In this document: positions 1 through 64,000 of the stretch, in pieces
Layout of the letters: each line of letters starts with the position of its first letter
Position numbering within the stretch: the first letter of the stretch is position 1
Source of the DNA: a virus
Lineage: Duplodnaviria; Heunggongvirae; Uroviricota; Caudoviricetes
Length of the DNA stretch: 64,000 bases
IMG/VR virus record: IMGVR_UViG_3300037418_001222
Reading direction: 5' to 3' (one strand)
Translations under genes and position numbers: made by a program
The notes under the pieces: generated by a model
Database searches by the model: none
The model's input: only the letters and a program-made list of their open reading frames with translations
Told to the model about the DNA's origin: nothing

Positions 1-69
1 AATAGTCCTAGCCTCGATATGATCTAGTGTTTCCAAAGATCTAAGTAATTCAGGATCGAAAGTTTCCAT
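1..69 (-). CDS. Hypothetical protein, N-terminal part (METFDPELLRSLETLDHIEARTI...), runs off the left edge
   Basis: ATG at 69-67 with GGAGAGG Shine-Dalgarno and a sigma70-like promoter upstream; frame open to the window edge. Confidence 0.6.
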   Translation of the reverse strand, partial: METFDPELLRSLETLDHIEARTI

Positions 70-89
70 TACCCTCTCCTCATTACTTT

Positions 90-118
90 TATATATCAAA
101 GTCTAGAACGAAAGTAAA
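90..118 (-). promoter_or_regulatory. sigma70-type (early) promoter
   Basis: TTTACT-17 nt-TATATA on the minus strand, upstream of the ATG at 69. Confidence 0.55.
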
Positions 119-123
119 CAACA

Positions 124-414
124 TTATTTCTTTTTGGAAACTTTCCTTTTCTTAAGAGTAGTATTAGCAATAACGCTTCTAGCTTCTTGAATAATAGAGA
201 TTAGTTTATCAATCTTCTTAAGTTTTACTTGTCTCTCTTCTTCATCATTAAACCAGAAATCAAGATTGATCTGTCGATTACAATCCTTAATTTCGATGTT
301 AATATCAAGAGATTCTCCATTAGAATAGTGAGTGGCATCAACTATAATGTATGCCGTTCCCTCATCTTCATTTAACCATTCTCGCTTATAGAGAACTTTT
401 TTATTGTCACTCAT
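124..414 (-). CDS. Hypothetical protein, 96 aa, basic C-terminus
   Basis: ORF track; fills the gap downstream of tRNA-Arg. Confidence 0.7.
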   Translation of the reverse strand: MSDNKKVLYKREWLNEDEGTAYIIVDATHYSNGESLDINIEIKDCNRQINLDFWFNDEEERQVKLKKIDKLISIIQEARSVIANTTLKKRKVSKKK

Positions 415-431
415 ATATAACCTTTAAGAAG

Positions 432-506
432 TGGAGTCCCCGACAGGATTCGAACCTGCACCCTAAAGTTTAGGAAACTTTTGCTCCTCCATTGAGCTTC
501 GAGGAC
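432..506 (-). tRNA. trnR: tRNA-Arg(CCT)
   Basis: Acceptor GTCCTCG/CGGGGAC, anticodon arm AAAGT-TTCCTAA-ACTTT, GGTTCGAATCC T-arm, encoded CCA. Confidence 0.92.
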
Positions 507-513
507 ATAAAAT

Positions 514-588
514 TGGATGCACCTGTAGGATTCGAACCCACGTTGTCCTCGTTCAAAGCGAAGCGTCCTACCACTAGACGAAGGTGCA
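514..588 (-). tRNA. trnQ: tRNA-Gln(TTG)
   Basis: Acceptor TGCACCT/AGGTGCA, loop CTTTGAA, T-arm, encoded CCA. Confidence 0.92.
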
Positions 589-589
589 A

Positions 590-630
590 TATAAAGTGGG
601 AGATTCTGTTTGTGGCAACGGCTCTCCCAT
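590..630 (-). terminator. Possible intrinsic terminator or structured spacer downstream of the vWA gene
   Basis: TGGGAGA/TCTCCCA 7-bp stem followed by CTTTATATT. Confidence 0.35.
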
Positions 631-695
631 GGCCGCTTAGCCTATTCTAACATTAGTGTCGAGTCGAATAGGACCAAGTTCTCGAGCACCAAAGC

Positions 696-1697
696 TTATG
701 CATTCTCCCAATAGAGGAGCTCAGTTCCTGGCTTAAGCTTTCGGTTAACTGAGGTCGATTGAATATAGATATCGAACTGACCATGATCTCCAGGAGCGAG
801 GCGAATATTTCCTGATGTCGGAAGACCAAGCATCTGACGAGCGGCTGGTCCTTCATAGATAGCCTGCGTCGCCTTATCCTTAATCATAATGCGCTTATAG
901 TCTTGGATGATTGGCTCGATACGAGTGAGCTTATAGAAGCCGGCACCCTTTTTCATTGTCTTGCCAGTGACACTCTCAATGAATGGTCGAATAGCTACTT
1001 CCTTAGTGATGGGAAATGACTGAACCTCTCCAGAGATGTCCTTCATCGAAACTTCGACGTCCTTAAGTGAGACGTTTGAGAGGTCAGTATAGAACTTATT
1101 GGTTGATCTTAGACCAGTAGAACGTGCCTTGAAGTAAGTAGCAAATGCTTCTGAATCAGCCTTAGATGCAGTAGCAACACCGCGCTCGGTCTGATCCCAC
1201 TCAAGGATATTTCCTTCTGGTAGTCCAAGCTGACGCGCTAGACCACTAGAATAACCACGAGGAACACGGAAGACAAAAGTCCAACGATCAGTCATCGTGA
1301 GTTCACGAATCTTCTTAGCTAAACGCTGAGCATTCCACTTGCGAGACGCGTTTTCTCCACCATCCGTAATCGCCATCACTAGAAAAGAGACGTTAGGATC
1401 ATTAGCATCTGGAACAGATTCAAATTGATCGATAAGATCACCAACGGAATCGTATAGTGCAGTCATTCCACGGCAATTATACGAGGTTAGTGGTTTTAGA
1501 GTATTAACATTTGAGTTGGTTACAACCCGTTGTACGTAGGAGTCACACTCAACTACAGAAACGATCGTATCTTGATTTTCTTGATTGGTAGCTTCTCGAA
1601 TGGAAGCAATCTTTGAATTGTAATCTTTGGTTGCGGCAGCTCTGATAGACGCCATCGATCCAGAATGATCGCGCGAAATTCCGATATAGTTCTTCAT
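696..1697 (-). CDS. von Willebrand factor A (vWA) domain protein with an additional C-terminal domain
   Basis: MIDAS motifs DHSGSM...T...TDGGEN; start moved to the ATG at 1697 (MKNYIG), which has an AAAGGA SD. Confidence 0.8.
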   Translation of the reverse strand: MKNYIGISRDHSGSMASIRAAATKDYNSKIASIREATNQENQDTIVSVVECDSYVQRVVTNSNVNTLKPLTSYNCRGMTALYDSVGDLIDQFESVPDANDPNVSFLVMAITDGGENASRKWNAQRLAKKIRELTMTDRWTFVFRVPRGYSSGLARQLGLPEGNILEWDQTERGVATASKADSEAFATYFKARSTGLRSTNKFYTDLSNVSLKDVEVSMKDISGEVQSFPITKEVAIRPFIESVTGKTMKKGAGFYKLTRIEPIIQDYKRIMIKDKATQAIYEGPAARQMLGLPTSGNIRLAPGDHGQFDIYIQSTSVNRKLKPGTELLYWENA

Positions 1698-1712
1698 ATA
1701 TTCGTATCCTTT

Positions 1713-1742
1713 AGTATAAATTGTGTTACAAAGTATTGGCAA
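1713..1742 (-). promoter_or_regulatory. sigma70-type promoter for the vWA gene
   Basis: TTGCCA-18 nt-TATACT. Confidence 0.5.
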
Positions 1743-1760
1743 TGTATTACATTACTGCAG

Positions 1761-1768
1761 TATTTATA
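1761..1768 (-). promoter_or_regulatory. T4-type late promoter
   Basis: Exact TATAAATA upstream of the vWA gene. Confidence 0.55.
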
Positions 1769-1958
1769 CTTTCTTTAGAATTCCCCAACTGGAACCCACT
1801 GGTTCAGTTGGAAACCCGCATAGGTCCAGATTCGCGGCAACCCATTTAGCTACTTCTTCTTGAGACTTATCTTTAAAGTAACTATTATAATGTGATCGAA
1901 ATGTTAATACTAAGTCAAATGATATATCAATTAACCTTTGTTCATTAGATCTTTCCAT
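1764..1958 (-). CDS. Hypothetical protein, 64 aa
   Basis: ORF track; sits between tRNA-Ile2 and the vWA gene, with an upstream GAGTAGAG purine tract. Confidence 0.6.
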   Translation of the reverse strand: MERSNEQRLIDISFDLVLTFRSHYNSYFKDKSQEEVAKWVAANLDLCGFPTEPVGSSWGILKKV

Positions 1959-1978
1959 ACTCTACTCACCTCGGTTAA

Positions 1979-2053
1979 TGGTGCACGCAGTAGGACTTGA
2001 ACCCACATCTGGGCCGTTATGAGCGGCTGGCTCTACCTTTGAGCTATACGTGC
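1979..2053 (-). tRNA. tRNA with CAT anticodon, most likely Ile2 (lysidine type), otherwise Met
   Basis: Acceptor GCACGTA/TGCGTGC, A73, CCA; AGAGCCAGCCG-CTCATAA-CGG resembles bacterial tRNA-Ile2. Confidence 0.85.
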
Positions 2054-2059
2054 ATTAGA

Positions 2060-2148
2060 TGGTAGCCGAGGTGGGGTTCGAACCCACGATGTTTCTAATG
2101 TAAGAGTTTTTAAGACTCCCGCGTTTCAACCAACTTCGCCACACGGCC
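2060..2148 (-). tRNA. trnL: tRNA-Leu(TAA)
   Basis: Loop CTTAAAA, long variable arm, T-arm, encoded CCA. Confidence 0.9.
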
Positions 2149-2160
2149 ATAATTGAAAGT

Positions 2161-2312
2161 GAAGTGACGTCCTCTACATCTATAGACTGAAACGCCTACA
2201 GCCACGCGAACTTCGACAATCGCGTAGAGGATAAGGGGCGGCATCCTGTTGGGACAGGGTCGATTTCATTTACTCGTAAGCGTCACTTCGGTACCCACCC
2301 TCTTACGAGGGT
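2161..2312 (-). ncRNA. Candidate structured ncRNA between tRNA-Ser(GCT) and tRNA-Leu
   Basis: 9-bp closing stem GAAGTGACG/CGTCACTTC, nested CCTCTAC/GTAGAGG stem, several hairpins, GTAA-capped 5' hairpin; no ORF. Confidence 0.5.
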
Positions 2313-2316
2313 ATTC

Positions 2317-2407
2317 TGGAGGAAGGTGCGGGATTCGAACCCAGCGAGAGCTTTTATACTCTAGTGTCTTAGCAGGACACCGACGTAAACCACTTGTCTA
2401 ACCTTCC
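2317..2407 (-). tRNA. trnS: tRNA-Ser(GCT)
   Basis: GTGTC-CTGCTAA-GACAC anticodon arm, long variable arm, CCA. Confidence 0.92.
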
Positions 2408-2409
2408 AT

Positions 2410-2574
2410 TTACTTCTTAGATTTCATCGCCATTTCAGTCGGATCCCATGGCTTCCCATCTACAAAGGCTTTGAATCGATGAGGGTCAGTCTTATGACGA
2501 TAGATACTCATGACAGAACCGTCATGTCTCTTAAATTCGAGATGAGGAGTTTCTAAGTCAAATTCTTCGTTCAT
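2410..2574 (-). CDS. Small hypothetical protein, 54 aa (MNEEFDLETPHLEFKRH...KSKK), missed by the ORF track
   Basis: Read manually; AGGGG SD; fills the gap between two tRNAs. Confidence 0.65.
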   Translation of the reverse strand: MNEEFDLETPHLEFKRHDGSVMSIYRHKTDPHRFKAFVDGKPWDPTEMAMKSKK

Positions 2575-2590
2575 AAGAATCCCCTAATGA

Positions 2591-2664
2591 TGGAGGCGGG
2601 CCAGGATTTGAACCTGTCCGGAGGGGTATGAGCCCAACATGCTACCTGCTTACAATAGCCCGCA
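2591..2664 (-). tRNA. Initiator-like tRNA-Met(CAT), atypical
   Basis: Unpaired 1:72 (T:C), three G-C pairs next to the CTCATAC loop, TTCAAAT T-loop, CCA; T-stem one pair short. Confidence 0.6.
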
Positions 2665-2717
2665 AAGGAGGCGATACTACACTTACATTACATCCGTGCT
2701 TAGCGTAGCATCTAACT

Positions 2718-2789
2718 TGGTGCTCGATCTATTGCACTCGGCGAAGCTTGCGTCTTGCTTCTATGAGACATGCGCCCATGCGATCGAGC
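2718..2789 (-). ncRNA. CCA-ended tRNA-like mini-RNA (no T-loop or D-loop consensus)
   Basis: 8-bp terminal stem GCTCGATC/GATCGAGC followed by A-CCA; internal hairpins. Confidence 0.5.
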
Positions 2790-2794
2790 TAATT

Positions 2795-2859
2795 TGGTGC
2801 GGCTCCCGGACTACTTTTAAGCAACTGCAAACCGGTGATTTAAGGGATGTGCCTACCGC
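2795..2859 (-). ncRNA. Second CCA-ended mini-RNA
   Basis: Terminal stem GCGGT/GCCGC followed by A-CCA; internal TCCC/GGGA pairing. Confidence 0.4.
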
Positions 2860-2923
2860 ATAAACTTTTAGAGGCTGAAGACCCGTCGCTTCATTTAATA
2901 CTCACTCATGAGTAACCAAATGG

Positions 2924-3002
2924 TGGAGGACCACCGGGGACTCGAACCCCGATCTCATGGATTAAAAGGCCAGTGTATTAAACCTATTATTACGAGTGGT
3001 CC
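2924..3002 (-). tRNA. trnK: tRNA-Lys(TTT), weak anticodon stem, genomic CCACCA 3' end
   Basis: Acceptor GGACCAC/GTGGTCC, loop CTTTTAA, GGTTCGAGTCC T-arm. Confidence 0.8.
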
Positions 3003-3073
3003 ATTAAGTAATTGAAGATAGCGATCGAGTTCACGATACTTTGATTGGGGCTCCATCCCTTATCTTCAAACTT

Positions 3074-3147
3074 TGGTGCCAATCGGGAGAATCGAACCCA
3101 CCAACAGCAGACTTATGAGATCCGCCTGCCCACCAGGGACGACTGGC
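3074..3147 (-). tRNA. trnM: tRNA-Met(CAT), elongator type
   Basis: Acceptor GCCAGTC/GATTGGC, CGGAT-CTCATAA-GTCTG, CCA. Confidence 0.85.
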
Positions 3148-3158
3148 ATGAATATTTG

Positions 3159-3244
3159 TCTCCGCCGCATGGGTACGACTTTCCGACCGCAGACTCGCCA
3201 GCTTCGAGCTATCTGCCTACGGGTTGCTATCCCGGTCGCGGAGA
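3159..3244 (-). ncRNA. Candidate multibranch structured spacer RNA
   Basis: TCTCCGC/GCGGAGA closing stem with CGGG/CCCG and GCAGA/TCTGC internal stems. Confidence 0.4.
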
Positions 3245-3249
3245 TTAAA

Positions 3250-3343
3250 TGGAGGAAGCGGTGGGATTCGAACCCACGGAACCCATCCCTGAGCCCCCTA
3301 GTTTTCAAGACTAGTCCAATAAACCAGACTCTGGCACGCTTCC
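3250..3343 (-). tRNA. trnS: tRNA-Ser(TGA)
   Basis: CTAGT-CTTGAAA-ACTAG, long variable arm, CCA. Confidence 0.92.
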
Positions 3344-3350
3344 ATTAAAC

Positions 3351-3424
3351 TGGATCCTCGAACTGGATTCGAACCAATATTGTACGGGTCAGAGCCGTTT
3401 GTCCTACCATTAGACGATCGAGGA
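3351..3424 (-). tRNA. trnQ: tRNA-Gln(CTG)
   Basis: Acceptor TCCTCGA/TCGAGGA, loop CTCTGAC, CCA. Confidence 0.88.
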
Positions 3425-3425
3425 A

Positions 3426-3504
3426 TGGCACGCCCTCATGGATTCGAACCACGGTCTCTCCTTTGTTTCCGTCAGGAGCGTCCTAGCCACTAGACGAAGG
3501 GCGT
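3426..3504 (-). tRNA. Glu/Asp-type tRNA body with an aberrant 11-nt anticodon loop (tRNA-like, anticodon undetermined)
   Basis: Acceptor ACGCCCT/AGGGCGT, G73, CCA; D-arm TTCGTCTAGTGGCTAGGAC; arm CTCCT-GACGGAAACAA-AGGAG. Confidence 0.75.
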
Positions 3505-3514
3505 ACATTAAAAT

Positions 3515-3588
3515 TGGTACTTCCTAGTGGAATCGAACCACTGTACTACGGTTATCGGCCGTTTGCATTACCCCTATGCTAAGGAAGT
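3515..3588 (-). tRNA. trnI: tRNA-Ile(GAT), C at position 33
   Basis: Acceptor ACTTCCT/AGGAAGT, loop CCGATAA, CCA. Confidence 0.85.
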
Positions 3589-3589
3589 A

Positions 3590-3667
3590 TGGCTCCCGCC
3601 GTAGGAATCGAACCTACCTCTATAGTGGTTAACGGCCACTCGCGATCACCTTGATCGCTAGACGGGA
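3590..3667 (-). tRNA. trnN: tRNA-Asn(GTT), C at position 33
   Basis: AGTGG-CCGTTAA-CCACT, G73, CCA. Confidence 0.87.
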
Positions 3668-3674
3668 ACATAAA

Positions 3675-3752
3675 TGGTACCCGAGGTGGGAATCGAACCC
3701 AACCTGAATTTGCGTGTAAAGCAAATGGCCTCACCAGATGCACTACTCGGGC
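3675..3752 (-). tRNA. trnV: tRNA-Val(TAC)
   Basis: TTTGC-TTTACAC-GCAAA, CCA. Confidence 0.9.
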
Positions 3753-3753
3753 G

Positions 3754-3833
3754 TGGAGCCCTAGACAGGAGTCGAACCTGCATGTGTTCCAGTTACCTTT
3801 CAACTGGTTCGTAGCCAGTGGGGATACTAGGGC
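3754..3833 (-). tRNA. Non-canonical tRNA-Arg(ACG)-like RNA lacking a D-arm in the normal position
   Basis: Acceptor GCCCTAG/CTAGGGC plus T-CCA; GCAGG-TTCGACT-CCTGT T-arm; ACTGG-CTACGAA-CCAGT arm directly after a 7-nt linker; D-loop-like TAACTGGA 3' of the anticodon arm. Confidence 0.65.
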
Positions 3834-3843
3834 TCATTAAAAC

Positions 3844-3960
3844 TAGCTCTATCGCGACCAATATCTGATCCATAGAGACTCTGTCACCAGAGCTTTGGGT
3901 GTTTCAGCAAAACAATAGCCGAAATACCCTAATAAAGTCGATTCAATTGTCAAAGAGCTA
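3844..3960 (-). ncRNA. Candidate multibranch structured spacer RNA
   Basis: TAGCTCT/AGAGCTA closing stem; GGGTATTTCGGC/GCTGAAACACCC hairpin; CTCTG-GTGA-CAGAG GNRA hairpin. Confidence 0.45.
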
Positions 3961-3965
3961 ATAGA

Positions 3966-4040
3966 TGGTGCCAAGAGAGGGAATCGAACCCCCGCCACGC
4001 GGTTCTTCAGACCGCTGCTCTACCCCTGAGCTACCTTGGC
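3966..4040 (-). tRNA. trnF: tRNA-Phe(GAA)
   Basis: Canonical cloverleaf, GCGGT-CTGAAGA-ACCGC, CCA. Confidence 0.95.
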
Positions 4041-4050
4041 ATTATCTATT

Positions 4051-4527
4051 TTAGCCGAGGCGAACCAAGTGATCCGCCGCGTGCATAGCCGCAAAAGCGT
4101 CAGGCTTAATTTTCGGATCAAAACCATTGCCTCTAACGTAGCCAATAGCCTCTTTAACCGCAGCCTGAGACTTGTACTTTGGATTAGGATTGATGTCTAG
4201 GTGAACCTCCATATGGCGATCACCAATAACATCTACCATTTCCAAAGCCGCATTCACAGCAAACATAACTTCATTCAAAAGTCTCTGCTTAGGAGACTTA
4301 TCTGGCGCCCAATCCTGTAGGACTTGAGCATCAGAGAATAGCTTGCAACCCTTAGAACTGTCCTTGTGGACAATAATAACGGTCATGTATCTAGCATGCC
4401 AGATACCGTTTCTCTTGAACCTCTTAGAGTCGCAGCCGATATAAACTGAAGACTCTGGACTTGAGGTTCTGATGGCTTCCTTTGCCTTCTCAATCCAAGT
4501 CTTCTTATCATTCACGATAATCTCCAT
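4051..4527 (-). CDS. RNase H-like protein (YkuK/DUF458 family)
   Basis: VYIGCDS...Y.TVI.VH...G...RL..EV...EVHLDIN...G...KIKPDAFAA...ADH pattern; start trimmed because the track start overlaps tRNA-Trp. Confidence 0.8.
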   Translation of the reverse strand: MEIIVNDKKTWIEKAKEAIRTSSPESSVYIGCDSKRFKRNGIWHARYMTVIIVHKDSSKGCKLFSDAQVLQDWAPDKSPKQRLLNEVMFAVNAALEMVDVIGDRHMEVHLDINPNPKYKSQAAVKEAIGYVRGNGFDPKIKPDAFAAMHAADHLVRLG

Positions 4528-4537
4528 AGTTCTAAAA

Positions 4538-4612
4538 TGGCACCGGTGCAAGGATTCGAACCCTGACAAGGAGTTTTGGAGGCTCCCGTGCTACCTTTAA
4601 CACCACACCGAT
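4538..4612 (-). tRNA. trnW: tRNA-Trp(CCA)
   Basis: Loop CTCCAAA, acceptor ATCGGTG/CACCGGT, G73, CCA. Confidence 0.9.
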
Positions 4613-4613
4613 G

Positions 4614-4692
4614 TGGTGGAGTACTAGGGAATCGAACCCTACTGATATCCTCCTTGCAAGGGAAGCGTCCACCCCATGCAGACCCGTACCCC
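4614..4692 (-). tRNA. trnA: tRNA-Ala(TGC)
   Basis: G3:U70 pair, CTTCC-CTTGCAA-GGAGG, CCA. Confidence 0.92.
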
Positions 4693-4700
4693 AATAATAA

Positions 4701-4783
4701 TGGCGACCGTGATGGGACTCGAACCCACCTTGCATTTCTGCTCCGCTAGACAGGCGGATGTTCTCCCCGAGAACTACACGGCC
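4701..4783 (-). tRNA. trnD: tRNA-Asp(GTC) with an extended variable arm
   Basis: TCCGC-CTGTCTA-GCGGA, variable hairpin GCA-GAAA-TGC, G73, CCA. Confidence 0.87.
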
Positions 4784-4784
4784 A

Positions 4785-4859
4785 TGGAGCGGGTGAAGGG
4801 AATCGAACCCTCGTATCTACCTTGGCAAGGTAGTGTAATATCCTCTATACGACACCAGC
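4785..4859 (-). tRNA. trnG: tRNA-Gly(GCC)
   Basis: CTACC-TTGCCAA-GGTAG, U73, CCA. Confidence 0.9.
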
Positions 4860-4869
4860 ACTAAAGAGA

Positions 4870-4945
4870 TGGAGGCCCAGATCGGACTCGAACCGACATT
4901 GAAACTGCTTTGCAGGCAGGCGCGTAACCATTCCGCCACCGGGCC
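4870..4945 (-). tRNA. trnC: tRNA-Cys(GCA)
   Basis: Loop CTGCAAA, U73, CCA. Confidence 0.92.
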
Positions 4946-4965
4946 ATTCTCTAAATCATGTGTAT

Positions 4966-4994
4966 TATATATACTGTCGTTCCAGAAATGTCAA
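4966..4994 (-). promoter_or_regulatory. sigma70-type promoter heading the tRNA cluster
   Basis: TTGACA-17 nt-TATATA about 20 nt upstream of tRNA-Cys. Confidence 0.75.
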
Positions 4995-5005
4995 CAAGTT
5001 TTTAA

Positions 5006-5530
5006 CTAAGATTGAATTTTTTGCATAACTTGTCGAGTAATTGTGGATAATCCCTCCTCATCACCATCTATCTCAGTAAAATCTACATTATTGTCCCACA
5101 GAATTCGAAGAATCTTAATAGACATATCGTTAGATTCTTCCTCAGTCTGATTTCGTCCCTTAGGATTATATGGCTTTACTCTATTGATGTAGAAGTTAAT
5201 ATTATTGTATTGATTGAATGACCAGCTGATCGTATCATAGAAACACTGAGGATATCCGTCAGCGTATGCTAATGCTAATAGGATTGGAGAATCACATATA
5301 ATCACATCACAATCATGTGAGAGTGTCCAGACTCTATGGTGTTGTTTTCCGAAAACATAGAACTGATCTTGAAGAGCGTGTTGTCGCTTACTCCAGGTTA
5401 AGATCTTAGCATATTCTCCAGCGAGTTCGCAATTGACTCCTTGATTCTTAAGATTATAGAATAATCCGGAAGCAGTTGTAGACTTACCGCTCCCAGGAGG
5501 GGCGAATAGATTCACGATTAAGGGTTTCAT
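5006..5530 (-). CDS. P-loop nucleotide kinase-like protein (NadR/AAA_28 type)
   Basis: Walker A APPGSGKST; E.A, ICDSP and R...Y...GR.Q.EEE motifs. Confidence 0.75.
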   Translation of the reverse strand: MKPLIVNLFAPPGSGKSTTASGLFYNLKNQGVNCELAGEYAKILTWSKRQHALQDQFYVFGKQHHRVWTLSHDCDVIICDSPILLALAYADGYPQCFYDTISWSFNQYNNINFYINRVKPYNPKGRNQTEEESNDMSIKILRILWDNNVDFTEIDGDEEGLSTITRQVMQKIQS

Positions 5531-6060
5531 TATACTCCATTTGCAGCATCAAGAGTTACAGAGGCGCTGGCTAGAATTGTAGATCCTCCAACAGCTCTAA
5601 TTTGTACAGATAAAGTACAAGTAGTTTCACCGGTTCCAGTTTGATTTACTTGCCATTCCACATCACTAGAAAGTGTAATCCATACGCCAAGTGCATTTCC
5701 AGTTGGTGTGGAACCACTTGTTTTTGTCGCCATAACTTGATAAGAACCGGCGGTTCCACTGGCTAGCCATTGATGTACGTTACTAGTAACCCCATTAATG
5801 ATCCTCTTCTCAAATCCATTGGACCCTACAATATAGGCGCATGAAGATGAAGTAGTTCCGGATGCGAGAAATGATCCACCATTAAGAGACACCGGGTTCC
5901 ATGTCTTACCCTTAAGCTGAGACATAGAAATAGCAGATCCGGATGCAACTCCTGCTAGAGTGTAAACATTTGGATCGTTCATATCTATTGATCCGGTTGC
6001 TGACCCGTAAATTTCAAGTCTAACATCCGAAAGAGAGATTTGTCCAGTTGGCGTAGTCAT
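5530..6060 (-). CDS. Probable virion/fibre-associated protein, Ser/Thr/Gly-rich
   Basis: N-terminal GQISLSDV...G...ISMSQLKGK pattern common in phage fibre-associated proteins; late-promoter variant upstream. Confidence 0.55.
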   Translation of the reverse strand: MTTPTGQISLSDVRLEIYGSATGSIDMNDPNVYTLAGVASGSAISMSQLKGKTWNPVSLNGGSFLASGTTSSSCAYIVGSNGFEKRIINGVTSNVHQWLASGTAGSYQVMATKTSGSTPTGNALGVWITLSSDVEWQVNQTGTGETTCTLSVQIRAVGGSTILASASVTLDAANGV

Positions 6061-6079
6061 ACGGGTCTCCGTTTATGAC

Positions 6080-6087
6080 TACTTATA
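6080..6087 (-). promoter_or_regulatory. Late promoter variant
   Basis: TATAAGTA 20 nt upstream of the ATG at 6060. Confidence 0.45.
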
Positions 6088-6271
6088 GTCTAGGTCCCTT
6101 GTGAGCGTACGAACCTTTCAGTTCTTCAAGAGTTCCTACTACGTAATTCGACTTGTTTACGGGAACAGTCAAGAATTGTTTCTTTGGTTCTCCATGATCG
6201 AGACAAGTTCTATAACCTAGAGCAAATCTAGCATTGGAGAATTCATCTCCACATACGATACAGCAAGGCAT
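6083..6271 (-). CDS. Small Zn-finger-like hypothetical protein
   Basis: CIVC...CLDH motif. Confidence 0.7.
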   Translation of the reverse strand: MPCCIVCGDEFSNARFALGYRTCLDHGEPKKQFLTVPVNKSNYVVGTLEELKGSYAHKGPRL

Positions 6272-6708
6272 TATTTTAAGATAGGAATAAACACTGGAGT
6301 AGAAGCGAACTCACCAGTCTTGATATCAATATCTCCCTTGAAGTATCCGACGCAAGTAGAATCACGAGCTAACTTTCCTGCTCCTTCTGAATACCACTTC
6401 GAAAACCAAGGGTAATTCGGATCTAGATATACGTTGCAAACTATTACTTTAGTGCTAGAAGCCGGTCTTATTCTAACGTTCCTAGCTTTAGAAATACCAG
6501 ACCAAGAGAAAGATTGGTAAACCTTGGGAGTGTTCTTCTCCTCTGCTTCGGAGAGTGGTTCACTCTTTCCGAAAGAGTAGTGCTCTACGACAAGTGGGTA
6601 TTCATATTCACAACTAAGGACGCAGAGTATCTTTCCTCTGCGATATGTGACATCATTATAAACTTCTACTTCATCACCAGCTTTAAATTCACTCATTCTA
6701 TTCTCCAT
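6271..6708 (-). CDS. Hypothetical protein, 145 aa
   Basis: ORF track; stop/start coupled to both neighbours. Confidence 0.7.
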   Translation of the reverse strand: MENRMSEFKAGDEVEVYNDVTYRRGKILCVLSCEYEYPLVVEHYSFGKSEPLSEAEEKNTPKVYQSFSWSGISKARNVRIRPASSTKVIVCNVYLDPNYPWFSKWYSEGAGKLARDSTCVGYFKGDIDIKTGEFASTPVFIPILK

Positions 6709-6890
6709 TACAAATCTGGTTCAATCAAAACTACACGAATATCTGGGTTGTCTCTATATTGATCTGAGAGAGTTCTGTATTCGTGATAAGCGGTATTTGA
6801 ATCCTCGAATTCAAGATGATCAAGAAGAATGCCTCGAAAGTCCTTAACTTCTACAATGTATTCTAGGTCCACCGGAAGCTCCGCTATCAT
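6708..6890 (-). CDS. Hypothetical protein, 60 aa
   Basis: ORF track; directly downstream of a promoter. Confidence 0.7.
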   Translation of the reverse strand: MIAELPVDLEYIVEVKDFRGILLDHLEFEDSNTAYHEYRTLSDQYRDNPDIRVVLIEPDL

Positions 6891-6901
6891 TATTTAAGTA
6901 T

Positions 6902-6930
6902 AATATAACACGGAGCCTGAAAAATGTCAA
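6902..6930 (-). promoter_or_regulatory. sigma70-type promoter with extended -10
   Basis: TTGACA-17 nt-TATATT, with TG upstream of the -10. Confidence 0.7.
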
Positions 6931-6953
6931 GGAATTTTAGTCACTAGTCGATA

Positions 6954-7346
6954 CTATACTCGTTTCTTCCCGATAGAATACTTTGAGATTAAATTCCAGT
7001 CTTTCTTGTCCTTGAATGGAAGTATCTTGATTTGAGATAGAGGAGCAGACTGAAGCTCCTGAGTTCCAACAATCGAAACTAATCCCCATTCATGTAGGAG
7101 AAGCGTGATAGCATTTCTACGTAGTTTATCTTCTTCGGTAAAGTCAGTTACCTTACCATCAAGAGCAAATAGCTCTTTGAAATGCACAATAAAATAGCGT
7201 CCTTGTTTATGAAGGATGTGACACGATTGATAGAGTTTCTTCTCTTTCTTTGAGGCAATACCAATACGCGTTAGTGTCTCTTTGATCTTGAGGAAGTCTT
7301 CGTCATTCTTTAACTTGACTTCGATAAATGTATCTACTAGGCTCAT
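6954..7346 (-). CDS. regA: RegA translational repressor
   Basis: FLKIKETLTRIGIAS...LYQSCHILHKQGRYFIVHFKELFALDG signature. Confidence 0.97.
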   Translation of the reverse strand: MSLVDTFIEVKLKNDEDFLKIKETLTRIGIASKKEKKLYQSCHILHKQGRYFIVHFKELFALDGKVTDFTEEDKLRRNAITLLLHEWGLVSIVGTQELQSAPLSQIKILPFKDKKDWNLISKYSIGKKRV

Positions 7347-7729
7347 CTGCCACCCTTTTCAATCTTTTGTTTTATTTGTTCTATCTGTTGGGTGGAAAGA
7401 ACTGTTAGAGCTTGTTGTGCCTTCTTGTATCCATAACCAAAATACTCTTTGACAGCTTCAAGATCACTATCTTCCCTACTCTTAGACCACTTGGAAAATC
7501 TCTTTCGTGGTCTAATACTATTTATTAGATAGTCGAACTGAAGAAGTGACTCTAGATGAGCTAACCTATTCATCTCATTGGCATAAAATAATGTATCAGG
7601 AAAGTATGATAATCCTCGATTAACCATATAAGCAGAGTATCCCTTCTCCATCTGCTCCGGATCATCGGATTCTCTGATTATATCGGTGTTCGAATTAATG
7701 GCAGTGATATAGTCGAAGGGATTAGACAT
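7343..7729 (-). CDS. gp62: Clamp loader small subunit
   Basis: YSAYMVNRGLSYFPDT...ANEMN...QFDYLINSIRPRKRFSKW; lies between gp44 and regA. Confidence 0.93.
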   Translation of the reverse strand: MSNPFDYITAINSNTDIIRESDDPEQMEKGYSAYMVNRGLSYFPDTLFYANEMNRLAHLESLLQFDYLINSIRPRKRFSKWSKSREDSDLEAVKEYFGYGYKKAQQALTVLSTQQIEQIKQKIEKGGR

Positions 7730-8671
7730 TTACGCAATCTCACAATCCACCATAATCTCAACCATGCACGCAGCTAGGTTAATCTCAGGGTCAGCACAAA
7801 AGGCGGCCTGATACTGATACTTTCCAAGGATCAAAACGAGCTGAGGAATAGATCCTGACTTGAAGTATTGGACCGCATTATCATAGAAGTTTCTATAAAT
7901 CGTATTCTGATCTGCATCAGAGTTCTGACCAATCCACTTACGAACATTCGTGAAGTCCTTCTCTCTCATGAATGAGATGAGGTCCTTAAGTGAGACCTCT
8001 TGAAGGTTTGATAGAATACCAGAATCGATCTTTCCATTAGAAGCATACCTCTGTAGTTCATTCAGAACTCTACGCCAATCTGGAAAATGCTTGGTGATTA
8101 CTTCTGCAACCACCTTCTCGTCATATTGGATATTCTCTGCTTCGAGGATAATCTTAACTCGCTCGAAGAACTGACCAGCTAACTTTGCCATATCCTTCTT
8201 AGCGATCTTGAAGTCAATTACCGAACACCTCGAGTGAAGTGGAGCAATCAGTCGATTCTTGAAGTTACAAGTAAGAATGAACCCACAGTTCCTCGAGAAC
8301 TCTTCCATGAAGTTACGAAGAGCTGGCTGAGTGGAATTTGCGTTTAGATAGTCGGCTTCATCGAGAATAACATACTTTCTTCCTCCCATCAGAGATACTG
8401 ATGAGGCAAAGTTTAGGATCTCATTTCGAAGAGTATCAATGTTGCCATTAAGTGAACCATTGATCACGATGTAATCGCAGTCTAGTTCCTCGAGCATAGC
8501 CCTGGCTATGGTTGTCTTTCCTACCCCAGCCGATCCAGCTAGGATAAGATTAGGAATGTTCTTTTGATCTACGAATTTTTGAAATGTATTTTTCAAATCA
8601 ACCGGAAGAATAGTCTCTTCTACGGTCTTTGGTCGATAACGCTCGACCCAGAGAGGATTGTCCTCTTGCAT
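7730..8671 (-). CDS. gp44: Clamp loader large subunit (AAA+)
   Basis: LWVERYRP, GSAGVGKTT, ILDEAD, SRC motifs; start moved to the ATG at 8671 (GGAG SD). Confidence 0.97.
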   Translation of the reverse strand: MQEDNPLWVERYRPKTVEETILPVDLKNTFQKFVDQKNIPNLILAGSAGVGKTTIARAMLEELDCDYIVINGSLNGNIDTLRNEILNFASSVSLMGGRKYVILDEADYLNANSTQPALRNFMEEFSRNCGFILTCNFKNRLIAPLHSRCSVIDFKIAKKDMAKLAGQFFERVKIILEAENIQYDEKVVAEVITKHFPDWRRVLNELQRYASNGKIDSGILSNLQEVSLKDLISFMREKDFTNVRKWIGQNSDADQNTIYRNFYDNAVQYFKSGSIPQLVLILGKYQYQAAFCADPEINLAACMVEIMVDCEIA

Positions 8672-8686
8672 CAATTTCTCCATAAT

Positions 8687-8735
8687 AAAATAAGAAAGGG
8701 AGTACAATAGGCTCTGCAGTCACTACTGTACTCCC
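8687..8735 (-). terminator. Intrinsic terminator/attenuator between gp45 and gp44
   Basis: 13-bp stem GGGAGTACAGTAG/CTATTGTACTCCC followed by TTTCTTATTTT. Confidence 0.7.
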
Positions 8736-8767
8736 ACTGTTCTGACTGGGACGTCTGAACAGCTAGC

Positions 8768-8875
8768 TCAGGCTGTCGCCTTGAGCTTAGTCCAACGTTT
8801 GATGTTTCTTTTCTTAGTACATCTATTTCCTGCTCCAGTTTTCCTGAAGCGAATACATCTAAAACATTTACACAT
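8768..8875 (-). CDS. Basic Cys-rich 35-aa peptide (MCKCFRCIRFRKTGAGNRCTKKRNIKRWTKLKATA)
   Basis: Read manually; ATG overlaps the gp45 stop (TAATG). Confidence 0.4.
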   Translation of the reverse strand: MCKCFRCIRFRKTGAGNRCTKKRNIKRWTKLKATA

Positions 8876-9528
8876 TAGTTGAATTTTGAGTTGGCTTCAA
8901 CTGCCACGTAATACTCAAGATCTTTAGACTTGAATCGAGAGATGACTGGAGTAATATCTACAGTATAGGTGTCTGGAAGCAGACGGATATTTTCTGCCTT
9001 AAAGTAGACCGTGAAGTTCTTATCGGTATCTCCAACTTCCACAGCATATGAATCTGAAGTTGGATCTTTAGAATTTACCGTCTGAACTGATACTACAGAT
9101 CCATCTCCAACAATAGCAATCTCTGGTTGGCGAAGAACGCCAAGTGCCTTAGTCACTCCACTCAAAACTTCAGAAGTGAGTTCGAAAGTTACGTCAGATG
9201 GTGGGAAATTGATCGAATCACTCTTTGGAACTACGATTGAATTCACATCGGCAAATACATAGTTTACCTTCTTCCTACCAGAAGAGATCTGAAGTGACTT
9301 ATCTCCGATAGAGAGTTCTGGATCATCAAATAGACTCAAGACGGATAGTAACTTGCTCAAGTCATAGATAGCGAATTGAGATGGAAACTCTTGTTCAAGA
9401 GTTGCTTTAGCGAAAATCGTCTTAGTTGGAGTAATCGTGGTGATTACATTACCAGGCTTAAATAGAATGCTCGGATTAATCGAGGAAAAATTCTTCAGAA
9501 CCTGAAGAGTACGCTGGTCAAGTTTCAT
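8875..9528 (-). CDS. gp45: Sliding clamp
   Basis: MKL...TLQVLKNFSSINPSI...FAIYDLSKLLSVLSLF...YYVAVE. Confidence 0.96.
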   Translation of the reverse strand: MKLDQRTLQVLKNFSSINPSILFKPGNVITTITPTKTIFAKATLEQEFPSQFAIYDLSKLLSVLSLFDDPELSIGDKSLQISSGRKKVNYVFADVNSIVVPKSDSINFPPSDVTFELTSEVLSGVTKALGVLRQPEIAIVGDGSVVSVQTVNSKDPTSDSYAVEVGDTDKNFTVYFKAENIRLLPDTYTVDITPVISRFKSKDLEYYVAVEANSKFN

Positions 9529-9530
9529 AA

Positions 9531-9827
9531 TTAAATTTCAACCCTATCTTTATCTTCTGATGGTCGTACACGGTACTTAACGTCCTTGTAGAGTCCACCA
9601 AAGTGTTGTTCAAAGCTGACCTTAATGAATGGTCTATCTGTTTCATGAGGATTAGGGTTGGCAACTGTAACGTAACCCTTCTTACCCTTCTTCCACGCCT
9701 CAAGCTTATTGAGGTATTTGTCGAGTTCAGAACGCCCATCTCTAACTAGACGAACAGTAGTTCTGGAAATCGATTGGCGCTGCCCCTTGGAAGTCTTCTT
9801 GGAACGGCACCTAACTTTCTTACCCAT
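9531..9827 (-). CDS. Conserved T4-like hypothetical protein, basic
   Basis: TSKGQR...NKLEAWKKGK...VANPNP..TDRPFIKV pattern; start moved to the ATG at 9827 (GGAG SD). Confidence 0.75.
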   Translation of the reverse strand: MGKKVRCRSKKTSKGQRQSISRTTVRLVRDGRSELDKYLNKLEAWKKGKKGYVTVANPNPHETDRPFIKVSFEQHFGGLYKDVKYRVRPSEDKDRVEI

Positions 9828-9860
9828 TGTATTATTATCACTCCACTTAGTTAATACATT

Positions 9861-9889
9861 ATTATATTTCAAAGTTCTACAAATGTCAA
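9861..9889 (-). promoter_or_regulatory. Perfect-consensus sigma70 promoter for the gp45-44-62-regA operon
   Basis: TTGACA-17 nt-TATAAT. Confidence 0.85.
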
Positions 9890-10765
9890 TTATTTCTTGG
9901 TCTTCTTCTTAAGCTTTTGAAGATCTTGAGCAGAAGCGGTAGCCGGAGCTCCAATAGCGCCAAGAGCTCTTAAGCTACCTCCAAAGACATACGAACCAAC
10001 ATGCGCCATCTGCATCCATGGACAAATATAAACGGTTCCACCCATCTTTCTTACATATTGACAAAACATATAGTCTTCAGAAAGATATCGCTTCGTATCT
10101 GGATCAATCACGGTGTCGAAGAAAGCATGAATCTCTCGTGATCCGTCAAAGTGTTCAGTTCTGACGTGATCCGGTTTATATGAAAACTCAGGATAGTGTT
10201 CTCTAAACCTTTCTAGAACATCTCTCTTGAGCATCATAAAGCCCGTTCCAATTTCCGCAACTTCAGTAGGTTCATCGATCTTAATCTCATTCTTTCCTGA
10301 GACTGGATTTAGAACATAGTCACCCACAAAATTCTCTAGAACGCGAGGATCCTGATCGGCCACTCCCTTATCTACAGCTAGCTTGATTTTCTCCCATGAG
10401 ATACACTTCTTAGGATATGGACCACCAATGACGTCTATGTCTGGTCTATTAATCATGATAGCGAGCAGTGCTAAGACATCGTTTGGAGCGAATCCAATAT
10501 CGGAATCGATAAACATCAAGTGAGTACAATCAGAGCGTAGGAACTCATCGCAACAATAGTTCCTAGCTCTGGTTATTAGTGACTCATTGAACATGAAGTA
10601 GAATTGAAGTTGAACTCCATTAGCTAGAGCAGTATTCGTCAAGTCTGCTATAGACTTGCAGAACATTCCAGCGCACTGCCCTCCATACATCGGAGTAGCA
10701 ATCATTATCTTACAACTTCGTAGCTTTTCAGCGTCTACTGAAATTTGAACTCCCGGCTGACTCAT
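9890..10765 (-). CDS. Putative GT-A fold glycosyltransferase
   Basis: IATPMYGG...NESLITRARN...HLMFIDSDIGF...IGTGFMMLKR...LSEDYMFC. Confidence 0.75.
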   Translation of the reverse strand: MSQPGVQISVDAEKLRSCKIMIATPMYGGQCAGMFCKSIADLTNTALANGVQLQFYFMFNESLITRARNYCCDEFLRSDCTHLMFIDSDIGFAPNDVLALLAIMINRPDIDVIGGPYPKKCISWEKIKLAVDKGVADQDPRVLENFVGDYVLNPVSGKNEIKIDEPTEVAEIGTGFMMLKRDVLERFREHYPEFSYKPDHVRTEHFDGSREIHAFFDTVIDPDTKRYLSEDYMFCQYVRKMGGTVYICPWMQMAHVGSYVFGGSLRALGAIGAPATASAQDLQKLKKKTKK

Positions 10766-11376
10766 TACTTCTTCTTTGTAGCTCTCTTTTGATCTTCAGA
10801 TGTGAAGTTAGTTCTTGCTCCAGTAGAAGCATATGAACAAGTCATCGTAGACAAGTTATTAAGTTCAGCCTGATAGTTTCCAAGACCAATATTCAATGAC
10901 TTTGTAGCTGCAAGACCAATTCCACGAGCTTGATCATGAACATTATCAAAGTTAGCTCCTAGGAAGACTACCTCCCAGTTACGATCTTCTGCTCTAGCGA
11001 GTTTCTCTTGGATAACTTGCTTGTTATACTTCCTTGAAGAATTCTCTTCACCATCAGTCATGATCACAATATAAGCACGATCTGGACTCTCGGAAAATGC
11101 TAGGTCGAGTAGCTGAGCAAGAGAATCAAGAAGAGGAGTTCCACCGCCAGGTGATACTTCTTCATTAGTTACCTTAGAAAATGATTCCGCGGGTTCATTC
11201 CTTAGAACCTTATAGTCACTTTCTGTATTCCATCCAAAAGCAGAACCACTAAATGCTGCAAGATATACAGCAGTTTCTGGTGGTAAGTTCTGAACGTATC
11301 CATTAATGGCGCCTAGTGTATCTGACCACTGGGTAGCCATTGAACCTGATTTGTCTAAAAGAATATAGACCTTCAT
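10765..11376 (-). CDS. vWA domain protein
   Basis: ILLDKSGSM, GGTPLLD, IVIMTDGEENSS. Confidence 0.85.
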   Translation of the reverse strand: MKVYILLDKSGSMATQWSDTLGAINGYVQNLPPETAVYLAAFSGSAFGWNTESDYKVLRNEPAESFSKVTNEEVSPGGGTPLLDSLAQLLDLAFSESPDRAYIVIMTDGEENSSRKYNKQVIQEKLARAEDRNWEVVFLGANFDNVHDQARGIGLAATKSLNIGLGNYQAELNNLSTMTCSYASTGARTNFTSEDQKRATKKK

Positions 11377-11378
11377 TA

Positions 11379-11732
11379 TTATTCCTCTTCTGAGTTGAAA
11401 TGATCATGGACGTATAACATCATGATGGCATAGTGACAGACTTTAAGAATGTCTGCTCTGTTCTTACCACCCTTCTTACCATATCGCTGAGCATACTTGA
11501 TGATATTCCCGATGGTGAAACCCTCACCATGTCCGGCGTCCATGATGAATTCTGTAGATTGGATTTTGGAGAGGGAATAGTGTTGATTGTACGTAGATGA
11601 AATGTACGTTAGAAGTTCCTGTAAATATAGATCTTCTTTAAATTTGTATTGTACTGGAATCTGTACAGTATTATCAAGAACACCATTAGAAGTAACCGTG
11701 TTCTCTAAAAGAGATTCTGAAGTATTGTCCAT
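11379..11732 (-). CDS. DUF3310-like protein (T4 61.1 / nucleotide-kinase-associated family)
   Basis: HY...GEGFTIGNIIKYAQRYGKKGG.NRADILK..HYA. Confidence 0.7.
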   Translation of the reverse strand: MDNTSESLLENTVTSNGVLDNTVQIPVQYKFKEDLYLQELLTYISSTYNQHYSLSKIQSTEFIMDAGHGEGFTIGNIIKYAQRYGKKGGKNRADILKVCHYAIMMLYVHDHFNSEEE

Positions 11733-11750
11733 AATAACTTTCTATTTATC

Positions 11751-12974
11751 TTACGCGAAGAAGTCCACTATTGTTTTAGAAGACTTCTCCTCCCAAATTT
11801 CATGTGTCTGGTGAGCATTCACTTGGTAGGTGTAGTTAGAATCAAGATAAGGTCTATTTCCGAGTAGGACTTCATTCACCTCTACAGCCATGTCCTTAGC
11901 TGTCTTCACTGGAACATTTTGACAGATATGATTAGCCGACTTCTTTGGATTTAGAAGTTCGAAATCGAGAGGCATGCCCATGATGGAGAGAGCTTCTCTG
12001 TAGTTGATGTACCTGTCGTGGTCCGGATGGGTGAGCATTGATGGGTAATGACCGACAAATGCACCGATAAAGTCCTTGGGGACGATGGTACCTCTGCGCA
12101 TGACGTTACCACCAGCAGCAAGCTTAGAATACTTATACTTACACTTTTCGACTTCTTTATCATATCCATGTTTCTCTAACCATGCGCCGACCTGCTTATA
12201 ATCATGTCCCTGTTGTTCGATGAATGAGAATGTATCATTAGATCTAACTTTCAGAAACTCCATCTTCTCATGAGAGAACTGACGATGAGTTAAACCACCA
12301 AACATCTCTTCAAGAATATATCTGTAATATGGATCGTCTTTTGATGGAGTCTTTGGATTGATAGGCTCCTGCATTGTATTGGACTTAGCATCACGAATTA
12401 CATCCTCAATCTTCTTCCAAGGACGATTATAATACCCAAGGAGTGGAGTCTTATTTCCCTTCCAGAAGAAATAGAATGTGCGTTCTCTTGTTTGAGCTGT
12501 TCCATGTAGAAGAGATCTAGTTCTATATACGGTCATAGAATAACCGTTATCGAGTCCAATCTTTCTTACTTGATTCCTGATATCTGCTCCAATTTTTCCA
12601 GCAAACCCTGGTGCATTTTCCCCCCAGAAAACATCTGGTTTGAGTTCTCCTAGGACATATTGGGCAGACCTAACCATCCACTGATTGTTTTGGTTGTGAG
12701 TGCCGAACCCGTGGCTAAGCTGACTAAGACCAGCGCAAGGACAGGTGGTGTTGACCACAGTAACTTTCCTAGCAGGACGCTCACCACGGTCAATATAGTG
12801 ATAAGGAAGATCAACACCACGCTGCTCACGATAATAATTGATAAGATGCGATTCATTGGCTTGAAAACCTTCATACGTCATTAAATATTCAGGTGGAGAT
12901 CCATTGGCCTCCTCCTGAGCTAAAGTCATTCCTCCGATTAATGGAATAATTGATGCGTGTGTAATATCATTCAT
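11751..12974 (-). CDS. DNA cytosine-C5 methyltransferase homologue with degenerate SAM-binding motifs
   Basis: Catalytic TCPCAGLS (IV), GENAP (VI), QTRER (VIII) and YREALSIMGMP (IX) are present; motif I reads SIIPLIGG and motif X reads ICQNV. Confidence 0.8.
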   Translation of the reverse strand: MNDITHASIIPLIGGMTLAQEEANGSPPEYLMTYEGFQANESHLINYYREQRGVDLPYHYIDRGERPARKVTVVNTTCPCAGLSQLSHGFGTHNQNNQWMVRSAQYVLGELKPDVFWGENAPGFAGKIGADIRNQVRKIGLDNGYSMTVYRTRSLLHGTAQTRERTFYFFWKGNKTPLLGYYNRPWKKIEDVIRDAKSNTMQEPINPKTPSKDDPYYRYILEEMFGGLTHRQFSHEKMEFLKVRSNDTFSFIEQQGHDYKQVGAWLEKHGYDKEVEKCKYKYSKLAAGGNVMRRGTIVPKDFIGAFVGHYPSMLTHPDHDRYINYREALSIMGMPLDFELLNPKKSANHICQNVPVKTAKDMAVEVNEVLLGNRPYLDSNYTYQVNAHQTHEIWEEKSSKTIVDFFA

Positions 12975-13060
12975 TAGTCTACGTCAAACCACACAATAGC
13001 TTTATCAAATAAAGCCCAGAATAGTAAAGTGAATGCAACAATTACTAAGAATAAAAGCAT
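12974..13060 (-). CDS. 28-aa hydrophobic peptide (MLLFLVIVAFTLLFWALFDKAIVWFDVD)
   Basis: Read manually; TAATG-coupled at both ends. Confidence 0.55.
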   Translation of the reverse strand: MLLFLVIVAFTLLFWALFDKAIVWFDVD

Positions 13061-14214
13061 TAGAAGAAACTCTCCAAGGAGGCTGAAGGTGGAAGTACTG
13101 GATGGGCTGGAAGACCCTGCTTCTTGGGATCTTTGATTTGAGTAGTATTATACTCTACACCATTCCAGTGTGGATAGGACATTCGTGATAAGTGAACTGA
13201 ATTCTTATACTCCATTGCATGGAGATCTAGTTCACCCTTCTTATTTAGTAAGTATTCTGTCCACCTAATAAATCTAACTGGAATATGAGGATTAAGTTTA
13301 CATAAACCTTCGATTCGATTATTGAATACTTTTCGAGCATTCATCCTCTCCTCCCAAGATCCCCAGAACGGTTTCTTCATAAACATGCCAGACTGTGGTA
13401 ACTTACGAGCTTCTTCCTCACATGGAAGTAATTCATAGATTCCAACGCTCCTAAGATTTACAAATTTACCAGAAGAAAACAGTTCACACGCTGCAGTATA
13501 ATAATCGAGGGATAAATCAGAAGGAGTTGGCCAAAGATCTGTTCCTTCTTTAGTCTCTGTTCGACAGAAGTGATGTCTTAGATCGATGTTTCCAAAATAT
13601 AATTCTACATTCTCCACCTGATCATGAGAATCATATGGATCCATGATAAATGATTCTAGTCCTGATTTAAGAGCTCCACGAAGCGTCTTATAAGGAACTG
13701 AATTAACAGTCCAACCAGGCCGGTACATACAGATAGAATGGCTATCGCCAATAACAATATTGGGAGTGACATTTGGATACCTCAATACTTCTGAAGACTC
13801 CATCCTCTTAAGATTATCCCAGTCAATCTCCTCGAATTCTGGTTTTGGAGTTCTTCCGTTTCCTTTATCTTGAGCGAGTTTCTCTTGTAGTTGTTGGTGA
13901 TAGTTAGGAAATGGTATTCCCAACGAAATAACTTCACCTTTAAATAGAGTTAAGTTTCTAAAGTTCCAAGCATATGGAAATCCTTCGGTTCCTCCATATA
14001 GATTAAGTCCACCAGACCAGTCATTACCATGATATACATAGACCTTATCGAACTCGTTAAAGTCATAGCATACGTGACCTCCGAAATTTACTACAACCTC
14101 ATCTCCGGTCGCCTGTTTAATCATATCAGCATAGATGACTCCCTGAGCTGCTCTATGTGATGCCATGAAGATGGCGATAGGAATAAACGGTGCTACTACT
14201 AAAGATCTTGCCAA
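13060..14214 (-). CDS. Protein with an SGNH/GDSL-like C-terminal domain
   Basis: VIGDSHS (block I), FGNID (block III), SVHL (block V); ends SASLESFF. Confidence 0.6.
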   Translation of the reverse strand: MARSLVVAPFIPIAIFMASHRAAQGVIYADMIKQATGDEVVVNFGGHVCYDFNEFDKVYVYHGNDWSGGLNLYGGTEGFPYAWNFRNLTLFKGEVISLGIPFPNYHQQLQEKLAQDKGNGRTPKPEFEEIDWDNLKRMESSEVLRYPNVTPNIVIGDSHSICMYRPGWTVNSVPYKTLRGALKSGLESFIMDPYDSHDQVENVELYFGNIDLRHHFCRTETKEGTDLWPTPSDLSLDYYTAACELFSSGKFVNLRSVGIYELLPCEEEARKLPQSGMFMKKPFWGSWEERMNARKVFNNRIEGLCKLNPHIPVRFIRWTEYLLNKKGELDLHAMEYKNSVHLSRMSYPHWNGVEYNTTQIKDPKKQGLPAHPVLPPSASLESFF

Positions 14215-14534
14215 GAGTCACCAATCCTTCTAGTCTCAAATGGAACTTTATTGACCTGATATACGTGATGAGCGGCTATCATTCCTCCTGACCACCCAAG
14301 GTCAGTATAGAATACAGCTTTATCTGCTACTCTAGACCAAGCGAGCCCCGCATCAATTCCTATTCTTCTCTCCTTAGGAATATCATCTCTAAGAATTCCT
14401 GGTTGAGTATATAGCAAATGAGATGCGATTGGAGCCTCTCCTCGAAGAATAGAGTCTCTTACACATCCTCTAGCATATTTTGTATTACGCTCAATGTTCC
14501 CTTTGTAAGGACTCTCAATTATCACGAGTTTCAT
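14199..14534 (-). CDS. DUF4406/DUF7768-like protein (nucleoside deoxyribosyltransferase-like fold)
   Basis: IESPY.G..ERN..YAR...RGEAPIASHLLYTQ...G.SGGM; start moved to the ATG at 14534 (ATGA overlap). Confidence 0.65.
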   Translation of the reverse strand: MKLVIIESPYKGNIERNTKYARGCVRDSILRGEAPIASHLLYTQPGILRDDIPKERRIGIDAGLAWSRVADKAVFYTDLGWSGGMIAAHHVYQVNKVPFETRRIGDSWQDL

Positions 14535-14782
14535 TCTGATTCTACTGGATATTCCGTAATAATAGCCACTTTGGCTCCACACTTAATGACTGGGTTTCCA
14601 TCTCTTGTCGAGATGATTCGAGCTACCGTATTACCATCTTTATCTTTGATAGCTATGGCGTGAGCTCTCTTGGTGACTTTACCAGAGGGAGTATTGCTTA
14701 CCCTAATTGCCGGATCGGGGTTCTGCCAATTCTTCTTGTTGTTTGAAGCGATTACATTCTTACATACTGAAATATAGTTCAA
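14531..14782 (-). CDS. Conserved phage hypothetical protein, 83 aa
   Basis: N..K...P.I.V...CGAKVAIIT pattern. Confidence 0.7.
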   Translation of the reverse strand: MNYISVCKNVIASNNKKNWQNPDPAIRVSNTPSGKVTKRAHAIAIKDKDGNTVARIISTRDGNPVIKCGAKVAIITEYPVESE

Positions 14783-14958
14783 TCTATAAACTCCTTTAGA
14801 AGTTCTATAACTACTGGAATTTGATACTCCCAGAGTTTATAAGAATCGCCGAGCCTATTTCGAGTTTCTTCGGTAACTGCCCAACCGGTTCCATCTGGAT
14901 CGATGCCTTTTACTTTACACACTCTTCGCGCATAATGTTCAATGTCACTATTAGCCAA
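14779..14958 (-). CDS. Hypothetical protein, about 59 aa
   Basis: Track ORF trimmed to the TTG at 14958 (GGAG SD 7 nt upstream), removing most of the overlap with the upstream gene. Confidence 0.55.
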   Translation of the reverse strand: MANSDIEHYARRVCKVKGIDPDGTGWAVTEETRNRLGDSYKLWEYQIPVVIELLKEFID

Positions 14959-16204
14959 AGAAATTCTCCAATGATGCTGATTGATTTCCAACCTCTTTAG
15001 AGATTGGAGCGGAAGCTCTAGCGTGTGCTGCTTGTGGATTACTTCGAAGTCTACAAAAAACGTTAAATTGGCAACTGCCAATCTCGATTCCAAAGGTAGT
15101 AAATCTACCTAGTTCTGTAGCTTCTGAGTGATACTTATAATCCAAGTCACTAGAAATGTCAAGGAATTTATGCTGCATATCTCTGATCTGAAGGATCAGA
15201 TGCATAGTGGTCTTTGGGTTGATCGCTACAGTAGGAAAGAGATTTTTAAGAGTAGCGGATGCGCCTGGACCAGCCACCACAAAATTAGCGTCTTCATCAA
15301 GTTCTCCATGTTCAATACCTAACTTATCGAATTCATATTTATGTTCTACTTCGATAATAGAAGAGCTACCAACACCCGGCATTCGAGACAGATTAGAAGA
15401 GAAGTGGTACCCGTAGTATGGTCCTATTCCTCTCAATGCAGTCAGATACTCATATGATCCCTGCATTGTTGGCTTTGTCTTATAGAATCTGCTCCATTCA
15501 GGAGTAAGACTCTTCAACCAAGCGATCATATCAGAAGTTCTCATCTTTCTCTGAGTATGATCTGAATTTGGCTCAATTATGACTCTATTATTGAAAGTAA
15601 GACCTCTACGATCTATGATAGTTCCATTAGCTCTAGCATAATTTCTAGATGCTATTTGTAGCGAAGTTCTAAGTTCAGTAGTTCCCCAGAGCTGTTCCTT
15701 ATGATGAGAGGCGAGCTCTATATTCCTCATGAGGGTGTATTCGTATTCCTCATCCTCTTGAATTCGTTTGAAATCAATGTACGGTAATTCTGTCCGAACC
15801 ACGTATGGTAGATCAGATACGTGTCCTGTGATGATGGAAAGGGTTCTAGAAGGACCGTAGAACTTAACAATGGCTGAGTTAACGAGTTTGTTTTCGAACG
15901 AGACTTCAGGTCGGAAATAGAGATTTGAATTAAGCCAGATGATCTCGTCGTGGAATGAACGATTGGGGTGGAAATATGGTATTGGTCTCCCGTCAATGAC
16001 AAATCCAGTACCGAAGTGTTCTTGATGTTGGTATCCCGACTTAACGTAATCTTCAAAGGTTTCATGAGTCTTCCCAATTCGTACACACCATTCTCTCTTA
16101 TTGAACTCTCTAATGAATGATCCGAATTGTTTTCTTACATCGTGATCACATATCTTCCAAAAATCAGAACCATCTAGAGATAAAGCTTCTTGTGTAGTCA
16201 ACAT
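14951..16204 (-). CDS. Divergent aGPT-Pplase clade-1 / 5-hmdU DNA kinase-like helical protein
   Basis: LTALRGIGPYYGYHFSSNL, FVVAGPGA and IEIGSCQF resemble the family's GIG.F..Y...Dl, GPGA and E..lCE motifs; ends SASLENFFG. Confidence 0.55.
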   Translation of the reverse strand: MLTTQEALSLDGSDFWKICDHDVRKQFGSFIREFNKREWCVRIGKTHETFEDYVKSGYQHQEHFGTGFVIDGRPIPYFHPNRSFHDEIIWLNSNLYFRPEVSFENKLVNSAIVKFYGPSRTLSIITGHVSDLPYVVRTELPYIDFKRIQEDEEYEYTLMRNIELASHHKEQLWGTTELRTSLQIASRNYARANGTIIDRRGLTFNNRVIIEPNSDHTQRKMRTSDMIAWLKSLTPEWSRFYKTKPTMQGSYEYLTALRGIGPYYGYHFSSNLSRMPGVGSSSIIEVEHKYEFDKLGIEHGELDEDANFVVAGPGASATLKNLFPTVAINPKTTMHLILQIRDMQHKFLDISSDLDYKYHSEATELGRFTTFGIEIGSCQFNVFCRLRSNPQAAHARASAPISKEVGNQSASLENFFG

Positions 16205-16379
16205 ATGTTCTTTTCATTCCTAATTCTTCTTTCAATCTACAAATTTCAAGAAACTGACCTTGAGTGCATCTTCCTTCTCTTTTAATTTTTGCTTCTAATT
16301 TTCTTAGAGCTTTTAACTTATTTCTATTCTGAGGTAGATTCCAAGGTTTTTGGTCCATGCCATACATTCTCTTTATCAA
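16164..16379 (-). CDS. Possible small basic hypothetical protein
   Basis: ORF track; covers the 120-nt gap but overlaps both neighbours. Confidence 0.35.
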   Translation of the reverse strand: MIKRMYGMDQKPWNLPQNRNKLKALRKLEAKIKREGRCTQGQFLEICRLKEELGMKRTYVDYTRSFISRWF

Positions 16380-16728
16380 CTAGGTCATGAACAATTCTCA
16401 CGACTTTAACTCTAGGGCACTCTTCTTCAATAATTAGAGCCTGAACTTCATCATCCTCAAAGTGGATTTTAATATCGTATCCAACATCTAAAAGATGATT
16501 TAGAGTTCTAGCCTTATGCTTTCCAGACTTTTCTCTAGTCTTGCTCTCGAATGCTACTGGAGAATAGAAGACCTTGTTATGAATATCCTGATGATCTAAC
16601 CAGTAGTCAGTGTATTCTTTCTCGTCAAGAGATCTACCGGTGATAATTACATCTTTAGGTCCTGGACGAAGACCGTTGTAATTATCACCAAGATAGATTA
16701 CACCATCGATATCGTATGAGTTAATCAC
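16324..16728 (-). CDS. HAD-superfamily phosphatase (capless)
   Basis: DIDGV (I), ITGRS (II), K (III), FEDD (IV). Confidence 0.85.
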   Translation of the reverse strand: MINSYDIDGVIYLGDNYNGLRPGPKDVIITGRSLDEKEYTDYWLDHQDIHNKVFYSPVAFESKTREKSGKHKARTLNHLLDVGYDIKIHFEDDEVQALIIEEECPRVKVVRIVHDLVDKENVWHGPKTLESTSE

Positions 16729-17119
16729 GATCTCTTACTTCAGTTGTAGGAGTATATGGAAATGTTACGTCTACTCGGCTCTCATAGTTTGTGACACAAC
16801 ATCCATCTGGATCTCTCCAAACAATTCCTTCAATATCATATGCTCGACCATTTTCTTTGAACACTCGAGGAGATCTTTTATTCTGATATAGATTCTCTCC
16901 GACCTCATTCCATTCAGAATCTTCACCAGTTAACGGCGTGAGAGGTTCAAATCTCATTAGCTTCTCAACGATCTGAGTTGTAAGTCCCGCAGAAAATCCA
17001 GAGTGACCCTGATTAGCAAACACTCTAACTAGTTCTAGAGCAGCGTCAGCGATCATGTTATTATATTCATCACCTCGAAAAGACTCGAGTTCTTTTTCAG
17101 CATATTCAACTAAGCTCAT
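16721..17119 (-). CDS. Conserved phage hypothetical protein
   Basis: AEKEL...F..QGHSGFSA...EPLTPLTGEDSEWNEV pattern. Confidence 0.75.
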   Translation of the reverse strand: MSLVEYAEKELESFRGDEYNNMIADAALELVRVFANQGHSGFSAGLTTQIVEKLMRFEPLTPLTGEDSEWNEVGENLYQNKRSPRVFKENGRAYDIEGIVWRDPDGCCVTNYESRVDVTFPYTPTTEVRDRD

Positions 17120-17163
17120 ATTTTCTTCTTTCTACAGTTATTTCCATGCCATCTCCCATATGC

Positions 17164-18354
17164 TTAGGCAACTTGTGATGTAAGTGCTTCTCTGACATTC
17201 TTCACTGGGAGGTTATTAGCAATAAGAGTTGGGGTTAACCTACGTTCGGCTAGAGCCTTGCACTCCTCGTATGCATCTTGGATCATCATTTGTTCGATTG
17301 GTGTCTTCTGAGTTGCAGCGGATGGGCCACGAAGAGAACCGACAAGTCCAAGTTCTCTAGCGACTTGTAAAAATCTTAGAGCGTCGATAACCACCCCGGC
17401 AGAGTTTGGCGAATCTTGGACAGACAGTCGAGCGTCGAATATGACTGGAGCTCCTCCGAAGCCTTCAGCTTCGATTCTGAAATGTGCGACCTTATTATCT
17501 CCATGGTACGCAATATAGCTTGATGGTCCTGCATAGATTCCATTCTTAGGGACTGGGATTCCTCGAATATCATTCTGGCTCCTGATTACGTTTTCTTTAG
17601 ATATCTTCTTTGAAGCAAGACGGCTCTGATCCATCATGTTGAGGAAGTCAGTGTTTCCACCATGGTTAGTCTGTTCATGGAACTTAACCTGCATTCCACG
17701 ATTGAAGAAGAGTTCCTGAAGCGCCTGACTTAGAACAGAAGCTCCGAGCTGAGAGCGCATATCATCACCAATCGCTGGAATTCCTGCTTCTTTAATTCGA
17801 GCTTCCCACTTAGGATCAGATACGATGAAGACTGGAATACAGTTTACGAATGGAACCTTAGCCTCAAGACAACCCTCAACATAGAACTCAGTAGCTTCCT
17901 GAGATCCGACTGGAAGATAATTTAGAAGGACATCGACCTTGTGGTCTTTTAGATCCTTAACTAGTTGTTCATGAGTGAGTTGCTCTGAAACTTCATCAAT
18001 ACGGAAAGCTTCATCCTCATCATAGTCAATCATGTGAGGGGCAACTCCGTCAAGAACGGCTCCCATCTTTACATATGTACTTCCTGTCACATCAAGAAGA
18101 TCTTCTTGATCGACATTGAAATTCATAGCACAGTTTGGTTTTTGGCTAATAGCAGCAGATAGATGTCTACCGACTTTACGTGGGTCCACGTCATAGGCAA
18201 GCACGAACTCGATGTTCTCTGCCTTATATCCACCAATTTCTGGAAATGCGAGACCGTCTGTCTGACCGGTCTTAGAGTAGAGAGCGACTCCCTCTACGAG
18301 AGATTTAAAACAATTGCCCACACCAACGGCGGCAACACGAATTTTATTTTGCAT
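17164..18354 (-). CDS. ino1: myo-inositol-1-phosphate synthase
   Basis: VGVGNCFKSLVEG NAD-binding start, LNYLPVGS, FVNCIPVFI, GDDMRSQLGA, NHGGNTDFLNM, GDNK, LSVQDSPNSAGVVIDA. Confidence 0.93.
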   Translation of the reverse strand: MQNKIRVAAVGVGNCFKSLVEGVALYSKTGQTDGLAFPEIGGYKAENIEFVLAYDVDPRKVGRHLSAAISQKPNCAMNFNVDQEDLLDVTGSTYVKMGAVLDGVAPHMIDYDEDEAFRIDEVSEQLTHEQLVKDLKDHKVDVLLNYLPVGSQEATEFYVEGCLEAKVPFVNCIPVFIVSDPKWEARIKEAGIPAIGDDMRSQLGASVLSQALQELFFNRGMQVKFHEQTNHGGNTDFLNMMDQSRLASKKISKENVIRSQNDIRGIPVPKNGIYAGPSSYIAYHGDNKVAHFRIEAEGFGGAPVIFDARLSVQDSPNSAGVVIDALRFLQVARELGLVGSLRGPSAATQKTPIEQMMIQDAYEECKALAERRLTPTLIANNLPVKNVREALTSQVA

Positions 18355-18446
18355 TAATCTGACCTTTCATATCAGTTGTTAACCCAGAGCGGCTCTCGCC
18401 TTTTGGCCTCTTATGAGGGTAGCTGGGAGATACGACCAACGTATCT
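18355..18446 (-). promoter_or_regulatory. Structured 5' leader of ino1
   Basis: AGATACG/CGTATCT hairpin, then a CCCAG/CTGGG stem enclosing short hairpins. Confidence 0.4.
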
Positions 18447-18449
18447 ATT

Positions 18450-18743
18450 TTATTTATAGTGATTGTAATTTTTGGCGATATCGCTTTGAAGAATGGCTAA
18501 TACACGACTCCTTCTTGCTTCTCTAGAATTTGTTGCTGGCCATTTATTCCAAGCATATTGATTAGCATAAAATGCGTCATTTACTAGAGTCCAAAGAGGA
18601 TCGTTTCTATCTTCTCTTTCAAACGTTAGAAATTGAGCAATAAATTGCTCTTGTAATTCTAAAGGGTCTAAAATAATTTCGATAATTTTATCGTACTCTC
18701 TTTGAGTCAATCCCTTTTTCTGTTCTTCTAATTTTTCATTCAT
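18450..18743 (-). CDS. Hypothetical protein, 97 aa
   Basis: ORF track; coupled to its neighbour. Confidence 0.65.
   Translation of the reverse strand: MNEKLEEQKKGLTQREYDKIIEIILDPLELQEQFIAQFLTFEREDRNDPLWTLVNDAFYANQYAWNKWPATNSREARRSRVLAILQSDIAKNYNHYK
18451..18458 (-). promoter_or_regulatory. T4-type late promoter upstream of ino1
   Basis: Exact TATAAATA. Confidence 0.6.
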
Positions 18744-19023
18744 TCAAATATGTCCTGCATTCATCTAAACACTTATTGACAAATTTATCATTTAGATCGA
18801 TTAACCAGACTGCTACTTCAAATGTTCCATCTGACTTCTGAATCCAGAATAAATCTTGCTGTGGGCAGTAAAAGAGTCTATTCATCCTCAATAGATATTC
18901 AGTATTTACTCGACACCCGGCTCCATTTTTAGTTTTGGAATATAGTGAGTGCTTCTGACAAAATCTAATAACTTTGTCGGTAAAACTCTTATTTTCACCC
19001 GGATTTGGTGTTAAGATACTCAC
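18736..19023 (-). CDS. Hypothetical protein, 95 aa, C-terminal helix duplicated from the UDG-like gene
   Basis: ORF track; NDKFVNKCLDECRTYLN versus NDDRFINKCLEECREYLN. Confidence 0.55.
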   Translation of the reverse strand: MSILTPNPGENKSFTDKVIRFCQKHSLYSKTKNGAGCRVNTEYLLRMNRLFYCPQQDLFWIQKSDGTFEVAVWLIDLNDKFVNKCLDECRTYLNE

Positions 19024-19432
19024 GACATTCTTCTAAACACTTATTGATGAACCTATCATCATTAATTTGTCTATTAAGGGGAGATGGATGGGGTAGCTTG
19101 AAGTGGTCTATGCCGGCCTTCATTAGAGCCTCAGCGGCAAAATTCCCCAAGGCAACTACCCTAGGAAACTTATATAGGGCTTTCCTCAAATTGTCAAGGT
19201 TTACTTGTGAGACTTTGCATTTTCCTGGGTGTGGATAAGCATTCATGAATGTAAAAGTATCAAGACCTAACTTTTCTACCCAATCATTCAAGCGAGGGAA
19301 GGTGTTCTTTCCCTTTGCAGCTTTGGCTGATGGATTCTGACCTACAAAAGCTACGATATCTGTAGAAGCTTCATAAACCAATTCCACGCTCTTGAGACCC
19401 TCGAGGGTTGATCCAATTTCAATATCTGACAT
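18995..19432 (-). CDS. Uracil-DNA glycosylase superfamily protein
   Basis: FVGQNP (motif A), VVALG..A and LPHPSPLN (motif B). Confidence 0.75.
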   Translation of the reverse strand: MSDIEIGSTLEGLKSVELVYEASTDIVAFVGQNPSAKAAKGKNTFPRLNDWVEKLGLDTFTFMNAYPHPGKCKVSQVNLDNLRKALYKFPRVVALGNFAAEALMKAGIDHFKLPHPSPLNRQINDDRFINKCLEECREYLNTKSG

Positions 19433-19881
19433 TAGTCTATACCAATATCTACTTCTACGATTTCAATTCCGGCCTCAGTGAAATAAGCCTTAGTCTTATT
19501 CACCGATTCCAACCAACGATCATATAATCTTTCAGGAAGAACTGGAGCTACAACTCTATTAATTCCAGCTTGGATCATGTGAACGGCGCACCTGTCACAA
19601 GATAAGAATGGCCAGGTGTAGAGAGTGCATCCTTTAACAGACCTCTGAGCATTCAATACAGCATTCATCTCACAATGAACGATCATTGAGTACTTAGTTG
19701 GTCTATCATTTAGTCTTTCTGGAGTATCTTTGAGACGATGTGGAAAACCATTATATCCTACTGATACGATATGTCTATCTTCGTCTACTATCACCGCTCC
19801 AGTTTGAGTAGACGGATCTTTACTCCAAGTCGAGATTAGTTTTGTTAATTCCAGGAACCGTAAGTCCCAATTCTTTTTCAT
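19432..19881 (-). CDS. cd: dCMP deaminase
   Basis: WSKDPSTQTGAVI, GYNGFP, HCEMNA, SCDRC; start moved to the ATG at 19881. Confidence 0.9.
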   Translation of the reverse strand: MKKNWDLRFLELTKLISTWSKDPSTQTGAVIVDEDRHIVSVGYNGFPHRLKDTPERLNDRPTKYSMIVHCEMNAVLNAQRSVKGCTLYTWPFLSCDRCAVHMIQAGINRVVAPVLPERLYDRWLESVNKTKAYFTEAGIEIVEVDIGID

Positions 19882-20110
19882 CAATTGCATCCATCGTGTT
19901 GTCAAAGATCTTGTGGAAGGCACTCATATCGTGACTACCATCATCCAAGTCTACAAAAACTTGAAGGAATAAGACCACAAGAGCATAGGTCCGTCTCTTG
20001 GGATAGAACGGTGTTGGTCCCTCATATACAACCTTTGGAATCCACTTCCAGTTGAATGGATTCAGGTTGAATCTAAGAGATATATCAGAGTTCTTTAGGT
20101 ATTTCATCAT
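19820..20110 (-). CDS. Hypothetical protein, 96 aa
   Basis: ORF track. Confidence 0.6.
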   Translation of the reverse strand: MMKYLKNSDISLRFNLNPFNWKWIPKVVYEGPTPFYPKRRTYALVVLFLQVFVDLDDGSHDMSAFHKIFDNTMDAIDEKELGLTVPGINKTNLDLE

Positions 20111-20216
20111 CTTTTGTTAATTCCAAAGTAGGAACTTCGTGCATTCTTGCTATGATGATAACTCCAGCATAGACTAAAGCTACAAATCCTATTACGATAA
20201 ATGCTATCATTGTCAT
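20085..20216 (-). CDS. 43-aa single-TM membrane peptide (MTMIAFIVIGFVALVYAGVIIIARMHE...)
   Basis: Read manually; TAATG-coupled to the gp42 stop. Confidence 0.55.
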   Translation of the reverse strand: MTMIAFIVIGFVALVYAGVIIIARMHEVPTLELTKDDEIPKEL

Positions 20217-20869
20217 TAGTTAATCAATCCAAAATGTCTCTCGTAGACGTGAAGGCTTCCGACTTGCCAAATAATATCTCCAGTAGGAACATCTAGTTCT
20301 TTACTAACTTTATTCAGAACATGCTTTGCCCATGACCAATCATTTTTATATCCAAAAACTACGTCATTAGATCTCATGGTTACTACCACGTGAACCTTAC
20401 CATCACGAATTAAATATTGATGAGCATTAGTGCAGATAAAATCACTCATTCCAGCTCGATTATACTCGAACTGAATACTTGGTCTAGTGTAAATCATGAT
20501 TGCTCTTCGAGAATACGGATCTCTTTTAAGAGCCTCTACACAACTCATGAACTGATCACAATTCTCACCTGAGTAGATCAGATATCCGTAATTCGAATTA
20601 ATCTCACCACTTGGAGTAGCAACTTGCTTCCAGATATGAGGAACTGGAGGTGGAATATCATTCACATTGAGAGACTGAGACTCATACCATTGAATCTCTC
20701 TTCTAACATAATCCTCATTAACTGTTCCGAAGATCGCCGGTTCATCTGCTAGAAATGATGCTCCCACCATCTCTACCATCTTACATCCGGTCTTATCGAT
20801 TACGAAGTTCTGTTTCTCGAGTTCCGTCTTGAAGTACGTCCTGATGTCTTGGATTGTTGTTCTCTGCAT
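20216..20869 (-). CDS. gp42: dCMP hydroxymethylase (thymidylate synthase family)
   Basis: Matches T4 gp42 as I recall it: DKTG.K..E..GASF.ADEP.IFG, GEINSNYG, SRR.IMIYTRPS, GMSDF.CTN (catalytic Cys), MRSNDVVFG..ND (cytosine-specifying Asp). Confidence 0.92.
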   Translation of the reverse strand: MQRTTIQDIRTYFKTELEKQNFVIDKTGCKMVEMVGASFLADEPAIFGTVNEDYVRREIQWYESQSLNVNDIPPPVPHIWKQVATPSGEINSNYGYLIYSGENCDQFMSCVEALKRDPYSRRAIMIYTRPSIQFEYNRAGMSDFICTNAHQYLIRDGKVHVVVTMRSNDVVFGYKNDWSWAKHVLNKVSKELDVPTGDIIWQVGSLHVYERHFGLIN

Positions 20870-21609
20870 TCAATTCTCTCTAGATGTTCTTTAATATCTT
20901 CTTCGTATCGATCTCCTATATCCGAAGGAGATCCTGCAACTTCAATCCTATCAATAATATTTGGATTGATCTTTTGCACGCATGTATGTTGTAATGAATC
21001 TGTGCAATTAATCTCCCCATGAGGAATCGTAATTGGACCAACATTAGCTACTTCTTTGGTATATGAAGCGGCTACTCTATTGATCCAACCAGTACCACTT
21101 TCATATTCAGTAGTAAATCCATCCTCTTCAACTTCATTTTCTACAATATTGTTATTCATTAGTATTGTATCATCAAATTTGATATAACTAGCTCTCACAC
21201 CATTAAGAGGATCATCACGAGCATCTACCGCTCGATCATACTCCTCTCGAGTCATTTCTGCTTCAAGTGGAACTGGGCGATTAATCATATCACGATTAAT
21301 ATCTTGACCTTCCATCTTTCCACGAATATATGATACAGCGAAAGAAGCATAGTTGATGAGATCTTTATAAGTGTCCTCTAGGCCTTCGAAATTAGGTTCA
21401 CTCGAATCACCATTCTCATACGTCTCAAGGAGTGACTGAGCTCGTAAGAGCTTCTGAGAGATCATATCATGAATGGTGGATACTCCTCGACGATAGTGCA
21501 TTGCCTGAAGAATATTTGACTTCTCGTTCTGGTAGTCTCTAGACTTCTTGAGCTGAAGTTCGATACATTCTTCAAGTACATGCACTGATTCACGCTTTGC
21601 TGAAGACAT
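20800..21609 (-). CDS. Nucleotide-modification-associated domain 1 (DUF1599)-like protein with a long C-terminal extension
   Basis: ELQLKKSRDY...K..RA..L...EGLEDTYKDLINYASF. Confidence 0.7.
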   Translation of the reverse strand: MSSAKRESVHVLEECIELQLKKSRDYQNEKSNILQAMHYRRGVSTIHDMISQKLLRAQSLLETYENGDSSEPNFEGLEDTYKDLINYASFAVSYIRGKMEGQDINRDMINRPVPLEAEMTREEYDRAVDARDDPLNGVRASYIKFDDTILMNNNIVENEVEEDGFTTEYESGTGWINRVAASYTKEVANVGPITIPHGEINCTDSLQHTCVQKINPNIIDRIEVAGSPSDIGDRYEEDIKEHLERIECREQQSKTSGRTSRRNSRNRTS

Positions 21610-22075
21610 TCTTATATCCTTTATATGCTGAAGGAGATAGGTTCCACATCAATTCAGATGCATTCCTGTCCTGTATTTTACCAATTTCTACAAGATTTGT
21701 CAACCTATAAAATTGGCAATATTGCTTATTGAAGTGATCTCGCCACTCATATCTTCGATTTGTTTCCGGATCTATGAGAGACTCTCGTATAGTTACGTAA
21801 TCTTCCGGAAGATCTGGAACTTCGATGAAGATGAGTCTATCTACGGATTCGCACTTTTTAGATTGTTGTACTGGAAGACAGAAGGCGTTGAACTTATAGA
21901 TTGGAAGTAGAGTCTTAACCTCTACCGTCTTTCCATCTATAATCATATCCTTCTCTGCGTCGAACTTATCCTCACTCATCGTGACTTTAAGTCCTTGATC
22001 TTCAAAGAACCTTCGAACTATTCCCTCACCCACAGCTCCCAAGGCTTCTTTACGTTGCCATGGGGTTAGAGTCAT
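21590..22075 (-). CDS. PD-(D/E)xK nuclease-like protein
   Basis: G..GE...D...EVK motif arrangement. Confidence 0.65.
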   Translation of the reverse strand: MTLTPWQRKEALGAVGEGIVRRFFEDQGLKVTMSEDKFDAEKDMIIDGKTVEVKTLLPIYKFNAFCLPVQQSKKCESVDRLIFIEVPDLPEDYVTIRESLIDPETNRRYEWRDHFNKQYCQFYRLTNLVEIGKIQDRNASELMWNLSPSAYKGYKNVFSKA

Positions 22076-22611
22076 TTGAATAGCTTACCAAAGTCCTTAA
22101 AGTCAATCCTGTCTAGTATTCCATGATTGTCTGAATGATCTGGTGCGGTCCATCCTTCTGGCTTACAGAGGTCTGGAAGTCCTAGAGGATTAGGTCTATT
22201 CGGCTTAATTCCTCGTTCCTTAGCCATATTAGCGTTATGAACTCGATTCCAAGCTTCTTGAGCGTCTACATCAAAACAATCCAGTGTTCCAATAGCGACG
22301 ACACAAAGATCAATCATGGCATCTACGATATCTTCTCCGGATTCGGCATTCTTTGCTTCATCTAATTCTTCTTGCAAGAAGTTAAGTCGGAACTTTAGCA
22401 TCTCACGAAGCATCTCAGGAGTCATCTTGCCGATGGCATCATGAAATCCGAATTTATCGTGCATATCATAGTTATCGAGCCACCATGGTCGATCAATATA
22501 GACCTCCATGTTTTCATCGAAATCTGGTGAGAAGGTAATATCTAGTGGTGGAAGAAAATCATCGATATTGATGATATTACTCTTCTCTTTTTCATTGTCA
22601 TTATCGTTCAT
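22072..22611 (-). CDS. MazG-like / PRA-PH NTP pyrophosphohydrolase (probable dCTPase-type function)
   Basis: RLNFLQEELDE...DAMIDL.VVAIGT...VH.ANMAK...KPEGW.APD. Confidence 0.85.
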   Translation of the reverse strand: MNDNDNEKEKSNIINIDDFLPPLDITFSPDFDENMEVYIDRPWWLDNYDMHDKFGFHDAIGKMTPEMLREMLKFRLNFLQEELDEAKNAESGEDIVDAMIDLCVVAIGTLDCFDVDAQEAWNRVHNANMAKERGIKPNRPNPLGLPDLCKPEGWTAPDHSDNHGILDRIDFKDFGKLFK

Positions 22612-23096
22612 TCATTAATCCAGTTGGGTGGTTCTCTATTTGTCCATTTGAACAAGTGTTGCTTATGTTTTCTGTAGTATTCACGATAGTTCTCTACTAC
22701 AGTTCCGATCTTGCATTCATCAGGCATACAAGAAGGAGGTGGAGTCCAATCCCAAGCCTCTAGTGCTTTAGGAGGAGATTGAATGTCATACAACATTCTG
22801 AAACAAGCGTGTTGCTTATTATAACGATGAGTATACTCTCGAAGTAGTCCATCCATATGATCTACAAGCCAGTTGTAATTCTCAACTGACTCTCTAGCCC
22901 ACTTAGCACATGGATGATTCTTGTGAGTAGTTCTGTAGAAGAGATCTTGACGGTGATCTGGGAGTGGATCCCCATCAAGAATTCGATGAGCTGTTGATAG
23001 TAGTTGAGCACTCTCAAGGATCATTTTAACACAGTGTCTATCACACTGCATCTGAGCAGCCTCATAAGGATCAGACGACAACATGAAGATATTCAT
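22608..23096 (-). CDS. Pyrimidine-dimer DNA glycosylase-like protein (DenV family)
   Basis: MNIF.L..DP..AA...CD.H.VKMILESAQLLSTAH...TH.NHPC..W. Confidence 0.85.
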   Translation of the reverse strand: MNIFMLSSDPYEAAQMQCDRHCVKMILESAQLLSTAHRILDGDPLPDHRQDLFYRTTHKNHPCAKWARESVENYNWLVDHMDGLLREYTHRYNKQHACFRMLYDIQSPPKALEAWDWTPPPSCMPDECKIGTVVENYREYYRKHKQHLFKWTNREPPNWINE

Positions 23097-23257
23097 TTCG
23101 GTCTCTTAAATATGTACTGTTTATATGGATGGTAGTCATTTTGAATATTCATACATGCCACCAGTTCCCATCCATCTTTACCAAGCTCATTGAGCTCAAG
23201 CCAACCTACATATCCATCTTCAGATAGAACATTATACTCCCACTTTTGAGTGTTCAT
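23093..23257 (-). CDS. DUF4177-like protein, 54 aa, missed by the ORF track
   Basis: KWEYNV...LNELGKDGWELV...YIFKRP; GAGG SD; ATGA overlap with the next gene. Confidence 0.75.
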   Translation of the reverse strand: MNTQKWEYNVLSEDGYVGWLELNELGKDGWELVACMNIQNDYHPYKQYIFKRPK

Positions 23258-23741
23258 TACGCCTCTTCCACAGTTTCCACTTCTTTAGTGCTGATTCGCG
23301 ATGAAATGCATTAGCCCTCTGTAACATAGTCACTCCATCCAGATGATCAAGCTCATGTTGAAATACTCTTGCAGACATTCCAGTAAATGTCTGAGTATAC
23401 GTCTCACCATCTGGTCCTTGGAATCTGACCTTAATATCTCTAGGACGCTTTACTTTTACGAGCAATCCAGGGTATGAGAGACATCCCTCCTCGAGAACTA
23501 CACTAGTATTACCTGGAATAACCACTCGAGGGTTAAAGCATGCAAATGCTGGTTCTCCCTCCATTACAAACACTCTGAAGTTATGCCCGATCTGGTTAGC
23601 TGCAAGACCTATTCCATTATTGTCTCGCATGAACTGAACCATCTCGGTGGCTAGTTCTTCTGGGTCAATGGGAGGATTACTAAAGTCAAATGGCTCTAGA
23701 ACAGAGTGTAGAAGTTCATCTTTATAAGGAATTAGTTCCAT
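23232..23741 (-). CDS. def: Peptide deformylase
   Basis: GIGLAANQIG, EGCLS, QHELDH. Confidence 0.96.
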   Translation of the reverse strand: MELIPYKDELLHSVLEPFDFSNPPIDPEELATEMVQFMRDNNGIGLAANQIGHNFRVFVMEGEPAFACFNPRVVIPGNTSVVLEEGCLSYPGLLVKVKRPRDIKVRFQGPDGETYTQTFTGMSARVFQHELDHLDGVTMLQRANAFHRESALKKWKLWKRRNEHSKVGV

Positions 23742-23932
23742 TAATCGCCGTACTCACTTCGTATAGAATATATCAGCGGCTCTAAGAATTCAAAAATTGA
23801 TGTAGCATCCCATCCACTATCAAACAATGATATGACCGAATTAAATACTGTTTCTTCTGTAGAGGACTTCCAGAATCCTTCTGGTCCACCAAGAGTTTCG
23901 ACTATCTTTTGAGCTTGATCTTGAGTATTCAT
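23741..23932 (-). CDS. Hypothetical protein, 63 aa
   Basis: ORF track; coupled. Confidence 0.65.
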   Translation of the reverse strand: MNTQDQAQKIVETLGGPEGFWKSSTEETVFNSVISLFDSGWDATSIFEFLEPLIYSIRSEYGD

Positions 23933-24378
23933 TATAGTCCTGTCGGAGGTTTTCTTCCCATGAACTGTTCAATAGTTCCATCGGGCTTATGCTCGTAATT
24001 ATAATGGATTATCTCGAAAATGTCAAGGATAAAAGGTTTATCTAGAAAAACCATTACATCTCTCATATGCTTGGATCCAGGTGACTTTCCATCCCAAATG
24101 ATAATGGCGCCATCAGCATATTGGCCCATTTGAGTATTTCTAATCGGTCCAGCGGCTTTACCGTTTTTCTTCCAATCGGCTGGAAAGCGAGCTATCTTTA
24201 CTCTATTTTCATTAGCCCACTTTTCTCCCAGTAGATCGGCTCCACGAGCCGTTCCTGAGACTACCTCAGTAATCTCACCATATTGATCTATAAACTTTGT
24301 TACAAGTGATTCTAGTAGTCGAAGATAATATGGTTCATTCTCATCAAGAGATCTAGATCCGGCAATTATGACTCTCAT
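23932..24378 (-). CDS. SLOG-family (DUF2493/YspA-like) protein
   Basis: IIAGSR, VVSGTARGAD, FPADW...GKAAGPIRN, WDG.S.GS. Confidence 0.85.
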   Translation of the reverse strand: MRVIIAGSRSLDENEPYYLRLLESLVTKFIDQYGEITEVVSGTARGADLLGEKWANENRVKIARFPADWKKNGKAAGPIRNTQMGQYADGAIIIWDGKSPGSKHMRDVMVFLDKPFILDIFEIIHYNYEHKPDGTIEQFMGRKPPTGL

Positions 24379-26081
24379 TACGACATCCTGCTAAAATTTT
24401 TGTTTTTCTCAAACTTGATCACATTATCAAACTTTTCAAACAAACTATCTCCATTATGAGATATTACAAATACATTAGTATCTGTTAGAGAACCAATGAT
24501 CTGAAAGAATGAATCCTTAGCATCTTGATCGGCTGATCCATCTAATACTTCATCCATAATCAAAAGATTGGTATTGATAGAATTACGTAGCTTGGCTATT
24601 GCTCTCCAAGTGAATAGGACAGCTAAGTTAATCCTCATCTTCTCACCTTCAGAGAATGAGTGATATGAGAATTCATCCATATGACGAGCTAGAATAGTCT
24701 CTTCAAAACTCTCATTTAGTTCAAAATTGATAAAGCTCTCCATAATCGCCAAATACTTATTGATAAGCTTGTTGATTACAGGAATATATTGTTTAACTAT
24801 CTTTGCTTTAATTCCTCCATCTTTAAGAAGAGGTCCAACGTGTTGATACACTTGCTTCTTCTCATGGAGTTCTTTAAGAGTTGAGTCGATCTTCTTTACC
24901 TCTTCTTTCAAGAAATCGATATTGGAGACATCGTATTCCTTAGAGGTCTTATTGAGTGACTCTATCTCTTCATTAAGCTGTTCAACGTATTCATTCCATC
25001 CTAATATCTTAGTGTTCAGCGCCGATAGTTCTAGATTTACATCAGTAATTTGTTTATTAATTTTTACAATTTCATCAAGACGCTCAGCCGATCTTTGATA
25101 TTCCTCATTGAGCTTTGTTAGACCTTCTTCTGTCTCGGTAATCTTCGTGGTCTTAAGAGTAATTGTCGACTGCTTGAATTCCTCATCAATATCCTGCTGA
25201 CATGTAGGACAATTGGTATTGTCATGAAAGAAGGATACTTCTTTCCGAATAGTCTCTACCTTATGAGATATTCTTGTCCTAAGATGATCTAAGTTCTTCA
25301 ACTTCTTCGAAATAGAAGCTTCATCTTTAATCGATTCTCTTAAAGAATTCAACTCGTCTCTAAGATCCTCTATCTCATGCTGAGTAACATCAATTTGTTG
25401 TTGAGTAGATTTAAGTCTATCCCTCTTCTCTTCTAGTTGCTTCTCTGCACTCTCTTGAAGTTCAGCAATATGCTTCTGACTAAGTTTCAGCTTCTCGGAT
25501 GATAGTTCTTTTAATCGATCTTGATCATAGATGGCAGAATTGTTATCATTAACCTTCTGAACGAGGAGCTTATTCATCACCGTAAAGACTTGAAGATCTA
25601 ATAAGTCCTCAATGATCTCTCTACGATTTCCAGCTGGAAGAGCCATGAAGGGCTGATAAGTTGCTGATCCAAGAATAACAATCTGACAGAAGCTCTTGAA
25701 GTTGCACTTAATGATCTGCTTCTCTAGAGTGTCCTGGTATTCTTTTGCTTTAGCATTCTGATTTAGAAGCTTACCATCTTGATATACATCAAATACTCCA
25801 GGTCTATCTCCTCTTCTAATGAGATAAGGAACTCCAGAAATTCGAAGTTCGCACTCGACTAGAAGTCCTTTACGTGTAATAGAATTATGAAGCTGAGGCT
25901 TATTGATATTTCTAAACGGTTTTCCAAATAGAGCATACGTAATGGCATCCAGCATAGTTGACTTGCCGGCGCCATTCTTACCAAGTACAAGAGTAGTTCT
26001 GTCCTTGTTGAGGATGATTTCTGTCCATTGGTTACCTGTTGAAAGAAGATTACGCCAACGGATCTTTTCAAATTCTAGCAC
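24378..26081 (-). CDS. gp46: Recombination endonuclease subunit (Rad50/SbcC-like ATPase)
   Basis: GKNGAGKST, CPTC zinc hook, FSEGEK signature, MDEVLD. Confidence 0.97.
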   Translation of the reverse strand: MLEFEKIRWRNLLSTGNQWTEIILNKDRTTLVLGKNGAGKSTMLDAITYALFGKPFRNINKPQLHNSITRKGLLVECELRISGVPYLIRRGDRPGVFDVYQDGKLLNQNAKAKEYQDTLEKQIIKCNFKSFCQIVILGSATYQPFMALPAGNRREIIEDLLDLQVFTVMNKLLVQKVNDNNSAIYDQDRLKELSSEKLKLSQKHIAELQESAEKQLEEKRDRLKSTQQQIDVTQHEIEDLRDELNSLRESIKDEASISKKLKNLDHLRTRISHKVETIRKEVSFFHDNTNCPTCQQDIDEEFKQSTITLKTTKITETEEGLTKLNEEYQRSAERLDEIVKINKQITDVNLELSALNTKILGWNEYVEQLNEEIESLNKTSKEYDVSNIDFLKEEVKKIDSTLKELHEKKQVYQHVGPLLKDGGIKAKIVKQYIPVINKLINKYLAIMESFINFELNESFEETILARHMDEFSYHSFSEGEKMRINLAVLFTWRAIAKLRNSINTNLLIMDEVLDGSADQDAKDSFFQIIGSLTDTNVFVISHNGDSLFEKFDNVIKFEKNKNFSRMS

Positions 26082-26224
26082 TACTTAATCTTATTCTTTT
26101 CATGTGCTTCTGCTAGACATTGTTCTGAACAGTAGTTATGAAATGGTATTTGGAGTGGAACGGATCCCATTACACCCTGAACGAGCATCTCTTTATTACA
26201 TTGTTTGCAGTTGAGCTTAATCAT
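26081..26224 (-). CDS. 47-aa Zn-finger peptide (MIKLNCKQC...YCSEQC...)
   Basis: Read manually; coupled to gp47 (ATGA) and adjacent to the gp46 start. Confidence 0.6.
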   Translation of the reverse strand: MIKLNCKQCNKEMLVQGVMGSVPLQIPFHNYCSEQCLAEAHEKNKIK

Positions 26225-27282
26225 TCTATCGTCATTGCCTCTTCATGAAGTTCTTCTATAGTTGAATAGAGCTTATCTTTGAATGGAACATTCATCTGAT
26301 CGATAGCCTTTTGGAATATCTCTAGAGTTCCTTCGGCTTCATCAATGATATCTTGATCATCTTCTAGGTTAAGGTTCATATGATCTTCAACCACTTGAAG
26401 ATCAATGACTCCAGAACTCTCTAATTTTTCGATGAAACAGTCAAACCAATACGGATTAGTCTTGGACTTTACAATAACCTTGACTATCGTATCTAGATAT
26501 CCGGATGTATCAAAGTCCATGATTTCTTCTAGAGACATTTCTGTGTCATCATAGAAGATCTTCTTGAACATACTAATAGGATTCCTAACAAATGTCAACT
26601 GTCTCGTTTCAGTATCAAAGATATGGAATCCACGAGGATCATTAAAATCGGACCAAGTATACTCGCATGGAGCTCCGAGATAATGAATATTACCATAGCT
26701 CGATCTAGTATGAAAATGTCCAGAGCATACTAGATCAAACTTAGAGAAGTCACTTGGATCCTGTCCTCCATGAGACACCGAACCCTTGTACATAGCGAAT
26801 CCGGATATCTCAAGGTGACCAAGAGCTACTGTAGCATCCGTCAATGAGATCATACTCATCGTCTCTTCACGATTTTCAGAATTCATCCATGGCAGGAATA
26901 AGATCTTGCACCCATCGAATTCTACTTCCTCAGCCTTCTCATACCAGTGAAGCTTGTCGGAAGTATTCATCCAATAGAGTTCTTCAATTGAATTAAGAGA
27001 ATTTGTATTCTTAAAGAATACGTCGTGATTACCAAGGATGATATGAAGATCGAATTCTGCTAAAGCCGGTTCAATAAAGCTCTTTCGTAGAGCTCTTGCC
27101 GAAAGGAAATTGATATACTTTCTTCTATCTACTAAGTCTCCGAGATTGATGATAGTTGTTACACTATTCTCTCGAAGATATGGGAAGAAAACTTCTGAAT
27201 AGAATCTTGTGAAGTATCTGTGGAACGCGGGATTATCGTTCCTGACACCGAAGTGGTTGTCGGAAGTAAGGGCAATCTTCAT
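26221..27282 (-). CDS. gp47: Recombination endonuclease subunit (Mre11/SbcD-like)
   Basis: DNHFG, GDLVD, GNHD, GHLE, SGHFH. Confidence 0.96.
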   Translation of the reverse strand: MKIALTSDNHFGVRNDNPAFHRYFTRFYSEVFFPYLRENSVTTIINLGDLVDRRKYINFLSARALRKSFIEPALAEFDLHIILGNHDVFFKNTNSLNSIEELYWMNTSDKLHWYEKAEEVEFDGCKILFLPWMNSENREETMSMISLTDATVALGHLEISGFAMYKGSVSHGGQDPSDFSKFDLVCSGHFHTRSSYGNIHYLGAPCEYTWSDFNDPRGFHIFDTETRQLTFVRNPISMFKKIFYDDTEMSLEEIMDFDTSGYLDTIVKVIVKSKTNPYWFDCFIEKLESSGVIDLQVVEDHMNLNLEDDQDIIDEAEGTLEIFQKAIDQMNVPFKDKLYSTIEELHEEAMTIE

Positions 27283-27434
27283 ACTATTTTGATTCGATTT
27301 TCGGTAAATAGGAAGTATAGAGCCTCGACTAATGAAGGCTCATCATTGAATTGAAAGTAGTAACGCTCGCCATCTATTTCAAGGAAAGCATCGTTCTCCC
27401 AATAGTCGATATCAGTGATCTTATAATCAGGCAT
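27279..27434 (-). CDS. 51-aa hypothetical protein (MPDYKITDIDYW...), probably leaderless
   Basis: Read manually; ATG 6 nt after a TATAAT box; ATGA overlap with gp47. Confidence 0.6.
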   Translation of the reverse strand: MPDYKITDIDYWENDAFLEIDGERYYFQFNDEPSLVEALYFLFTENRIKIV

Positions 27435-27439
27435 GCATT

Positions 27440-27467
27440 ATTATATACACGCGCGAGAAAATGTCAA
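27440..27467 (-). promoter_or_regulatory. sigma70-type promoter for the gp47-46 operon
   Basis: TTGACA-16 nt-TATAAT. Confidence 0.75.
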
Positions 27468-27480
27468 GGATTTATGAGAT

Positions 27481-28056
27481 TTATTCATCTTCCTGAAACT
27501 TCTCTACACCCTTCTTGGTCTTTGTCTCTTTCTTCTCATTAGCCTTGGCTTCGAATGCCTCAATGATTCTATTAGAGACTTCGTTATTCATCTGATTGAT
27601 TCCAACGATTCCGGCATCGTCACCATGAGCGAGCTGATCGAATAGGCCAGACTCATGGAAGGACTTATGTTTGATGTAGACTTGCTTCTTCTCCTTTTGA
27701 ATTCTTCTAACAAAAGCTCTCCAGGCGATCAGAGAAAAGTATCCAAATGGATTCTGCTTTTGTTCATTTGGATCGAAGTTATCTACTGCCGCTAGGCAGT
27801 TTTCAATCGCGTCTCCAACCATCTCTTCTCGATAGGAGTAATTAATGAAGTTTGGTCTATATGATAAACGCTCACAGAGAAGATAGAAGCACTCTCCAAG
27901 ATAGTTATTGATCTTAGGCTTCTCTTCACCATTCTTCTCGGCTTCAATTGCGGCCAACCTGTACTTAGTCATCTCGACATGGAATCTCTTCTTGTCGATG
28001 TAGTTATTAGGTGTACGCTTAGTTTTCTTAGGTGGTTGCACTTTTTTCCTTGACAA
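27481..28056 (-). CDS. gp55: Late-transcription sigma factor
   Basis: NYIDKK, YLGECFY, RPNFINYSYREEMVGDAIENC, NPFGYF...AF.RRIQKEKKQ; true start may be the GTG at 28041 (AAGGA SD). Confidence 0.95.
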   Translation of the reverse strand: MSRKKVQPPKKTKRTPNNYIDKKRFHVEMTKYRLAAIEAEKNGEEKPKINNYLGECFYLLCERLSYRPNFINYSYREEMVGDAIENCLAAVDNFDPNEQKQNPFGYFSLIAWRAFVRRIQKEKKQVYIKHKSFHESGLFDQLAHGDDAGIVGINQMNNEVSNRIIEAFEAKANEKKETKTKKGVEKFQEDE

Positions 28057-28078
28057 TTTTCGTGTTGGTGTGTATAAT
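28050..28078 (+). promoter_or_regulatory. Perfect-consensus sigma70 promoter on the antisense strand, overlapping the gp55 start
   Basis: TTGACA (28050-55)-17 nt-TATAAT (28073-78); no plus-strand ORF downstream in the track. Confidence 0.65.
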
Positions 28079-28113
28079 AAATTGGGGTTATGAAGTAGTG
28101 TATTAGATTATTA

Positions 28114-28533
28114 CTAGTGAATGGTATGATCAGTATCCTTTGGAGATACTACTAGTTCACCAGTCTTATATGCCTGAGCAGCATTCTGATATTCAATGAT
28201 TAGTCCAACCATCTTCTTAGTCATATGATGTAAGTTCTCTTTATATGCCTCGTCTGTGATCTTCTGGACCTCAACGGAAGCGTCATAGAACTTAGAGAAT
28301 TCTTCCGTCATAAGAGAGATGGAGATGATAGATTCAGAAGCGATAGGAATTCTTGACTCCTTTCCTCCTGTAATAAACCTAACTAGAGCTGATCCCATTC
28401 GACCATCTTCGGTTTCATAGTCTTCCCAGATGAGTGGATTGTTGAGAATTAACATCTTAGTGTCTGCATCCTCTTTATTAGCGGTTCCATAAACCAGTTC
28501 GCCTGAGGAGATCTTAACTACATAGTGGCTCAT
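28114..28533 (-). CDS. Conserved T4-like hypothetical protein between uvsW and gp55
   Basis: VKISSGELV...NNPL pattern and syntenic position. Confidence 0.75.
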   Translation of the reverse strand: MSHYVVKISSGELVYGTANKEDADTKMLILNNPLIWEDYETEDGRMGSALVRFITGGKESRIPIASESIISISLMTEEFSKFYDASVEVQKITDEAYKENLHHMTKKMVGLIIEYQNAAQAYKTGELVVSPKDTDHTIH

Positions 28534-29981
28534 GAGCTTAGCCTTATCTTGTGAATACGATAGTTAAATTGTTGTTCCGCATACATCTTAACTCTCTCAA
28601 TGAAGTGTTTAAGTGTATGGTTCTCTTTAGATTTATATGATAGATCATCTGCAATATCATACAAGGTCAGGAACTCCTTGCTATCATGAAGTCTTAATCC
28701 ACGTCCAATAGACTGAAGGACTTTGATTCGGGTCTTGGAAGGATGGGCGAATATGATATTGTGTAAGTTCTTGACATTGACTCCGGTTGAGAAAGTACCA
28801 ATAGAACAAATAACAATCGCATCTGAGTGCGTTTCAAGCAATTTACGAATTTCTTCACGATCATCGGTTGATACGTCTCCTGAGACATAGTAGACTGGTC
28901 TATTAGTAGAATTCTTAATTAAATCGTACAGAATCTTACCATGATTATCGACATAACGATACATCACGAAAGTATTTCCAGTTAGACTCAGGGCTAGGTT
29001 CTTGATGAATCTTGATCTGTTCTCATGAGCTATTAAGAAGTCAATCTCACCCTGATAGTCTGTCTTATTCTTGTGAAATAACTTTTTCGTCTCTTCTGGA
29101 TATTGTAGTACTAGAGCATCAATCTTTAGTTTAGCGATAGCACCAGAGTCCATTAGAGCCTTAGTGGTTGTCACTTCATATGTCTGTCCAAATAAACCCT
29201 CAAGGACTAGTTTATTCGTCTCAGTTCCATCAAGCGTTCCAGTAAGTCCAACCTTGTAGGGACATTGAGTGGTCTTAGTCATGATAGTAGTCAATGACTT
29301 AGCCTTGAATGTATGGGCTTCGTCTCCGACCACGAGTTTAAATCTATCAAACCATTTCTTTGGAAGTTGATAGATTGACTGCCAAGTGCTTACGACGATG
29401 GGTTTGTCAGTATTCTTATCGTGCCCGGAATAGATACGGTGTACAAACTTTTCAGAGTCGAATCCATAGTCCTCGAAGTCTCCGAACATCTGGTTGACCA
29501 AGGTTGTGGTTGGTACGATAACCAAGGTTGGTACTTGGAAATACCTGATGAGGAGGTAGATGATGAAGCTCTTACCAGACGCTGTAGGTGATAGTAGGAG
29601 AGAGCGTCTCTTCTGGACTGCATGTATGAATGCATCGACCTGATAATCTCTTGGTGGAAGTGACGGGTTAAGATCTTCGATAAACTTGACAGCGTCTTCT
29701 GGTCTAAATTCGGTATCTCTGAAGGAGTCCGGAAAGTTGAAGTTATACTCACGGTCTTTACAGAACTTTGCGAGTCTCGGGAGGAGTCCGACGTATAAGA
29801 GACCGGTATATGCATTGAAGAGTCGTATTTTCCCGTCCCAGCATCGGTTTTTGAATGCTGGCATAAACTTGTAGCCGGGCACAAAGAATGTAAAATAGTC
29901 GGAGATTTCTTGAGCGATTCCAGGATCACATCTAACTCTGAGGTTAACATCATCTAGGTATTCTACTTGTATTGTATCCAT
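28530..29981 (-). CDS. uvsW: UvsW DNA helicase
   Basis: PGYKFMPAFK...WDGKIRLF, SPTASGKS, GDEAH, GLTGT, QSIGRGLR; start moved to the ATG at 29981 (TAATG). Confidence 0.96.
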   Translation of the reverse strand: MDTIQVEYLDDVNLRVRCDPGIAQEISDYFTFFVPGYKFMPAFKNRCWDGKIRLFNAYTGLLYVGLLPRLAKFCKDREYNFNFPDSFRDTEFRPEDAVKFIEDLNPSLPPRDYQVDAFIHAVQKRRSLLLSPTASGKSFIIYLLIRYFQVPTLVIVPTTTLVNQMFGDFEDYGFDSEKFVHRIYSGHDKNTDKPIVVSTWQSIYQLPKKWFDRFKLVVGDEAHTFKAKSLTTIMTKTTQCPYKVGLTGTLDGTETNKLVLEGLFGQTYEVTTTKALMDSGAIAKLKIDALVLQYPEETKKLFHKNKTDYQGEIDFLIAHENRSRFIKNLALSLTGNTFVMYRYVDNHGKILYDLIKNSTNRPVYYVSGDVSTDDREEIRKLLETHSDAIVICSIGTFSTGVNVKNLHNIIFAHPSKTRIKVLQSIGRGLRLHDSKEFLTLYDIADDLSYKSKENHTLKHFIERVKMYAEQQFNYRIHKIRLSS

Positions 29982-30418
29982 TATGAACCATTTAAGAATC
30001 TTTGCCAATCTACAGCAGTTCGAATCTGATATCCCATTCTTGAGATGATATCCACTATGGATTTTAGTGTATCGATCTTCTCTTTCTGAAGTCCAATCTT
30101 CAGAGATAGAGCGATGATATCCTTATCCGCCTCTAGATATCTACCAACTTCTGTCTTGATAATTCTTCCTCTAGCTGGAGAGTCTTGAATCCACTCCTTT
30201 GGTGTGTCTTCTGATGGACCATCAACATAGAAGTCATATTTGTCAAACTTCAACTGCTTGTATTCAGCCTCATACTTGGTCAAGACCATTCTCTCATGAG
30301 ACAGAATACGGATATATTTAGCGTGTAATTTCGGGAGGTCTAGAGCAATATGGTCTAGCTTAGTTCTATCGAGTTGGGAGTCTTTATCCCACTCGGAGAG
30401 AATATCTTCGAGTTTCAT
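29981..30418 (-). CDS. uvsY: UvsY recombination mediator
   Basis: EWDKDS.LD...LD...P.LHAKY...YLEAD...F.NG; adjacent to uvsW. Confidence 0.92.
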   Translation of the reverse strand: MKLEDILSEWDKDSQLDRTKLDHIALDLPKLHAKYIRILSHERMVLTKYEAEYKQLKFDKYDFYVDGPSEDTPKEWIQDSPARGRIIKTEVGRYLEADKDIIALSLKIGLQKEKIDTLKSIVDIISRMGYQIRTAVDWQRFLNGS

Positions 30419-30455
30419 GGAACCTTTATTCTAGTTGTACGATCGATCGAATTAT

Positions 30456-30484
30456 TCTATATCATACGATCGAGTAAATGTCAA
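30456..30484 (-). promoter_or_regulatory. sigma70-type promoter for uvsY-uvsW-gp55
   Basis: TTGACA-17 nt-TATAGA with TG extension. Confidence 0.6.
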
Positions 30485-31020
30485 CTAGTTTTTATTGATT
30501 TAACATCATAAAGGGTATATCTGAATAATACTTTTGCCGTCACTACCGGCTGGTCTGGATTAGTAGTTGATAGTGTTGGAGCAGAAATCATTATTGGAAA
30601 CGCATCTCTGAATGTATATTCAATGTTAGCATTTCTATGTCCTGTATTTGTGAACACAGATATATCAGAGGTCAATGATTCCCATAGGCTCTTGTACTTA
30701 TTATCACCACTAGTCACTAGATTTTTGTATTCATCAAATGATGATGGGAATCCCATTCCACGCATCCAATCATACATCTCTCTCCATCCCTGAAGATTTT
30801 CATCGACCAGGAATACTACAGATAGAGCTTCCCACTCGATATGATCACCAGGAACTGGAATAGTCGTGAATGGATTATCCTCTTCCACTGGAGCTAAGTT
30901 GATAGATGGAAGAGCCACTGTCTGAACAAAGAATGATAGATACGGCGCTTTATGAAGAAAGAACCTAAACTCATTGGGATTAAGTAATGAAGTATTATCT
31001 GGTGCACAAAACTGAGTCAT
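30481..31020 (-). CDS. gp3: Tail completion / tube terminator protein
   Basis: NPNEFRF...P.LSFF.Q...LP...PGD...F.VDE.L..W.E.Y.WM; follows gp23. Confidence 0.88.
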   Translation of the reverse strand: MTQFCAPDNTSLLNPNEFRFFLHKAPYLSFFVQTVALPSINLAPVEEDNPFTTIPVPGDHIEWEALSVVFLVDENLQGWREMYDWMRGMGFPSSFDEYKNLVTSGDNKYKSLWESLTSDISVFTNTGHRNANIEYTFRDAFPIMISAPTLSTTNPDQPVVTAKVLFRYTLYDVKSIKTS

Positions 31021-31151
31021 TATTTTTCTCTCTCACAAATATATAAAAACTTTGTAGATTTCAGTAGTGCTTCATAGAGTAGATTATTACCTTCTTTAGT
31101 CAGATGAAATTTTCCATTACCATCAGGACGAGCTAATTTATTATTCTTCAT
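31020..31151 (-). CDS. 43-aa hypothetical protein (MKNNKLARPDGNGKFHLT...)
   Basis: Read manually; AGGAG SD, late-like promoter, TAATG coupling to gp3. Confidence 0.55.
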   Translation of the reverse strand: MKNNKLARPDGNGKFHLTKEGNNLLYEALLKSTKFLYICEREK

Positions 31152-31172
31152 CTATTCCACTCCTGTCCATAC

Positions 31173-31180
31173 TATTTATT
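31173..31180 (-). promoter_or_regulatory. Late promoter variant
   Basis: AATAAATA just after the gp23 terminator. Confidence 0.5.
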
Positions 31181-31188
31181 TCTGATAC

Positions 31189-31215
31189 AAAAAGGGCGGA
31201 ACCGAAGTCCCGCCC
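31189..31215 (-). terminator. Intrinsic terminator after gp23
   Basis: GGGCGGGAC-TTCG-GTTCCGCCC-TTTTT (UUCG tetraloop). Confidence 0.9.
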
Positions 31216-31240
31216 GAGTTGTGTCTGGTTATCCCAGATC

Positions 31241-32584
31241 TTACATTAGATTTGCGACCGACGTTAGACGGTAGTAAACATTGGTACCAGCATTTAGAGC
31301 ACCAGAACCAACGGTTAGACCCTGAGCATATGGGTTTGCAACCATACCGTAACGAGTCTTGAATCCGATCTTTGGCTGGAAGCTCTCTGGATCCACTGCA
31401 CGAACCATCTGAAGTGGAACGTATGGGCAATAGAAGATACCAGCATCGGTGAAGTTTGCACCCTTATATCCAACAGTGATATAGTTACCACCAATTGCAT
31501 ATGGATCGATGTAAACCTTGATTCTACCGTTTAGAACACCAACGAAGGTATTACCGGTATCATCAACCTGCATGTTGTTATTACGATCGAGAGCTGGAGT
31601 GTAATCTAGAACACCGGCCATCTGAAGAGCTGAAGCTACGTCAGCCGAACAGAGAACGATGTTACCCTTACCTCTACGAGTCTCTTTTGCAATAATGTTG
31701 CATTCACGCTCAAGCTGGAACATTAGACCCTTAAACTTCTCAACTGACCAACGGCCGTTAGCGTCGGTGTCAAGATCGAAAGTACCTGCAGTAGCAGTAT
31801 CGGTCTGTGAACCTGGCTTTGCGACGATGTTAATCGTACGAACAACTTCACGGTTAATCTCGGCGAGAATTTCCGTTGAGAGGATGTTTGAGAGTTCTGT
31901 CTCAGCATCTAGACCGTGAACAGCCTTAAGATCCTGTGCGAGTTCCATGGTGTACTCAGCCTTTAGAGCACGTCCCTTAGCGGTAACCGTGACCTTCTCG
32001 ATGCTGAATGCCATCTCGGCAAAAGCTGAGTTAGAATCGGTTCCTAGAGCTTCGAGCTGTGCCGTGCTCATACCAGAACCAGTGTTATACGTATTGGTTA
32101 CACCGGTTGGAAGCTGACCAACGTGATTCTGACCAACTGTGTTATTACCAGAAACAACAGATGAGAAAGCGGTGTTAACTTCATTGTAGAAGTTCTCGTT
32201 TCCTGTCTGGCTAGTGTAACGTGATCTCATCGCGAAGATAAGACCGGTTGGACCACTCATTGGCTGCACGCCGCATAGATCATATGCCAATAGGTTTGGC
32301 ATAGCACGACGTACTAGAGAGATTAGGATTGGGTCGAATGCTGCGATATTACCGCCAGTTCCTGCATTCGCTGAAGATGTACCCCAGTAGTTTGCTGGGA
32401 TTGGAGCTTCAGTTAGAAGGTTTGATGACTGACCGTGTGCTGCATCTTCCATAAGAGCACGCTCAGTGTTCTCAAGAAGCTGAGCAGTTACGGCACGACG
32501 ATATGGATCTGAAATAGGAGCCAGGTCTTCGTGCTCAAGAATTGGCTGCCACTTCCTGCGAGTTTCCTCAGCTAAGTTAAACAT
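31241..32584 (-). CDS. gp23: Major capsid protein
   Basis: KWQPILE, FDPILISLVRRAMPNL, GVQPMSGPTGLIFAMR, ELAQDLKAVHGLDAE, FQPKIGFKTRYG. Confidence 0.99.
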   Translation of the reverse strand: MFNLAEETRRKWQPILEHEDLAPISDPYRRAVTAQLLENTERALMEDAAHGQSSNLLTEAPIPANYWGTSSANAGTGGNIAAFDPILISLVRRAMPNLLAYDLCGVQPMSGPTGLIFAMRSRYTSQTGNENFYNEVNTAFSSVVSGNNTVGQNHVGQLPTGVTNTYNTGSGMSTAQLEALGTDSNSAFAEMAFSIEKVTVTAKGRALKAEYTMELAQDLKAVHGLDAETELSNILSTEILAEINREVVRTINIVAKPGSQTDTATAGTFDLDTDANGRWSVEKFKGLMFQLERECNIIAKETRRGKGNIVLCSADVASALQMAGVLDYTPALDRNNNMQVDDTGNTFVGVLNGRIKVYIDPYAIGGNYITVGYKGANFTDAGIFYCPYVPLQMVRAVDPESFQPKIGFKTRYGMVANPYAQGLTVGSGALNAGTNVYYRLTSVANLM

Positions 32585-32617
32585 TTAGTGCTCCCTTTAT
32601 TCCTTGGGTGTTTTTGA

Positions 32618-32625
32618 TATTTATA
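32618..32625 (-). promoter_or_regulatory. T4-type late promoter for gp23
   Basis: TATAAATA. Confidence 0.85.
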
Positions 32626-32643
32626 ACTCAGCAATTCTTAAGA

Positions 32644-33651
32644 TTAAAACTTACGAACGCTGCGTGAAATTGACTCAACATAACGGTTTATTTCAGGTGC
32701 TAGCACACGAGGAGCATTGCTCTTGTCTGCGGCCTCTGGATCACTCTCTTCAGTTAGAATACCGGTCTTATTCGCAGGAGCTTTTTCCTTTGATTCCGAC
32801 AGGTTCTTCTTAAGTAGTTCGACCTTGGTCTTGAACGCATCAAGATCACCGTCAAATTCGACACTTTCACTTAGTGAACGAAGCTTCTCGGCCGAAGTGA
32901 GGGCCATTCCCTCGCATACAGCGTCAACAACATCATTCTTTTTAGTCTCAAGAAGTTCTTTCTTGAGGTTTGCTGCTTCGGTAATAGCCTCATCTAGCTT
33001 ACCCTCAAGCGCAATGACTTGATCAGCTAGCTCTTCTACTACTTCAACCTTCTCCTCTGGCATATTTACATAGTGCTCAGCAAAGAGATTCTTTAGACCA
33101 TCAATGAAGTCTTCCATGACCTCATTACGTAGAGAAGTCTCAATAGCTACCTCATTATCCTCGAGCCACTGCTCAACGACATAATCAAGATAGGTCTCGA
33201 TCTTCTCGGCCATTTCCTTTTGAATTTCGGTGTATGCTTCCTCGAGGTTCTGATTAGCAGCCTCAATAATCTGCTCACGCTCGATGACTAGACGAGTCTC
33301 AAGTGCCGCTTCAAATAGAGAAGCTACGTTAGTCTTAAGCTCTTCTGAAAGTTCTTCACCCTCTCCAAAAATGGTAGCTAGGTCGGCCTTAACAGCCTCA
33401 CCAACAGCGGCAGATGGTTTCATGTTAAGAGAAGCCTTATTAGAAGCAGAAGCATCTGGTGCTCCACCGCCATTCTGTGAGCTATTCTTATCATCCACCT
33501 GAGCTAGGGTGTCATTTAGAAAGTGTGAAAGGTCCTCAATACCTAGGCCCGCGAGCTTCGCAAGCGCCGCTCCTAGCATTTGAGACTTATTGTGCTGCGG
33601 AATCTTAATGGTATTTGCAGCCATTGAGTCTTCATGTACTTGCTTCGTCAT
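32644..33651 (-). CDS. gp22: Prohead core scaffolding protein
   Basis: LSEE.K....LFEAA, YLDYVVEQWLEDN, F..GLKNLFAEHY; syntenic position. Confidence 0.93.
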   Translation of the reverse strand: MTKQVHEDSMAANTIKIPQHNKSQMLGAALAKLAGLGIEDLSHFLNDTLAQVDDKNSSQNGGGAPDASASNKASLNMKPSAAVGEAVKADLATIFGEGEELSEELKTNVASLFEAALETRLVIEREQIIEAANQNLEEAYTEIQKEMAEKIETYLDYVVEQWLEDNEVAIETSLRNEVMEDFIDGLKNLFAEHYVNMPEEKVEVVEELADQVIALEGKLDEAITEAANLKKELLETKKNDVVDAVCEGMALTSAEKLRSLSESVEFDGDLDAFKTKVELLKKNLSESKEKAPANKTGILTEESDPEAADKSNAPRVLAPEINRYVESISRSVRKF

Positions 33652-33680
33652 CGAAGGTGTCTCCTATAGGAATTTTCTAA

Positions 33681-33688
33681 TATTTATA
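33681..33688 (-). promoter_or_regulatory. T4-type late promoter for gp22
   Basis: TATAAATA. Confidence 0.85.
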
Positions 33689-33699
33689 AACGCGTTGAT

Positions 33700-34371
33700 T
33701 TAACGCTTCTTATTCGTAAGAGTGTTGAGGTATATTTCGAAAAGCTTAATCTTGTTCTCATTTATCTTCTTGGCTGGCATCTTCTTCATCTCTTCCTGAA
33801 TGCGAGCAATTCCTTGCTCGGCCCAAGTACCAGAGACGGCGTCAAACATCCAAGAGCGTCCTTCCATGATTCCATTCACAAAAGCATCTGGAGCCGAAGG
33901 ATCGGCTACAACATCTGCTAGAGTTGCTAGACGAAAATCTGGTTGAACTCTTTGAATACCCTCTTCAACTTTAAGAGTTCCCATACCACGAGATGAAACA
34001 CCAAGTTGAGCTCCATCTGATAGAAGTCCCTCAACCTGCTTACCCATAATGGTATTGGTCATGACACGAGCCTTACCGATGAAGTTGTGTCCATCACGTC
34101 TAACCGATTCGTGAAGAATACATACTCGATCTAGATTGATAGTTGGGCCTTGTGGGTGACCAAGCTCACCGAATGCTCTTTTGGTTTCAATATGTTCTTT
34201 GGTATAACGATTAATCTCGTTCTCTAGAAGATCAGCATCATACCAGCGACCATTTCTGTTCTTAAGGTTGCCCTGAAGGAAGATGCCCTCGAGATAGAGC
34301 TTCTTCTTTCCTTCCGCTGATTCTTCGATGATAAACTTCGAATCTTCGATGTTCTCGCAGATTAGAAACAT
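33700..34371 (-). CDS. gp21: Prohead maturation protease
   Basis: LEGIFLQG..KNRNGR.Y, AFGELGHP, LGVSSRGMG, DVVADPSAPDAFV. Confidence 0.97.
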   Translation of the reverse strand: MFLICENIEDSKFIIEESAEGKKKLYLEGIFLQGNLKNRNGRWYDADLLENEINRYTKEHIETKRAFGELGHPQGPTINLDRVCILHESVRRDGHNFIGKARVMTNTIMGKQVEGLLSDGAQLGVSSRGMGTLKVEEGIQRVQPDFRLATLADVVADPSAPDAFVNGIMEGRSWMFDAVSGTWAEQGIARIQEEMKKMPAKKINENKIKLFEIYLNTLTNKKR

Positions 34372-34385
34372 TGCTCTATTACTCC

Positions 34386-34610
34386 TTAGTTTAGACCCAC
34401 GATATTCGTAGCAGTGGTTCCTGTAGACTTGACCATGTCCACTTCAATCCAAAGAGTTGTGCCTGCTGGAACTGCCTTAAACGTTACCGAATTACCATCG
34501 GCTAACATTTGAACAGCAACATCACCAGCGCCTCCTACATAGAGTGCTCTATATTTTACAATAGTAGAATCACTAGCAGTAACTGCAATGGCGTGCCTAA
34601 AAGTCATCAT
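34386..34610 (-). CDS. Head-spike base protein (RcGTA Rcc01079-like)
   Basis: RALYVGGAGDVAV...VTF..VPAG..L.I.V..V..TGTTAT.IV.L pattern. Confidence 0.7.
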   Translation of the reverse strand: MMTFRHAIAVTASDSTIVKYRALYVGGAGDVAVQMLADGNSVTFKAVPAGTTLWIEVDMVKSTGTTATNIVGLN

Positions 34611-34630
34611 TGGATTATATTCCTTTTCGA

Positions 34631-34638
34631 TATTTATA
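34631..34638 (-). promoter_or_regulatory. T4-type late promoter
   Basis: TATAAATA upstream of the spike-base gene and gp21. Confidence 0.8.
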
Positions 34639-34843
34639 GGGCGCTAACTTTTGCCGCTTGAATGGCCGCATTCTTATCAGAATAAGTTCCGCCAACTCTA
34701 GTAAAAGTATTCTTGGAAGTGTTCCACTTGAATCTTGCAAAGAACTTCTTATTGATACGTCTCACATACCACTTAGACTTACCAGCCCGTGGATCTCCAG
34801 TGTCGAATGATTCGGCTAGAATATGCGAGAGTGGTTTCGACAA
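34634..34843 (-). CDS. Small basic protein in the gp68/internal-protein position
   Basis: ORF track; N-terminal ILAE resembles a gp21 cleavage site. Confidence 0.6.
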   Translation of the reverse strand: MSKPLSHILAESFDTGDPRAGKSKWYVRRINKKFFARFKWNTSKNTFTRVGGTYSDKNAAIQAAKVSAL

Positions 34844-35185
34844 TTAGTCCTCCGTATTATCTGGATCTACTTCTTCTTCGTCTGATTCTTCTTCATCGGC
34901 ATCCAAATTGTCAGTCTCGACTTCTTGGTCCTGAGGTCCAAAAATAGCTTGAGCGACTTCATCACGTTTCCTTTCAACTGCATTTTGTAGACGATCGGCG
35001 AGTCCTAGCTTGATTTGATTCTCGAACTCTAGAGGCTCTCCATTTAGAGCATGAGCTACAGCAGCCGAAGGATCAAACCCAACTTCACCAACCTCGATTG
35101 TATCACTAGTAATGTTTCCATCCTTATCTAGAGTAGTTACTACTGCATCTGGTGATGGAACTTCATCTTCTTTAACTTCAGACAT
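34844..35185 (-). CDS. Acidic prohead core protein (gp67-like position)
   Basis: Very acidic 113 aa directly downstream of the portal gene. Confidence 0.65.
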   Translation of the reverse strand: MSEVKEDEVPSPDAVVTTLDKDGNITSDTIEVGEVGFDPSAAVAHALNGEPLEFENQIKLGLADRLQNAVERKRDEVAQAIFGPQDQEVETDNLDADEEESDEEEVDPDNTED

Positions 35186-36792
35186 TATTTCTTTCCTTCT
35201 TCAGGCATTGGAGGCAATTCAGGAGATTCTCCAAAACCATTTTGGTCTGGATCAAGAACTGCCGTATTATATTGCGGGTTAAGTAGTTCTTCTGCGATCT
35301 CTTTATCTAGTGTCTCTATTTCTTCATCATCTTGACGTAGAACATTCTTTCTCACCCATCTCCATGAGACCGCTCTACCAATATATGGGAATATTTCTGT
35401 CAAGAGCTGGTAGCGATTATTTAGAATTTCACTTTCTTTTAGCTCGGCGAAATAGTTATCCCTAGCGAATCTAAACTTAATATCATCTTTGATAGCTATC
35501 CAGTCATCGTAAGTAGCGATTTCTTTTAGGAGAATCTGCTTCTCCATAAGATCTAAGAACAACTTAGTAAATCTGGTACGAAGTCTATCGATAAATTTAG
35601 CGAACTTGATCTCATCTCTACTGATCTGAGTAGCTCTACCAATGTCAAACATTGCTTCTGAATCTAGACGAGTGACTGGAACGTTTAGAGCTCTATAGAG
35701 CTGTTTCTGGAAGTATAGAACATCATCCATTTCTCCAAGATTCTGACCACCCTTAAGAGTGTCGACTTGAGTTCCTCTGCCACCTTCTCTTCGAGGAAGC
35801 CAGAAGTCCTCTAACATAGTCATATATTTTCTATCGTCCCTGATCTCGCCGGTTCCGGCGTCATAGACGAGCTTGTTCTTATATTTGGTCATGATATCTT
35901 TGACGTACTGTTCGGCCTTCATCTTTGGAAGGTTTCCAACGTCAATATACCATACTCTACGCTCCGGAGCTCTCGATAGTCTATAGATGATTGCGGCATT
36001 CTCTAGAGTTCTAAGCTGGTTAACCTCTCTAAGAGCCTTCTGAAGGTAAGACAAAACTAGTAAGCCATTGGAATCAGTCATTCCAGAGCTAATCATTACA
36101 ATTGAGTCTCTAGCAATCTTTAGACCAGAAGTAACTCCAGGTTGTGTTCCCATTCCAGCCGTAGTATTCTTTGTAGAGAATCCTTTCTCATTATAAACGT
36201 AGTACTCATTGATGACCTTAGTCATGGTGGCTTCACCCTGAGCACCCTTAATAGGAGTTCTCTGAATCTCTCTAACCTTCCTGATCTTTCTAGGATCAAG
36301 ATATCTAAGTGCTTTTATTCCAGCCTTAGGATCATTTGGATCAGTAATAACGTGATAGTAGAGTCTTCCATCAATATACCAGCGTCTGAAAACATCATAC
36401 GGCTGAGTCAGGAACTCTAGCTTCTTTAGAATTTCTTTAAATTCTGCGATAAGAACTTGTTTTACCTTATCCGAAATTTGAACATCATCAAGGACTAAAT
36501 CTACTACATCTTGATCTTCGTCAAGTGTAATAGCCTCATTTACTATCTCGTCGATAGCCGAATCAACCTCCGGCTGTTGAGAAACTTCTCTATATTTTGT
36601 GATTAGGTCCGCTTCATTTCTAACTATTCCGTCTAGATCTAAAACGGTTGAGTATGCACCAAATCCTGCTGGGGTTGGTGTTACGATAAGAGCGCCGTCA
36701 TCATCATTCGGTGGAGCAAATGACGTAACACTACTGTCTACTTGAGTTTTTCTCTTAAACTCGAATCCAAATAACTCCAACGTAATCTCCAT
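35185..36792 (-). CDS. gp20: Portal vertex protein
   Basis: ELFGF, PEVDSAIDEIVNEAI, WYIDGR, IYRLSRAPERR..YIDVGNLPK.KAEQY, EDFWLPRREGGRGT; true start may be the TTG at 36780 (GGAG SD). Confidence 0.98.
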   Translation of the reverse strand: MEITLELFGFEFKRKTQVDSSVTSFAPPNDDDGALIVTPTPAGFGAYSTVLDLDGIVRNEADLITKYREVSQQPEVDSAIDEIVNEAITLDEDQDVVDLVLDDVQISDKVKQVLIAEFKEILKKLEFLTQPYDVFRRWYIDGRLYYHVITDPNDPKAGIKALRYLDPRKIRKVREIQRTPIKGAQGEATMTKVINEYYVYNEKGFSTKNTTAGMGTQPGVTSGLKIARDSIVMISSGMTDSNGLLVLSYLQKALREVNQLRTLENAAIIYRLSRAPERRVWYIDVGNLPKMKAEQYVKDIMTKYKNKLVYDAGTGEIRDDRKYMTMLEDFWLPRREGGRGTQVDTLKGGQNLGEMDDVLYFQKQLYRALNVPVTRLDSEAMFDIGRATQISRDEIKFAKFIDRLRTRFTKLFLDLMEKQILLKEIATYDDWIAIKDDIKFRFARDNYFAELKESEILNNRYQLLTEIFPYIGRAVSWRWVRKNVLRQDDEEIETLDKEIAEELLNPQYNTAVLDPDQNGFGESPELPPMPEEGKK

Positions 36793-36797
36793 ATAAT

Positions 36798-36821
36798 AAA
36801 AGGGGCGCGATGGCCCCTTTT
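36798..36821. terminator. Bidirectional-type terminator hairpin between gp19 and gp20
   Basis: AAAAGGGGC...GCCCCTTTT. Confidence 0.75.
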
Positions 36822-36850
36822 ACGTGTATTCAAAAGCGGCACCTTTGAGG

Positions 36851-36858
36851 TATTTATT
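36851..36858 (-). promoter_or_regulatory. Late promoter variant upstream of gp20
   Basis: AATAAATA. Confidence 0.55.
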
Positions 36859-36864
36859 TACCTC

Positions 36865-37428
36865 TTAAAGAATGCTCGATCCACCATTCTGAGTCGTACT
36901 ACCAGCTGGAATTGGAAGCCACCAGTCGAATGAGAATGTTACATCAAACATTTCAATTTGGTTCTTAGCATTCCAGTTTAGTTCAATTGGACCAATTACT
37001 GTTGGGAATATTCCAACCATTTCATACTGGCGAAGAACTCCGCCTTCCTTACCGAACTGGGTGATTACGGCTTCACTCTTATAGAGTCTGTCTCTACGAA
37101 GGTTTCCAACCATAGAGTTCTGAATGGTTGACCAGCTTTCTAGCATATCTCTAATAGCAAAGTCTTCATCATTAATGACTGAGACATTCCAATCAGGAAA
37201 TGTTCTATCTCCCGAAACCTTAATCTCACGACCAAAGTATCCTACTGGAACTGATTCAACAATAGCTGGTGGAATCTGAGAACCTTGGCAAAGGAGCTTT
37301 AGTTTCTCGATAGTTCCATTGTTTGCGATTCCAGATGGAGGACTATTGATCTCGATCTGGAATAAAGTTGGACGAGCGCCGTGGAACTGGAGACCCCTCG
37401 ACTTAAAGTCCTGTACGTTGAAAGCCAT
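36865..37428 (-). CDS. gp19: Tail tube protein
   Basis: GARPTLF, YFGREIK.SGDRTFPDW..SVINDEDF, G.FPT. Confidence 0.96.
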   Translation of the reverse strand: MAFNVQDFKSRGLQFHGARPTLFQIEINSPPSGIANNGTIEKLKLLCQGSQIPPAIVESVPVGYFGREIKVSGDRTFPDWNVSVINDEDFAIRDMLESWSTIQNSMVGNLRRDRLYKSEAVITQFGKEGGVLRQYEMVGIFPTVIGPIELNWNAKNQIEMFDVTFSFDWWLPIPAGSTTQNGGSSIL

Positions 37429-37448
37429 TTATGTTCTCCTATGCTCCG

Positions 37449-37456
37449 TATTTATT
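37449..37456 (-). promoter_or_regulatory. Late promoter variant for gp19
   Basis: AATAAATA. Confidence 0.65.
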
Positions 37457-39485
37457 AAAACTGTCCAACGATTTCATTGAATGAAACGGTTCCATTGACA
37501 GCCACGAAGTTTAGCTGAATTCCTCTGATTGCTCTAGCTGGTTTAATGTAGATATCACCAACAAACTGCTCCGACTGAACAACTTCGTCAGTGTTATTTG
37601 AGCTATCGCAGACAACCTGGAAGTCAAGAATACCTCTACGACCCATGATGTCTCTTAGGAATGGAACAACTCTATTTCTGAATGCTGCTTGGGTGAAGTC
37701 ATCATTGAACTCAAAGAGCATGAACTTAGCGTCTGTAGCAATTGCCTTCTCAAGGACAATAAAGAGTCTACGAACATTAATAGCTCTGAAAGCAGAATTC
37801 TGCTTAAGAAGAGTTCTATCATCGAATAGGAAGGTTCCCTCACCTCTTTCAGAAATTACCGCATTAACAGATGCACTAGATAGTGAATCTCTTACTCCGG
37901 CTGGTGGATTATATGCAAGAGCAGTTACGTTCTTGATCTGTCCACGATTATATCCAGCGAATGACCACCATGCGTCTCTCGTCTGATCAGTTCTAGCGGC
38001 AAGTCCAGCGATGTCTCCGTTTAGAGGAATCCAACGATAGATATCATTGTACTTATCGTATTGCTTCTTATAGCCAGAATCTAGGAACGCATATGAACTT
38101 GGACGAAGATCACCAGCAAAGCTTAATAGATCATTTAGCTCATTTCCTACATTGCTAACTACGGCCTCCTGTGGAGGAGATGCAAATACAACGCAGTCCT
38201 TACGTGATTCAGAGATATTATCGATCAAATAATTGATATGAGTAGCTCCATCAGCCTCTCTTGCCTTACCAGCAAGAACGAAAGAAATATCTACTGTGGT
38301 TGGATCCTTGAATAGATCATAACCTTGAGCAATCTGACTGAATGCGATAGAACTTTCGTCATCACCGTCTGTTCCATCTACTAGTCTTAAGCTTAGAGCT
38401 TCGGTAGTAGAAGCAGAAGCTACTAGAGCTGCATTAGCTGAGTCAGCACCTGTTCTATCATTTGCCCACCATAGATATTGTGAATTTTCGTTGATTACAG
38501 TCTTGTAGTAATTAACCTCATTATCTGCAGTCTTAGCATCAGTTGCTCTTGAGAGACCAGAATAGACCTCAAGAACCTGTCCAGGAGCTCCAGAGAATGC
38601 ACCACCATCATCAACTACAACTAGGTGTAGTTCATCAGCTGCTGCTGTGTTTCCAAAGTTAGCAACGTATTGTGACGTGCCTGGAGCTGCTCTTACTAAG
38701 TTATAGAATTCCCAATAACGATTAATCGTATTAGAAGACCAATTGGTGTGGATCTTATATGGAGTTGCTAATGTAAGTGGGAAAGATGAAATTGTAGAGT
38801 TACCAGTAACACTTCCAATGCTTGCAATCTTTACATACTGAGTTCCGATGGTGTTATTTCCAACTAGGATATTGTCACCAACCTGTAGTTCTCCCTGAAT
38901 TGCGTATGCCTGAGCGTTTGCTTCGCTCTGAGTACCATTTCCAGTAAATCCGAAAGAAACAACAGCAGTAGTTGAGCCAACAGTGAATGCAATATTCGAA
39001 GTTGTAGCGATATCAGCATTAGCGATAAGATTAATATTCGTGTTGAACGCTTCGGCGCTATCACAAACAGAAACTCTTAGAGAGTTACCCATATCTCCTG
39101 GATACTTAGCCACATATGCTACGTTAGCAGAGAATGTTATTCCTGCATCATAAGCAGCTTTGTTATTAACCGTCTGAGTTGCTGCATTTGGAGCTGAATC
39201 TCCAGGGAACACTGCCATAGCAGAAGTTCCTGTGGTCACACGAACCGTATGCAGAGTGTTTGAATAAGCAAGAAAGTTTGCTGCAGTGAACCATGTCTCT
39301 GCATTTAGGTTAGTTGGCTTCTGGAAAGTTGATACGAGCTCAGGCTCTGAAGTGACAGTAATCACTTCATTTACTGGACCCCAACGGAATACACCTGAGA
39401 TAGCTGCCTCAGAGGTCGAAACTTGTGGAATTCCAGTTGAAGCGTCGATCTCAGATACAACCACCTTTGGACTGATTATGAACAT
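37455..39485 (-). CDS. gp18: Tail sheath protein
   Basis: SP.V...EID, F.WGP, WIPLNGDIAGL.ARTD, INVRRLFI, FVGDIYIKPARAI. Confidence 0.97.
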   Translation of the reverse strand: MFIISPKVVVSEIDASTGIPQVSTSEAAISGVFRWGPVNEVITVTSEPELVSTFQKPTNLNAETWFTAANFLAYSNTLHTVRVTTGTSAMAVFPGDSAPNAATQTVNNKAAYDAGITFSANVAYVAKYPGDMGNSLRVSVCDSAEAFNTNINLIANADIATTSNIAFTVGSTTAVVSFGFTGNGTQSEANAQAYAIQGELQVGDNILVGNNTIGTQYVKIASIGSVTGNSTISSFPLTLATPYKIHTNWSSNTINRYWEFYNLVRAAPGTSQYVANFGNTAAADELHLVVVDDGGAFSGAPGQVLEVYSGLSRATDAKTADNEVNYYKTVINENSQYLWWANDRTGADSANAALVASASTTEALSLRLVDGTDGDDESSIAFSQIAQGYDLFKDPTTVDISFVLAGKAREADGATHINYLIDNISESRKDCVVFASPPQEAVVSNVGNELNDLLSFAGDLRPSSYAFLDSGYKKQYDKYNDIYRWIPLNGDIAGLAARTDQTRDAWWSFAGYNRGQIKNVTALAYNPPAGVRDSLSSASVNAVISERGEGTFLFDDRTLLKQNSAFRAINVRRLFIVLEKAIATDAKFMLFEFNDDFTQAAFRNRVVPFLRDIMGRRGILDFQVVCDSSNNTDEVVQSEQFVGDIYIKPARAIRGIQLNFVAVNGTVSFNEIVGQF

Positions 39486-39525
39486 GGGATTCTCCTTTAT
39501 CGCCCAATCTTCTAATAGTTTCTAG

Positions 39526-39533
39526 TATTTATA
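39526..39533 (-). promoter_or_regulatory. T4-type late promoter for gp18
   Basis: TATAAATA. Confidence 0.85.
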
Positions 39534-39544
39534 GAATAAAGGTC

Positions 39545-41272
39545 TTACCACGAACCCATCCAGTTCCATCCTGGGGGTGGTGCTGGCTCCTCATGTTCAC
39601 TCGCATCGTGTGTGTCGATAAATCCAAATGGAGTTAAGTCATTTTCGATCTCTTCGTCGGTTTTATCTCTTAGTCTCATTAGAGTATTGATATCGGTGTG
39701 TTCTTTAAAGAATGGCTGTTGCGTCATCCACGCAAAGAACACCAGTCCCATTGCTAGGTCATCGTGTTTTCCTGGCTCAGCTTGATATTGCTTTCCCTTC
39801 TTAGAGAATGTTGAGAGCTCGTGAATAGTTTCATAATCATTAATGATTAGCTGCTGCTGCTCGATGAGCAACTTAAGCATAGCACACCCTGTAGCTTTAA
39901 CTGGTGTAGTGGTTCTGAGACCCATGTCTAGTCCCTTTCCACCAAATCCGCTAGTGATTCGCTTTCCTGCTCTACCTGCATTCTCGGTGAACAGAAGACC
40001 TTCATATTCATATTCCTCCCAGAGAATACGCGCGAGTTCTTCACCAAGGTCATTCAACTCAATTAGACATACAGCGTTATTATATGACTTCATTGTGGCC
40101 AGTAGGAACTTAGCATAATCTGGAGGCGGAAGTTCATTGTTCCTGAATGCTACTACCTGCTGATATGGCATTTGAGTTACATCGATTATGCTAAACGCGG
40201 AATAATCTAGACCCTTTCCTCTAGAACAGTCAATCATTGTTACATAGAGGTGATTTGCCTGTGGCTCAAAATACTTAAACAATCCCTCTTTCTGATAGAT
40301 AGGTGTCCTATGAACCATACACTTAAGAGCAGCACCAGATATAAGAGTGCTCGATGAGCCAATGAATGAGACACAGTATTCCTGCTCGAATTTCTCGGTG
40401 TCATTGGACATACCCGCGAGAACTTCTTGTCTCCAGTTCTCGTCTCTACCAGGAACGTCATACCACATGACTTTGATAGGATTGTAATTATTACGGCGAG
40501 CTTCTTCTCTAACCGTTCCATCCTCCTGTACTCCAGTTTCAACCCAGAGCTTATGGAAGTGATTAAGTCCATTTGGAGTAGAGACGAGTACGATCTTGGT
40601 TGACTTACCAGACGAAATAGTAGGGAAGACCGAAGTAAAGAACTCATCCCAGCCCTCAATGAAGGCCGCCTCATCGATGAACAGCATGTTGATGGTGTAA
40701 CCACGAATGTTATCACTAGACGTCGAACCAGCAAGAACACGTGATCCATTCTCCACAAGAATAGAACCCTTGTTCCACTCGACTATTCCCTGTTGTAACC
40801 ACTTTGGAAGATACTGATAGGCGAGCTGAACACGTCCAAGAATTTCTCGAGCAGTATCTCCTTTGTTAGCTAGTAGAGCTACGGTCTTTTCCTTGTTGAA
40901 TAGGATATACCAAAGGATGAATCCGCAAGTAGTAGTTGATTTTCCAGCCTGACGTGCGGTAGCAATGATAGACATACGATTGTCTGCCATTGATCTAACC
41001 ATGTCTTTCTGATAGTCATATAGATTGAAGTTAACGAGACCATGGTCAACGTTAATGATCTTCATATATGTTTCAATGAAGTAGATAGGATCTTGAGAGC
41101 ACTTCATGTACTCTTCAATTCTCTCCTGAGTCCATTCAATTGCTTCTCCAACCCTCTTTAGGTTTGGATTTCCGAAATAACCCTTAGCGATAGTAATATC
41201 ATCGACAGGTGCGGTTAGCCTGTAGGGTACATCACCTGGATTATCATCGTCTTCTAAGTCTTCTTTACTCAT
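39545..41272 (-). CDS. gp17: Terminase large subunit
   Basis: Y.GNPNLK, ARQAGKST, FIDEAAFI, VSTPNGLNHF, HDDLAM; start moved to the ATG at 41272. Confidence 0.97.
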   Translation of the reverse strand: MSKEDLEDDDNPGDVPYRLTAPVDDITIAKGYFGNPNLKRVGEAIEWTQERIEEYMKCSQDPIYFIETYMKIINVDHGLVNFNLYDYQKDMVRSMADNRMSIIATARQAGKSTTTCGFILWYILFNKEKTVALLANKGDTAREILGRVQLAYQYLPKWLQQGIVEWNKGSILVENGSRVLAGSTSSDNIRGYTINMLFIDEAAFIEGWDEFFTSVFPTISSGKSTKIVLVSTPNGLNHFHKLWVETGVQEDGTVREEARRNNYNPIKVMWYDVPGRDENWRQEVLAGMSNDTEKFEQEYCVSFIGSSSTLISGAALKCMVHRTPIYQKEGLFKYFEPQANHLYVTMIDCSRGKGLDYSAFSIIDVTQMPYQQVVAFRNNELPPPDYAKFLLATMKSYNNAVCLIELNDLGEELARILWEEYEYEGLLFTENAGRAGKRITSGFGGKGLDMGLRTTTPVKATGCAMLKLLIEQQQLIINDYETIHELSTFSKKGKQYQAEPGKHDDLAMGLVFFAWMTQQPFFKEHTDINTLMRLRDKTDEEIENDLTPFGFIDTHDASEHEEPAPPPGWNWMGSW

Positions 41273-41690
41273 CTTTCTTCTTTTGGTTTTCCAAGAATGC
41301 CTGAAGCTCAGCAGTAGATCCAACAAATAGATTATTGTTGGTTACATTAGCTACTCCCTTAGAATGAGTAGCACCTGATTTATTATCTAGGTCTGCCTTC
41401 TTCCTATGAGTAGACATTAGTTCTGCATTAGTATCGGCTATTGTCTTGATTAGAGTGGCAATAACCTCAAATGCTCTTGGATGTTGTGATTGTTTAGCTA
41501 TAACCATTAGCTCGTCTACTGCTTCTTTTCCCTTCGCAATTAACTCTTTCAAGTTATCACAAATGTACTCGAAGTCCATGTCTGCTATAGCTTGCTCTAC
41601 TTGGCCCTCATATACAACTAGGTCTTTTGGATCTTCTGGAGCATCTTCAACTCCCATTCCAAGAGCTTTCTTTATGATATCATCGCTCAT
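41265..41690 (-). CDS. gp16: Terminase small subunit
   Basis: SQHPRAFEVIATLIK, NNNLFVGSTAELQ. Confidence 0.92.
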   Translation of the reverse strand: MSDDIIKKALGMGVEDAPEDPKDLVVYEGQVEQAIADMDFEYICDNLKELIAKGKEAVDELMVIAKQSQHPRAFEVIATLIKTIADTNAELMSTHRKKADLDNKSGATHSKGVANVTNNNLFVGSTAELQAFLENQKKKDE

Positions 41691-42502
41691 GTGTTAGCAT
41701 TTAATCCTGAAATAATTTGAACTATATAACCATAATTATCGGTCGAGTTCACATTTGTGTATGGTATTGAATCTGCTAGAACTGTAGTCGGTGTTCCATT
41801 GACAGTTAGACCTGGTTGAACTTCAACGGTCTCTGTAACATTATTTCCATTTGTTAGATCATGGAATGGAACCTTGACGAATTTAATTACTGGATTTCCT
41901 GATGATTCGATTGGTCCAGCAAACTCCCCCTTCATTAGGAACTTCAACTCCCAGATCAGATATCTTCGATCTGTGAACTTTCCCCAGTTCTTCTCATCCT
42001 CATATGTTATTCTATCGAGAACAATAGGAACATCTATCTTATAGCCAAGAGTATCATCCATAATCACAGTGACAGTCAGTGAAGGAGTGAAGTATGGAAG
42101 AATCTGTTCTAATATCTTTAACCCGTCTTCTTCTTCCTTTGCATAGATATAGAGTGTCACATCAAAGTTATATGGAACACCAACAAATTGTGTATCATTG
42201 GTACTTCCATTTCTTAAGCATCTCTGATTTGTACTTTGAAGTTTTCTGGAAGCATCATAAACTGGAGCTCCAAGTACAAATGATAATGCGGGACTAATTG
42301 CTGCAATTTGTCTATCTAGGTTTGGATCTCCATTGAGACGAGCCAGCATCTTATCGTATGAACCATATGTAAGGGGAACCTTTACGTCTTGAACAGAATT
42401 GTCACTCTCACGCGTCCTCTGAATATGGATGTCATTGAATAGAGTTCCAAATACAGTGATGAATCGTCTAGTGACGGCGTGATAAAAGTACTGTCCAAAC
42501 AT
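41687..42502 (-). CDS. gp15: Tail sheath stabilizer / completion protein
   Basis: MFGQYFYH...FGTLFNDI, KVPLTYG, ILEQILPYFTP. Confidence 0.93.
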   Translation of the reverse strand: MFGQYFYHAVTRRFITVFGTLFNDIHIQRTRESDNSVQDVKVPLTYGSYDKMLARLNGDPNLDRQIAAISPALSFVLGAPVYDASRKLQSTNQRCLRNGSTNDTQFVGVPYNFDVTLYIYAKEEEDGLKILEQILPYFTPSLTVTVIMDDTLGYKIDVPIVLDRITYEDEKNWGKFTDRRYLIWELKFLMKGEFAGPIESSGNPVIKFVKVPFHDLTNGNNVTETVEVQPGLTVNGTPTTVLADSIPYTNVNSTDNYGYIVQIISGLNANT

Positions 42503-43161
42503 TATAGTGTATTTCCGTTACCAAATGGATCCTTCTCACTCCAGTCGAGTTCTGTATCAGAAATGTCTTGGATTTCAGGACTCTGATCAACCCAATCGGT
42601 GATTACATTATTAGCTGTTCCATCCATTGCAAACTTAGTAGCAATTATATCAATTTCCGGAATTCCTGTTGCGAATTTCTCTCCATTATATTCTAAGAGT
42701 TCGCATGTAAGATCATATGTCATTAATCTTCCAAGCTGATAGAATATGCTCTGGTGATCTACAAACTTGATCTCATATACCTTCTGATCGAGAGGGAGAT
42801 ACATTAGATCTCCTTCTCTTGGTCTTTCCATCCCAGTAACTTCCTTGAATCGTTTCTGAGAGAATGTGAAGATCGTTTGATCTCTAATTTCTAGACCCAG
42901 TTCTTCAGATGCGAATTTCCCATCTCCACCAAATTTCAGATTAGATTTAAGATAGGTTTCAATAGTGATTGCTTGATTGAATGTTCTAGCCGTAGCTTCT
43001 CTAAACACCTCATCATAGTCCTCCATTTGAAGAGGCATATAATAAGTGTCGAATCCATACGCTTGAATTGACTCAATTACAAATCCCTCATAGAGAGATT
43101 GCTCATTGTTAGCAGAATAAAAATTAAAGTATGGACTTACTGTCATTTCCTGCTTATCCAA
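42502..43161 (-). CDS. gp14: Neck protein
   Basis: EQ.LYE....E.IQ.YG.D.YY.P, RPREGDL.Y, FYQLG, NPFG-like end; start may be 43146. Confidence 0.93.
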   Translation of the reverse strand: MDKQEMTVSPYFNFYSANNEQSLYEGFVIESIQAYGFDTYYMPLQMEDYDEVFREATARTFNQAITIETYLKSNLKFGGDGKFASEELGLEIRDQTIFTFSQKRFKEVTGMERPREGDLMYLPLDQKVYEIKFVDHQSIFYQLGRLMTYDLTCELLEYNGEKFATGIPEIDIIATKFAMDGTANNVITDWVDQSPEIQDISDTELDWSEKDPFGNGNTL

Positions 43162-43897
43162 AGAAAATAGTTGAAGGCAAGCTGTAAGAATTGATCATCT
43201 CGTCTCTTAGTGCCTTGATCTCATCCTGAGCCTCGTCAAGTATCTCTTGACCACTGATCTTAACACCATTAGGTAATTCAACATTCTTGTACTTACGAGT
43301 GTTATTACCCCATTGTCTCTTAATAAGAGCCGTAGTGTATTCCAATAGCCAACGATCTGCCCAAGTTGACGTATATACGTCTGGATCTACAACTTCATAT
43401 GCTTCCACTACAATGTATTGTCCGATTTCTAAGATGTTCCAATCCATATCAATATACAGGATCTGCTTATGTCTATTGTATCTAATCGGTTTAACACCAA
43501 TCAGAACTTCTTGTAAGACATTGAGATGCTGCATCATCATATAGAATGGAACAACGTCAAAGCTAGTCAGAGTATACAAGTCATTTAATGCAATCTGGTA
43601 TTGGACATTAAACATGTTAGCCTGTTGTGATTGATAGAACCCAACAGGAAATATATTGACGGCACCAATAATATTTGGAGGTAGAGTGATATACTTGTTG
43701 TCTTTATCAGTCTGCGTTATAGCATACTTGTAATAAATTTTGTCAGCACCATCAAAGTGGTAATCCCAGAAATATCTTAAGGCTTCATCGATTCTATCAT
43801 CGACCTGTGAGTCGGATACTTCTATATTGATGACGTCAGAACCTAGCGCTCTAAGACACCATTGTTTTAAGTCATCTCTTGACGCAGGTACTGACAT
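43154..43897 (-). CDS. gp13: Neck protein
   Basis: LRALG...INIEV...Q..DRIDEAL.YF.DYHFDG, Y..ALIKRQWG.N. Confidence 0.94.
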   Translation of the reverse strand: MSVPASRDDLKQWCLRALGSDVINIEVSDSQVDDRIDEALRYFWDYHFDGADKIYYKYAITQTDKDNKYITLPPNIIGAVNIFPVGFYQSQQANMFNVQYQIALNDLYTLTSFDVVPFYMMMQHLNVLQEVLIGVKPIRYNRHKQILYIDMDWNILEIGQYIVVEAYEVVDPDVYTSTWADRWLLEYTTALIKRQWGNNTRKYKNVELPNGVKISGQEILDEAQDEIKALRDEMINSYSLPSTIFFG

Positions 43898-43919
43898 TTA
43901 TTTCTCCGTAATAATCGAT

Positions 43920-43927
43920 TATTTAGG
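43920..43927 (-). promoter_or_regulatory. Possible late promoter variant for gp13
   Basis: CCTAAATA (the same variant recurs at 51794-51801). Confidence 0.4.
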
Positions 43928-43938
43928 ATAAAGTCGTA

Positions 43939-45879
43939 TTATGACATCAGCCCATGCGTCTGGAGGAGTGTAAGAATTGAATTAATGGCGGCGCGGGCCT
44001 GTGTGTCAATTGTTGTTCCTCCTGTGGGTTGTGTTATATTAGCCTGTCTGGCAGTAACAACCTGAGTTCCGTTAACCTTGAGAACCTTGCCACTGGCTAA
44101 ATTGAGACCACCATTTTCAATATCGACAATAGTCGAACCAGCAATCCTGAAATAATGGGCTTGCGCGGCACTCGCAATGTCGTAGAACATGCCGAGCGTC
44201 GAATAAGCGAGGATGTCGGCGTAGGTTGTACCGTTCGACGCATTGAAGTTGATCTGCGTATAAAGGTTGCCGGTGTTATACTTAATCAGCGGGTCTTGTG
44301 TGGCTCCATTTATCGAGCCGTCGACTCGGAACTCACCGCTGTAATTGTGAATGAAGCTACCATTAACATACAGATTGTTGCCGACCTTCAATCCATTAGT
44401 GTCAGCAGCTACGTAGCGAGTAAACGTGTCCTTGTAGGCATTTAGGCCATTAATTACTACAGTGGTGGCCCCCGTCTGCGGCGGCGGCTGATCGCCCTCC
44501 GTGTAGCAGTTTAGAAGTGTGCTAGGCCCCTGTACAATAGCTGCGCCGCCGGACCTGATCGACATACCGCTGGTCCATTGCGGGGCATAGGAAGGAGCGG
44601 ACACGATGTCTGTCCAATAATGCCACCAGGTGTTATCGGTTGCTGTGCTGGGGGGCGAATTTGTAGATGCTCCGGTCTCCTGCCCATAGACGCAGTAGAA
44701 TAGGTGGCCGTTATTGAAGCACGCAATGTACGGAACGCCGTTCGTGCCCACATCAATTGTGCCACATGAGGCGAGCTGGTGCGCCATGTGCGTGTTGCCG
44801 AGAAAGGCCTCGTCCCAGATTGCGGCTTGGCGGCAGTAGTTGATGTTCAGCGCCAGCAGCGTTCCGGCGTTGACATCCTCGCCCTTGAGGAACACGCCAT
44901 TGCGGCAATGCTCCATGGCGACGTGATCGATGTAAAAAGTGTTGTCGATGCCTTCAGTGTCTCCACCGGAGCCTGAGCTGATCCACGAATGGATTCCGTC
45001 GCCTTGCCAGTTCTGGATGAACAGGTCGCGAGCGGTGAAGGTGTAATAGGCTTTGATCGCGTGATATTCACCCTCAGTAGAAGTTCCAGAAACCCACCCG
45101 CCTTGTAGAGCCAATCCCTCAATCGTGCATCCTATAACATGAAGTTCAATGCCATTCATTCCAGCGGGCCACTTGAGGACTACGGCATTGCGACCGTAAG
45201 CCGCACCCCCTTCGCCGACAATTCTCATTCCCGCTGTCGTGATTGACAGTGTTGAAGTCATATTAATCACGCTCGAACTAAATGGAATACGCACCTCAGG
45301 TGCGGCACCTCCATAGCCTGTTATATTTGAGCCGGTTTGAGTTTGTGCAAAAGCTACAGCAGCAGTGATTCCTGCACCACCACTGCCGAACCAGTTGGAA
45401 TAAATAGGTCCGCTTTTCTTTCTAACCCATGCGCCAGAAGCTCCCGTGGTGTCCGAAGTTGGTGCAATATAGATACCCTGATTTGGATCGGCGGTAACAT
45501 GTGCAGAATGATCAGATGAATCGAATACAAATATTCCTTCTCTATTAATTTCAGAAAGTATTGCAACTGAATTTGACGTTGATGTCGAAGCGAGATCGTT
45601 TCTAGTAGAGAAGTGTATGGCTTTATTTACAATATTGGGAGCGGATGAATCAATAGACCACACACCACCAGAAATTGTTATATCACCTTTATTTCCATCT
45701 GATACTACTGTAGAAGATTTGACGAATTGTAAATCATTCCATGCGCTAATTCCATCACCAATCTTAAATTGATTTAGAGTAGTATCAACTGCCATCTCTC
45801 CAACAGCCAACACTGGATTTATGCTCTCCCAGTTAGCACTAGTGTCTCTACGTGGTCTTATTCTGGCGTTAGAACTCAT
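43939..45879 (-). CDS. Tail spike/fibre: Mtd_N/hyaluronidase-like N-terminus plus a pectate-lyase-like beta-helix
   Basis: RIRPRRDT.ANW...NPVLA.GE...DT...FKIGDG..AW.DL; repeating beta-helix-like strands; GC-rich core. Confidence 0.75.
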   Translation of the reverse strand: MSSNARIRPRRDTSANWESINPVLAVGEMAVDTTLNQFKIGDGISAWNDLQFVKSSTVVSDGNKGDITISGGVWSIDSSAPNIVNKAIHFSTRNDLASTSTSNSVAILSEINREGIFVFDSSDHSAHVTADPNQGIYIAPTSDTTGASGAWVRKKSGPIYSNWFGSGGAGITAAVAFAQTQTGSNITGYGGAAPEVRIPFSSSVINMTSTLSITTAGMRIVGEGGAAYGRNAVVLKWPAGMNGIELHVIGCTIEGLALQGGWVSGTSTEGEYHAIKAYYTFTARDLFIQNWQGDGIHSWISSGSGGDTEGIDNTFYIDHVAMEHCRNGVFLKGEDVNAGTLLALNINYCRQAAIWDEAFLGNTHMAHQLASCGTIDVGTNGVPYIACFNNGHLFYCVYGQETGASTNSPPSTATDNTWWHYWTDIVSAPSYAPQWTSGMSIRSGGAAIVQGPSTLLNCYTEGDQPPPQTGATTVVINGLNAYKDTFTRYVAADTNGLKVGNNLYVNGSFIHNYSGEFRVDGSINGATQDPLIKYNTGNLYTQINFNASNGTTYADILAYSTLGMFYDIASAAQAHYFRIAGSTIVDIENGGLNLASGKVLKVNGTQVVTARQANITQPTGGTTIDTQARAAINSILTLLQTHGLMS

Positions 45880-46076
45880 GCCGAGCCTCCGTCTATGTCT
45901 ATTAGGATATTAAGCGAGACCGTTGTGGCATCCCCGCCATCTAAATCAAGCGTACTCATGATTATTGAGTCCATTGGGATCCTCACAGCCTCCACCCCAT
46001 CTTTTATGCCAAGAACTGCTGTATTTGCTAAATTTGAAGAGGATGTTATTGGTTGATCACCAATATCTAAAGACAT
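45876..46076 (-). CDS. Small fibre-associated hypothetical protein
   Basis: ORF track; repeated D(L/I)DGG; ATGA overlap with the spike gene. Confidence 0.6.
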   Translation of the reverse strand: MSLDIGDQPITSSSNLANTAVLGIKDGVEAVRIPMDSIIMSTLDLDGGDATTVSLNILIDIDGGSA

Positions 46077-46093
46077 GAATATCTCCTTTATCG

Positions 46094-46101
46094 TATTTAT
46101 T
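46094..46101 (-). promoter_or_regulatory. Late promoter variant
   Basis: AATAAATA, back-to-back with the divergent sigma70 promoter. Confidence 0.6.
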
Positions 46102-46103
46102 TA

Positions 46104-46132
46104 TTGACAATTCTAAATAGTTATGTTATAAT
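46104..46132 (+). promoter_or_regulatory. Perfect-consensus sigma70 promoter with extended -10, driving the plus-strand cassette
   Basis: TTGACA-17 nt-TATAAT, with TG at -15/-14. Confidence 0.88.
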
Positions 46133-46161
46133 GGCTTTGGCCTTTGAAAGTGTATAGTATT

Positions 46162-48744
46162 ATGAATATCTGCTTCATTGATCCTGTTGGTTCCCCCTAT
46201 GATGGATCAACTCCTTATAATCGTGCTCTAGGTGGTTCTGAATCTGCCGTCGTGTACTCCGCGTGTGAACTAGCGAAACTTGGGCATACGGTTACTGTCT
46301 ATAATGACTGTGAGAATCTAGACGCTAAGTCGGGATGTTATGATGGAGTTCACTACAGACCATATAGTTCAATAGAGTGTTTTTCCGATTGGTATAGTGT
46401 CGCAATAGTATCCCGTAGCACAAAACCATTTAATTCAGTCGTTCCAGCTAACTTCAAAGTTCTCTGGATGCACGATACATTCTGTGATGGTGATGAACAA
46501 CTTGAATCTCTAGTAGTTCAAGGTAAGATAGACGAAGTATGGACTCTATCTGATTGGCACACTACTTACATCTCCCAGTGCACTCATGGACATCGTCGAA
46601 TGATGGAAGTCTTGAAGCGAAAGATCTGGGTTACTCGAAATGGAGTGAACATATGGAGAGATGTAGAGATATCAAAGAAACACAAGAATTCTTTTGTGTT
46701 TAATGCCGCTGTATCCAAAGGAATGAAGACTCTATTAGAGGACGTCTGGCCAAAAGTTATTAGTCGAATTCCAGAGGCAACACTATTTGTTATCGGCGGA
46801 GCGTATCCGCTGAAGGATAGTGACGTTCAAAACTCAAAGCTTGAAGAACTAACATTAAAATACGATGGAAAAAATAACGTATTCTTTACTGGACTAATAA
46901 CACAAGAGTCGATAGCAACGTATCTGTCTCAAGCGGCATTCATGATCTATCCTCAGAGCTTTCCAGAGACGTATGGAATCTCTACTGTAGAATCACTAGC
47001 ATACGGTACTCCAGTCATATCTGGACGTTTTGGAGCCATGGAAGAAACGGCCATTGAAGATGGCTGTTATCTTATGGACTACCCGGTAGATTCTAATGTA
47101 CTATATACTTTCAATAGAGAGAACCATCTATCCTATTTTGTAGAAATGGTTGTCAACGCATACAACAATGACTACCTATGGCAGCAAAAAGCTAATGGTG
47201 CTCTTAAAGTTAGAGAGGTATGTGGTTGGAATTCTGTCATTAAGCAATGGCAACAGCACCTCTTTAAGAAGTTGGGTCTATATCTACCGAAGAAGGACTA
47301 TATTGAAGTCCAACAAATAAACCATAGAGTTCATGAGATATTTTATAAGAGATGGAGTAATATTGAGGAATGGGCATTTTACCCTGAAATTGAAAAGAAG
47401 ATACATGTAGTTGTTCCTTTTTACAATGCTTCTCAATACCTTAATAAGTGTATCGAATCAATCCAAACTCAAAATTACGAGAATTATGAAGTTCATCTAA
47501 TTGATGACGCGTCTAGTGACTCTAGCGTAGAAATATGCCAATCAATAATCCACAAAGATCCTAAATTTCATCTTCATAAAAATAAAGAGAACATCGGAGC
47601 TCTAGCTAATCAGGTGGAAGCTCTGATGTATTATATTGATGGCGAGGATGATGACATTGTAGTTCTTATCGATGGAGATGATGCGCTAATTAATGACAAC
47701 AATGTATTCAAGAAGATAAATCGAGCGTATCATAATGGAGCCAAGATGACGTATGGCTCCATGTGGTCAATGGCCGATAATATACCTCTAGTAGCTCAGG
47801 AATATCCAGATTATGTTTTTCAACAAAAGTCCTTCAGAGATTATCGATTTCCTTGGAACATTCCCTATACTCACCTTCGTACGTTCAAATTGGGTCTCTT
47901 TACTGATAGGGTTGATAGTTCTCTCCGTGATAGCAGCGGTTCTTATTATAAGGCTGGAGGTGACAGTGCTTTATTTTACGGACTTATCGAATGTTGTGAG
48001 AAAAGGGATGTCGTGGCTATTCGGGACATTCTCTATCTCTATAATGACTTGAACCCAAATAATGACTACAAGATAAACTCAGAAGAACAGACCAAAAATG
48101 CTAATGAAATTCTTGAAATGAAGTCAATTGATAATTCAAAACCTAAGAGTATCCTAATAGCAATTCCTACTGCTAAGAATATCTGTTCTGATACGTTCAA
48201 GGCGATCTATGATCTAGAGATTCCAGAAGGCTATACAGCGCACTACCAGCACTTCTATGGATATTGCATCGATCAAGTTAGAAATCTAATCGCTCACTAC
48301 ACCATCTCTAATGGATTCGATTATCTATTTTGTGTAGACTATGATATTTCCTTCTCAAGTAACACATTATCAAAACTCTTAACACGAGATAAGGATATTG
48401 TTACCGGTCTTTACATCCAGAGAAAACCAGGACAACACATCTTAGAGCTATACCGAAATACCCCAAACGGACAAGTCAATATTCCTATAAAAGACTTACG
48501 TTCAGAACTCGAAGAGATCGATGGATGTGGTCTTGGGTGTTGTTTAATAAAGACCAATGTTCTCAAATCTGTAGGATATCCACAATTCACATATCATCAT
48601 GCAATTGAAATGAAAGATACTCTTTCAGAAGATGTAGACTTTTGTAATAAGGCTAGAGAAAAAGGATTCAAGATCTGGGCCGACACTACAATTAGATGTA
48701 GACATCATGGTGATACAACTTTTGAAGTAAACACAAATGACTGA
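46162..48744 (+). CDS. Multidomain glycosyltransferase (GT-B/GT4-like + GT2 + second GT-A)
   Basis: GGSESA...YP..FPETYGIS.VES.AYG.PVI (GT-B); VVVPFYN...LIDDASSD...DGDD (GT2); ILIAIPT...DQVRN...CVDYD...SEDVDFC (GT-A); track start is the TTG at 46144. Confidence 0.85.
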   Translation: MNICFIDPVGSPYDGSTPYNRALGGSESAVVYSACELAKLGHTVTVYNDCENLDAKSGCYDGVHYRPYSSIECFSDWYSVAIVSRSTKPFNSVVPANFKVLWMHDTFCDGDEQLESLVVQGKIDEVWTLSDWHTTYISQCTHGHRRMMEVLKRKIWVTRNGVNIWRDVEISKKHKNSFVFNAAVSKGMKTLLEDVWPKVISRIPEATLFVIGGAYPLKDSDVQNSKLEELTLKYDGKNNVFFTGLITQESIATYLSQAAFMIYPQSFPETYGISTVESLAYGTPVISGRFGAMEETAIEDGCYLMDYPVDSNVLYTFNRENHLSYFVEMVVNAYNNDYLWQQKANGALKVREVCGWNSVIKQWQQHLFKKLGLYLPKKDYIEVQQINHRVHEIFYKRWSNIEEWAFYPEIEKKIHVVVPFYNASQYLNKCIESIQTQNYENYEVHLIDDASSDSSVEICQSIIHKDPKFHLHKNKENIGALANQVEALMYYIDGEDDDIVVLIDGDDALINDNNVFKKINRAYHNGAKMTYGSMWSMADNIPLVAQEYPDYVFQQKSFRDYRFPWNIPYTHLRTFKLGLFTDRVDSSLRDSSGSYYKAGGDSALFYGLIECCEKRDVVAIRDILYLYNDLNPNNDYKINSEEQTKNANEILEMKSIDNSKPKSILIAIPTAKNICSDTFKAIYDLEIPEGYTAHYQHFYGYCIDQVRNLIAHYTISNGFDYLFCVDYDISFSSNTLSKLLTRDKDIVTGLYIQRKPGQHILELYRNTPNGQVNIPIKDLRSELEEIDGCGLGCCLIKTNVLKSVGYPQFTYHHAIEMKDTLSEDVDFCNKAREKGFKIWADTTIRCRHHGDTTFEVNTND

Positions 48745-49456
48745 TACTTACGACACTCAATTTGCACTTAATGAATTTCAAACATCTGGTGAGCTCCAAC
48801 TTATGGATAAGCTAGCAGATTTCCAATTTAGTACCATCTTTGATGTTGGAGCCAATATTGGCGAATGGACTAAGATGGTTAGAGACGGAAGGCAAGTTCA
48901 GGCTAACTTTCACTGCTTTGAGCCGGTTCCAGAAGTCTTCACGAGACTAATTTCAAATGTATATTGTGATAAGGTGATGCCCAATCCATTTGGACTATCA
49001 TCTCAGTCGGAAATAAGAGAGATGTTATTTGATCATGATAATGATCGACTAACTACACCATGTATGGAGCTAGCTAGAACTAATCCAGAGGTTAGACATC
49101 TTCTATTCCTAGACGGTGACAATTATTGCCATAGTAGAAAGATTGATTTTGTTGACTTTCTTAAACTTGACACTGAGGGTCATGAATATCAGATATTGAA
49201 GGGATTCTCTTCAATGTTAGAGAATCAGAAGATCACAATGATTCAATTTGAATATGGATATGCCAATGTCCTCACGAAAGATCTATTAATCGATTTTTAT
49301 AAATTGTTGACTCCATTGGATTATGCTATCGGAAAGTTACTACCTAATGGTGTTGACTTCAAGACATATGGTTTATTGGACGAGGATTTCAAAGGTCCAA
49401 ATTATGTTGCTATTCATAGGTCTAGACCGGATATTATTGAGAAGATACAACTATGA
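48737..49456 (+). CDS. FkbM-family SAM methyltransferase
   Basis: IFDVGANIG, HCFEP, FLKLDTEGHE..IL.G, IQFEY. Confidence 0.9.
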   Translation: MTDTYDTQFALNEFQTSGELQLMDKLADFQFSTIFDVGANIGEWTKMVRDGRQVQANFHCFEPVPEVFTRLISNVYCDKVMPNPFGLSSQSEIREMLFDHDNDRLTTPCMELARTNPEVRHLLFLDGDNYCHSRKIDFVDFLKLDTEGHEYQILKGFSSMLENQKITMIQFEYGYANVLTKDLLIDFYKLLTPLDYAIGKLLPNGVDFKTYGLLDEDFKGPNYVAIHRSRPDIIEKIQL

Positions 49457-50019
49457 AAAACTTATGGGAAGTATGGACGTCAGCAATAAGTGAGCAATAT
49501 TGTGACTATATTATTGAAAAAGCAACTAAACACCCTGTAATTGATGCTACGATTGGATTCGACAATAGTAACTTTGAGGATCACGGATATAGATCATCTT
49601 CTATACGCTGGCTAGATGTGCTAGGCCAGGATTCGGATATCGCTGAGACTCTAATGAGGTTTGTTAGAAGATCTAATAGAAACAACTTTGGTTTCAATAT
49701 TGGAACTATGAATGAGATACAATATACAGAGTATCATGCTTCTTCGGGTGGAAAATACGACTGGCATCATGACGTATTCTGGGAGAATGATATGCCATAC
49801 GACAGAAAACTATCAGTCGTAATTCAGTTATCAAATCCTAGTGACTATAATGGAGCTCAGTTCGAATTCTTTGGAATGCCTAGTCCAACACCAGAACAGT
49901 GGTCACCAAGAGGATCTGTATTAATATTCCCGTCATTTTTCTTCCACAAAGTAAATCCTATCACTAGTGGAACGAGAATATCTCTAGTATCTTGGATCGA
50001 AGGTCCTAAGTGGTCGTAG
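49453..50019 (+). CDS. 2OG-Fe(II) oxygenase (prolyl-4-hydroxylase/PKHD-like)
   Basis: YDWHHD (HxD), RKLS..IQL, FPS...H.V.PI..G.R.SLVSW. Confidence 0.9.
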   Translation: MKNLWEVWTSAISEQYCDYIIEKATKHPVIDATIGFDNSNFEDHGYRSSSIRWLDVLGQDSDIAETLMRFVRRSNRNNFGFNIGTMNEIQYTEYHASSGGKYDWHHDVFWENDMPYDRKLSVVIQLSNPSDYNGAQFEFFGMPSPTPEQWSPRGSVLIFPSFFFHKVNPITSGTRISLVSWIEGPKWS

Positions 50020-50024
50020 TATGT

Positions 50025-50126
50025 TTACCATGAACCGCCATTTAACCACATTCTAATCCAATAATATGGTGCCATAATAACCATTGCCAAGCATCCAAGG
50101 CATCCAACGCTACTATTATCACTCAT
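50025..50126 (-). CDS. 33-aa hydrophobic peptide (MSDNSSVGCLGCLAMVIMAPYYWIRMWLNGGSW)
   Basis: Read manually; AGGAG SD. Confidence 0.55.
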   Translation of the reverse strand: MSDNSSVGCLGCLAMVIMAPYYWIRMWLNGGSW

Positions 50127-50136
50127 TTAATTTCTC

Positions 50137-51759
50137 CTAAGTAAGTGAATCGATATCTTTCTTAAGTTCTTTAATCGCTTCAATTAGAAGCGCAGTAAGT
50201 CTCTCATATCTAACAGTAAGATATTCAGGACCAATTCCAGCCTCTACAACCGCTTCTGGAAGTACCTTTTGAACTTCCTGAGCCGATACACCAACGTGAG
50301 GTCCCATATTTTCATATCCAAGACTTCGTGCTAATTCGTTTGGTTCATAATAGAAGCCATTAAGCTTCATAACTTTGTCTAGAGCGTTTTCAATTGATCC
50401 AAGCTTGGTTTTTAGTTTTTCATCAGAATATGATGCAGTGATATCGCCAGTTGCTCTAATATCACCGGTTGGTCCTGCCGGAGTGTTTACTCCAAGAGCA
50501 GTCATCTGATATGAGCTTCCTGAACTAAAGGTTCCAGTAGGTCCGGTTGGCCCGGTTGGACCTGTAGCTCCCTTAGATCCGGTGTATCCAATTGGCCCAG
50601 ATGGTCCTGTTGCACCAGTAGGACCCGTTGCGCCCGTTGGCCCTGTAGCACCCTGAGATCCGGTGAATCCAGTAGGACCCGTTGGACCCGCGATTCCCTG
50701 CGCCCCCTGAGGTCCGGTTGGCCCTGTCGCTCCTGCTGGGCCTGTAGGACCAGCAACGGTTGAGGCAGAACCAGTATATCCGATTGGTCCCTGTATTCCC
50801 TGTGGCCCGGTTGGACCTGTTGGTCCTGTTGGGCCCGTCGGTCCGGCTGGCCCTGTTGCACCCTGAGATCCGGTGAATCCAGTAGGACCAATTGGTCCTG
50901 CTTTATATGATCCATCACCAGCAAGGAATGTAGTACTATTTGCAGTTCCGGTTCCCAGATTAGTTGGAGAAACAACTCCATTCAATCTAGCTACAGGAAC
51001 AGTTCCTCCAGTCATAGTTCCAGTAAATGATACGTTTGATCCGAGTGCAGATACACCCGTTACACTGAAATTTCCACCAACCGAAGTATTGCCAACTACA
51101 TTAGCAATACCATTTATTTGTATTGTGGTTTCAAATGTAGCTATTCCGGAGAAAGATGTATTTCCAGCGAAATCAGCCGTTGTTGAAAATAAACCCCATC
51201 GATTAGTAGTATTACCTAGAAAGTAGGAATTACTTACCGGAATGAAATCACCAGTAGTGGTTCCAGATGAAATTGTATTTCCCGTGACGGATAAGTTTCC
51301 TCCTACTACTAGATCACCAACTATATTTGCTGTTAAAAATTTAGTTGAATCAGCAAAGATTACTGTTGAGTTAGCTACTGTATTACCAGTTGTAAATCCA
51401 ACCGATGTAATTGCGGTGTTAATAGTCGAATTACCAATTGAGAACCTGGTAGTTCCAATCACAACGTTAGAACCGATTAAAACCTTAGTTCCAGTTGAGA
51501 TATCAGAAGCGGCATTTATAGTTGAATTAAACTGCGCGTTTCCACCAACAGTCACGGTTGATGAAATATTAGCTACATTAAGTGTAGTTATAGCCGCAAA
51601 AGAAACGTTTCCTGAAACATTAGCTGTTCCAACAATATCGACATTAGCGCCGGGAGTAGATGTGTTGATTCCAACCTGACCGGTCGATCCTTTAGCAACA
51701 ATTAAGTTGCCGTTAGCAATAAGACCATTTTTAGCGATAAATTCTTTGTTCTGGGCCAC
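50137..51759 (-). CDS. Collagen-like tail fibre with C-terminal intramolecular chaperone (peptidase S74)
   Basis: About 40 Gly-X-Y triplets rich in GPT; YSDEKLK...GVSAQEV..V.PEAV...V.YE...[10 protein letters not shown]. Confidence 0.88.
50520..50900 (-). repeat. Collagen-like Gly-X-Y coding repeat (GPT/GAT/GPQ)
   Basis: Imperfect 9-nt periodic repeats; duplicated [13 protein letters not shown] block. Confidence 0.9.
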
Positions 51760-51796
51760 GGTTCCCTCTCCCTCGCGCTTAGTTTATAAGAATTAT

Positions 51797-52417
51797 TTAG
51801 GTCGATATCAATACTCTAGCAACGTTTATTTGTACATTAGCTACAGTTGGAGTGACTAACAATCGAACATTCCCACTAGAGATATCAGATGAGAAAGTTG
51901 CTAGGCTTGAGTTGCTAAGAAGAGTAGCATATTCGGTAGTATACGTAGTAGTACCATCTTGCAGTAGAAGAATTTCGGTCACCTGATAATTTGAATTTAC
52001 CGGATCGGTGACTGAGATTACATATTTTGCTGATCTATATGTAGTCGCGGAAAATGTGTCTACTGGTTGAAGACTCGTGTTAGAAGTTGTCATTCTAACA
52101 CCATGCTCATGGACAATGCTATTGGCTCCAAGAGTGACACCAGGATTAACTATCACCGTGTTTGCGTTGAATGTAGTATTCGATGCAATTGTTAGCGATG
52201 AGTTAGCTATAGTGTTTCCACCGGATAGCGTAGAGCATACTAGAGTATTCGATCCAAACTTACCAATTACGAATCCCGTTCCAGTGGTTATAGCACCATT
52301 AGCGGAATTATTTGCAGTGACTATCTCAGTATTAGCTAGATCGATAAGATTGTTGCACTTCACAATCCACGCATAGAACGTGTCCATGGAAGTATCAATA
52401 GCGGGAAGTTGTTTCAT
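51797..52417 (-). CDS. Virion structural protein (fibre-associated)
   Basis: DTF..TTYRSAKYVI.V...YQ..EILL.QDG...Y.TEYA pattern of T4-like structural proteins. Confidence 0.7.
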   Translation of the reverse strand: MKQLPAIDTSMDTFYAWIVKCNNLIDLANTEIVTANNSANGAITTGTGFVIGKFGSNTLVCSTLSGGNTIANSSLTIASNTTFNANTVIVNPGVTLGANSIVHEHGVRMTTSNTSLQPVDTFSATTYRSAKYVISVTDPVNSNYQVTEILLLQDGTTTYTTEYATLLSNSSLATFSSDISSGNVRLLVTPTVANVQINVARVLIST

Positions 52418-52616
52418 CTATTCTTCTCTCTAGTTCGATCATCTTCTTATTTAGATAATCAATCTGTTTCTTTAGATCCAAGATTAGTTTTGTTTTTTCT
52501 CTCTCGGACTTATATCTCATCCACGCTAATTCATCATCATTAATGATAATTCCGGTCTCGTTAACAAAGAAGCCGGCGTGATTCGTTTTTCTTAGATCAC
52601 TACCATCATTTGCCAT
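52395..52616 (-). CDS. Conserved small coiled-coil protein
   Basis: ORF track; typical position after DUF4815/VrlC-like genes. Confidence 0.7.
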   Translation of the reverse strand: MANDGSDLRKTNHAGFFVNETGIIINDDELAWMRYKSEREKTKLILDLKKQIDYLNKKMIELERRIDETTSRY

Positions 52617-55207
52617 TACGCAGAAACACCCACTGCTCTAGTATCCCATATCTTTGGAACGATAGCTATATTGTCAGAGGTTAACACTAGTTTTATCTGG
52701 AATGTGTTATAAGCATCATGCTTACTCATTGCTGAGTCGTAATATCTAACAATAGATGAGTTTGGTGAGTAAATAAATGCTTGAAATGGAGTTCCAATTT
52801 CTGAATTAGCTCCATTAGCTGGTCTACCAACAAGATCAACCTTACAGTTAGTTCCAACCAGGTCTGGATCTGATACTGAGTCATCAAGGGTTATGTAAGA
52901 AGAATTTGCGATATTTCTTACAACAGAAATCATAAAGTTTTCTGGAAACAACTCCGAATATATCTTGACTACATCATTTACCTGTAGATCAACATCCCAT
53001 GCCGAATTTATTCCAGTTATATCTGTGTTTGATAGAGTTAGAGTCGCATATCCAGTGATGGTATTTACTGACGCTGGGCTTGATGGAATACCCCAAGTTA
53101 ATTCTACAATGTCATTTTCATCCGTTAGAGAACTGACGTATGTAGCATTGTTGCTCCTTAACTCTAGAAGCGTCCAGTCCTTATCATCAAACGACTCTTG
53201 ATCATCATTTGCATGAATTCTCGCATATGCGTATACATTAGTGTTCACTGGTTTATAAACATCAGAATAAACAACTAGATCTTCAGCATTTCTATCTTCA
53301 GCAAAAGATACTTTTTCTGAGATATGGCGAGCCTTAGCATTTCCATGACCCTTAGTCTCACCGGTAATATCATTGTTGATGATATATGAATAATTGTATA
53401 CCACACCATGAGAAACAACTGGAGCAGTGTAAATATTAGTCGATGTAAGAGGTAGTTCTAATAGGGAAGAGCTCTTAACTTTGGTCGTATGAATCGAACC
53501 ATTAGCAAGAGTTATCGAAACATTTGCCGCCTTCTTTTGGATTAAGGAGTGTGATGGAATCACGTGTACTCGTGAGTCATTTACACTAGAATCCTGAACT
53601 CTAGAATTTCTTCGAGGAGTGACCGGTAGATTAAATGCTGTATTAGCCTGGTTGACGATATGTTCATATCCAGGAAACACATGGAATGGGAAGTGGTTCA
53701 CAAATTGAACATCTACGTGTTGGTTATATTGAACCACTGCGTTAGGAAGTGTTCTATTTACCGGAATAGATGTGACAATGACATCAGCAATCTGCGCGTT
53801 AGATTCAGCGGCGCGTAGTAGAGATCCAGTACTGAATGAAATATTCGCTCCCGATCCATTTGACGAGGTGATTGATAGAGCGGTGTTGGTTACAAATCCA
53901 TATCCAGAATTTGTAACTGAAATTCCCGTTATAGTTCCAGCGCCATTTGTAACAATCGTAGCAGAAGCATTAGCATAATCTTCAATATACGATATATGTT
54001 GAGGGTCAGAATTATTAGAATTTAGAACAGGATAGATTGTTATTACATCAGAATTACTGTAACCAATTCCACCAGAATTGATTGTTACTGATTGAAGATA
54101 GTTGTTAACAAATCTAACTGTAGAATTAGCATTAGACTTGCTAAGCTTAACAATATCCGTCTTTCTAGCACTATAACTTACAAAAGTGTTTGATGTGTAA
54201 TCAAACCAACGCCCAGTAAAGTAATGGAAATCAAAATTTTCAAGCCTTGCCACACCGGTAACTGAGAATGTTGCGGCGTTATTGGTGAAGATTGGTAGTC
54301 TCTCTAACTGAAGTTGAGTATTTGATAGAACCGAATGTATCTTAACAACATCAACATTAGCACTAGAGTTTGCACCATTCCTTAGAACAATGTATGTATT
54401 ATCTTCTAAAACTGGATCTACACTTAGTTCTAGAGTTCTTACATTTGTATTTCCCAAGAATATAGTCGAAAAGTTTATGTTATTTGACGATGTAACGACT
54501 AATGATTGGGAATTTACAGAAATGATTCCATAGATAACCGGAGTCTCTAGGAAAAAAAGCTCTCCAATTCTCATCCTATCCGGATTAGATGTATTTGGAT
54601 GATACCTATTATAGACGATATGCTCAGCCTGTTCAGCAGGAAGAACATACGTATCCGTCACTGTAGTTGCCGAGGTATTAGCGGAAAAAATACAAGAGTA
54701 TACTGTAAACTTTAGGTCGGTATTCTTTACAGAATTCCAGCTATCGTCATCGAGATTGGTGCAATTAAATAACTGTCCAACATTTTTAGCATTTGCGCCA
54801 GATGTAATAGTATTGGTTTTAACTAGATACTCACCTTCTTTGCACGTCCAGAGGTCAAATTCTTCATCACCATCAAATAGAACAAGAATAGCATAAGTCT
54901 TGTTTGTAGGAACAATTAGTGGCTTTGAGAACTTGAATTTTGTAGGAATAGATGCATCGGCAGAAGCAATAATCTCTACATATTCTTTCCTAGAGATACC
55001 GGTTTCGTAGATATGGTCGATATCAGGAACACCTTTATCCTTTGTAGTGGAAAGATAGACGGTCACTCCTGGGTTTGTAATACCACTTCTGTTCTTCTGG
55101 TTTTTTGGAATTCTCTTGAAGTACAGATCAACCGCGTCAAGAACAACGTGTTCGGCATTACTGACGATTGATTTGTCGATATAAAATGTTTGTGCTAATG
55201 CCGACAT
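52616..55207 (-). CDS. Large structural protein, VrlC/DUF4815 C-terminal-like part
   Basis: LAQTF...DLYF, FK(F)SKP, DLKFTVY, KARHIS..V.F, FQIKLVL.S...VP.I.D.RA. Confidence 0.75.
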   Translation of the reverse strand: MSALAQTFYIDKSIVSNAEHVVLDAVDLYFKRIPKNQKNRSGITNPGVTVYLSTTKDKGVPDIDHIYETGISRKEYVEIIASADASIPTKFKFSKPLIVPTNKTYAILVLFDGDEEFDLWTCKEGEYLVKTNTITSGANAKNVGQLFNCTNLDDDSWNSVKNTDLKFTVYSCIFSANTSATTVTDTYVLPAEQAEHIVYNRYHPNTSNPDRMRIGELFFLETPVIYGIISVNSQSLVVTSSNNINFSTIFLGNTNVRTLELSVDPVLEDNTYIVLRNGANSSANVDVVKIHSVLSNTQLQLERLPIFTNNAATFSVTGVARLENFDFHYFTGRWFDYTSNTFVSYSARKTDIVKLSKSNANSTVRFVNNYLQSVTINSGGIGYSNSDVITIYPVLNSNNSDPQHISYIEDYANASATIVTNGAGTITGISVTNSGYGFVTNTALSITSSNGSGANISFSTGSLLRAAESNAQIADVIVTSIPVNRTLPNAVVQYNQHVDVQFVNHFPFHVFPGYEHIVNQANTAFNLPVTPRRNSRVQDSSVNDSRVHVIPSHSLIQKKAANVSITLANGSIHTTKVKSSSLLELPLTSTNIYTAPVVSHGVVYNYSYIINNDITGETKGHGNAKARHISEKVSFAEDRNAEDLVVYSDVYKPVNTNVYAYARIHANDDQESFDDKDWTLLELRSNNATYVSSLTDENDIVELTWGIPSSPASVNTITGYATLTLSNTDITGINSAWDVDLQVNDVVKIYSELFPENFMISVVRNIANSSYITLDDSVSDPDLVGTNCKVDLVGRPANGANSEIGTPFQAFIYSPNSSIVRYYDSAMSKHDAYNTFQIKLVLTSDNIAIVPKIWDTRAVGVSA

Positions 55208-55233
55208 TCAAAGCTCCAATTTAATAGTACTAC

Positions 55234-58200
55234 TTATAGAGATATAGTACGTAATCTGCTTGCCGATCTGATTACAGCTACTGGCTCTGGAACATCCTTA
55301 ATCACAGAGATCGAGTCATTCGAAGTACTAACAGTAGTGTTACTAGTTGGAACCGAAATAGGACTATTTTGACCACTCTCAATCTTTAGAATGAAAGATG
55401 CCACAGATGTATCGTCATCAGATGTAACACTTACATAATATGCACTTGGAATGGTGTGCTGAATACTAGTTCCATATACGAACTCAAGTGAGTCTAATAC
55501 AGAGTTATCTACTAGCATTTCAAATATAACCTTTCCACTTGAATCAGTGGTGATCGTAGCATCATTTGATAGAACTCCAGTTCCAGACGTAATCTTTGGT
55601 TTAGCCGTGATATTATTTCTAAAATCACCAATTGCAACACTATGTCTAGTTGATGGTCTTAGGCCAGAAATCGTAACCGTGCTAACAACTCCAACCGAGC
55701 AATATGTTGACTTACCAAAGTTCTGATGCATTGTTGCAGTAGTAATCGTACCAGGAGAAATATTCGTCAGGGTGCCATAGTGATATACAGTAGAAATGCT
55801 TGATGATGGTGGTGTAGGACCAACATAAATGCTACTGTCTACTGGGAAGGTTAGAGTGTATTCCCAATATGGACTCTGTCTAAGAACACTAAACATATAT
55901 TCACGACCAGTTGATGGATCATGATTGAATGTTAGAAGACCAGTTTGAACCAAACTATTAGAGAATAGAGTAGTTATGGCTCCATTGCTATTCTTCTTAG
56001 AAATGGTCAGTGTATCTGGTCTAGCAAAGAAATCATAGTCAATAGTATAGGTGCTAGGAACACTCGAGAACGTTATCCATCCAGAATTTGCAATTCTAGA
56101 CTGTCCCGTAGAATCCTGGGTAACGAATAGTGATACAAACTTAGCGGTATTTGCAACAACCGTGTTTGAAGATGTATTTGAACTAGTGTTAGAAGATGGA
56201 GGTGGAGTAGATGCCAAATTCTGAGACACTAGAACAATATCACCCTGGCATGCTCCAGTTCCGGGATCTGGTGGTCCATGATTAACACTAACAGAGTGTG
56301 CGATAGGTACTACTTTAGAATCCACAACCTGACATGCATATTCAACATGGGTCGTGTCAGAATAAGCCGTAGTTGAGTAATCATCGGCAAAGAACCCAAA
56401 CTTGAATCGATCAAGACCAGGAGACGCAACTGAAGGAATCACTTTGTCTTTTAGATCTGACTCGACTAGACTCAACGCTACTGTGTATTCTAGATCCTTA
56501 ATTCTACGCTCAAGTCGACCAATATCAGCCATTGAATATCCCTTTGGCTGATCAAAAACTTGTTCTGCAGCATCAAGCTCCACAGAAATTGTGTGGTTCT
56601 TCATACGGTTAATCAGATACTTTTCACTACCCATCTTTTTGTCAAGAATTGTCTTCATTGTAGATGAAAACAGACTTGGGATGCATGGATATGGTGGGAC
56701 GTCTACAGCATTAAGTAGAAGAACTCCCGGAGGAGAAGTTGGTTTCACAGGATTATCGGCCGGTCTTCCTCTGATAACATTTATCAACTCATCCTTAGTG
56801 ATTACAACGAGGTCCTTTCTTCCTAGGAAAGTATCTCTATCATAAGTCAAACCAGATTGAGGAAGTGGAAACTTCTTTGAACTTCCAGAGAATGAAAGTG
56901 TTGAGCTTGGATTTGTATTAGCTAAAGCCGATGTTTTTGCATAACTTGCCGTTGCAGTAGCCACTGGTCTAAAGTCAATACAGTTGAGTAGATCGAAATA
57001 TGATCCTCCAGGAGTATACATCTCTGGAACCTCAAATGAATTTACTTTAGTTCCTAGGGAAGCTAGATCAAGAGAATCATCCGCAAATCTCTGAGCAGTA
57101 TTTGATGAAACATACGAATTAATGGTATATACACCACCACTTGATGTAAATGCATCAAATTGAACTAGAAGCCAGCTACTAGTTGAAAGAGTAATATTTG
57201 AGTCAGTTCTCTTGAAGAGATATCCTAGATTGTAGAAATCCGGAGTTTGATTATGATCGATATAGAATTGACTCGTAACGTCAGTCGATGCAGTGTTTAC
57301 CGACGATGAGGTACCAAGGAATACACCCTTAAGTCTAAAGATGTCAGGAATTCCTAGGCACCATGGCCCATTTAGATTGGCGCTAGAAGGATTAATCTTA
57401 ACAAAGTTATCTCTCTCAACGGTTTTAGATTGAGGAGTTGCTCCAGTTACCTTCACATCATATGTTAGATTGCATGATATAGCTGATGCAGAATTGATGT
57501 TTGAATTCATATTAATGTTAAGTGTAGTTCCACCACCCGATAGAGTAGCTGTGGCTCCACTTACTCGATGAAGACCAATTGGAACATTCTTTGGATATGC
57601 GTGAGCAAACATTGCTGCAGTGTTCGAAAAGTTTGCCGAACTATCTAGCTGAAGAGTAGTTGATGTCTTATTAGTCACTCTTCTTAAAATATACGCCGAA
57701 CTGTTCGAGAATAGAGAAATGAAGTCTCCAATAGAATACTTGTTCACAGAGGCAGAACTTATTGTGATCGTATTAGATCCACTGGTTACGGCTGCTGTTC
57801 CATCCGAAGTAGTATTAGGAGTGAAAATAACATCGCTTCCTGGAACGAGAATAATAGTCTTTTTCTCGGTGTCAGTTAGTGTTGAAGACTCATATGCAAA
57901 TGTTTCAGTAGGATCAGATAGAAGGAAACTCAGCGTTCCGGTATTCGCTAGTGTTGGAGTGCTGGTCGTCTGTCTGTAAACGTAATTTAGATTACTGATA
58001 TTTCCGGTGCTATCAGATCCTGTTGGAAGTAGTAGTGTAGAGCCTTGAGTAGTTCCACCTAGAACACAGATGCTTGAATTCGTTGTAGCATCGAATGTTA
58101 GAACTACGTCAGCTAAAGCGGTAGTTCCAATCTTAGCTCCTTTAACATCTTTGAATGACATCCCTGCATTCATACTGATGTTGAATAGATACAACCTGTA

Positions 58201-60021
58201 AATAGCAGATGATGTTCCAGTTTCACCAGAATCGTAAACAATATTTCTAACTCTAGCACTTCCAATAGAGTTTCCAATTGGAGTCAGAGTTCCTGAATTA
58301 ATGCTAGTCGTATTAGATACGGCATGAGAAGCGGAGCTCAATAGAGTTATCGTTGATCCAATATTACAGTCCCAATCACCAGCAACTTCAGTGACTAACA
58401 CGTAATGTCCGTAGTCAATTGTTCTAGTTAAATTCTTCGCTGTATGTATGTCGATTCCTTTGTCGACATCTACAAAATAATTAGACTTCGTCTCCACTCT
58501 GTATCCATCAATATATCCACGACCTGGGTCGACTACGATTGAGAATGACTCACCTTCATTAGAAGTATTAGCAGGAGAAGTAGTGGTAACAAGAAACTTA
58601 TCAAGAACAAAGTCTCCAGCGCTCTCCTTTGTTCTAAGAGCCATTTCATCTGTGATAGAGTTAAACTCTGTTTCTCTTCTCTCAATGTAGGCGTCACCAT
58701 TAGAGAATTCAGCTAGAGTTAGGAACTCCTCATTAGCGGCCGCATCGTCACTACTTAAGACAGTTAGTGTTGGGGTTAGATTAAGTCTATCAGCTCCAGG
58801 AGCAAATTGATTTGGAGAACCTCCAGCATTATCAAGAAGGCTCTGATCGACATTTGAGTCGATGATCTCTTCTTGAGTTGTAAATCCAACGCACAGTTGA
58901 TCTGGTAGAGTAGTATATTTTGATACGATAATAGTCTGTGGTTCTACTCCAATGAAGCAACCCTTTTGATAGATTACTCCTTCAGAGATACCGAAGGCGT
59001 ATCCCTTTCCTACAGAATTGCTCTTTGTGGAGACGGTTACTTGAGCAATATAGTTATGCGCCACTAGATCCAGAGTAGTATAATTTCTACTACCAATAGT
59101 AGAGTTAATTCCAGAAGACTTAACCGTTACAAATGGCTCAACATAATAGTTCTCACCCGGTGATGTAACACTTATGCTGGTGATCTTTCCAATATCGGCA
59201 GATGTACTCAATAGAGCAGCAGCTCCAGATCCAATTACCTCATTGATATTAGCAGTTGTTCCCGATGAGGAACCAATAATCTCTGCTCCAGCATCAAATT
59301 GCCAAGTAGTAACGGATACTTCGGTGTTAGAAAGATCTGAAGTTGCTGGTTTAATCTTTAGAACCTGAACACCTTGATACGTGGTGATATCAGAAATTAC
59401 AGCTGAGTGTGCATTTCCAGTCTGAGTGATAGTCTCACCAATGGTAAATGCTGTATTTGAAGTGATATTGATCTTTAGAGCAGAACAGAATACCACCGTA
59501 TCGTTATTAGACCATCCAGAAGATCCATTATTAATCACTACTTCGTTAATTGAGTTTAGGTGATCATAGATCGTTAGGGATGAGCCTGAAGTAAACTGTA
59601 TAGTGTTAGATGAATTTCCAGAGTTGATATAACGAAGATAAAGAGTCTTTAGATCTGGATCGGTTGATTCAAATCCCTCTTCAGAGTTGATGATCTGAGC
59701 TGTAAGGTTGCTACTAGGATCAACAATGAATGCTCCAACATAGTTTGAAGGTAGAGCTGGAATACCATCAACCTGAGAATCATTTATCTTGATATAAGAA
59801 TAGTTAGGATAATAGACAAAGTTACATCCATCTATAATGGTTCCCCTCTTATAGATGTTGTTTCCAAACTTCTCGACTTGATTTTGAAGAATGGTTTGTA
59901 GTTGGTTTAATTCTCGAACCTGAACAGAGACGCCCGGCTTGAAGAGAATCTTATAGAAGTTCTTCTCTGAATCAAAGTCATCAAAGTATGGAGACACACT
60001 AAGGTCTTTGTTAATTGGCAT
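55234..60021 (-). CDS. Large structural protein, DUF4815 (VrlC N-terminal-like)
   Basis: SPYFDDFD..KNFYKILFKPG..VQ.RELNQLQ.ILQNQ, APGADR, YSMADIGRLE.RIK.LEY...LS, FK.GFFAD. Confidence 0.85.
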   Translation of the reverse strand: MPINKDLSVSPYFDDFDSEKNFYKILFKPGVSVQVRELNQLQTILQNQVEKFGNNIYKRGTIIDGCNFVYYPNYSYIKINDSQVDGIPALPSNYVGAFIVDPSSNLTAQIINSEEGFESTDPDLKTLYLRYINSGNSSNTIQFTSGSSLTIYDHLNSINEVVINNGSSGWSNNDTVVFCSALKINITSNTAFTIGETITQTGNAHSAVISDITTYQGVQVLKIKPATSDLSNTEVSVTTWQFDAGAEIIGSSSGTTANINEVIGSGAAALLSTSADIGKITSISVTSPGENYYVEPFVTVKSSGINSTIGSRNYTTLDLVAHNYIAQVTVSTKSNSVGKGYAFGISEGVIYQKGCFIGVEPQTIIVSKYTTLPDQLCVGFTTQEEIIDSNVDQSLLDNAGGSPNQFAPGADRLNLTPTLTVLSSDDAAANEEFLTLAEFSNGDAYIERRETEFNSITDEMALRTKESAGDFVLDKFLVTTTSPANTSNEGESFSIVVDPGRGYIDGYRVETKSNYFVDVDKGIDIHTAKNLTRTIDYGHYVLVTEVAGDWDCNIGSTITLLSSASHAVSNTTSINSGTLTPIGNSIGSARVRNIVYDSGETGTSSAIYRLYLFNISMNAGMSFKDVKGAKIGTTALADVVLTFDATTNSSICVLGGTTQGSTLLLPTGSDSTGNISNLNYVYRQTTSTPTLANTGTLSFLLSDPTETFAYESSTLTDTEKKTIILVPGSDVIFTPNTTSDGTAAVTSGSNTITISSASVNKYSIGDFISLFSNSSAYILRRVTNKTSTTLQLDSSANFSNTAAMFAHAYPKNVPIGLHRVSGATATLSGGGTTLNINMNSNINSASAISCNLTYDVKVTGATPQSKTVERDNFVKINPSSANLNGPWCLGIPDIFRLKGVFLGTSSSVNTASTDVTSQFYIDHNQTPDFYNLGYLFKRTDSNITLSTSSWLLVQFDAFTSSGGVYTINSYVSSNTAQRFADDSLDLASLGTKVNSFEVPEMYTPGGSYFDLLNCIDFRPVATATASYAKTSALANTNPSSTLSFSGSSKKFPLPQSGLTYDRDTFLGRKDLVVITKDELINVIRGRPADNPVKPTSPPGVLLLNAVDVPPYPCIPSLFSSTMKTILDKKMGSEKYLINRMKNHTISVELDAAEQVFDQPKGYSMADIGRLERRIKDLEYTVALSLVESDLKDKVIPSVASPGLDRFKFGFFADDYSTTAYSDTTHVEYACQVVDSKVVPIAHSVSVNHGPPDPGTGACQGDIVLVSQNLASTPPPSSNTSSNTSSNTVVANTAKFVSLFVTQDSTGQSRIANSGWITFSSVPSTYTIDYDFFARPDTLTISKKNSNGAITTLFSNSLVQTGLLTFNHDPSTGREYMFSVLRQSPYWEYTLTFPVDSSIYVGPTPPSSSISTVYHYGTLTNISPGTITTATMHQNFGKSTYCSVGVVSTVTISGLRPSTRHSVAIGDFRNNITAKPKITSGTGVLSNDATITTDSSGKVIFEMLVDNSVLDSLEFVYGTSIQHTIPSAYYVSVTSDDDTSVASFILKIESGQNSPISVPTSNTTVSTSNDSISVIKDVPEPVAVIRSASRLRTISL

Positions 60022-60050
60022 CTACTATTCCTATGCAAAACCGGTTAATC

Positions 60051-60058
60051 TATTTATC
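60051..60058 (-). promoter_or_regulatory. Late promoter variant
   Basis: GATAAATA upstream of the DUF4815 gene. Confidence 0.5.
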
Positions 60059-60060
60059 GA

Positions 60061-62103
60061 TTAGAAAGAGAAGATTATCCTAAATGTTTCCTCTTTTTCA
60101 TTTGTTCTAGTGACACTATCTCCATATTCAACATAAACAATGTCACCAGAACCATAGACTAGGTCTGGTAGATATTTATTCGTTATTGTAGCAATGGCTC
60201 CGCTTGTAGCTCCTCTAACTTGGTTAGTAGAGGCGTCAGTATTGAATACACCCCATTGATCGCTAGTATAGATTTGATATGTTGATGTGTTTCCAACCTG
60301 TACGGCAGAGTGGAAGAATGCATTTGCATTAGGATCATCAATTCTGTATATTTGTTCATCTTGAATGAAACTACCATGAGTGATAGTTCCCGAGTATTCG
60401 AATAATTGCCTAAATGTATCAAATGTTTTCGTCACACCAGTTATAGTAACAACATTGGCATATGCATGAACTCCAGTATTAGATCCAATTAGTTCATCAC
60501 CACTCTGGAAGATACCATTGGCATTTGTCAGAATAACAGAACCGGTTGCAAATCCACTAATAGTTCCAGTTGCAGTGATGGTAGCTAAGTGGATATTTGC
60601 AGATCCAGTTTCTGTACTCCACAATATATTCTGATCAAATTGAATATCTGTATTGGTTACGGATAAAACATTAGCTATCTGAAAATTATTGCTATAATTC
60701 AGCACTATAGTTGATCCAACATCCACAACAGATGGTCCATCAATACCAGAGATAGTAACTGTATCGGTTATCTGATTATTAGCATCTAGAGTAGTTTGAA
60801 CACTTCCATAGAGTTGTTTCTTTGAAATCTTATAGACCACTTCATCAGTAAAGAAATCTTGGTTCTGATTCGATAGGGTCATCTCGACTGAATTAAACAA
60901 AGGATTACGAATGATTCCTATCTGAGAGTAGTCGTTATCCGTGACAATAGTATTTCCCTCACTACCTACTAGACTTACTGAAAGTCCTACAAAGGTTCCT
61001 CCTAATTCACTTATTGGATCATATCCATGCCCATTGATAGGTGACATAATAGGAACTACTGATGCTATTGAGGTTACACCCACGACAGAAGATGCTAAGA
61101 TATTCGCTGTAGCGTGAAAATAATTTTCACCACGCTCAATTATTTCAATTCTTGATACCGTATTTCCAGAAGCAGGATCAACAATAGCTCTAGCAAAAGC
61201 CGGTAGAGTTTCTCTCCCATCACCAGTTATAGTGACAGAAGGGTACAGTTCAAATGTAGACCCATTTTGAGGAGAATCAGTTGGATCGAACTCATTATCG
61301 AGAACCATATAGTTGAATGTGCTATTTGAAACATACTGATTGACTAGCTTAAACTGACCGGCACCCGGTCCAGAAGATACATACAACCAACAACCATCAT
61401 AGAATCCATTAGTGGTATTGATTCCAGTGTTTGAGATTCCATACTTCTTTGGATCACCATTTAAACGAATATCGGTGATTCCAAAAGTTCCAGAAAAGTA
61501 GTTATTATATCCACGCCCCGGTGACACAATATCAATAGTTGTTATGGACCCGGGAATAGCTTGTGATTGAGTCGTTAGATCAGTTTTTACTGGAAAATAG
61601 TCCGAAGTAGCGAATGTTCCGAAATCTGCGTCATCAATAGAATACATGTACTTCCAGCGATATCCATCTGTTGGGAAATAGAAGTCATCTCCTGATGAGC
61701 TTACATTCGTAATAGATGGTGATACTACAGAAGGCGCGCCATTCCCATTTTCAAGGCACTTAAAGACATTCCAATTTGTTCCTTCTTGAACCATAACATA
61801 AAAGTTTTTATTATATAAGTTAGAATCTCTATGATCATAGATATCATACACTGTATTTGATTGCCAGTCAATTCGCCTAATCATTGGCATAACATTTTGA
61901 TTATTAATTTTCTTACCAAAGATCATATTAAAATAAGAACTGTTTTGAATGTCTTGGGTGTTTTCAAACGGGGACACACCAGTATTTGCATCTATGTGAT
62001 TTCCCACAAAGAAATAATACTGATTATTCGAAACTGAATCAATGAAGTTCTTTCCTGAATTAATCTTAAATTCAGTAGTAAGCAGTGATCTTCCGTTATT
62101 CAT
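60061..62103 (-). CDS. gp8: Baseplate wedge subunit
   Basis: YYFFVG, RRIDW.S..VYD.YD, VFKCL.N, DGYRWKYMYSI, GDI.YVE...V.R...E.F.II.SF. Confidence 0.88.
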   Translation of the reverse strand: MNNGRSLLTTEFKINSGKNFIDSVSNNQYYFFVGNHIDANTGVSPFENTQDIQNSSYFNMIFGKKINNQNVMPMIRRIDWQSNTVYDIYDHRDSNLYNKNFYVMVQEGTNWNVFKCLENGNGAPSVVSPSITNVSSSGDDFYFPTDGYRWKYMYSIDDADFGTFATSDYFPVKTDLTTQSQAIPGSITTIDIVSPGRGYNNYFSGTFGITDIRLNGDPKKYGISNTGINTTNGFYDGCWLYVSSGPGAGQFKLVNQYVSNSTFNYMVLDNEFDPTDSPQNGSTFELYPSVTITGDGRETLPAFARAIVDPASGNTVSRIEIIERGENYFHATANILASSVVGVTSIASVVPIMSPINGHGYDPISELGGTFVGLSVSLVGSEGNTIVTDNDYSQIGIIRNPLFNSVEMTLSNQNQDFFTDEVVYKISKKQLYGSVQTTLDANNQITDTVTISGIDGPSVVDVGSTIVLNYSNNFQIANVLSVTNTDIQFDQNILWSTETGSANIHLATITATGTISGFATGSVILTNANGIFQSGDELIGSNTGVHAYANVVTITGVTKTFDTFRQLFEYSGTITHGSFIQDEQIYRIDDPNANAFFHSAVQVGNTSTYQIYTSDQWGVFNTDASTNQVRGATSGAIATITNKYLPDLVYGSGDIVYVEYGDSVTRTNEKEETFRIIFSF

Positions 62104-62111
62104 TTCTTATC

Positions 62112-64000
62112 CTAGTTTGATAGAAGAGACAAAACATTTATATTTGTGGTGGAATAAAATGTTAACTTCTTAAGAGTTACTCCACCAGAATTGGTATCCG
62201 GATATCCAGCACCCATTCCGAATCCTAATACTGAACCATTTACTGGTGTAGGTGTATATATGGATTTTGCATCCGATCCATTGATAGACATTGCTAATGT
62301 ATTACTCGAGAACAACATAGCAGCTTTAGTATCTCCAAAGAATGCCGGAAGCACCATCCCACCAGTGTCAAGACCATTAGAATAACCATAGAATTCGAAA
62401 CGGTAACCACCATCATCATCCCATTGTTGTTCAGGATCAAATGTGAAATCATTAGCTAATGATATAAAGAAGTGCCCATCTGGAGCAATCTTTGAATATT
62501 CTGCTACACAAATAAATTCAGAACCAATTACAGACTTAAGAGCAGAAGTCGCTAGAAGTCCTATAAAGTGAATTGCATTGAATACTATTCCTGTTCCCGA
62601 AACAAGATATGATGGATCCCATGAAAACCAGTTCGTTGAATTCGAAACCCATTGATCTGAAAATGCAACGGTATTTCCACTAGTGGTGTATACTCCATTC
62701 TCAAAATCAGAAACTGCTAAAGGTTCTGAAACCGTATTCTCTATAACAGTAGAACTAATAACAGAAGCGCTGCTTGGAACTAGTGAATTCTTAACCAAAG
62801 AAGAAAATACTTTTGTTCCAGATACATGAAGAACATTCTTCAACATATCAGAGTAGCTTTCAACTGTTACGGGAGATCTGATTTCATAAGAGAAATTCTG
62901 ATAGTAATCGCCATCAAAGAGATACTTATTAGTGCTTAGAAATCCACCAGTAGTCTTATTGAATCCCGTTCCATGACCTAGTGTTTGTACTGAAGCAATA
63001 GCTGTTCCACTTCTATTACCATCTAATGAGGTGAATGTAACAGTATCACCATCCTTAAACAGAAATCCCGAATCCGTCACCTTCAAAGTAGATACTGATG
63101 ATGAAGAGGATGAGACATTAGTTGTAATATTCGCATTGTCACCAGCAATTCCTACAAGGTCACTAGTAACCTCTATTGGATACGCAGTATGTCCAGAACT
63201 AATTCCTACCATGAGATAAGAATTAGATGAATCACCAACCGTCCAATTATTTTCAAATGTTAGTCTTCTTACATGCACTTCAGATGTATTTGCAAACTTT
63301 ACTAGACCCTTAGCACCATTGATACTCTGTGTGATCTCTTCACCGATGGTAAAGATTCCAGTTGGAGATTCAAGCCTAATAACAAAGTCAAACAAACTTA
63401 ATGGCGCCACAAGAGGATCGATTGCTTCAACAAATGGAGCATAAGAATATCCAGAACCAGGATTTTGATCTTTTAGTGTTGCTATCATTCCAAGAGTCAT
63501 CGTCTGGAATCTAAGTGCATCTGCTAGAGTCATATTAGTAAGATTTGCTAAATTTAGGTCAGCGCCGTATGATGTAGCGTTTATCCAGTTCTCACCATTA
63601 GTCTCATCAATATGATCTCTCACATAATTTGTATTGATCTCCACGGTTTCTGGGTATAGAAGATTTGAATCAAAACTAGTGTTAGCTCCATCGCCAAATG
63701 AAAGCTTAGTTGCTGAAGCATTCCATAGAGAATTATTAGAGGTATCAAATAGAATATTTCCGTTAGCAGTATTGAATGCTCCGGTGATTAATCTTAAACC
63801 AATATCATACGATATGGAGTTAATCGTAACATTTCCACTAGTAACAGTAGAAATTAATGGTTGATTAGTTAAGAACATCCCCTCTAGATTATCAACTTCA
63901 AGAATAAACGAGTTAGACTGTTTCTTTGTTACTGATTGCACACCCGATGTAACAAATACCTGATTATTGGATGATCGTTGATAAGCTATATCACCAACAG
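62112..64000 (-). CDS. gp7: Baseplate wedge initiator (gp7-like), C-terminal part; frame open beyond the right edge
   Basis: GFLST.KYL.DGDYYQNFSYEI.S...Y...LK.V.H.SGTK.F; no in-frame stop between 63941 and 64000. Confidence 0.75.
   Translation of the reverse strand, partial: VGDIAYQRSSNNQVFVTSGVQSVTKKQSNSFILEVDNLEGMFLTNQPLISTVTSGNVTINSISYDIGLRLITGAFNTANGNILFDTSNNSLWNASATKLSFGDGANTSFDSNLLYPETVEINTNYVRDHIDETNGENWINATSYGADLNLANLTNMTLADALRFQTMTLGMIATLKDQNPGSGYSYAPFVEAIDPLVAPLSLFDFVIRLESPTGIFTIGEEITQSINGAKGLVKFANTSEVHVRRLTFENNWTVGDSSNSYLMVGISSGHTAYPIEVTSDLVGIAGDNANITTNVSSSSSSVSTLKVTDSGFLFKDGDTVTFTSLDGNRSGTAIASVQTLGHGTGFNKTTGGFLSTNKYLFDGDYYQNFSYEIRSPVTVESYSDMLKNVLHVSGTKVFSSLVKNSLVPSSASVISSTVIENTVSEPLAVSDFENGVYTTSGNTVAFSDQWVSNSTNWFSWDPSYLVSGTGIVFNAIHFIGLLATSALKSVIGSEFICVAEYSKIAPDGHFFISLANDFTFDPEQQWDDDGGYRFEFYGYSNGLDTGGMVLPAFFGDTKAAMLFSSNTLAMSINGSDAKSIYTPTPVNGSVLGFGMGAGYPDTNSGGVTLKKLTFYSTTNINVLSLLSN

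What the first reader, a model, noticed from the sequence alone, without database searches (positions are those of the whole stretch)
3754..3833. Arm-rearranged tRNA-Arg(ACG)-like RNA with a built-in conformational switch
Seen: perfect acceptor stem, CCA and T-arm, but no D-arm after position 7. Instead TATCCCC leads straight into an Arg-type arm ACTGG-CTACGAA-CCAGT, and a D-loop-like TAACTGGA lies 3' of it. CCAGTT can alternatively pair with the downstream AACTGG (CCAGTT-GAAAGGT-AACTGG), excluding the anticodon hairpin. Inference: a tRNA mimic with swapped arm order that may still form the D/T elbow. It could be a decoy for anticodon nucleases, synthetases or TadA, or a regulatory RNA. I recall similar sequences in other large phages but no assigned function.
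Basis: partly seen in the sequence, partly recalled or inferred. Interest (0 to 1): 0.7.

Follow-up and report, generated by a model that had tools for sequence, protein, structure and literature searches.

The report
Phage arginine tRNA with permuted core
This 80-base phage gene is very probably a working arginine tRNA (anticodon ACG) whose inner segments are joined in a different order from the textbook cloverleaf, a layout shared by over 150 distinct phage sequences, missed by tRNA finders, and not described in any paper I could find.

Summary
On the minus strand, 3833 to 3754 has a 7-bp acceptor stem, U8 A9, an Arg-type anticodon arm (loop CUACGAA), a D-loop-like UAACUGGA 3' of it, a T arm and an encoded CCA. 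There is no D hairpin.

It is not a one-off. I collected 159 distinct relatives from phage contigs and isolates. They include Streptomyces, Microbacterium, Rhodococcus, Mesorhizobium, Xanthomonas, Stenotrophomonas and crAss-like phages. All share a covarying 3-bp long-range helix that encloses the anticodon arm. I read the layout as a tRNA core with segments 10-21 and 22-47 swapped.

Anticodons are only Arg (ACG, UCG, UCU, CCU) or Ile (UAU, GAU). The base after GG is A in 100 of 105 Arg members, matching the A20 ArgRS determinant. Ile members have U there and always discriminator A73.

Permuted and canonical genes with the same anticodon exclude each other (ACG p=2.5e-4). CCA encoding follows that of neighbouring tRNA genes.

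It shows no covariation, so a conserved switch or decoy is not supported.

Seven literature searches found no description. Earlier notes of this scan report the same family on other DNA. Charging and decoding are inferred, not shown.

The parts
3827..3833 (-). Acceptor stem, 5' strand (G1-G7, GCCCUAG)
   Evidence: Pairs perfectly with 3758-3764. All 7 pairs show compensatory changes in relatives.
3824..3826 (-). U8 A9 U10 connector
   Evidence: U8 and A9 are invariant in all aligned relatives.
3821..3823 (-). 5' strand of the long-range helix D* (C11-C13). By topology it is the equivalent of canonical D-stem nt 23-25.
   Evidence: In this copy C12 and C13 pair with G38 and G37. In relatives all three pairs covary. 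Pair 11:43 of alignment A5: CG 49, AU 20, UA 4, GC 2, UG 1, 0 unpaired.
3803..3819 (-). Anticodon arm ACUGG-CUACGAA-CCAGU; anticodon ACG at 3810-3812
   Evidence: The Rfam tRNA alignment places it as the anticodon arm. The stem covaries. The loop has U33 and A37 A38 and only Arg or Ile anticodons across the family.
3798..3802 (-). UGAAA linker between the anticodon stem and the D* 3' strand (conserved NGAAA)
   Evidence: Conserved in most members. Its role, possibly that of variable-loop nt 44-46, is inferred.
3796..3797 (-). 3' strand of helix D* (G37 G38). By topology it is the equivalent of canonical D-stem nt 10-12.
   Evidence: Lies immediately 5' of the conserved UAA. Covaries with nt 11-13 in relatives.
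3788..3795 (-). D-loop-like UAACUGGA (read as U13 A14 A15 C16 U17 G18 G19 A20)
   Evidence: UAA and GG are nearly invariant. The base after GG is A in 100 of 105 Arg members and U in 52 of 53 Ile members.
3782..3787 (-). Linker ACACAU ending in a U48-like base
   Evidence: Length varies from about 3 to 20 nt among relatives. The final AU is invariant. The A15-like/U48-like combination is A/U in 152 members, with G/C twice, G/U three times and G/G once.
3765..3781 (-). T arm GCAGG-UUCGACU-CCUGU
   Evidence: Aligned as the T arm by Rfam. The stem covaries.
3758..3764 (-). Acceptor stem, 3' strand (CUAGGGC)
3754..3757 (-). Discriminator U73 and genomically encoded CCA
   Evidence: All 18 neighbouring tRNA genes also encode CCA. 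The family follows its neighbours' convention: 56 of 56 encode CCA where neighbours do, 4 of 57 where they do not.
3789..3807 (-).
   Evidence: Present in the MFE of this sequence: -22.4 against -20.4 kcal/mol for the tRNA-like fold. No covariation in the family.

Best explanation
The gene encodes a functional elongator tRNA-Arg(ACG) of a phage-borne family with a permuted core.

The acceptor stem, T arm and anticodon arm are standard. The strand that normally forms the 3' half of the D stem comes directly after U8 A9 and runs into the anticodon stem. The strand that normally forms the 5' half of the D stem, followed by the D loop (A14, A15, G18, G19, A20), comes after the anticodon arm. A variable-length linker then ends in a U48-like base before the T stem. 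Canonical blocks 10-21 and 22-47 are therefore swapped.

The short D*-helix stacks on the anticodon stem as the D stem does. The GG can meet the T loop. The molecule can then adopt the usual L shape with a different backbone path.

It is probably transcribed with the neighbouring tRNAs and trimmed by the usual tRNA processing enzymes. It is probably deaminated at A34 by TadA, charged by the host ArgRS through C35, G36 and the A20-like A, and used to read CGU/CGC/CGA.

Shown here: the anatomy, the conservation, the covariation, the identity-rule signatures and the replacement of canonical isoacceptors. Inferred: the 3D fold, processing, charging and decoding.
For: 1. Family size. There are 87 copies from the first pattern scan and blastn. 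Covariance-model hits over two scans gave 159 distinct sequences.
2. Structure. 95.8% and 94.1% of cells are paired, and 0 of 500 shuffles reach the observed covariation. The long-range helix has compensatory changes in all three pairs. At least 10 Watson-Crick combinations appear in a sequence-anchored table that was not fitted to pairing.
3. Anticodons. An anticodon-agnostic pattern gave only UAU 43, ACG 26, GAU 17, UCU 11, UCG 7 and CCU 2.
4. Identity rules track the anticodon class. Arg members have A after GG in 100 of 105. Ile members have U in 52 of 53 and discriminator A in 53 of 53. A20, C35 and G/U36 define Arg identity, and A73 and A35 belong to Ile identity (PMC9976931).
5. In 75 non-redundant loci with at least 8 canonical tRNAs, permuted and canonical genes of one anticodon exclude each other. 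ACG: 0 of 35 against 12 of 40, p=2.5e-4. UCU: p=0.012. GAU: p=0.006.
6. Streptomyces phage Mildred21 has tRNAs for all 20 amino acids but only one canonical Arg gene (CCU). Permuted ACG, UCG and UCU genes complete the set.
7. CCA encoding follows the neighbours: 56 of 56 and 4 of 57.
8. The window copy lies 1 nt upstream of tRNA-Val in a co-oriented cluster of at least 18 tRNAs.
9. U8, A9, A14-like, A15/U48-like, G18 G19-like and the UUCGA T loop are invariant.
Against: - No RNA, charging or ribosome data exist for any member.
- In this copy the D* helix has only two G-C pairs (C11 faces U). Nearest-neighbour energies favour the alternative hairpin by 2 kcal/mol.
- Its discriminator is U, whereas A/G73 is the stated Arg determinant; 20 of 105 Arg members have U.
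- Some phages carry a canonical gene with the same anticodon beside the permuted one: Zooman, L047 and L031, and Mildred21 for Ile GAU. So redundancy, or a second role, is possible.
- Sampling was by patterns and by a model built from the family. The contigs are related and were only partly read, so the p-values are rough.
Confidence: 0.72

Rival explanations
1. It is a tRNA mimic, not a decoder. It would act as a decoy or sponge for anticodon nucleases, TadA or ArgRS, or as a substrate for a non-ribosomal aminoacyl-tRNA-dependent process. The unusual core would keep it off the ribosome.
For: The anticodon stem-loop is a perfect Arg(ACG) loop. A few phages carry a canonical gene with the same anticodon next to it. 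Phages are known to counter tRNA-cleaving defences with their own tRNAs (own knowledge; retron Eco2 cuts host tRNA-Arg among others, PMC12916289).
Against: A nuclease decoy would need only the anticodon loop. Yet the A20-like base and the discriminator track the anticodon class. Permuted genes are mutually exclusive with canonical genes of the same anticodon and complete otherwise full tRNA sets.
Confidence: 0.13
2. It is a riboswitch-like RNA that toggles between the anticodon hairpin and the CCAGUU/AACUGG hairpin.
For: In this sequence the alternative hairpin is in the MFE and is 2 kcal/mol more stable than the tRNA-like fold. It appears in the MFE of 12 of 80 members.
Against: Across 80 distinct members the alternative pairs are no better kept than in shuffles (67.0% against 68.6%; 488 of 500 shuffles are as high) and show no compensatory changes. 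When the anticodon stem changes, as in CCAAG or CCGAG, the downstream AAYUGG does not follow. The tRNA-like fold is the more stable one in 71 of 80 members. The partial complementarity follows from two separately conserved motifs, CC of the stem and GG of the D-loop-like segment.
Confidence: 0.05
3. It is a decayed or rearranged tRNA-Arg pseudogene with no function.
For: ARAGORN does not call it. Rfam calls it only marginally.
Against: There are 159 distinct relatives in phages of at least three host phyla, with compensatory changes in every helix. Invariant tertiary-contact bases are kept. The nearest isolate, DLP6, keeps the permuted form.
Confidence: 0.02
4. It is a working tRNA whose rewired core was selected as an anti-defence trait. 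It would escape host, or phage-encoded, tRNA-targeting nucleases or modification enzymes that read the D arm or core of tRNA-Arg and tRNA-Ile, while still being charged and decoded.
For: The family is nearly restricted to phage tRNA arrays: 4 family hits in one genome each of 185,579 species, all inside dense tRNA arrays, against well over 150 viral contigs. It spreads across unrelated phage groups. Mildred21 also encodes an RNA ligase, a polynucleotide kinase and a tRNA nucleotidyltransferase.
Against: No nuclease specific for Arg plus Ile tRNAs is linked to it here. No conserved protein partner was sought systematically. A neutral origin followed by spread with mobile tRNA clusters fits equally well.
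Confidence: 0.25

Closest known systems
Canonical class I elongator tRNA-Arg(ACG) of bacteria and phages (Rfam RF00005 cloverleaf)
   Same: 7-bp acceptor stem, U8, anticodon arm with loop CU-ACG-AA, T arm with UUCGA, discriminator plus CCA, a GG motif followed by an A20-like A, and a position inside a tRNA gene cluster.
   Different: No D hairpin between nt 9 and 26. The two D-stem strands flank the anticodon arm. The D-loop-like segment follows the anticodon arm and leads through a linker into the T stem. ARAGORN misses it, and RF00005 reaches its threshold only by deleting the D arm.
D-arm-lacking mitochondrial tRNAs (for example metazoan mt tRNA-Ser(AGY) and nematode mt tRNAs; reviews PMC7609411, PMC4013460)
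   Same: No D hairpin after the acceptor stem. These mitochondrial tRNAs are still used in translation.
   Different: The mitochondrial forms have lost the D arm and the D/T-loop contacts and are flexible. Here the D-stem-like helix, the A14/A15-like bases and G18 G19 are all kept but rewired, and the host system is bacterial.
Circularly permuted tRNA genes of Cyanidioschyzon merolae and some archaea
   Same: The gene order of tRNA segments differs from the cloverleaf order.
   Different: In those genes the 3' half precedes the 5' half, and processing through a circular intermediate restores a canonical mature tRNA. Here the termini are normal and the permutation is internal, so the mature RNA itself must be non-cloverleaf.
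Engineered D-arm-less 'mini HisT' accepted by E. coli HisRS, EF-Tu and the ribosome (PMC11551756)
   Same: Shows that bacterial translation tolerates a tRNA without a D hairpin.
   Different: It is artificial and truncated rather than permuted. [quoted passage not shown]
tRNA-like domains of bacterial Y RNAs (YrlA, RF02553)
   Same: tRNA mimicry, including a T-arm-like element; found in some phages that encode Ro.
   Different: The match is 11.9 bits against a gathering score of 69. YrlA has a Ro-binding stem and no anticodon or identity signature.

Membership tests
Canonical cloverleaf tRNA (Rfam RF00005; ARAGORN model) | 7-bp acceptor stem, discriminator and 3' CCA (encoded or added) | tested here: met
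   GCCCUAG/CUAGGGC, U73, CCA.
Canonical cloverleaf tRNA (Rfam RF00005; ARAGORN model) | 5-bp anticodon stem with a 7-nt loop carrying U33 and a purine at 37 | tested here: met
   ACUGG-CUACGAA-CCAGU.
Canonical cloverleaf tRNA (Rfam RF00005; ARAGORN model) | 5-bp T stem with a 7-nt loop UUCRANY | tested here: met
   GCAGG-UUCGACU-CCUGU.
Canonical cloverleaf tRNA (Rfam RF00005; ARAGORN model) | D hairpin (stem 10-13:22-25 closed by the D loop) between nt 9 and nt 26 | tested here: not met
   The RF00005 alignment deletes 15 model positions to 4 nt and inserts 18 nt after the anticodon arm. ARAGORN makes no call here or on any of 87 copies.
Canonical cloverleaf tRNA (Rfam RF00005; ARAGORN model) | Score at or above the curated gathering threshold | tested here: inconclusive
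   Not listed in the gathering run. Scores 30.1 against 29 only with lax filters on 201 nt. The tRNA-Sec model gives 29.1 against 47.
Canonical cloverleaf tRNA (Rfam RF00005; ARAGORN model) | Aminoacylation and use in decoding | not testable with these tools
   Only indirect evidence: identity signatures, exclusivity with canonical isoacceptors and CCA concordance.
   R1 scores it at 90.7 bits. In this copy there are 2 G-C pairs plus a C/U mismatch.
   ACG with GGA.
D-arm-lacking mitochondrial-type tRNA | D arm replaced by a short unstructured connector, with loss of the G18 G19 / T-loop contacts | tested here: not met
   A D-loop-like UAAYUGGA and a covarying D-stem-like helix are present.
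Circularly permuted tRNA gene (Cyanidioschyzon type) | 3' half upstream of the 5' half, with termini inside the gene and a bulge-helix-bulge at the junction | tested here: not met
   The acceptor 5' and 3' strands sit at the two ends of the gene.
Y RNA-like YrlA (RF02553) | Match to the family model at its gathering score | tested here: not met
   11.9 bits against 69, E=10.

The most novel reading that the evidence does not exclude
The L-shaped tRNA fold has a second natural backbone wiring. Phages of many lineages use permuted-core tRNAs for Arg and Ile. These are charged by host class Ia synthetases and read by the ribosome. The rewiring was selected because it makes them invisible to host, or phage-encoded, factors that recognise the canonical D arm of these tRNAs.
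Probability: 0.2. Interest if true: 0.95.

Novelty: new variant of a known kind. Interest (0 to 1): 0.85.

Why it matters
The cloverleaf is treated as universal outside mitochondria. A 2024 paper states that all known bacterial tRNAs adopt it (PMC11551756).

A widespread, conserved family keeps every tertiary-contact base but joins the segments in another order. That would show that the tRNA L shape does not depend on cloverleaf connectivity.

It would give structural biology and genetic-code engineering a natural alternative scaffold, one possibly orthogonal to D-arm-reading enzymes.

It would also correct phage annotation. These genes are unannotated or mislabelled as Phe, Val or 'OTHER', so Arg and Ile decoding capacity in phage tRNA sets is undercounted.

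Finally, it raises a testable question: why do phages, and only for Arg and Ile, keep this build?

Tried and rejected
- Megablast of the region against phage records found nothing. Only word-11 blastn found relatives.
- No whole genome is held for the window, so the phage's full tRNA set could not be listed.
- The MAFFT alignment of the family misplaces the 3' strand of the long-range helix. I used a sequence-anchored table and model-based alignments instead.
- RNAalifold on A4 did not predict the 3-bp helix on its own. The helix rests on explicit pair counts.
- I rejected the GenBank-style reading that the true anticodon lies in the second region ('Phe gaa', 'Val aac'). That segment (NGAAAGG) is the same in Arg and Ile members. 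The first hairpin's loop varies exactly at positions 34-36, together with class-specific identity bases.
- I rejected tRNA-Sec (29.1 against 47 bits) and YrlA (11.9 against 69 bits).
- Promoter and terminator scans gave nothing above background.
- Seven literature searches and checks of two reviews found no description. The library lacks most subscription journals.
- No RNA 3D prediction was available, so the fold is argued from known tRNA tertiary contacts only.

Full report
**What is there.** The feature lies on the minus strand of the window, inside a co-oriented cluster of at least 18 tRNA genes. The host sequence is a T4-like myovirus fragment. It encodes a portal protein, a tail sheath and tail fibres. 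Its best sheath match is Stenotrophomonas phage DLP6 at 51% amino-acid identity, followed by Caulobacter Cr30 and Sinorhizobium phiM12. GC content is about 0.40.

Read 5' to 3' from 3833 to 3754, the RNA has these parts:
- a perfect 7-bp acceptor stem
- U8 A9
- UCCCC
- an anticodon arm ACUGG-CUACGAA-CCAGU with anticodon ACG
- UGAAAGG
- UAACUGGA
- ACACAU
- a T arm GCAGG-UUCGACU-CCUGU
- discriminator U and an encoded CCA

The next gene, tRNA-Val, starts 2 nt after the CCA.

ARAGORN does not call it, and the Rfam gathering run does not list it. With lax filters RF00005 reaches 30.1 bits against a threshold of 29. It does so by deleting the D arm and inserting 18 nt after the anticodon arm.

**It is a family.** Word-11 blastn found 76-86% identical copies in several phage groups: Streptomyces phages, Rhodococcus phage Trina, Microbacterium phages and Mesorhizobium phage Cp1R7A-A1. 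In GenBank these copies are unannotated or labelled tRNA-Phe(gaa), tRNA-Val(aac) or tRNA-OTHER.

A pattern scan of IMG/VR gave 77 loci. Together with the isolates this makes 87 copies and 67 distinct sequences with the same layout. A covariance model built from them (R1) scores family members at 40-91 bits and canonical tRNAs at 38 bits or less.

In all I hold 159 distinct sequences.

Further isolates carrying the family are Xanthomonas jumbo phages XacN1 and Xoo-sp13, Stenotrophomonas CM1 and RAS14, DLP6, a crAss-like phage, a 462-kb uncultured phage, and at least 77 Streptomyces phages.

In one genome each of 185,579 prokaryote species, the first pattern found only four members. All four lie inside dense phage-like tRNA arrays. 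The other six hits were tRNA-Sec or unrelated sequence, which shows that the pattern itself does not force an Arg anticodon.

**The missing piece of anatomy.** The three bases after U8 A9 N pair with the three bases immediately 5' of the conserved UAA. A table anchored only on sequence landmarks shows at least ten Watson-Crick combinations: AAC/GUU, ACC/GGU, CAG/CUG, CCC/GGG, CCG/CGG, CGC/GCG, CGG/CCG, CUC/GAG, GCC/GGC and UCC/GGA.

On the model-based alignments the whole structure is 95.8% and 94.1% paired. None of 500 shuffles reaches the observed covariation, and registers slid by one column fall to about 50%.

In the second set the pattern fixed two of the three 3' bases and left the third free. 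The free pair is CG 49, AU 20, UA 4, GC 2, UG 1 and never unpaired.

In the window copy this helix has only C12-G38 and C13-G37.

**Reading of the topology (inference from established tRNA tertiary structure).** The 5' strand of this helix runs into the 5' strand of the anticodon stem, exactly as canonical nt 22-25 run through 26 into 27-31. The 3' strand follows the anticodon stem and is itself followed by U-A-A-Y-U-G-G-A. That matches canonical 10-13 followed by A14 R15 Y16 Y17 G18 G19 N20.

The order is therefore:
- acceptor 5' strand
- 8, 9
- [22-25]
- 26
- anticodon arm
- linker
- [10-13]
- [D loop]
- linker ending in a U48-like base
- T arm
- acceptor 3' strand

The three new junctions are 9 to 22, 43/44 to 10, and 21 to 48. 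Each joins residues that are neighbours in the canonical core, where the known contacts are 9 with 12:23, 26 with 44 next to 10:25, and 8:14:21 next to 15:48.

All bases needed for those contacts are invariant or nearly so. These are U8, A9, A14-like, G18 G19-like, the UUCGA T loop, and an A15-like/U48-like pair. That pair is A/U in 152 members, G/C twice, G/U three times and G/G once. The linker before U48 varies from about 3 to 20 nt, as a variable loop would.

**Is it a working tRNA?** Direct evidence is absent. Five indirect lines agree.

1. Anticodons. Under the anticodon-blind pattern only UAU (43), ACG (26), GAU (17), UCU (11), UCG (7) and CCU (2) occur. These are Arg and Ile only. UCU to UAU is a single change at position 35.
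2. Identity rules. Arg identity is defined mainly by A20, C35 and position 36, with A/G73. Ile shares A73 and A35 with Val and Met (PMC9976931). In the family the base after GG is A in 100 of 105 Arg members but U in 52 of 53 Ile members. The discriminator is A in all Ile members. This also supports reading GGA as G18 G19 A20.
3. Isoacceptor replacement. In 75 non-redundant loci with at least 8 canonical tRNAs, a permuted gene and a canonical gene of the same anticodon avoid each other. For ACG the counts are 0 of 35 against 12 of 40 (p=2.5e-4). For UCU, p=0.012; for GAU, p=0.006. Mildred21 has tRNAs for all 20 amino acids but only one canonical Arg gene (CCU). Permuted ACG, UCG and UCU genes complete the set.
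4. Several contigs hold two or three permuted genes with different Arg anticodons.
5. CCA encoding. Permuted genes encode CCA in 56 of 56 cases where the neighbours do, and in 4 of 57 cases where the neighbours do not.

These lines fit a charged, decoding tRNA better than a decoy, which would need only the anticodon loop.

Exceptions exist. Zooman, L047 and L031 have a canonical gene of the same anticodon nearby. Mildred21 has both canonical and permuted Ile(GAU).

**The proposed switch.** In this sequence CCAGUU(G) can pair with (U)AACUGG. RNAfold puts that hairpin in the MFE. It is 2 kcal/mol better than the tRNA-like fold, at -22.4 against -20.4.

Across 80 distinct relatives, however, these six pairs are formed in 67.0% of cells against 68.6% in column shuffles. 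There is no compensatory change. The tRNA-like fold wins in 71 of 80 members.

The complementarity is a by-product of two separately conserved motifs. I treat it as a possible misfolding trap in this copy, not as a designed switch.

**Comparison with the known.** The nearest kind is the canonical tRNA-Arg. The element fails the D-hairpin criterion and so is not a cloverleaf.

It differs from mitochondrial D-armless tRNAs, which lost the D arm and the elbow contacts (PMC7609411). It differs from circularly permuted tRNA genes, whose mature product is canonical. It is not tRNA-Sec or YrlA by score.

[quoted passage not shown] Seven full-text searches found no description of this family. The library lacks most subscription journals.

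After I had reached this reading (stated), the scan's own notebook showed that other agents had reported the same Arg/Ile family on other DNA. Those notes agree with this reading but are not independent evidence.

**Limits.**
- Sampling used two hand-made patterns and a model built from their hits.
- The contigs are related to one another.
- The loci are partial, so absences are provisional and the p-values are rough.
- The model-fitted alignments lean towards the model structure. The sequence-anchored table and the free pair are the less biased evidence.
- The 3D argument rests on textbook contacts, not on a model.

**Verdict.** The element is a member of an undescribed, widespread family of permuted-core phage tRNAs, here tRNA-Arg(ACG).

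Noticed in passing
window 3425-3508 (-): A tRNA-Glu-like gene. It has a 7-bp acceptor stem, a D arm GUCU-AGUGGCUA-GGAC, a T arm and an encoded CCA. Its 5-bp anticodon stem closes an 11-nt loop GACGGAAACAA without U33. ARAGORN and the Rfam gathering run both miss it, and blastn finds no match in the phage collection.
   Followed up: partly
window 2594-2664 (-): A sub-threshold tRNA match (RF00005 25.8 bits against 29) that ARAGORN does not call. It is a possible further divergent tRNA in the cluster.
   Followed up: no
L216:1501-1590 (Stenotrophomonas phage DLP6, KU682439.2 111158-111247): The nearest isolated relative carries a permuted tRNA-Arg(ACG) with a 14-nt longer linker between the GG motif and the T stem. 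It is unannotated and lies between tRNA-Val and tRNA-Asp.
   Followed up: partly
L095:3704-3780 (Streptomyces phage Mildred21, MF155946.1 73703-73779): An unannotated permuted tRNA with anticodon GAU (Ile), between a nucleotidyltransferase gene and an FtsK-like gene. It is conserved in 77 Streptomyces phages, with compensatory anticodon-stem changes (UCUGU/ACAGU against UCACU/AGUGU). The same phage also has a canonical tRNA-Ile(gat).
   Followed up: yes
L001:301-376, L003:301-379, L005:297-375: GenBank labels permuted Arg genes as tRNA-Phe(gaa) in Mildred21, tRNA-Val(aac) in Yaboi and tRNA-OTHER in Trina. Most other records leave them unannotated.
   Followed up: yes
L087, L088, L090, L091 (Hoeflea MAG, Rhizobium rosettiformans, Chthonomonadaceae MAG, Pseudaminobacter soli): Family members occur in bacterial assemblies, but only inside dense arrays of 8-20 tRNA genes that look like phage or prophage tRNA islands. 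Two of them sit on contigs of 0.39 and 1.0 Mb.
   Followed up: partly
alignments A4 and A5, first pair of the anticodon stem: The outermost anticodon-stem position (27:43 equivalent) is a conserved U/U mismatch in most members (unpaired in 34 of 80 and in 70 of 79). Many members therefore have a 4-bp stem plus U-U next to the CU / UNGAAA internal loop.
   Followed up: no

What the first reader, a model, noticed from the sequence alone, without database searches (positions are those of the whole stretch)
11379..22611. Candidate new DNA hypermodification system: hydroxymethylcytosine decorated with inositol
Seen in sequence: one co-oriented, tightly coupled island encodes a T4 gp42-like dCMP hydroxymethylase (20216-20869), a MazG-type pyrophosphatase, an Nmad1-like protein, a dCMP deaminase, a UDG-like protein, myo-inositol-1-phosphate synthase, a HAD phosphatase, an aGPT-Pplase1/5-hmdU-kinase-like protein, an SGNH-like protein and a C5-MTase homologue. 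Established: gp42 plus a dCTPase gives hmC DNA in T4. MIPS converts glucose-6-P to inositol-1-P, and HAD phosphatases can release the free polyol. aGPT-Pplase-family enzymes activate or substitute the 5-hydroxymethyl group of pyrimidines in DNA. Inference: hmC in DNA is phosphorylated by the 14951-16204 protein and then substituted with (phospho)inositol, possibly by the rewired MTase, and perhaps acylated by the SGNH protein. No T4-type alpha/beta-glucosyltransferase is recognisable in the island. I know of no described inositol-modified phage base.
Basis: partly seen in the sequence, partly recalled or inferred. Interest (0 to 1): 0.92.

Follow-up and report, generated by a model that had tools for sequence, protein, structure and literature searches.

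The report
Phage inositol cassette for hydroxymethylcytosine DNA
An uncultured T4-like soil phage makes hydroxymethylcytosine DNA and carries, next to that enzyme, a widely conserved viral cassette of inositol synthesis genes and DNA-acting enzymes, which points to an undescribed inositol-type decoration of a DNA base that has not been shown chemically.

Summary
The gene content is confirmed. All genes lie on the minus strand, between T4 gp46/47 and the gp45 clamp.

- **Synthase:** the thymidylate-synthase homologue carries the full 5-hydroxymethyl-dCMP signature.
- **Link to inositol:** this rests on comparison. In about 110 viral contigs, an inositol-phosphate synthase (MIPS), a minimal HAD phosphatase, a two-domain SGNH protein and an aGPT-Pplase-family protein lie within about 4.4 kb. 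That holds whichever gene anchors the search.
- **The "kinase-like" 417-aa protein:** it has no kinase domain. It keeps the Glu-x3-Cys pair that is essential in the proven amino-acid:DNA transferase M6 gp51, so it is more likely the group transferase.
- **SGNH protein:** it is core to the cassette. It is fused to the transferase in Aeromonas phage 31 and in a triple fusion.
- **C5-methyltransferase-like gene:** it is accessory.
- **Clamp tails:** all three DNA-acting enzymes end in a tail like that of a close relative's DNA polymerase.
- **Correction:** the gene between MIPS and HAD is a Tad3-type Thoeris inhibitor.

Best reading, about 50%: inositol is added to an exocyclic methylene formed on 5hmC in DNA. 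No chemistry is shown. I found no paper describing this. This scan reported the same cassette earlier in at least eight other genomes.

The parts
22072..22611 (-). MazG/PRA-PH-type nucleotide pyrophosphatase, a candidate dCTPase (analogue of T4 gp56)
   Evidence: PF01503, E 1e-7. It is conserved at 54-70% identity in the close clade at the same position. The dCTPase role is inferred from the T4 paradigm.
21590..22075 (-). 161-aa protein of unknown family, conserved in the close clade
   Evidence: No Pfam or NCBIfam hit. Homologues of 33-74% identity occupy the same position.
20800..21609 (-). Nmad1/DUF1599-like protein; only the N-terminal 114 residues are conserved
   Evidence: PF07659, E 9e-5, below the cut-off. 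Relatives match residues 1-114 only. The remaining 155 residues overlap the gp42 start.
20216..20869 (-). 5-hydroxymethyl-dCMP synthase (T4 gp42 type)
   Evidence: PDB 1b49, E 7e-82, about 56% identity. The catalytic Cys is kept. Asp sits at the ThyA N177 position and at the L143 position. The ThyA D169 position keeps Asp, in the motif RSND. The diagnostic residues are taken from PMC13326640.
19432..19923 (-). dCMP deaminase
   Evidence: PF00383, E 2e-16.
18995..19432 (-). UDG-superfamily protein; role unknown
   Evidence: PF03167, E 7e-7. It is conserved in the close clade.
17164..18354 (-). myo-inositol-phosphate synthase family enzyme (NAD-dependent cyclitol-phosphate synthase)
   Evidence: PF01658 at 86.7 bits. 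PDB 1gr0 (M. tuberculosis Ino1), E 4e-74; next best is 6k96 (five-membered cyclitol-phosphate synthase), E 2e-49. There are 82 invariant columns in 19 viral homologues.
16324..16728 (-). Minimal (capless) HAD-type phosphatase; constant partner of MIPS
   Evidence: DxDGV, TGR, Lys72 and EDD are invariant in 19 homologues. phrog_415, region of the polynucleotide kinase family. It lies next to MIPS in IME-SM1, Cr30 and RP13 and in 28 of 31 well-flanked viral loci.
14951..16204 (-). aGPT-Pplase-superfamily (HMUDK_hel-type) protein with a Glu374-x3-Cys378 pair; candidate group:DNA transferase acting on 5hmC
   Evidence: PF18723 at 23.3 bits here and 33-51 bits in relatives. Atlas score 0.95. Glu374 and Cys378 are invariant and align with ExxxC of M6 gp51, M6 gp55 and the Cr30 ADDT protein. 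It has no kinase domain. The C-terminal tail is SLENFFG.
14531..14782 (-). 83-aa protein conserved in the closest relatives; role unknown
   Evidence: phrog_8676. It is 78-86% identical in L006 and L023 at the same position.
13060..14214 (-). Two-domain protein: an N-terminal flavodoxin-like domain (best match is the T4 beta-glucosyltransferase N-domain) and a C-terminal SGNH domain. Core partner of the transferase.
   Evidence: The whole-protein model has pLDDT 83.8. SGNH fold: Foldseek E 1e-5, and VIA-align Z 14.1 to 2hsj. GDSH, Gly180, GNID and His341 are invariant. The N-domain model has pLDDT 95; 1c3j gives Z 7.3 and 1qkj gives E 9e-3. It is fused to the transferase in Aeromonas phage 31 ORF233c and in P0181. 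The tail is SLESFF.
11751..12974 (-). C5-cytosine methyltransferase homologue with an altered motif I; accessory member
   Evidence: PF00145, E 2e-13. PC, ENAP, QxRxR, RE and QNV are invariant, and motif I reads IIPLIGG in 15 homologues. It is present in 13 of 41 well-flanked loci. It also lies beside Asp-type TS homologues in phage XG4 and cyanophage S-TIM5. The tail is IVDFFA.
11379..11732 (-). DUF3310 protein that follows the methyltransferase homologue in the close clade
   Evidence: PF11753, E 4e-11. It is conserved at the same position.
8875..9528 (-). gp45-type sliding clamp (context: the presumed docking site of the three tailed enzymes)
   Evidence: PF09116 and PF02916. Docking is inferred from tail similarity only.

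Best explanation
The island is a two-stage cytosine hypermodification system.

**Stage 1, before replication.** The MazG-type pyrophosphatase removes dCTP, the gp42-type enzyme makes 5-hydroxymethyl-dCMP, and 5hmC replaces C in phage DNA. The enzyme identity is shown at sequence level. The replacement itself is inferred from T4.

**Stage 2, on the DNA polymer.** A conserved four-gene cassette acts.
1. MIPS and the minimal HAD phosphatase make a free cyclitol, most likely myo-inositol from glucose-6-phosphate.
2. The 417-aa aGPT-Pplase-family protein works like the amino-acid:DNA transferases. Cys378 adds to C6 of 5hmC, and Glu374 helps expel the 5-hydroxyl, which leaves an exocyclic methylene.
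3. A hydroxyl of the cyclitol adds to that methylene and forms an ether-linked inosityl-oxymethyl-cytosine.
4. The two-domain SGNH protein is fused to the transferase in other phages and takes the place held by the P-loop kinase in thymine systems. It most likely prepares the leaving group by O-acylating 5hmC. Alternatively it acylates the attached cyclitol.
5. The methyltransferase homologue here, and an FkbM methyltransferase in other clades, are accessory tailoring enzymes.

All three DNA-acting enzymes are probably held at the fork by clamp-binding tails.

**Shown:** gene identities, catalytic motifs, folds, synteny and fusions. **Inferred:** every chemical step of stage 2.
For: **hmC synthase**
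- The 5hm-dCMP synthase signature is complete, judged by the published diagnostic residues.
- The same Asp-type signature is found in distant cassette-bearing contigs.

**Synteny**
- MIPS-anchored loci with at least 4 kb on both sides: 31. Of these, 30 have the SGNH protein, 30 the transferase-like protein and 28 the HAD.
- Transferase-anchored loci: 41. Of these, 40 have MIPS, 41 the SGNH protein and 39 the HAD.
- The median span of the four genes is 4.4 kb.

**Catalytic residues**
- The Glu-x3-Cys pair is invariant and aligns with that of M6 gp51. That pair is essential there, and a hydroxyl nucleophile (serine) is used by ViI gp247 (PMC8989533).
- No PF18748 kinase is present in five cassette-bearing genomes, with a positive control.

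**SGNH protein**
- SGNH fold with invariant catalytic blocks.
- Gene fusions: SGNH + transferase, FkbM + transferase, and FkbM + transferase + SGNH.

**Supply genes**
- MIPS and HAD catalytic motifs are invariant.
- Cassette swap: contig L154 keeps the gp42, SGNH, methyltransferase-like and DUF3310 frame. It replaces MIPS, HAD and the transferase with a divergent ExxxC protein and a PALP-like enzyme.
- MIPS + HAD also lie beside an ADDT gene in Cr30 and inside a 7-deazaguanine cluster in IME-SM1.

**Tails**
- The tails SLENFFG, SLESFF and IVDFFA occur on these three proteins only. They resemble the tail TLDDWF of the DNA polymerase of the closest complete relative.
Against: - No chemistry has been measured. 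Nothing shows that the cyclitol is bound to DNA.
- The best Pfam match is the HMUDK_hel type, as in M6 gp55, which the authors' lysate reactions could leave out. It is not the ADDT type, as in the proven transferase gp51.
- SGNH enzymes are esterases or acyltransferases. No acyl donor is identifiable, and no example of base activation by acylation is known to me.
- Aeromonas phages 31 and 44RR2.8t carry the SGNH-transferase fusion with gp42 but without MIPS or HAD. The pair therefore does not need inositol.
- IME-SM1, Cr30 and RP13 carry MIPS + HAD without the pair.
- MIPS scores well below the NCBIfam equivalog cut-off (286 against 638 bits), and the second-best PDB relative makes a five-membered cyclitol.
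- The similarity of the N-domain to T4 beta-glucosyltransferase is weak (Z 7.3).
Confidence: 0.5

Rival explanations
1. The 417-aa protein phosphorylates 5hmC in DNA. The rewired C5-methyltransferase homologue then substitutes the phosphate with inositol or phospho-inositol. The SGNH protein optionally acylates the product.
For: - The methyltransferase homologue keeps the catalytic Pro-Cys, ENx and QxRxR motifs, and motif I is altered.
- From my own knowledge, C5-methyltransferases can activate C6 and exchange groups at the 5-hydroxymethyl position in vitro.
- The homologue tracks Asp-type TS homologues even outside the cassette, in XG4 and S-TIM5.
- It carries a clamp-like tail.
Against: - The 417-aa protein has no P-loop or other kinase domain.
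- The PF18748 kinase is absent from cassette-bearing genomes, with a positive control.
- The methyltransferase homologue is missing from most cassettes, being present in 13 of 41 loci. The clade that carries an FkbM methyltransferase does without it.
- The 417-aa protein itself carries the transferase Glu/Cys pair.
Confidence: 0.1
2. 5hmC is hypermodified by the SGNH protein and the transferase with some other group, such as an acyl group, an amino acid or a polyamine. MIPS and HAD do something else: they supply a cofactor or co-substrate that is not kept on DNA, or they act in metabolic takeover or anti-defence. They travel with the cluster for regulatory reasons.
For: - Aeromonas phages 31 and 44RR2.8t have gp42 and the SGNH-transferase fusion without MIPS or HAD.
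- MIPS + HAD occur without the pair in IME-SM1, Cr30 and RP13.
- In this window a Tad3-type anti-Thoeris gene sits between MIPS and HAD.
Against: - The four genes stay within about 4.4 kb in about 110 loci across MIPS identities of 44-83% and several gene orders.
- Where MIPS + HAD occur alone, they still lie within or beside DNA-modification genes: ADDT in Cr30 and folE/QueC/QueE in IME-SM1.
- In L154 the MIPS/HAD slot is taken by a PALP-like enzyme, the kind that processes the transferred group in thymine systems.
- The Tad3 insertion is seen only here and in L006.
Confidence: 0.2
3. The pathway is as in the best explanation, but the transferred group is different. It could be inositol phosphate kept as a phosphodiester or phospho-ether, with the HAD enzyme acting afterwards or as a phosphotransferase. 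It could also be a different carbocycle, made by a MIPS-family enzyme with altered substrate or ring size.
For: - The second-best solved relative is the five-membered cyclitol-phosphate synthase 6k96 (E 2e-49).
- The score is far below the inositol-3-phosphate synthase equivalog cut-off.
- From my own knowledge, the HAD superfamily includes phosphotransferases and mutases.
Against: - The closest solved relative by a wide margin is a genuine inositol-3-phosphate synthase (1gr0, E 4e-74).
- The HAD protein has the plain phosphatase motif set and no cap domain.
Confidence: 0.12
4. There is no hypermodification beyond 5hmC. The tailed enzymes act on host DNA or serve repair or anti-restriction functions.
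For: - No donor-activating enzyme, nucleotidyltransferase or glycosyltransferase was recognised in the island.
- The UDG-like and denV genes nearby are repair-type genes.
Against: - The catalytic residues of all four cassette proteins are invariant.
- The cassette is consistently paired with Asp-type TS homologues.
- The proteins are homologous to proven base-modifying transferases.
- The cassette proteins are fused to one another in some phages.
Confidence: 0.06

Closest known systems
Thymidine hypermodification pathways of phages M6, ViI, PaMx11, PhiW-14 and SP10 (dUMP hydroxymethylase, P-loop 5-hmdU DNA kinase, aGPT-Pplase2/amino-acid:DNA transferase, tailoring enzymes; PMC8989533, PMC5889632)
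   Same: - A TS-family hydroxymethylase makes the handle before replication.
- A helical aGPT-Pplase-superfamily protein with a conserved Glu-x3-Cys pair then acts on the polymer.
- Tailoring genes are combined in many ways, and the components are fused in some phages.
- The transferred group can attack through a hydroxyl, as serine does in ViI.
   Different: - The base is cytosine: the TS homologue is of the Asp type.
- No P-loop kinase is present. A two-domain SGNH protein takes that partner position.
- The Pfam type is HMUDK_hel, not ADDT.
- The linked supply genes make a cyclitol rather than using an amino acid or polyamine.
T-even 5hmC glucosylation (gp56 dCTPase, gp42, alpha- and beta-glucosyltransferase)
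   Same: - A gp42 orthologue (56% identity), a MazG-type pyrophosphatase and a dCMP deaminase are present.
- 5hmC is decorated after replication.
- The N-domain of the SGNH protein has the acceptor-side domain of T4 beta-glucosyltransferase as its best structural match, although weakly.
   Different: - No alpha- or beta-glucosyltransferase family was detected, and no sugar-nucleotide donor is involved.
- The proposed bond is an ether formed through an exocyclic methylene, not a glycosidic bond.
Arabinosylated 5-hydroxycytosine of RB69 and DLP3 (PMC13326640)
   Same: A T4-like phage combines a TS-homologue-made cytosine handle with its own genes for making the group to be attached, including a HAD-type sugar phosphatase.
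   Different: - Those synthases carry Asn at the ThyA D169 position and make 5-hydroxy-dCMP. This one keeps Asp.
- Their transferases are GT-B glycosyltransferases that use a UDP-sugar.
Aeromonas phage 31 ORF233c / 44RR2.8t homologue (795-aa hypothetical protein, phrog_17781)
   Same: It is a direct fusion of the SGNH two-domain protein (33% identity) and the transferase-like protein (57% identity), in a T4-like phage that also has gp42.
   Different: It has no MIPS or HAD. It is uncharacterised, so it gives no function. It is the only cultured carrier I found for the SGNH-transferase pair.
MIPS + HAD pair of Stenotrophomonas phage IME-SM1 and relatives, Caulobacter phage Cr30 and Ralstonia phage RP13
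   Same: The same two-gene pair is present: MIPS at 46-57% identity and HAD at 36-50%. It again lies among DNA-modification genes.
   Different: - There is no SGNH protein, no HMUDK_hel-type protein nearby and no gp42.
- The partners are an ADDT gene and a TAGT-like gene in Cr30, and 7-deazaguanine genes in IME-SM1.

Membership tests
T4 gp42-type 5-hydroxymethyl-dCMP synthase | Thymidylate-synthase fold with the catalytic cysteine | tested here: met
   PF00303, E 1e-18. PDB 1b49, E 7e-82. The Cys in SDFICTN aligns with T4 Cys148.
T4 gp42-type 5-hydroxymethyl-dCMP synthase | Asp at the ThyA N177 position (dCMP rather than dUMP) and an acidic residue at the L143 position (hydroxymethyl rather than methyl) | tested here: met
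   The motif RSNDVVFGYKND ends in Asp, and Asp lies three residues before the Cys. The criteria come from PMC13326640.
5-hydroxy-dCMP synthase (RB69 gp48 type) | Asn at the ThyA D169 position | tested here: not met
   RSND keeps Asp here and in all cassette-bearing relatives checked. The criterion comes from PMC13326640.
myo-inositol-1(3)-phosphate synthase | The family domain is present and the closest solved relatives are genuine synthases | tested here: met
   PF01658 at 86.7 bits against a cut-off of 27. 1gr0, E 4e-74, over residues 3-357.
myo-inositol-1(3)-phosphate synthase | Equivalog-level score (TIGR03450), or a demonstrated product | tested here: not met
   286 bits against a cut-off of 638. 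The product cannot be tested here. The next relative, 6k96, makes a five-membered cyclitol.
HAD-superfamily phosphatase | Motifs I (DxDxT/V), II (T/S), III (K) and IV (acidic pair) | tested here: met
   D6, D8, G9 and V10; T30, G31 and R32; K72; E91, D92 and D93. All are invariant in 19 homologues.
HAD-superfamily phosphatase | Significant match to a curated HAD model or a solved HAD structure | tested here: inconclusive
   No Pfam hit up to E 1. No PDB profile hit. Only phrog_415 matched, at E 5e-9.
aGPT-Pplase superfamily (HMUDK_hel / ADDT) | Match to PF18723 or PF18724 | tested here: inconclusive
   The window protein scores 23.3 bits on PF18723, below the cut-off of 25. Family members score 33-51 bits, above it. 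None hits PF18724. Atlas score 0.95 to HMUDK_hel clusters.
aGPT-Pplase superfamily (HMUDK_hel / ADDT) | Conserved cysteine with a neighbouring glutamate, essential in M6 gp51 and ViI gp247 | tested here: met
   E374 and C378 are invariant in 17 homologues. They align with ExxxC of M6 gp51, M6 gp55 and the Cr30 ADDT protein.
Thymidine hypermodification system (5-HMUDK + AADT) | A P-loop 5-hmdU DNA kinase partner and a dUMP-type hydroxymethylase | tested here: not met
   PF18748 is absent from five cassette-bearing genomes, two of them complete, while M6 was found as a control. The TS homologue is of the dCMP type.
SGNH/GDSL hydrolase | SGNH fold | tested here: met
   Residues about 145-351. Foldseek E 1e-5, probability 1.0. 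VIA-align Z 14.1, rmsd 3.5 over 175 residues to 2hsj, with many other SGNH entries at Z above 10. AFDB E 9e-9.
SGNH/GDSL hydrolase | Blocks I (GDS), II (G), III (GxND) and V (DxxH) | tested here: inconclusive
   GDSH 156-159, G180, GNID 208-211 and H341 are invariant. The Asp three residues before the His is not conserved; E335 is invariant instead. No Pfam SGNH model matched.
C5-cytosine DNA methyltransferase | Catalytic motifs IV (PC), VI (ENV), VIII (QxRxR), IX and X | tested here: met
   PF00145, E 2e-13, over residues 13-364. CPCAGLS, GENAP, QxRxR, RE and QNV are invariant in 15 homologues.
C5-cytosine DNA methyltransferase | Motif I FxGxG, which binds the SAM cofactor | tested here: not met
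   Motif I reads IIPLIGG in the window and most of the 15 homologues (P11, L12, G14 and G15 are invariant), with Leu in place of the first Gly. N40-E41 and D62 are kept. Cofactor binding cannot be tested here.
T4 beta-glucosyltransferase | GT-B fold with a UDP-glucose-binding C-domain, or a sequence match to PF09198 | tested here: inconclusive
   Only the N-domain resembles the N-domain of the T4 enzyme: Z 7.3, rmsd 2.8 over 107 residues, and Foldseek E 9e-3. The C-domain is SGNH. PF09198 found no match in relatives, but no positive control was run.
Tad3 (type I Thoeris inhibitor) | Match to PF25185 above the cut-off | tested here: met
   16721-17119: 133 bits against a cut-off of 27, E 6e-39, covering positions 1-118 of 119. 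Activity was not tested.

The most novel reading that the evidence does not exclude
Many uncultured phages of soil, freshwater and sea carry DNA in which cytosine bears an ether-linked cyclitol (inosityl-oxymethyl-cytosine). It would be made without any sugar nucleotide and without a base kinase.

In this reading, a Glu/Cys aGPT-Pplase-type transferase forms the bond. It works with an SGNH enzyme that activates 5hmC by acylation. All are clamp-tethered at the fork.

The side-group supply genes would be interchangeable plug-in cassettes. MIPS + HAD sit here, a PALP-type enzyme sits in L154, and an FkbM methyltransferase is added elsewhere.
Probability: 0.4. Interest if true: 0.9.

Novelty: new variant of a known kind. 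Interest (0 to 1): 0.8.

Why it matters
- **New base chemistry.** A cyclitol on a DNA base would be a new class of natural DNA modification. It would extend the aGPT-Pplase transferase chemistry from thymine to cytosine.
- **A new activation route.** It would show a way to activate 5hmC without a kinase.
- **Ecology and defence.** The cassette is common in environmental phage contigs: 778 clusters (at 90% identity) of the SGNH partner alone, all unnamed. It may therefore shape which restriction and defence systems work against many uncultured T4-like and jumbo phages.
- **Tools.** Enzymes that put polyols on 5hmC could become tools for labelling 5hmC.
- **Testability.** The prediction can be checked directly with purified proteins and unglucosylated 5hmC DNA.

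Tried and rejected
- **Nucleotide search.** A near-identity search of the island against cultured phage genomes found nothing.
- **Whole genome.** None is held for this window. I used complete relatives instead.
- **Clamp docking.** The job folding three copies of gp45 with the last 50 residues of the 417-aa protein gave no verdict, because one control scored higher. It counts neither for nor against binding.
- **Profile comparison.** The 417-aa family against single sequences of the Cr30 ADDT protein and the IME-SM1 403-aa protein gave nothing. A plain MAFFT alignment with M6 gp51 and gp55 was informative instead.
- **HAD profile against PDB.** No hit.
- **Atlas search of the SGNH N-domain.** No usable hit. 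AFDB Swiss-Prot gave only generic flavodoxin-like matches.
- **Promoter and terminator scan.** Counts were no higher than in shuffled sequence.
- **Sequencing runs.** Only three rhizosphere DNA runs hold the stretch, and two of them may be the source sample. No RNA holder is listed.
- **Literature.** Searches for inositol with phage DNA modification found only incidental mentions. Nothing was found on the DNA chemistry of 44RR2.8t. A search for the Ari2 enzyme paper found nothing useful.
- **Ideas considered and dropped.** The 134-aa protein as QueD: its HAD motifs and its presence outside 7-deazaguanine clusters argue against it. The base as 5-hmU: the TS homologue is of the Asp type.

Full report
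**Anatomy**

The window is part of an uncultured T4-like phage. The contig that carries the window's own SGNH protein is 177.9 kb, and the stretch is held by rhizosphere metagenome runs.

The island lies on the minus strand. On one side are gp46/gp47-type recombination nuclease genes (24378-27282). On the other are a gp45-type sliding clamp (8875-9528) and the gp44 clamp loader.

Read in the direction of transcription, the genes are:
- denV-type glycosylase
- MazG/PRA-PH pyrophosphatase
- a 161-aa unknown
- Nmad1-like protein
- gp42-type synthase
- dCMP deaminase
- UDG-superfamily protein
- two small ORFs
- MIPS
- a Tad3-type protein
- a HAD-type protein
- the 417-aa aGPT-Pplase-like protein
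- an 83-aa protein
- a DUF7768 protein
- the 384-aa SGNH protein
- a C5-methyltransferase homologue
- DUF3310
- a VWA protein

Many stops and starts overlap. The exception is the gene between MIPS and HAD, which is a Tad3-type Thoeris inhibitor (PF25185, E 6e-39). According to a review, Tad3 binds ThsB (PMC13728456).

**The base handle is 5hmC**

The 217-aa TS homologue matches T4 dCMP hydroxymethylase at E 7e-82. It keeps the catalytic Cys. It has Asp at the ThyA N177 position and Asp at the L143 position.

It also keeps Asp at the ThyA D169 position. A 2026 paper found Asn at that position in every 5-hydroxy-dCMP synthase it tested (PMC13326640). By published sequence criteria, this is therefore a 5-hydroxymethyl-dCMP synthase.

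TS homologues in distant contigs that carry the cassette show the same three features.

**The cassette**

I started from MIPS and fetched 74 viral loci. I then started from a profile of the 417-aa family and fetched 79 loci out of 224 relatives.

| Anchor gene | Loci with at least 4 kb on both sides | MIPS | SGNH protein | Transferase-like protein | HAD |
|---|---|---|---|---|---|
| MIPS | 31 | 31 | 30 | 30 | 28 |
| 417-aa family | 41 | 40 | 41 | 41 | 39 |

- The four genes span a median of 4.4 kb in 111 loci. The two sets share contigs, so they are not independent samples.
- The link holds while MIPS identity to the window falls from 83% to 44%. It also holds in contigs of 80 to 360 kb.
- The usual order in the distant clades is SGNH, MIPS, HAD, one more gene, then the transferase-like gene.
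- That extra gene is an FkbM-type methyltransferase.
- The C5-methyltransferase homologue follows the transferase-like gene in the window's clade and in several distant clades, but only in 13 of the 41 loci.

**The 417-aa protein**

- It scores just under the PF18723 (HMUDK_hel) cut-off. Its relatives score above it. The language-model search places it among HMUDK_hel and ADDT clusters.
- It has no P-loop.
- In M6 the kinase is a separate 187-aa protein of family PF18748. HMUDK_hel is the neighbouring gp55, and the proven glycine:DNA transferase gp51 belongs to PF18724 (PMC8989533).
- An alignment of four members of the 417-aa family with M6 gp51, M6 gp55 and the Cr30 ADDT protein leaves four invariant columns. 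Two of them are Glu374 and Cys378. Both are invariant in the 17-member family alignment as well.
- The paper reports that this Cys and the neighbouring Glu are essential. It proposes that the Cys adds to C6 and that an exocyclic methylene is then attacked by an amine or a hydroxyl.
- PF18748 is absent from five cassette-bearing genomes, two of them complete, while M6 was detected as a control.
- The protein is therefore better read as a group transferase than as a kinase.

**The 384-aa protein**

- The AlphaFold model has pLDDT 83.8.
- Residues about 145-351 are an SGNH fold by three searches.
- GDSH, Gly180, GNID and His341 are invariant in 19 homologues.
- The N-terminal 146 residues, folded alone, give pLDDT 95. 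This is a flavodoxin-like domain.
- Its best hit in two independent searches is the N-domain of T4 beta-glucosyltransferase: Z 7.3 by VIA-align, and Foldseek E 9e-3. A 351-residue viral entry also appears in BFVD. This is a weak lead, not a finding.
- The protein is fused to the transferase-like protein in Aeromonas phage 31 ORF233c.
- In the opposite order, it is part of a 981-residue triple fusion of FkbM, transferase and SGNH. FkbM-transferase fusions also exist.
- These fusions argue that the three proteins act on one substrate.

**MIPS and HAD**

- MIPS is closest to M. tuberculosis Ino1 (E 4e-74). Next comes a five-membered cyclitol-phosphate synthase. It falls well below the NCBIfam equivalog cut-off. 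It has 82 invariant columns in 19 viral homologues.
- The 134-aa protein has all four HAD motifs invariant.
- The pair also travels alone. In Cr30 it lies beside an ADDT gene and a weak TAGT-like gene. In IME-SM1 it lies between folE and QueC/QueE. It is also present in RP13.

**A cassette swap**

A 179-kb contig (L154) keeps Nmad1, gp42, the deaminase, the SGNH protein (51% identity), the methyltransferase homologue (52%) and DUF3310, in the same order.

In place of MIPS, HAD and the transferase it has two other genes:
- a 340-aa protein with a weak HMUDK_hel match, an ExxxC motif and a GLGGFF tail;
- a 323-aa protein that resembles viral PALP-type clusters.

In thymine systems, PALP-type enzymes process the transferred amino acid. 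This swap fits the view that MIPS and HAD supply the transferred group.

**Clamp tails**

- The transferase-like protein ends in SLENFFG, the SGNH protein in SLESFF and the methyltransferase homologue in IVDFFA.
- No other real gene in the window ends this way.
- The tails are conserved across the families.
- The family B DNA polymerase of the closest complete relative ends in TLDDWF.
- From my own knowledge, the C-terminus of the T4 and RB69 polymerases binds gp45.
- I therefore infer that the three enzymes are clamp-tethered and act on DNA, whereas MIPS and HAD, which lack the tail, act on small molecules.

**Mechanism and its limits**

The most economical reading has four steps:
1. 5hmC is built into the DNA.
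2. The Glu/Cys transferase forms the exocyclic methylene.
3. Inositol made by MIPS and HAD adds through a hydroxyl.
4. The SGNH protein either acylates 5hmC to give a leaving group, replacing the missing kinase, or acylates the product.

Only gene identities, motifs, folds, synteny and fusions are shown. The points against:
- The best Pfam type is that of M6 gp55, which the authors' lysate reactions could leave out.
- No acyl donor can be named.
- Aeromonas phages have the pair without MIPS.
- No mass spectrometry exists.

I put 0.5 on a cyclitol bound to 5hmC. I put about 0.85 on the broader claim that this is a 5hmC hypermodification system.

**Novelty**

I found no paper in the held library that links inositol to phage DNA modification.

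This scan had already reported the same cassette in at least eight other genomes, with similar conclusions. Those are unchecked AI notes. My conclusions rest on the tests above.

Noticed in passing
window 16721-17119 (-): A Tad3-type type I Thoeris inhibitor (PF25185, E 6e-39) is inserted between MIPS and HAD. Among the fetched loci, only L006 has it at this place.
   Followed up: partly
window 14199-14582 (-): A DUF7768 protein (E 1e-27; it also matches a PHROG family annotated as nucleoside 2-deoxyribosyltransferase) lies between the transferase-like gene and the SGNH gene. No fetched relative has it there.
   Followed up: no
window 20800-21267 (-): The Nmad1-like ORF runs 155 residues beyond the part conserved in relatives. 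It ends in an Arg/Ser-rich stretch and overlaps the gp42 start by 70 bases. The spacer before gp42 is about 400 bases here, against about 150 in relatives.
   Followed up: no
L150 (cyanophage S-TIM5) and L151 (Pseudoalteromonas phage XG4): The same C5-methyltransferase-like family (28-31% identity) occurs without the inositol cassette, a few kb from TS homologues with Asp at the ThyA N177 position. The family seems tied to cytosine-hydroxymethylating phages in general.
   Followed up: partly
L154 5711-7850: This is a variant island. MIPS, HAD and the 417-aa gene are replaced by a 340-aa ExxxC protein with a GLGGFF tail and a 323-aa PALP-like protein. A possible GT-A-like gene follows DUF3310.
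   Followed up: partly
P0181, P0168, P0179 (metagenomic proteins): An FkbM methyltransferase is fused to the transferase-like domain, and P0181 also carries the SGNH protein. Other family members (P0167, P0169, P0172, P0180) have a C-terminal domain of about 60 residues with an NWKE(S/T)W motif in place of the clamp-like tail.
   Followed up: partly
L002 (Stenotrophomonas phage IME-SM1) 8317-13617: MIPS and HAD sit inside a 7-deazaguanine cluster, in the order folE, MIPS, HAD, QueC, a 403-aa protein with no Pfam hit, QueE.
   Followed up: partly
L003 (Caulobacter phage Cr30) 5735-9182: An ADDT-family gene (PF18724, E 1e-52) and a weak TAGT-like gene lie directly upstream of MIPS. Cr30 has only a canonical Asn-type thymidylate synthase and no PF18748 kinase.
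   Followed up: partly
L084 (Ralstonia phage RP13): Its TS homologue has Ile at the ThyA N177 position (motif RSQDLIWGLCSI). That is neither the dUMP nor the dCMP type.
   Followed up: no
window 23232-24378 and 10765-11376 (-): A peptide deformylase and a YspA/SLOG-family protein flank the island on one side. A VWA-domain protein flanks it on the other.
   Followed up: no

Follow-up and report, generated by a model that had tools for sequence, protein, structure and literature searches.

A phage-only clade of the DNA cytosine-C5 methyltransferase fold with an apparently remodelled cofactor half, found in phages predicted to make 5-hydroxymethylcytosine

Results

A large phage clade of the cytosine-C5 methyltransferase fold

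The DNA analysed here is a 64,000-nucleotide stretch from a Caudoviricetes phage (the window), in which genes for the sliding clamp, a predicted DNA glycosyltransferase and a T4 gp42-type dCMP hydroxymethylase lie on the same strand as a gene for a protein of the C5-cytosine-methyltransferase fold, which we call C5MTL (Table 1). An earlier note, made from the sequence alone, had described this last open reading frame together with its catalytic and cofactor-binding motifs. The reading frame lies at exactly the coordinates given there and is a real gene, and every motif named there is present.

Table 1. Genes and sequence features of the C5MTL locus
Feature	Position	Strand	Residues of C5MTL	Remarks
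gp45 sliding clamp	8875..9528	(-)		phrog_223 E 3.5e-69; PF09116
GT-A-fold glycosyltransferase-like protein	9890..10765	(-)		phrog_1574 E 7e-64; Atlas structure neighbours GT2/Anp1-like
C5MTL	11751..12974	(-)		407 aa + stop; C5-cytosine-methyltransferase-fold protein
C-terminal tail KTIVDFFA	11754..11777	(-)		resembles clamp-binding peptide
Motif X variant QNVPV	11907..11921	(-)	352-356	aligned with GNAVP / GNSV of M.HaeIII, M.HhaI
Motif IX RYINYREALSIMGMPLDF		(-)	321-338	intact
Motif VIII QTRER (Arg163, Arg165)	12480..12494	(-)	161-165	His157-Gly158 just before
Motif VI GENAP (Glu119)	12609..12623	(-)	118-122	aligned with ENV
Motif IV TTCPCAGLS (catalytic Cys80)	12723..12749	(-)	76-84	aligned with PCQxFS of M.HhaI, M.HaeIII
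Variant motif I SIIPLIGG	12930..12953	(-)	8-15	loop after strand beta1
phrog_13881 protein	13060..14214	(-)		SGNH/GDSL-fold C-terminal half; SLESFF tail; variable cassette
5-hmdU-DNA-kinase/aGPT-Pplase-like helical-domain protein	14951..16204	(-)		PF18723 E 4.9e-5 (below the family cut-off); phrog_17781 E 6e-164; SLENFFG tail; variable cassette
myo-inositol-3-phosphate synthase	17164..18354	(-)		PF01658 E 1.4e-24; TIGR03450 E 4e-85 (below the equivalog cut-off); variable cassette
T4 gp42-type dCMP hydroxymethylase	20216..20869	(-)		277 bits, E 7e-82 to 1b49; MRSND

Several lines of evidence place C5MTL in the DNA methyltransferase fold. Its Pfam match to PF00145 has an E of 1.8e-13, and its AF2 model (pLDDT 86) superposes through residues 2-373 on residues 10-325 of M.HhaI with a Z of 23.4 and an rmsd of 3.2 Å. 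The structural matches at Z about 23 were M.HhaI, the CP-933R methylase (3g7u), M.HaeIII and CmoX (8yf3), the last on a par with M.HhaI at Z 23.1; against solved C5-MTases the model gave rmsd values of 3.1-3.4 Å over 276-291 residues and Foldseek E values of about 1e-10. Dnmt2 structures ranked below the DNA methylases, at Z 19-20; Dnmt2 enzymes have canonical SAM motifs, and motif I of C5MTL is not canonical.

A word-indexed search recovered 2258 homologues at E<=1e-3, and at E<1e-30 there were matches to 224 clusters (50% identity). Each of two scans found family matches on more than 500 viral contigs, and three cultured phages, S-TIM5, Pseudoalteromonas XG4 and Bacillus phage G, carry members. 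We found no paper on the family in the literature. C5MTL belongs to a large and uncharacterised clade of the fold that is confined to phages. At the DNA level, a megablast of positions 9000-17000 against cultured phages returned no match, and a promoter and terminator scan of positions 8500-23500 stayed at chance level. A Dcm scan, meant to supply canonical phage C5-MTase controls, returned solely enterobacterial dcm copies at prophage edges. The family also has long members (557-1462 aa), in which the sole additional Pfam domain was a single zf-CXXC, on a contig of just 2.4 kb; an Atlas search with the 1462-aa form gave no match.

Catalytic residues are kept and the cofactor half is altered throughout the family

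To describe the family we counted residues over 132 diverse members. On the catalytic side, Cys80 is present in 131 of them and is followed by a near-invariant A81-G82-L83-S84; Glu119 is universal (132/132), with N120 in 130 and A121 in 126; and both R163 and R165 occur in all 132, accompanied by Q161 and H157 in 129 each. Compared with standard C5-MTases, PCQ has become PCA and ENV has become ENA (Val to Ala in 126/132), and an N-[DE]-W-M-Y block is unique to the family. With Glu119, Arg163 and Arg165, motif IX and Asn353, C5MTL retains the full set required for flipping out a base of the cytosine type and for Cys80 to attack its C6.

The cofactor side presents a different picture. The F-x-G-x-G-G of motif I is absent and is replaced by I-P-L-I-G-G, with [IV]-P-L-[IV]-G-G as the family form (P11 and L12 in 130 members each, G14 in 131, G15 in 129). 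From the start of the superposition, where model residue 2 corresponds to M.HhaI residue 10, I10 would match F18 and L12 would match G20, so that the family substitutions would be F18 to I/V10 and G20 to L12. In motif X the Gly (G303) is Gln352 in 130 of the 132, while Asn353 is retained in 127. By topology, with beta2 at residues 31-33, the position of the ribose-binding Glu (E40 in M.HhaI, E47 in CmoX) holds Ser/Thr33 in 126 members; an aromatic residue (Tyr, Phe or Trp) follows at position 34 in 124, position 35 is acidic in just 31, and an invariant Asn40-Asp/Glu41 lies one turn past this region. The equivalences before motif IV derive from predicted secondary structure and the start of the VIA superposition, and the roles of the adenosine-pocket residues are those of PMC12783734.

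Profile comparisons delimit the same region. The family profile aligned to solved C5-MTases in the PDB only from motif IV onward, with motifs I-III unaligned; hhalign against E. coli Dcm likewise left motifs I-III unaligned; a profile of the N-terminal 80 residues had no PDB match at E<=10; and the Pfam alignments of several members begin past motifs I-II. Near-invariant across the 132 members, the deviations in motifs I and X are family signatures and not noise, which bears out the earlier claim that these motifs are rewired. The cofactor half thus seems to have been remodelled in a family-invariant way, with the changes apparently confined to three places: the loop of motif I, the Glu that contacts the ribose (Ser/Thr in the family) and the Gly that precedes the motif X Asn. 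The topological equivalents of the adenine pocket persist (aromatic 34 in 124/132, Asp/Glu62 in 106/132, Trp99/Met100 and Asn353). With these residues conserved, C5MTL may still bind an adenosyl cofactor, which could be SAM.

The family is tied to dCMP-specific thymidylate synthase homologues

The gp42 orthologue has Asp (the Asp179 equivalent) at the position of E. coli ThyA N177 and keeps D169 (MRSNDVVFGYKND), and a MazG-type pyrophosphatase and a dCMP deaminase adjoin it. Because the Asp occupies the dCMP-specificity position, a genome that makes 5-hydroxymethylcytosine (hmC), as had been surmised, is supported. We infer that hmC completely replaces C in the phage DNA; unmodified C could be a substrate of C5MTL. 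We rejected a 5hoC synthase pathway because D169 is kept, D169N in a thymidylate synthase (TS) homologue being the 5hoC type (PMC13326640).

A TS homologue lay within the fetched stretch at 92 of 163 C5MTL-family loci, and all 92 copies have Asp at the N177 position together with D169. Searches of larger or complete genomes (S-TIM5, Pseudoalteromonas XG4, Bacillus phage G and the genomes G003, G004, G006 and G007) found the same Asp-type homologue in each; canonical ThyA copies within those genomes have Asn at the N177 position. These counts support a tie, across many phage lineages, between the family and dCMP-specific TS homologues, and most of the synteny among close relatives could reflect shared ancestry and not function.

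Glycosyltransferases are common neighbours and the inositol cassette is patchy

The phrog_1574 GT-A gene lies 1-2 kb downstream of C5MTL in T4-like relatives and is present at 71 of 82 related loci. Other neighbours of the family include a T4-beta-GT-like GT-B gene (36/81), an epimerase (54/81) and an NTP-transferase, and elsewhere C5MTL with unchanged pocket residues adjoins genes for an epimerase, a UDP-galactopyranose mutase, an aminotransferase and T4-beta-GT-like proteins. In S-TIM5-like phages a DNA alpha-GT has been annotated (PMC10087341). The family is genomically bound to DNA glycosyltransferases and travels with a variable set of sugar genes.

The earlier note had proposed that C5MTL is a base-modifying transferase, with inositol as an example of the added group. 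Conservation of the catalytic residues, the remodelled cofactor half and a genome that makes hmC are in keeping with the general proposal; the inositol example is not supported. The cassette of inositol-phosphate synthase, HMUDK-like and SGNH genes lies near only 27 of 163 fetched loci, and on the family tree, judged from the 78 loci having enough upstream sequence, its distribution requires six gains or losses, of which at least four are forced. C5MTL was unchanged while the cassette came or went. We therefore rejected an inositol-specific transferase, and a transferase specific to the cassette is better sought among the cassette genes themselves.

C5MTL carries a polymerase-type C-terminal tail

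The C-termini of C5MTL homologues read TLEAF[LFI] or SLESFF, and a related phage (L001) has a family B DNA polymerase that ends in NTIEDFFT. Within the locus this type of tail is common to C5MTL and two other DNA-acting proteins of the cassette, and is absent from the gp42, GT, INO1 and VWA homologues. As its tail is of the same C-terminal peptide type as that of a related phage's DNA polymerase, C5MTL probably rides the sliding clamp. A predicted complex of gp45 with C5MTL residues 366-407 scored 0.19, against a mark of 0.32, and gave no verdict either way. T4 alpha-GT, which has been reported to interact with gp45, provides a precedent for clamp-tethered DNA modification.

Discussion

The pocket is rebuilt alike throughout the family, and the family is linked to TS homologues; on these grounds C5MTL probably acts on hmC, and is probably neither an ordinary C5 methylase nor an inositol-specific transferase. 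That it does so covalently, through a Cys-C6 adduct with hmC of newly made phage DNA, is a more tentative proposal, which we consider quite possible while stopping short of calling it probable. C5MTL would ride the gp45 clamp behind the fork and meet newly replicated phage DNA whose cytosine has already given way to 5-hydroxymethylcytosine. Cys80 would add to C6 of hmC, or of a derivative, and the resulting enamine would labilise or exchange the substituent on the exocyclic 5-methylene carbon, a chemistry like that of thymidylate synthase and the natural equivalent of the side reactions that C5-methyltransferases carry out without SAM. The step would be common to all C5MTL phages, independent of the sugar or inositol cassette that each carries. 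In its fullest form, which we find arguable but doubtful, the family would be a clamp-tethered 'hmC transferase' whose Cys-C6 mechanism, without methyl transfer, replaces or rebuilds the 5-methylene substituent and gives an undescribed cytosine derivative; many aquatic phages of the T4-like, TIM5-like and jumbo groups would share this base, as probably would Bacillus phage G. On the other side of the balance, no shared nucleophile or co-substrate can be named across lineages, and T-even phages make glucosyl-hmC without an enzyme of the C5MTL type. The one zf-CXXC fusion and the conserved adenine-pocket equivalents also count against the proposed chemistry.

We think it unlikely that C5MTL is an ordinary SAM-dependent C5-cytosine methyltransferase with an odd motif I. 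Such an enzyme, on the clamp behind the fork, would methylate C that escapes replacement by hmC, or particular sites, thereby denying host nucleases unmodified C, and this mop-up role would account for both independence of the cassette and dependence on the hmC pathway. The catalytic motifs and Asn353 are all retained in a typical fold, and the adenine-pocket equivalents are conserved; however, FxGxGG, the ribose-binding Glu and Gly-Asn, nearly universal among active C5-MTases, have given way to other residues that are in turn invariant, a pattern that suggests a new ligand more than drift. The N-terminal cofactor half is, moreover, unrecognisable by sequence, and the target-recognition region is conserved over hundreds of phages, unlike that of restriction-modification-type methylases. 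The zf-CXXC domain, a reader of unmodified CpG in eukaryotes, hints in its one fusion at unmodified CpG as a target.

It is distinctly unlikely that C5MTL alkylates residual unmodified C with a donor other than SAM, acting either as a methylene-tetrahydrofolate or formaldehyde hydroxymethylase or with a SAM analogue as in CmoX, and so completes modification after replication. If it did, some phages should rely on C5MTL alone, as MT+TET systems do, but the nucleotide-level dCMP-specific TS homologue accompanies it in every larger or complete genome searched, and no gene for synthesis of a donor (CmoA, for example) was seen among the scanned neighbours. The Cys, Glu and Arg residues that would serve at a free C5 are nevertheless kept beside a remodelled pocket, the CXXC fusion fits this reading too, and M.HhaI can hydroxymethylate DNA in vitro (PMC7176277). 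CmoX offers a precedent in a C5-MTase fold with a different donor and a changed residue at the N304 position (PMC12783734), although the motif X residue is Asn in C5MTL and Arg in CmoX.

Finally, a Dnmt2-like RNA (tRNA) methyltransferase, or an enzyme of host DNA, whose place in the hmC island is incidental is very improbable: the phage has 18 tRNA genes, including Asp-GTC, Gly-GCC and Val, and Dnmt2 is among the structural matches, but it ranks there below the DNA methylases, the polymerase-type tail favours a role at phage DNA under replication, and a cytosine in DNA suits Glu119 and the two Arg residues. Nor would a tRNA enzyme be expected to accompany dCMP-specific TS homologues and DNA glycosyltransferases in phage lineages that are unrelated.

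If C5MTL acts on hmC, it would be the first natural case of a methylase side reaction seen only in the test tube, and would imply an undescribed DNA base in very widespread marine and freshwater phages; enzymes acting on 5hmC are wanted as tools for its labelling and sequencing. If it is instead a methylase, it would show that the most conserved SAM-binding motif of C5-MTases is replaceable, and would explain how hmC phages handle leftover cytosine. The question is directly testable because three cultured phages carry family members.

Comparison with known systems

We know of no natural enzyme dedicated to SAM-free C5-MTase chemistry on 5hmC. The in vitro reactions to which the earlier note appealed are documented, with M.SssI coupling thiols to 5hmC and M.HhaI carrying out atypical hydroxymethylation (PMC7176277), and they use the Cys-C6 activation proposed here for C5MTL, either on an existing 5-hydroxymethyl group or to form one. 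They are reactions of ordinary methylases deprived of cofactor.

CmoX, a phage DNA cytosine C5-carboxymethyltransferase that uses Cx-SAM as donor (PMC12783734), resembles C5MTL in having a phage C5-MTase fold with a pocket change; in CmoX the change goes with transfer of a group other than methyl, and the enzyme supplies a handle for hypermodification. The Phe, Glu and Asp that contact the cofactor adenosine are retained in CmoX, whereas the C5MTL family changes motif I and the Glu. CmoX also has the motif SPPC, and Arg where M.HhaI has N304; at these two places the family has CPC or PPC (T-C-P-C here) and Asn353. We rejected carboxymethylation of the CmoX type because C5MTL has no Arg at that position, and no CmoA Cx-SAM synthase was found among the Pfam-scanned ORFs of positions 696-32584 or the recurrent neighbour clusters.

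Phage clusters of C5-MT, 5mYOX/TET and glycosyltransferase genes, in which a methylase makes 5mC for a TET-type dioxygenase (PMC8256090; bioRxiv 10.1101/2023.12.21.572611), likewise place a C5-MT-family gene beside DNA glycosyltransferases and sugar-nucleotide genes. At the C5MTL locus, in contrast, hydroxymethyl would be supplied before replication by the gp42-type enzyme; no Tet_JBP/2OG dioxygenase was found among scanned ORFs near C5MTL or recurrent neighbours, several of the conserved neighbours being without a family.

With the T4 hmC pathway (gp42, gp56, gp1 and the alpha- and beta-glucosyltransferases) the phage shares a gp42 orthologue, a dCMP deaminase, a MazG-type pyrophosphatase and a glycosyltransferase adjoining the gp45-gp44-gp62-regA block, but T-even phages, unlike the C5MTL phage, have no C5-MTase-fold gene there. 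With canonical C5-MTases (M.HhaI, M.HaeIII, 3g7u; PF00145) C5MTL shares the two-domain fold (Rossmann-type catalytic and target-recognition), Pro-Cys, Glu-Asn, Gln-x-Arg-x-Arg, motif IX and the motif X Asn. It differs from them in motif I, the motif II Glu (by topology Ser/Thr here), PCA, ENA, Gln-Asn, the N-[DE]-W-M-Y block and the unrecognisable N-terminal 80 residues, and its family is distinguished by being phage-only and by having a dCMP hydroxymethylase-type enzyme in all genomes and TS loci checked.

A distinct family within the C5-methyltransferase fold

C5MTL lies exactly where the earlier note had placed it, and every motif quoted there was found in its translation. Pfam assigns the protein to DNA_methylase (PF00145, E 1.8e-13). 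Its AlphaFold2 model (mean pLDDT 86, 17 homologues as input) was grouped by Foldseek and VIA-align with M.HhaI, the CP-933R prophage methylase, the phage C5-carboxymethyltransferase CmoX, M.HaeIII and DNMT1, residues 2-373 superposing on M.HhaI 10-325 (Z 23.4, rmsd 3.2 A, 286 residues). The invariant Cys fits attack on C6, and the invariant Glu119 and Arg163/165 a cytosine-type base.

A word-indexed search yielded 2258 homologues and an exhaustive search 672 clusters at 50% identity, 224 of them with E<1e-30; the family is thus a small, distinct portion of the C5-methyltransferase superfamily. Among 132 full-length representatives (identity down to about 30%), the deviations in motifs I and X proved real, forming a near-invariant family signature.

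Motifs of C5MTL and their conservation in the family
Motif	C5MTL sequence	Residues	Family consensus	Conservation
I (variant)	SIIPLIGG	8-15	P-L-[IV]-G-G	P11 130/132, L12 130/132, G14 131/132, G15 129/132
IV	TTCPCAGLS	76-84	[CP]-P-C-A-G-L-S	Cys80 131/132
VI	GENAP	118-122	E-N-A-P	Glu119 132/132
VIII	QTRER	161-165	H-G-x-P-Q-x-R-x-R	each of two Arg 132/132
IX		321-338		
X (variant)	QNVPV	352-356	Q-N-V-P	Q352 130/132, N353 127/132
Family-specific block			N-[DE]-W-M-Y	

When the family profile was compared with solved structures, the C5-methylase alignment began only at motif IV, and a profile covering only residues 1-80 gave no match at E<=10; for several members the Pfam alignment likewise begins downstream of motifs I-II. 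The cofactor-binding half has therefore kept its fold with a sequence no longer recognisable. One member (P0188, on a 2.4-kb TARA contig, L221) carries a C-terminal zf-CXXC fusion (E 6.6e-7), a domain that in eukaryotes reads unmethylated CpG. Our literature search found no paper on the family; a large glycosyltransferase (GT) survey mentioned, but did not analyse, methyltransferase, clamp and epimerase genes close to GTs linked to ThyS. The family is a well-defined, widespread and unstudied branch of the fold, whose chemistry is probably other than methylation.

Redesign of the cofactor pocket

SAM contacts as given for M.HhaI and CmoX (PMC12783734) were mapped topologically, using the secondary structure of the C5MTL model (beta1 6-9, helix 15-24, beta2 31-33, helix 38-52, beta3 58-60, beta4 73-76) and the start of the superposition, residue 2 on M.HhaI residue 10. 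On this mapping, F18 of M.HhaI becomes Ile/Val10, G20 Leu12 and the ribose-binding E40 Ser/Thr33 (126/132), while the adenine-stacking W41 keeps its kind as Tyr/Phe/Trp34 (124/132) and the adenine-binding D60 is retained as Asp62 (95 Asp, 11 Glu). In motif X, G303 is replaced by Gln352 and N304 retained as Asn353. Changes are thus concentrated on the methionine/sulfonium side and the ribose, with adenine-side residues retained. Of the rewired SAM pocket proposed earlier, a conserved redesign is shown by these data, but loss of SAM binding is unproven because the mapping is topological rather than a residue-level superposition.

A modification island in a likely hmC phage

The window derives from a T4-like phage (regA, gp62, gp44, gp45, gp46/47, UvsW, UvsY, gp23) with 18 tRNA genes; no close cultured relative was found. 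Its gp45-gp46 interval contains a co-oriented island: GT-A-like phrog_1574, a VWA protein, DUF3310, C5MTL, phrog_13881, DUF7768, an HMUDK/aGPT-Pplase-like protein (HMUDK, 5-hmdU-DNA kinase), a Tad3 homologue, inositol-3-phosphate synthase, a UDG-like protein, dCMP deaminase, a gp42 orthologue, Nmad1 and MazG. The gp42 orthologue matches T4 dCMP hydroxymethylase at E 7e-82, has Asp at the E. coli ThyA N177 position and retains D169; judged by the criteria of PMC13326640, the enzyme should yield hm-dCMP, not 5-hydroxy-dCMP, supporting the likely hmC genome proposed before.

Features of the window and of compared loci
Feature	Position	Strand	Remarks
tRNA block	window 432-4945	-	18 genes, including two each of tRNA-Met, tRNA-Gln, tRNA-Ser
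ORF	window 9531-9872		
Perfect sigma-70 consensus	window 9861-9889	-	TTGACA, 17 nt, TATAAT; upstream of ORF 9531-9872
phrog_1574	window 9890-10765	-	GT-A fold
C5MTL	window 11751-12974	-	407 aa
C5MTL tail	window 11754-11777	-	
phrog_13881	window 13060-14214	-	
DUF7768	window 14199-14582	-	nucleoside 2-deoxyribosyltransferase-like
HMUDK-like	window 14951-16204	-	
Tad3 homologue	window 16721-17119	-	type I Thoeris inhibitor, E 5.7e-39
Family B DNA polymerase	L001:607-3147		related contig
DUF4406	L085:10591-10929		distant relative, nucleoside 2-deoxyribosyltransferase-like
Phage G gp301 locus	JN638751.1 213405-226349		L171; also L175

The phrog_1574 protein is likely the DNA glycosyltransferase of this phage group; its homologues end in lysine-rich tails that possibly serve DNA binding. 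The 2-deoxyribosyltransferase-like proteins recur beside C5MTL and may clear the pool of canonical deoxynucleotides. Around the sigma-70 consensus, remaining promoter-like sites were at chance level.

C5MTL accompanies dCMP-specific TS homologues

We compared 163 loci around family members. T4-like relatives show a near-constant order, gp42 - dCMP deaminase - variable genes - C5MTL - (DUF3310) - GT-A - gp45, with gp42 in 65, a GT in 71 and gp45 in 63 of 82 loci, contig ends being the main limit. In distant lineages the commonest neighbours are an NAD-dependent epimerase/dehydratase (54/81) and a GT-B faintly similar to T4 beta-glucosyltransferase (36/81), with sugar nucleotidyltransferase, DegT aminotransferase, acetyltransferase, GT2 and a KDO8P-synthase-like enzyme also common. 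In the IMG/VR jumbo-phage contigs L089-L121, C5MTL terminates a sugar pathway of roughly ten genes (KDO8P-synthase-like, two epimerases, hexapeptide acetyltransferase, DegT aminotransferase, GT2, HAD phosphatase, NTP-transferase, T4-beta-GT-like GT-B) and is followed by two conserved proteins of about 341 and 259 aa without Pfam or PHROG family.

A thymidylate synthase (TS) homologue occurs in the fetched stretch of 92 of the 163 loci, and all 92 have Asp at the dCMP-specificity (N177) position and retain D169. In loci with none inside 10 kb, such as those of a jumbo-phage group, the two larger contigs carry one 56-66 kb off. S-TIM5, Pseudoalteromonas XG4, Bacillus phage G (all cultured) and two near-complete IMG/VR genomes each encode a dCMP-specific homologue (5/5); canonical ThyA copies in the same genomes have Asn. 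The strength of the association rests on its consistency over unrelated lineages. A DNA alpha-glucosyltransferase is annotated in S-TIM5-like phages (PMC10087341). Phage G gp301, a divergent family member (CPCSGLS, ENAP, QGVP), lies near an annotated 'alpha glucosyl transferase' and glucose-1-phosphate thymidylyltransferase, with a TS homologue bearing the specificity Asp 13 kb away; phage G may carry modified cytosine.

The inositol cassette varies independently of C5MTL

Inositol-phosphate synthase, an ORF of 134 aa, the HMUDK-like protein and phrog_13881 are present or absent together, and fewer than half of the family members have them nearby. Mapped onto a maximum-likelihood tree built from the 78 C5MTL sequences with sufficient upstream sequence, this cassette requires six gains/losses, at least four forced by well-supported branches, and its lineages are interleaved with lineages bearing sugar cassettes. 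Pocket residues are identical in the two groups. This patchiness and the unchanged pocket indicate that the C5MTL step is independent of the group attached, and they argue against the suggestion that C5MTL transfers inositol. Should this phage put inositol on its DNA, better candidates for that step are two DNA-acting proteins of the cassette itself, the HMUDK/aGPT-Pplase-like protein and phrog_13881. Modelling of phrog_13881 (pLDDT 84) predicts an N-terminal alpha/beta domain of ~140 residues and a C-terminal half with an SGNH/GDSL esterase/acyltransferase fold (PAF acetylhydrolase and sialate O-acetylesterase matches, E about 1e-5); GDSH and GNIDxRHH blocks are invariant, and PHROG 17781 contains a fusion of phrog_13881 with the HMUDK-like protein.

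C5MTL, phrog_13881, the HMUDK-like protein and their homologues share a [ST]-L-E-x-F-[FLI] ending (in the homologues TLEAF[LFI] or SLESFF, SLE[DS]FF and SLExFF, respectively). It is absent from the island's nucleotide-level enzymes: gp42, the GT, the VWA protein, DUF3310 and inositol synthase were all without it. A related contig's family B DNA polymerase has the same peptide ending (NTIEDFFT), and the T4 DNA polymerase C-terminus is a clamp-binding peptide. These tail sequences support a C5MTL tethered to gp45 and working on newly replicated phage DNA, and suggest that the three proteins form a set of clamp-tethered DNA-modifying enzymes.

Proposed chemistry

SAM-loop residues that are universal elsewhere are invariantly replaced in this family, which speaks against a SAM-dependent methylase that mops up residual C, a reading we consider unlikely even though it accounts well for cassette independence and agrees with the conserved adenine-side residues and the one CXXC fusion. 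Non-SAM alkylation of residual C shares these three points and the same objection; moreover, none of the larger or complete genomes searched relies on C5MTL alone, and we regard it as improbable. That the target is RNA or host DNA seems very improbable indeed.

Our tentative preference is that C5MTL exploits C5-methyltransferase side reactivity on hmC or a derivative, its Cys attacking C6 of that base. If the phage DNA carries hmC, methyl transfer is impossible because C5 is occupied; this block, together with known cofactor-free chemistry, favours the hmC-directed reading. C5-methyltransferases deprived of cofactor are able to remove the hydroxymethyl group. In this state they also couple nucleophiles to 5hmC and hydroxymethylate DNA (PMC7176277), and C5MTL would be a natural enzyme using such SAM-free reactivity.
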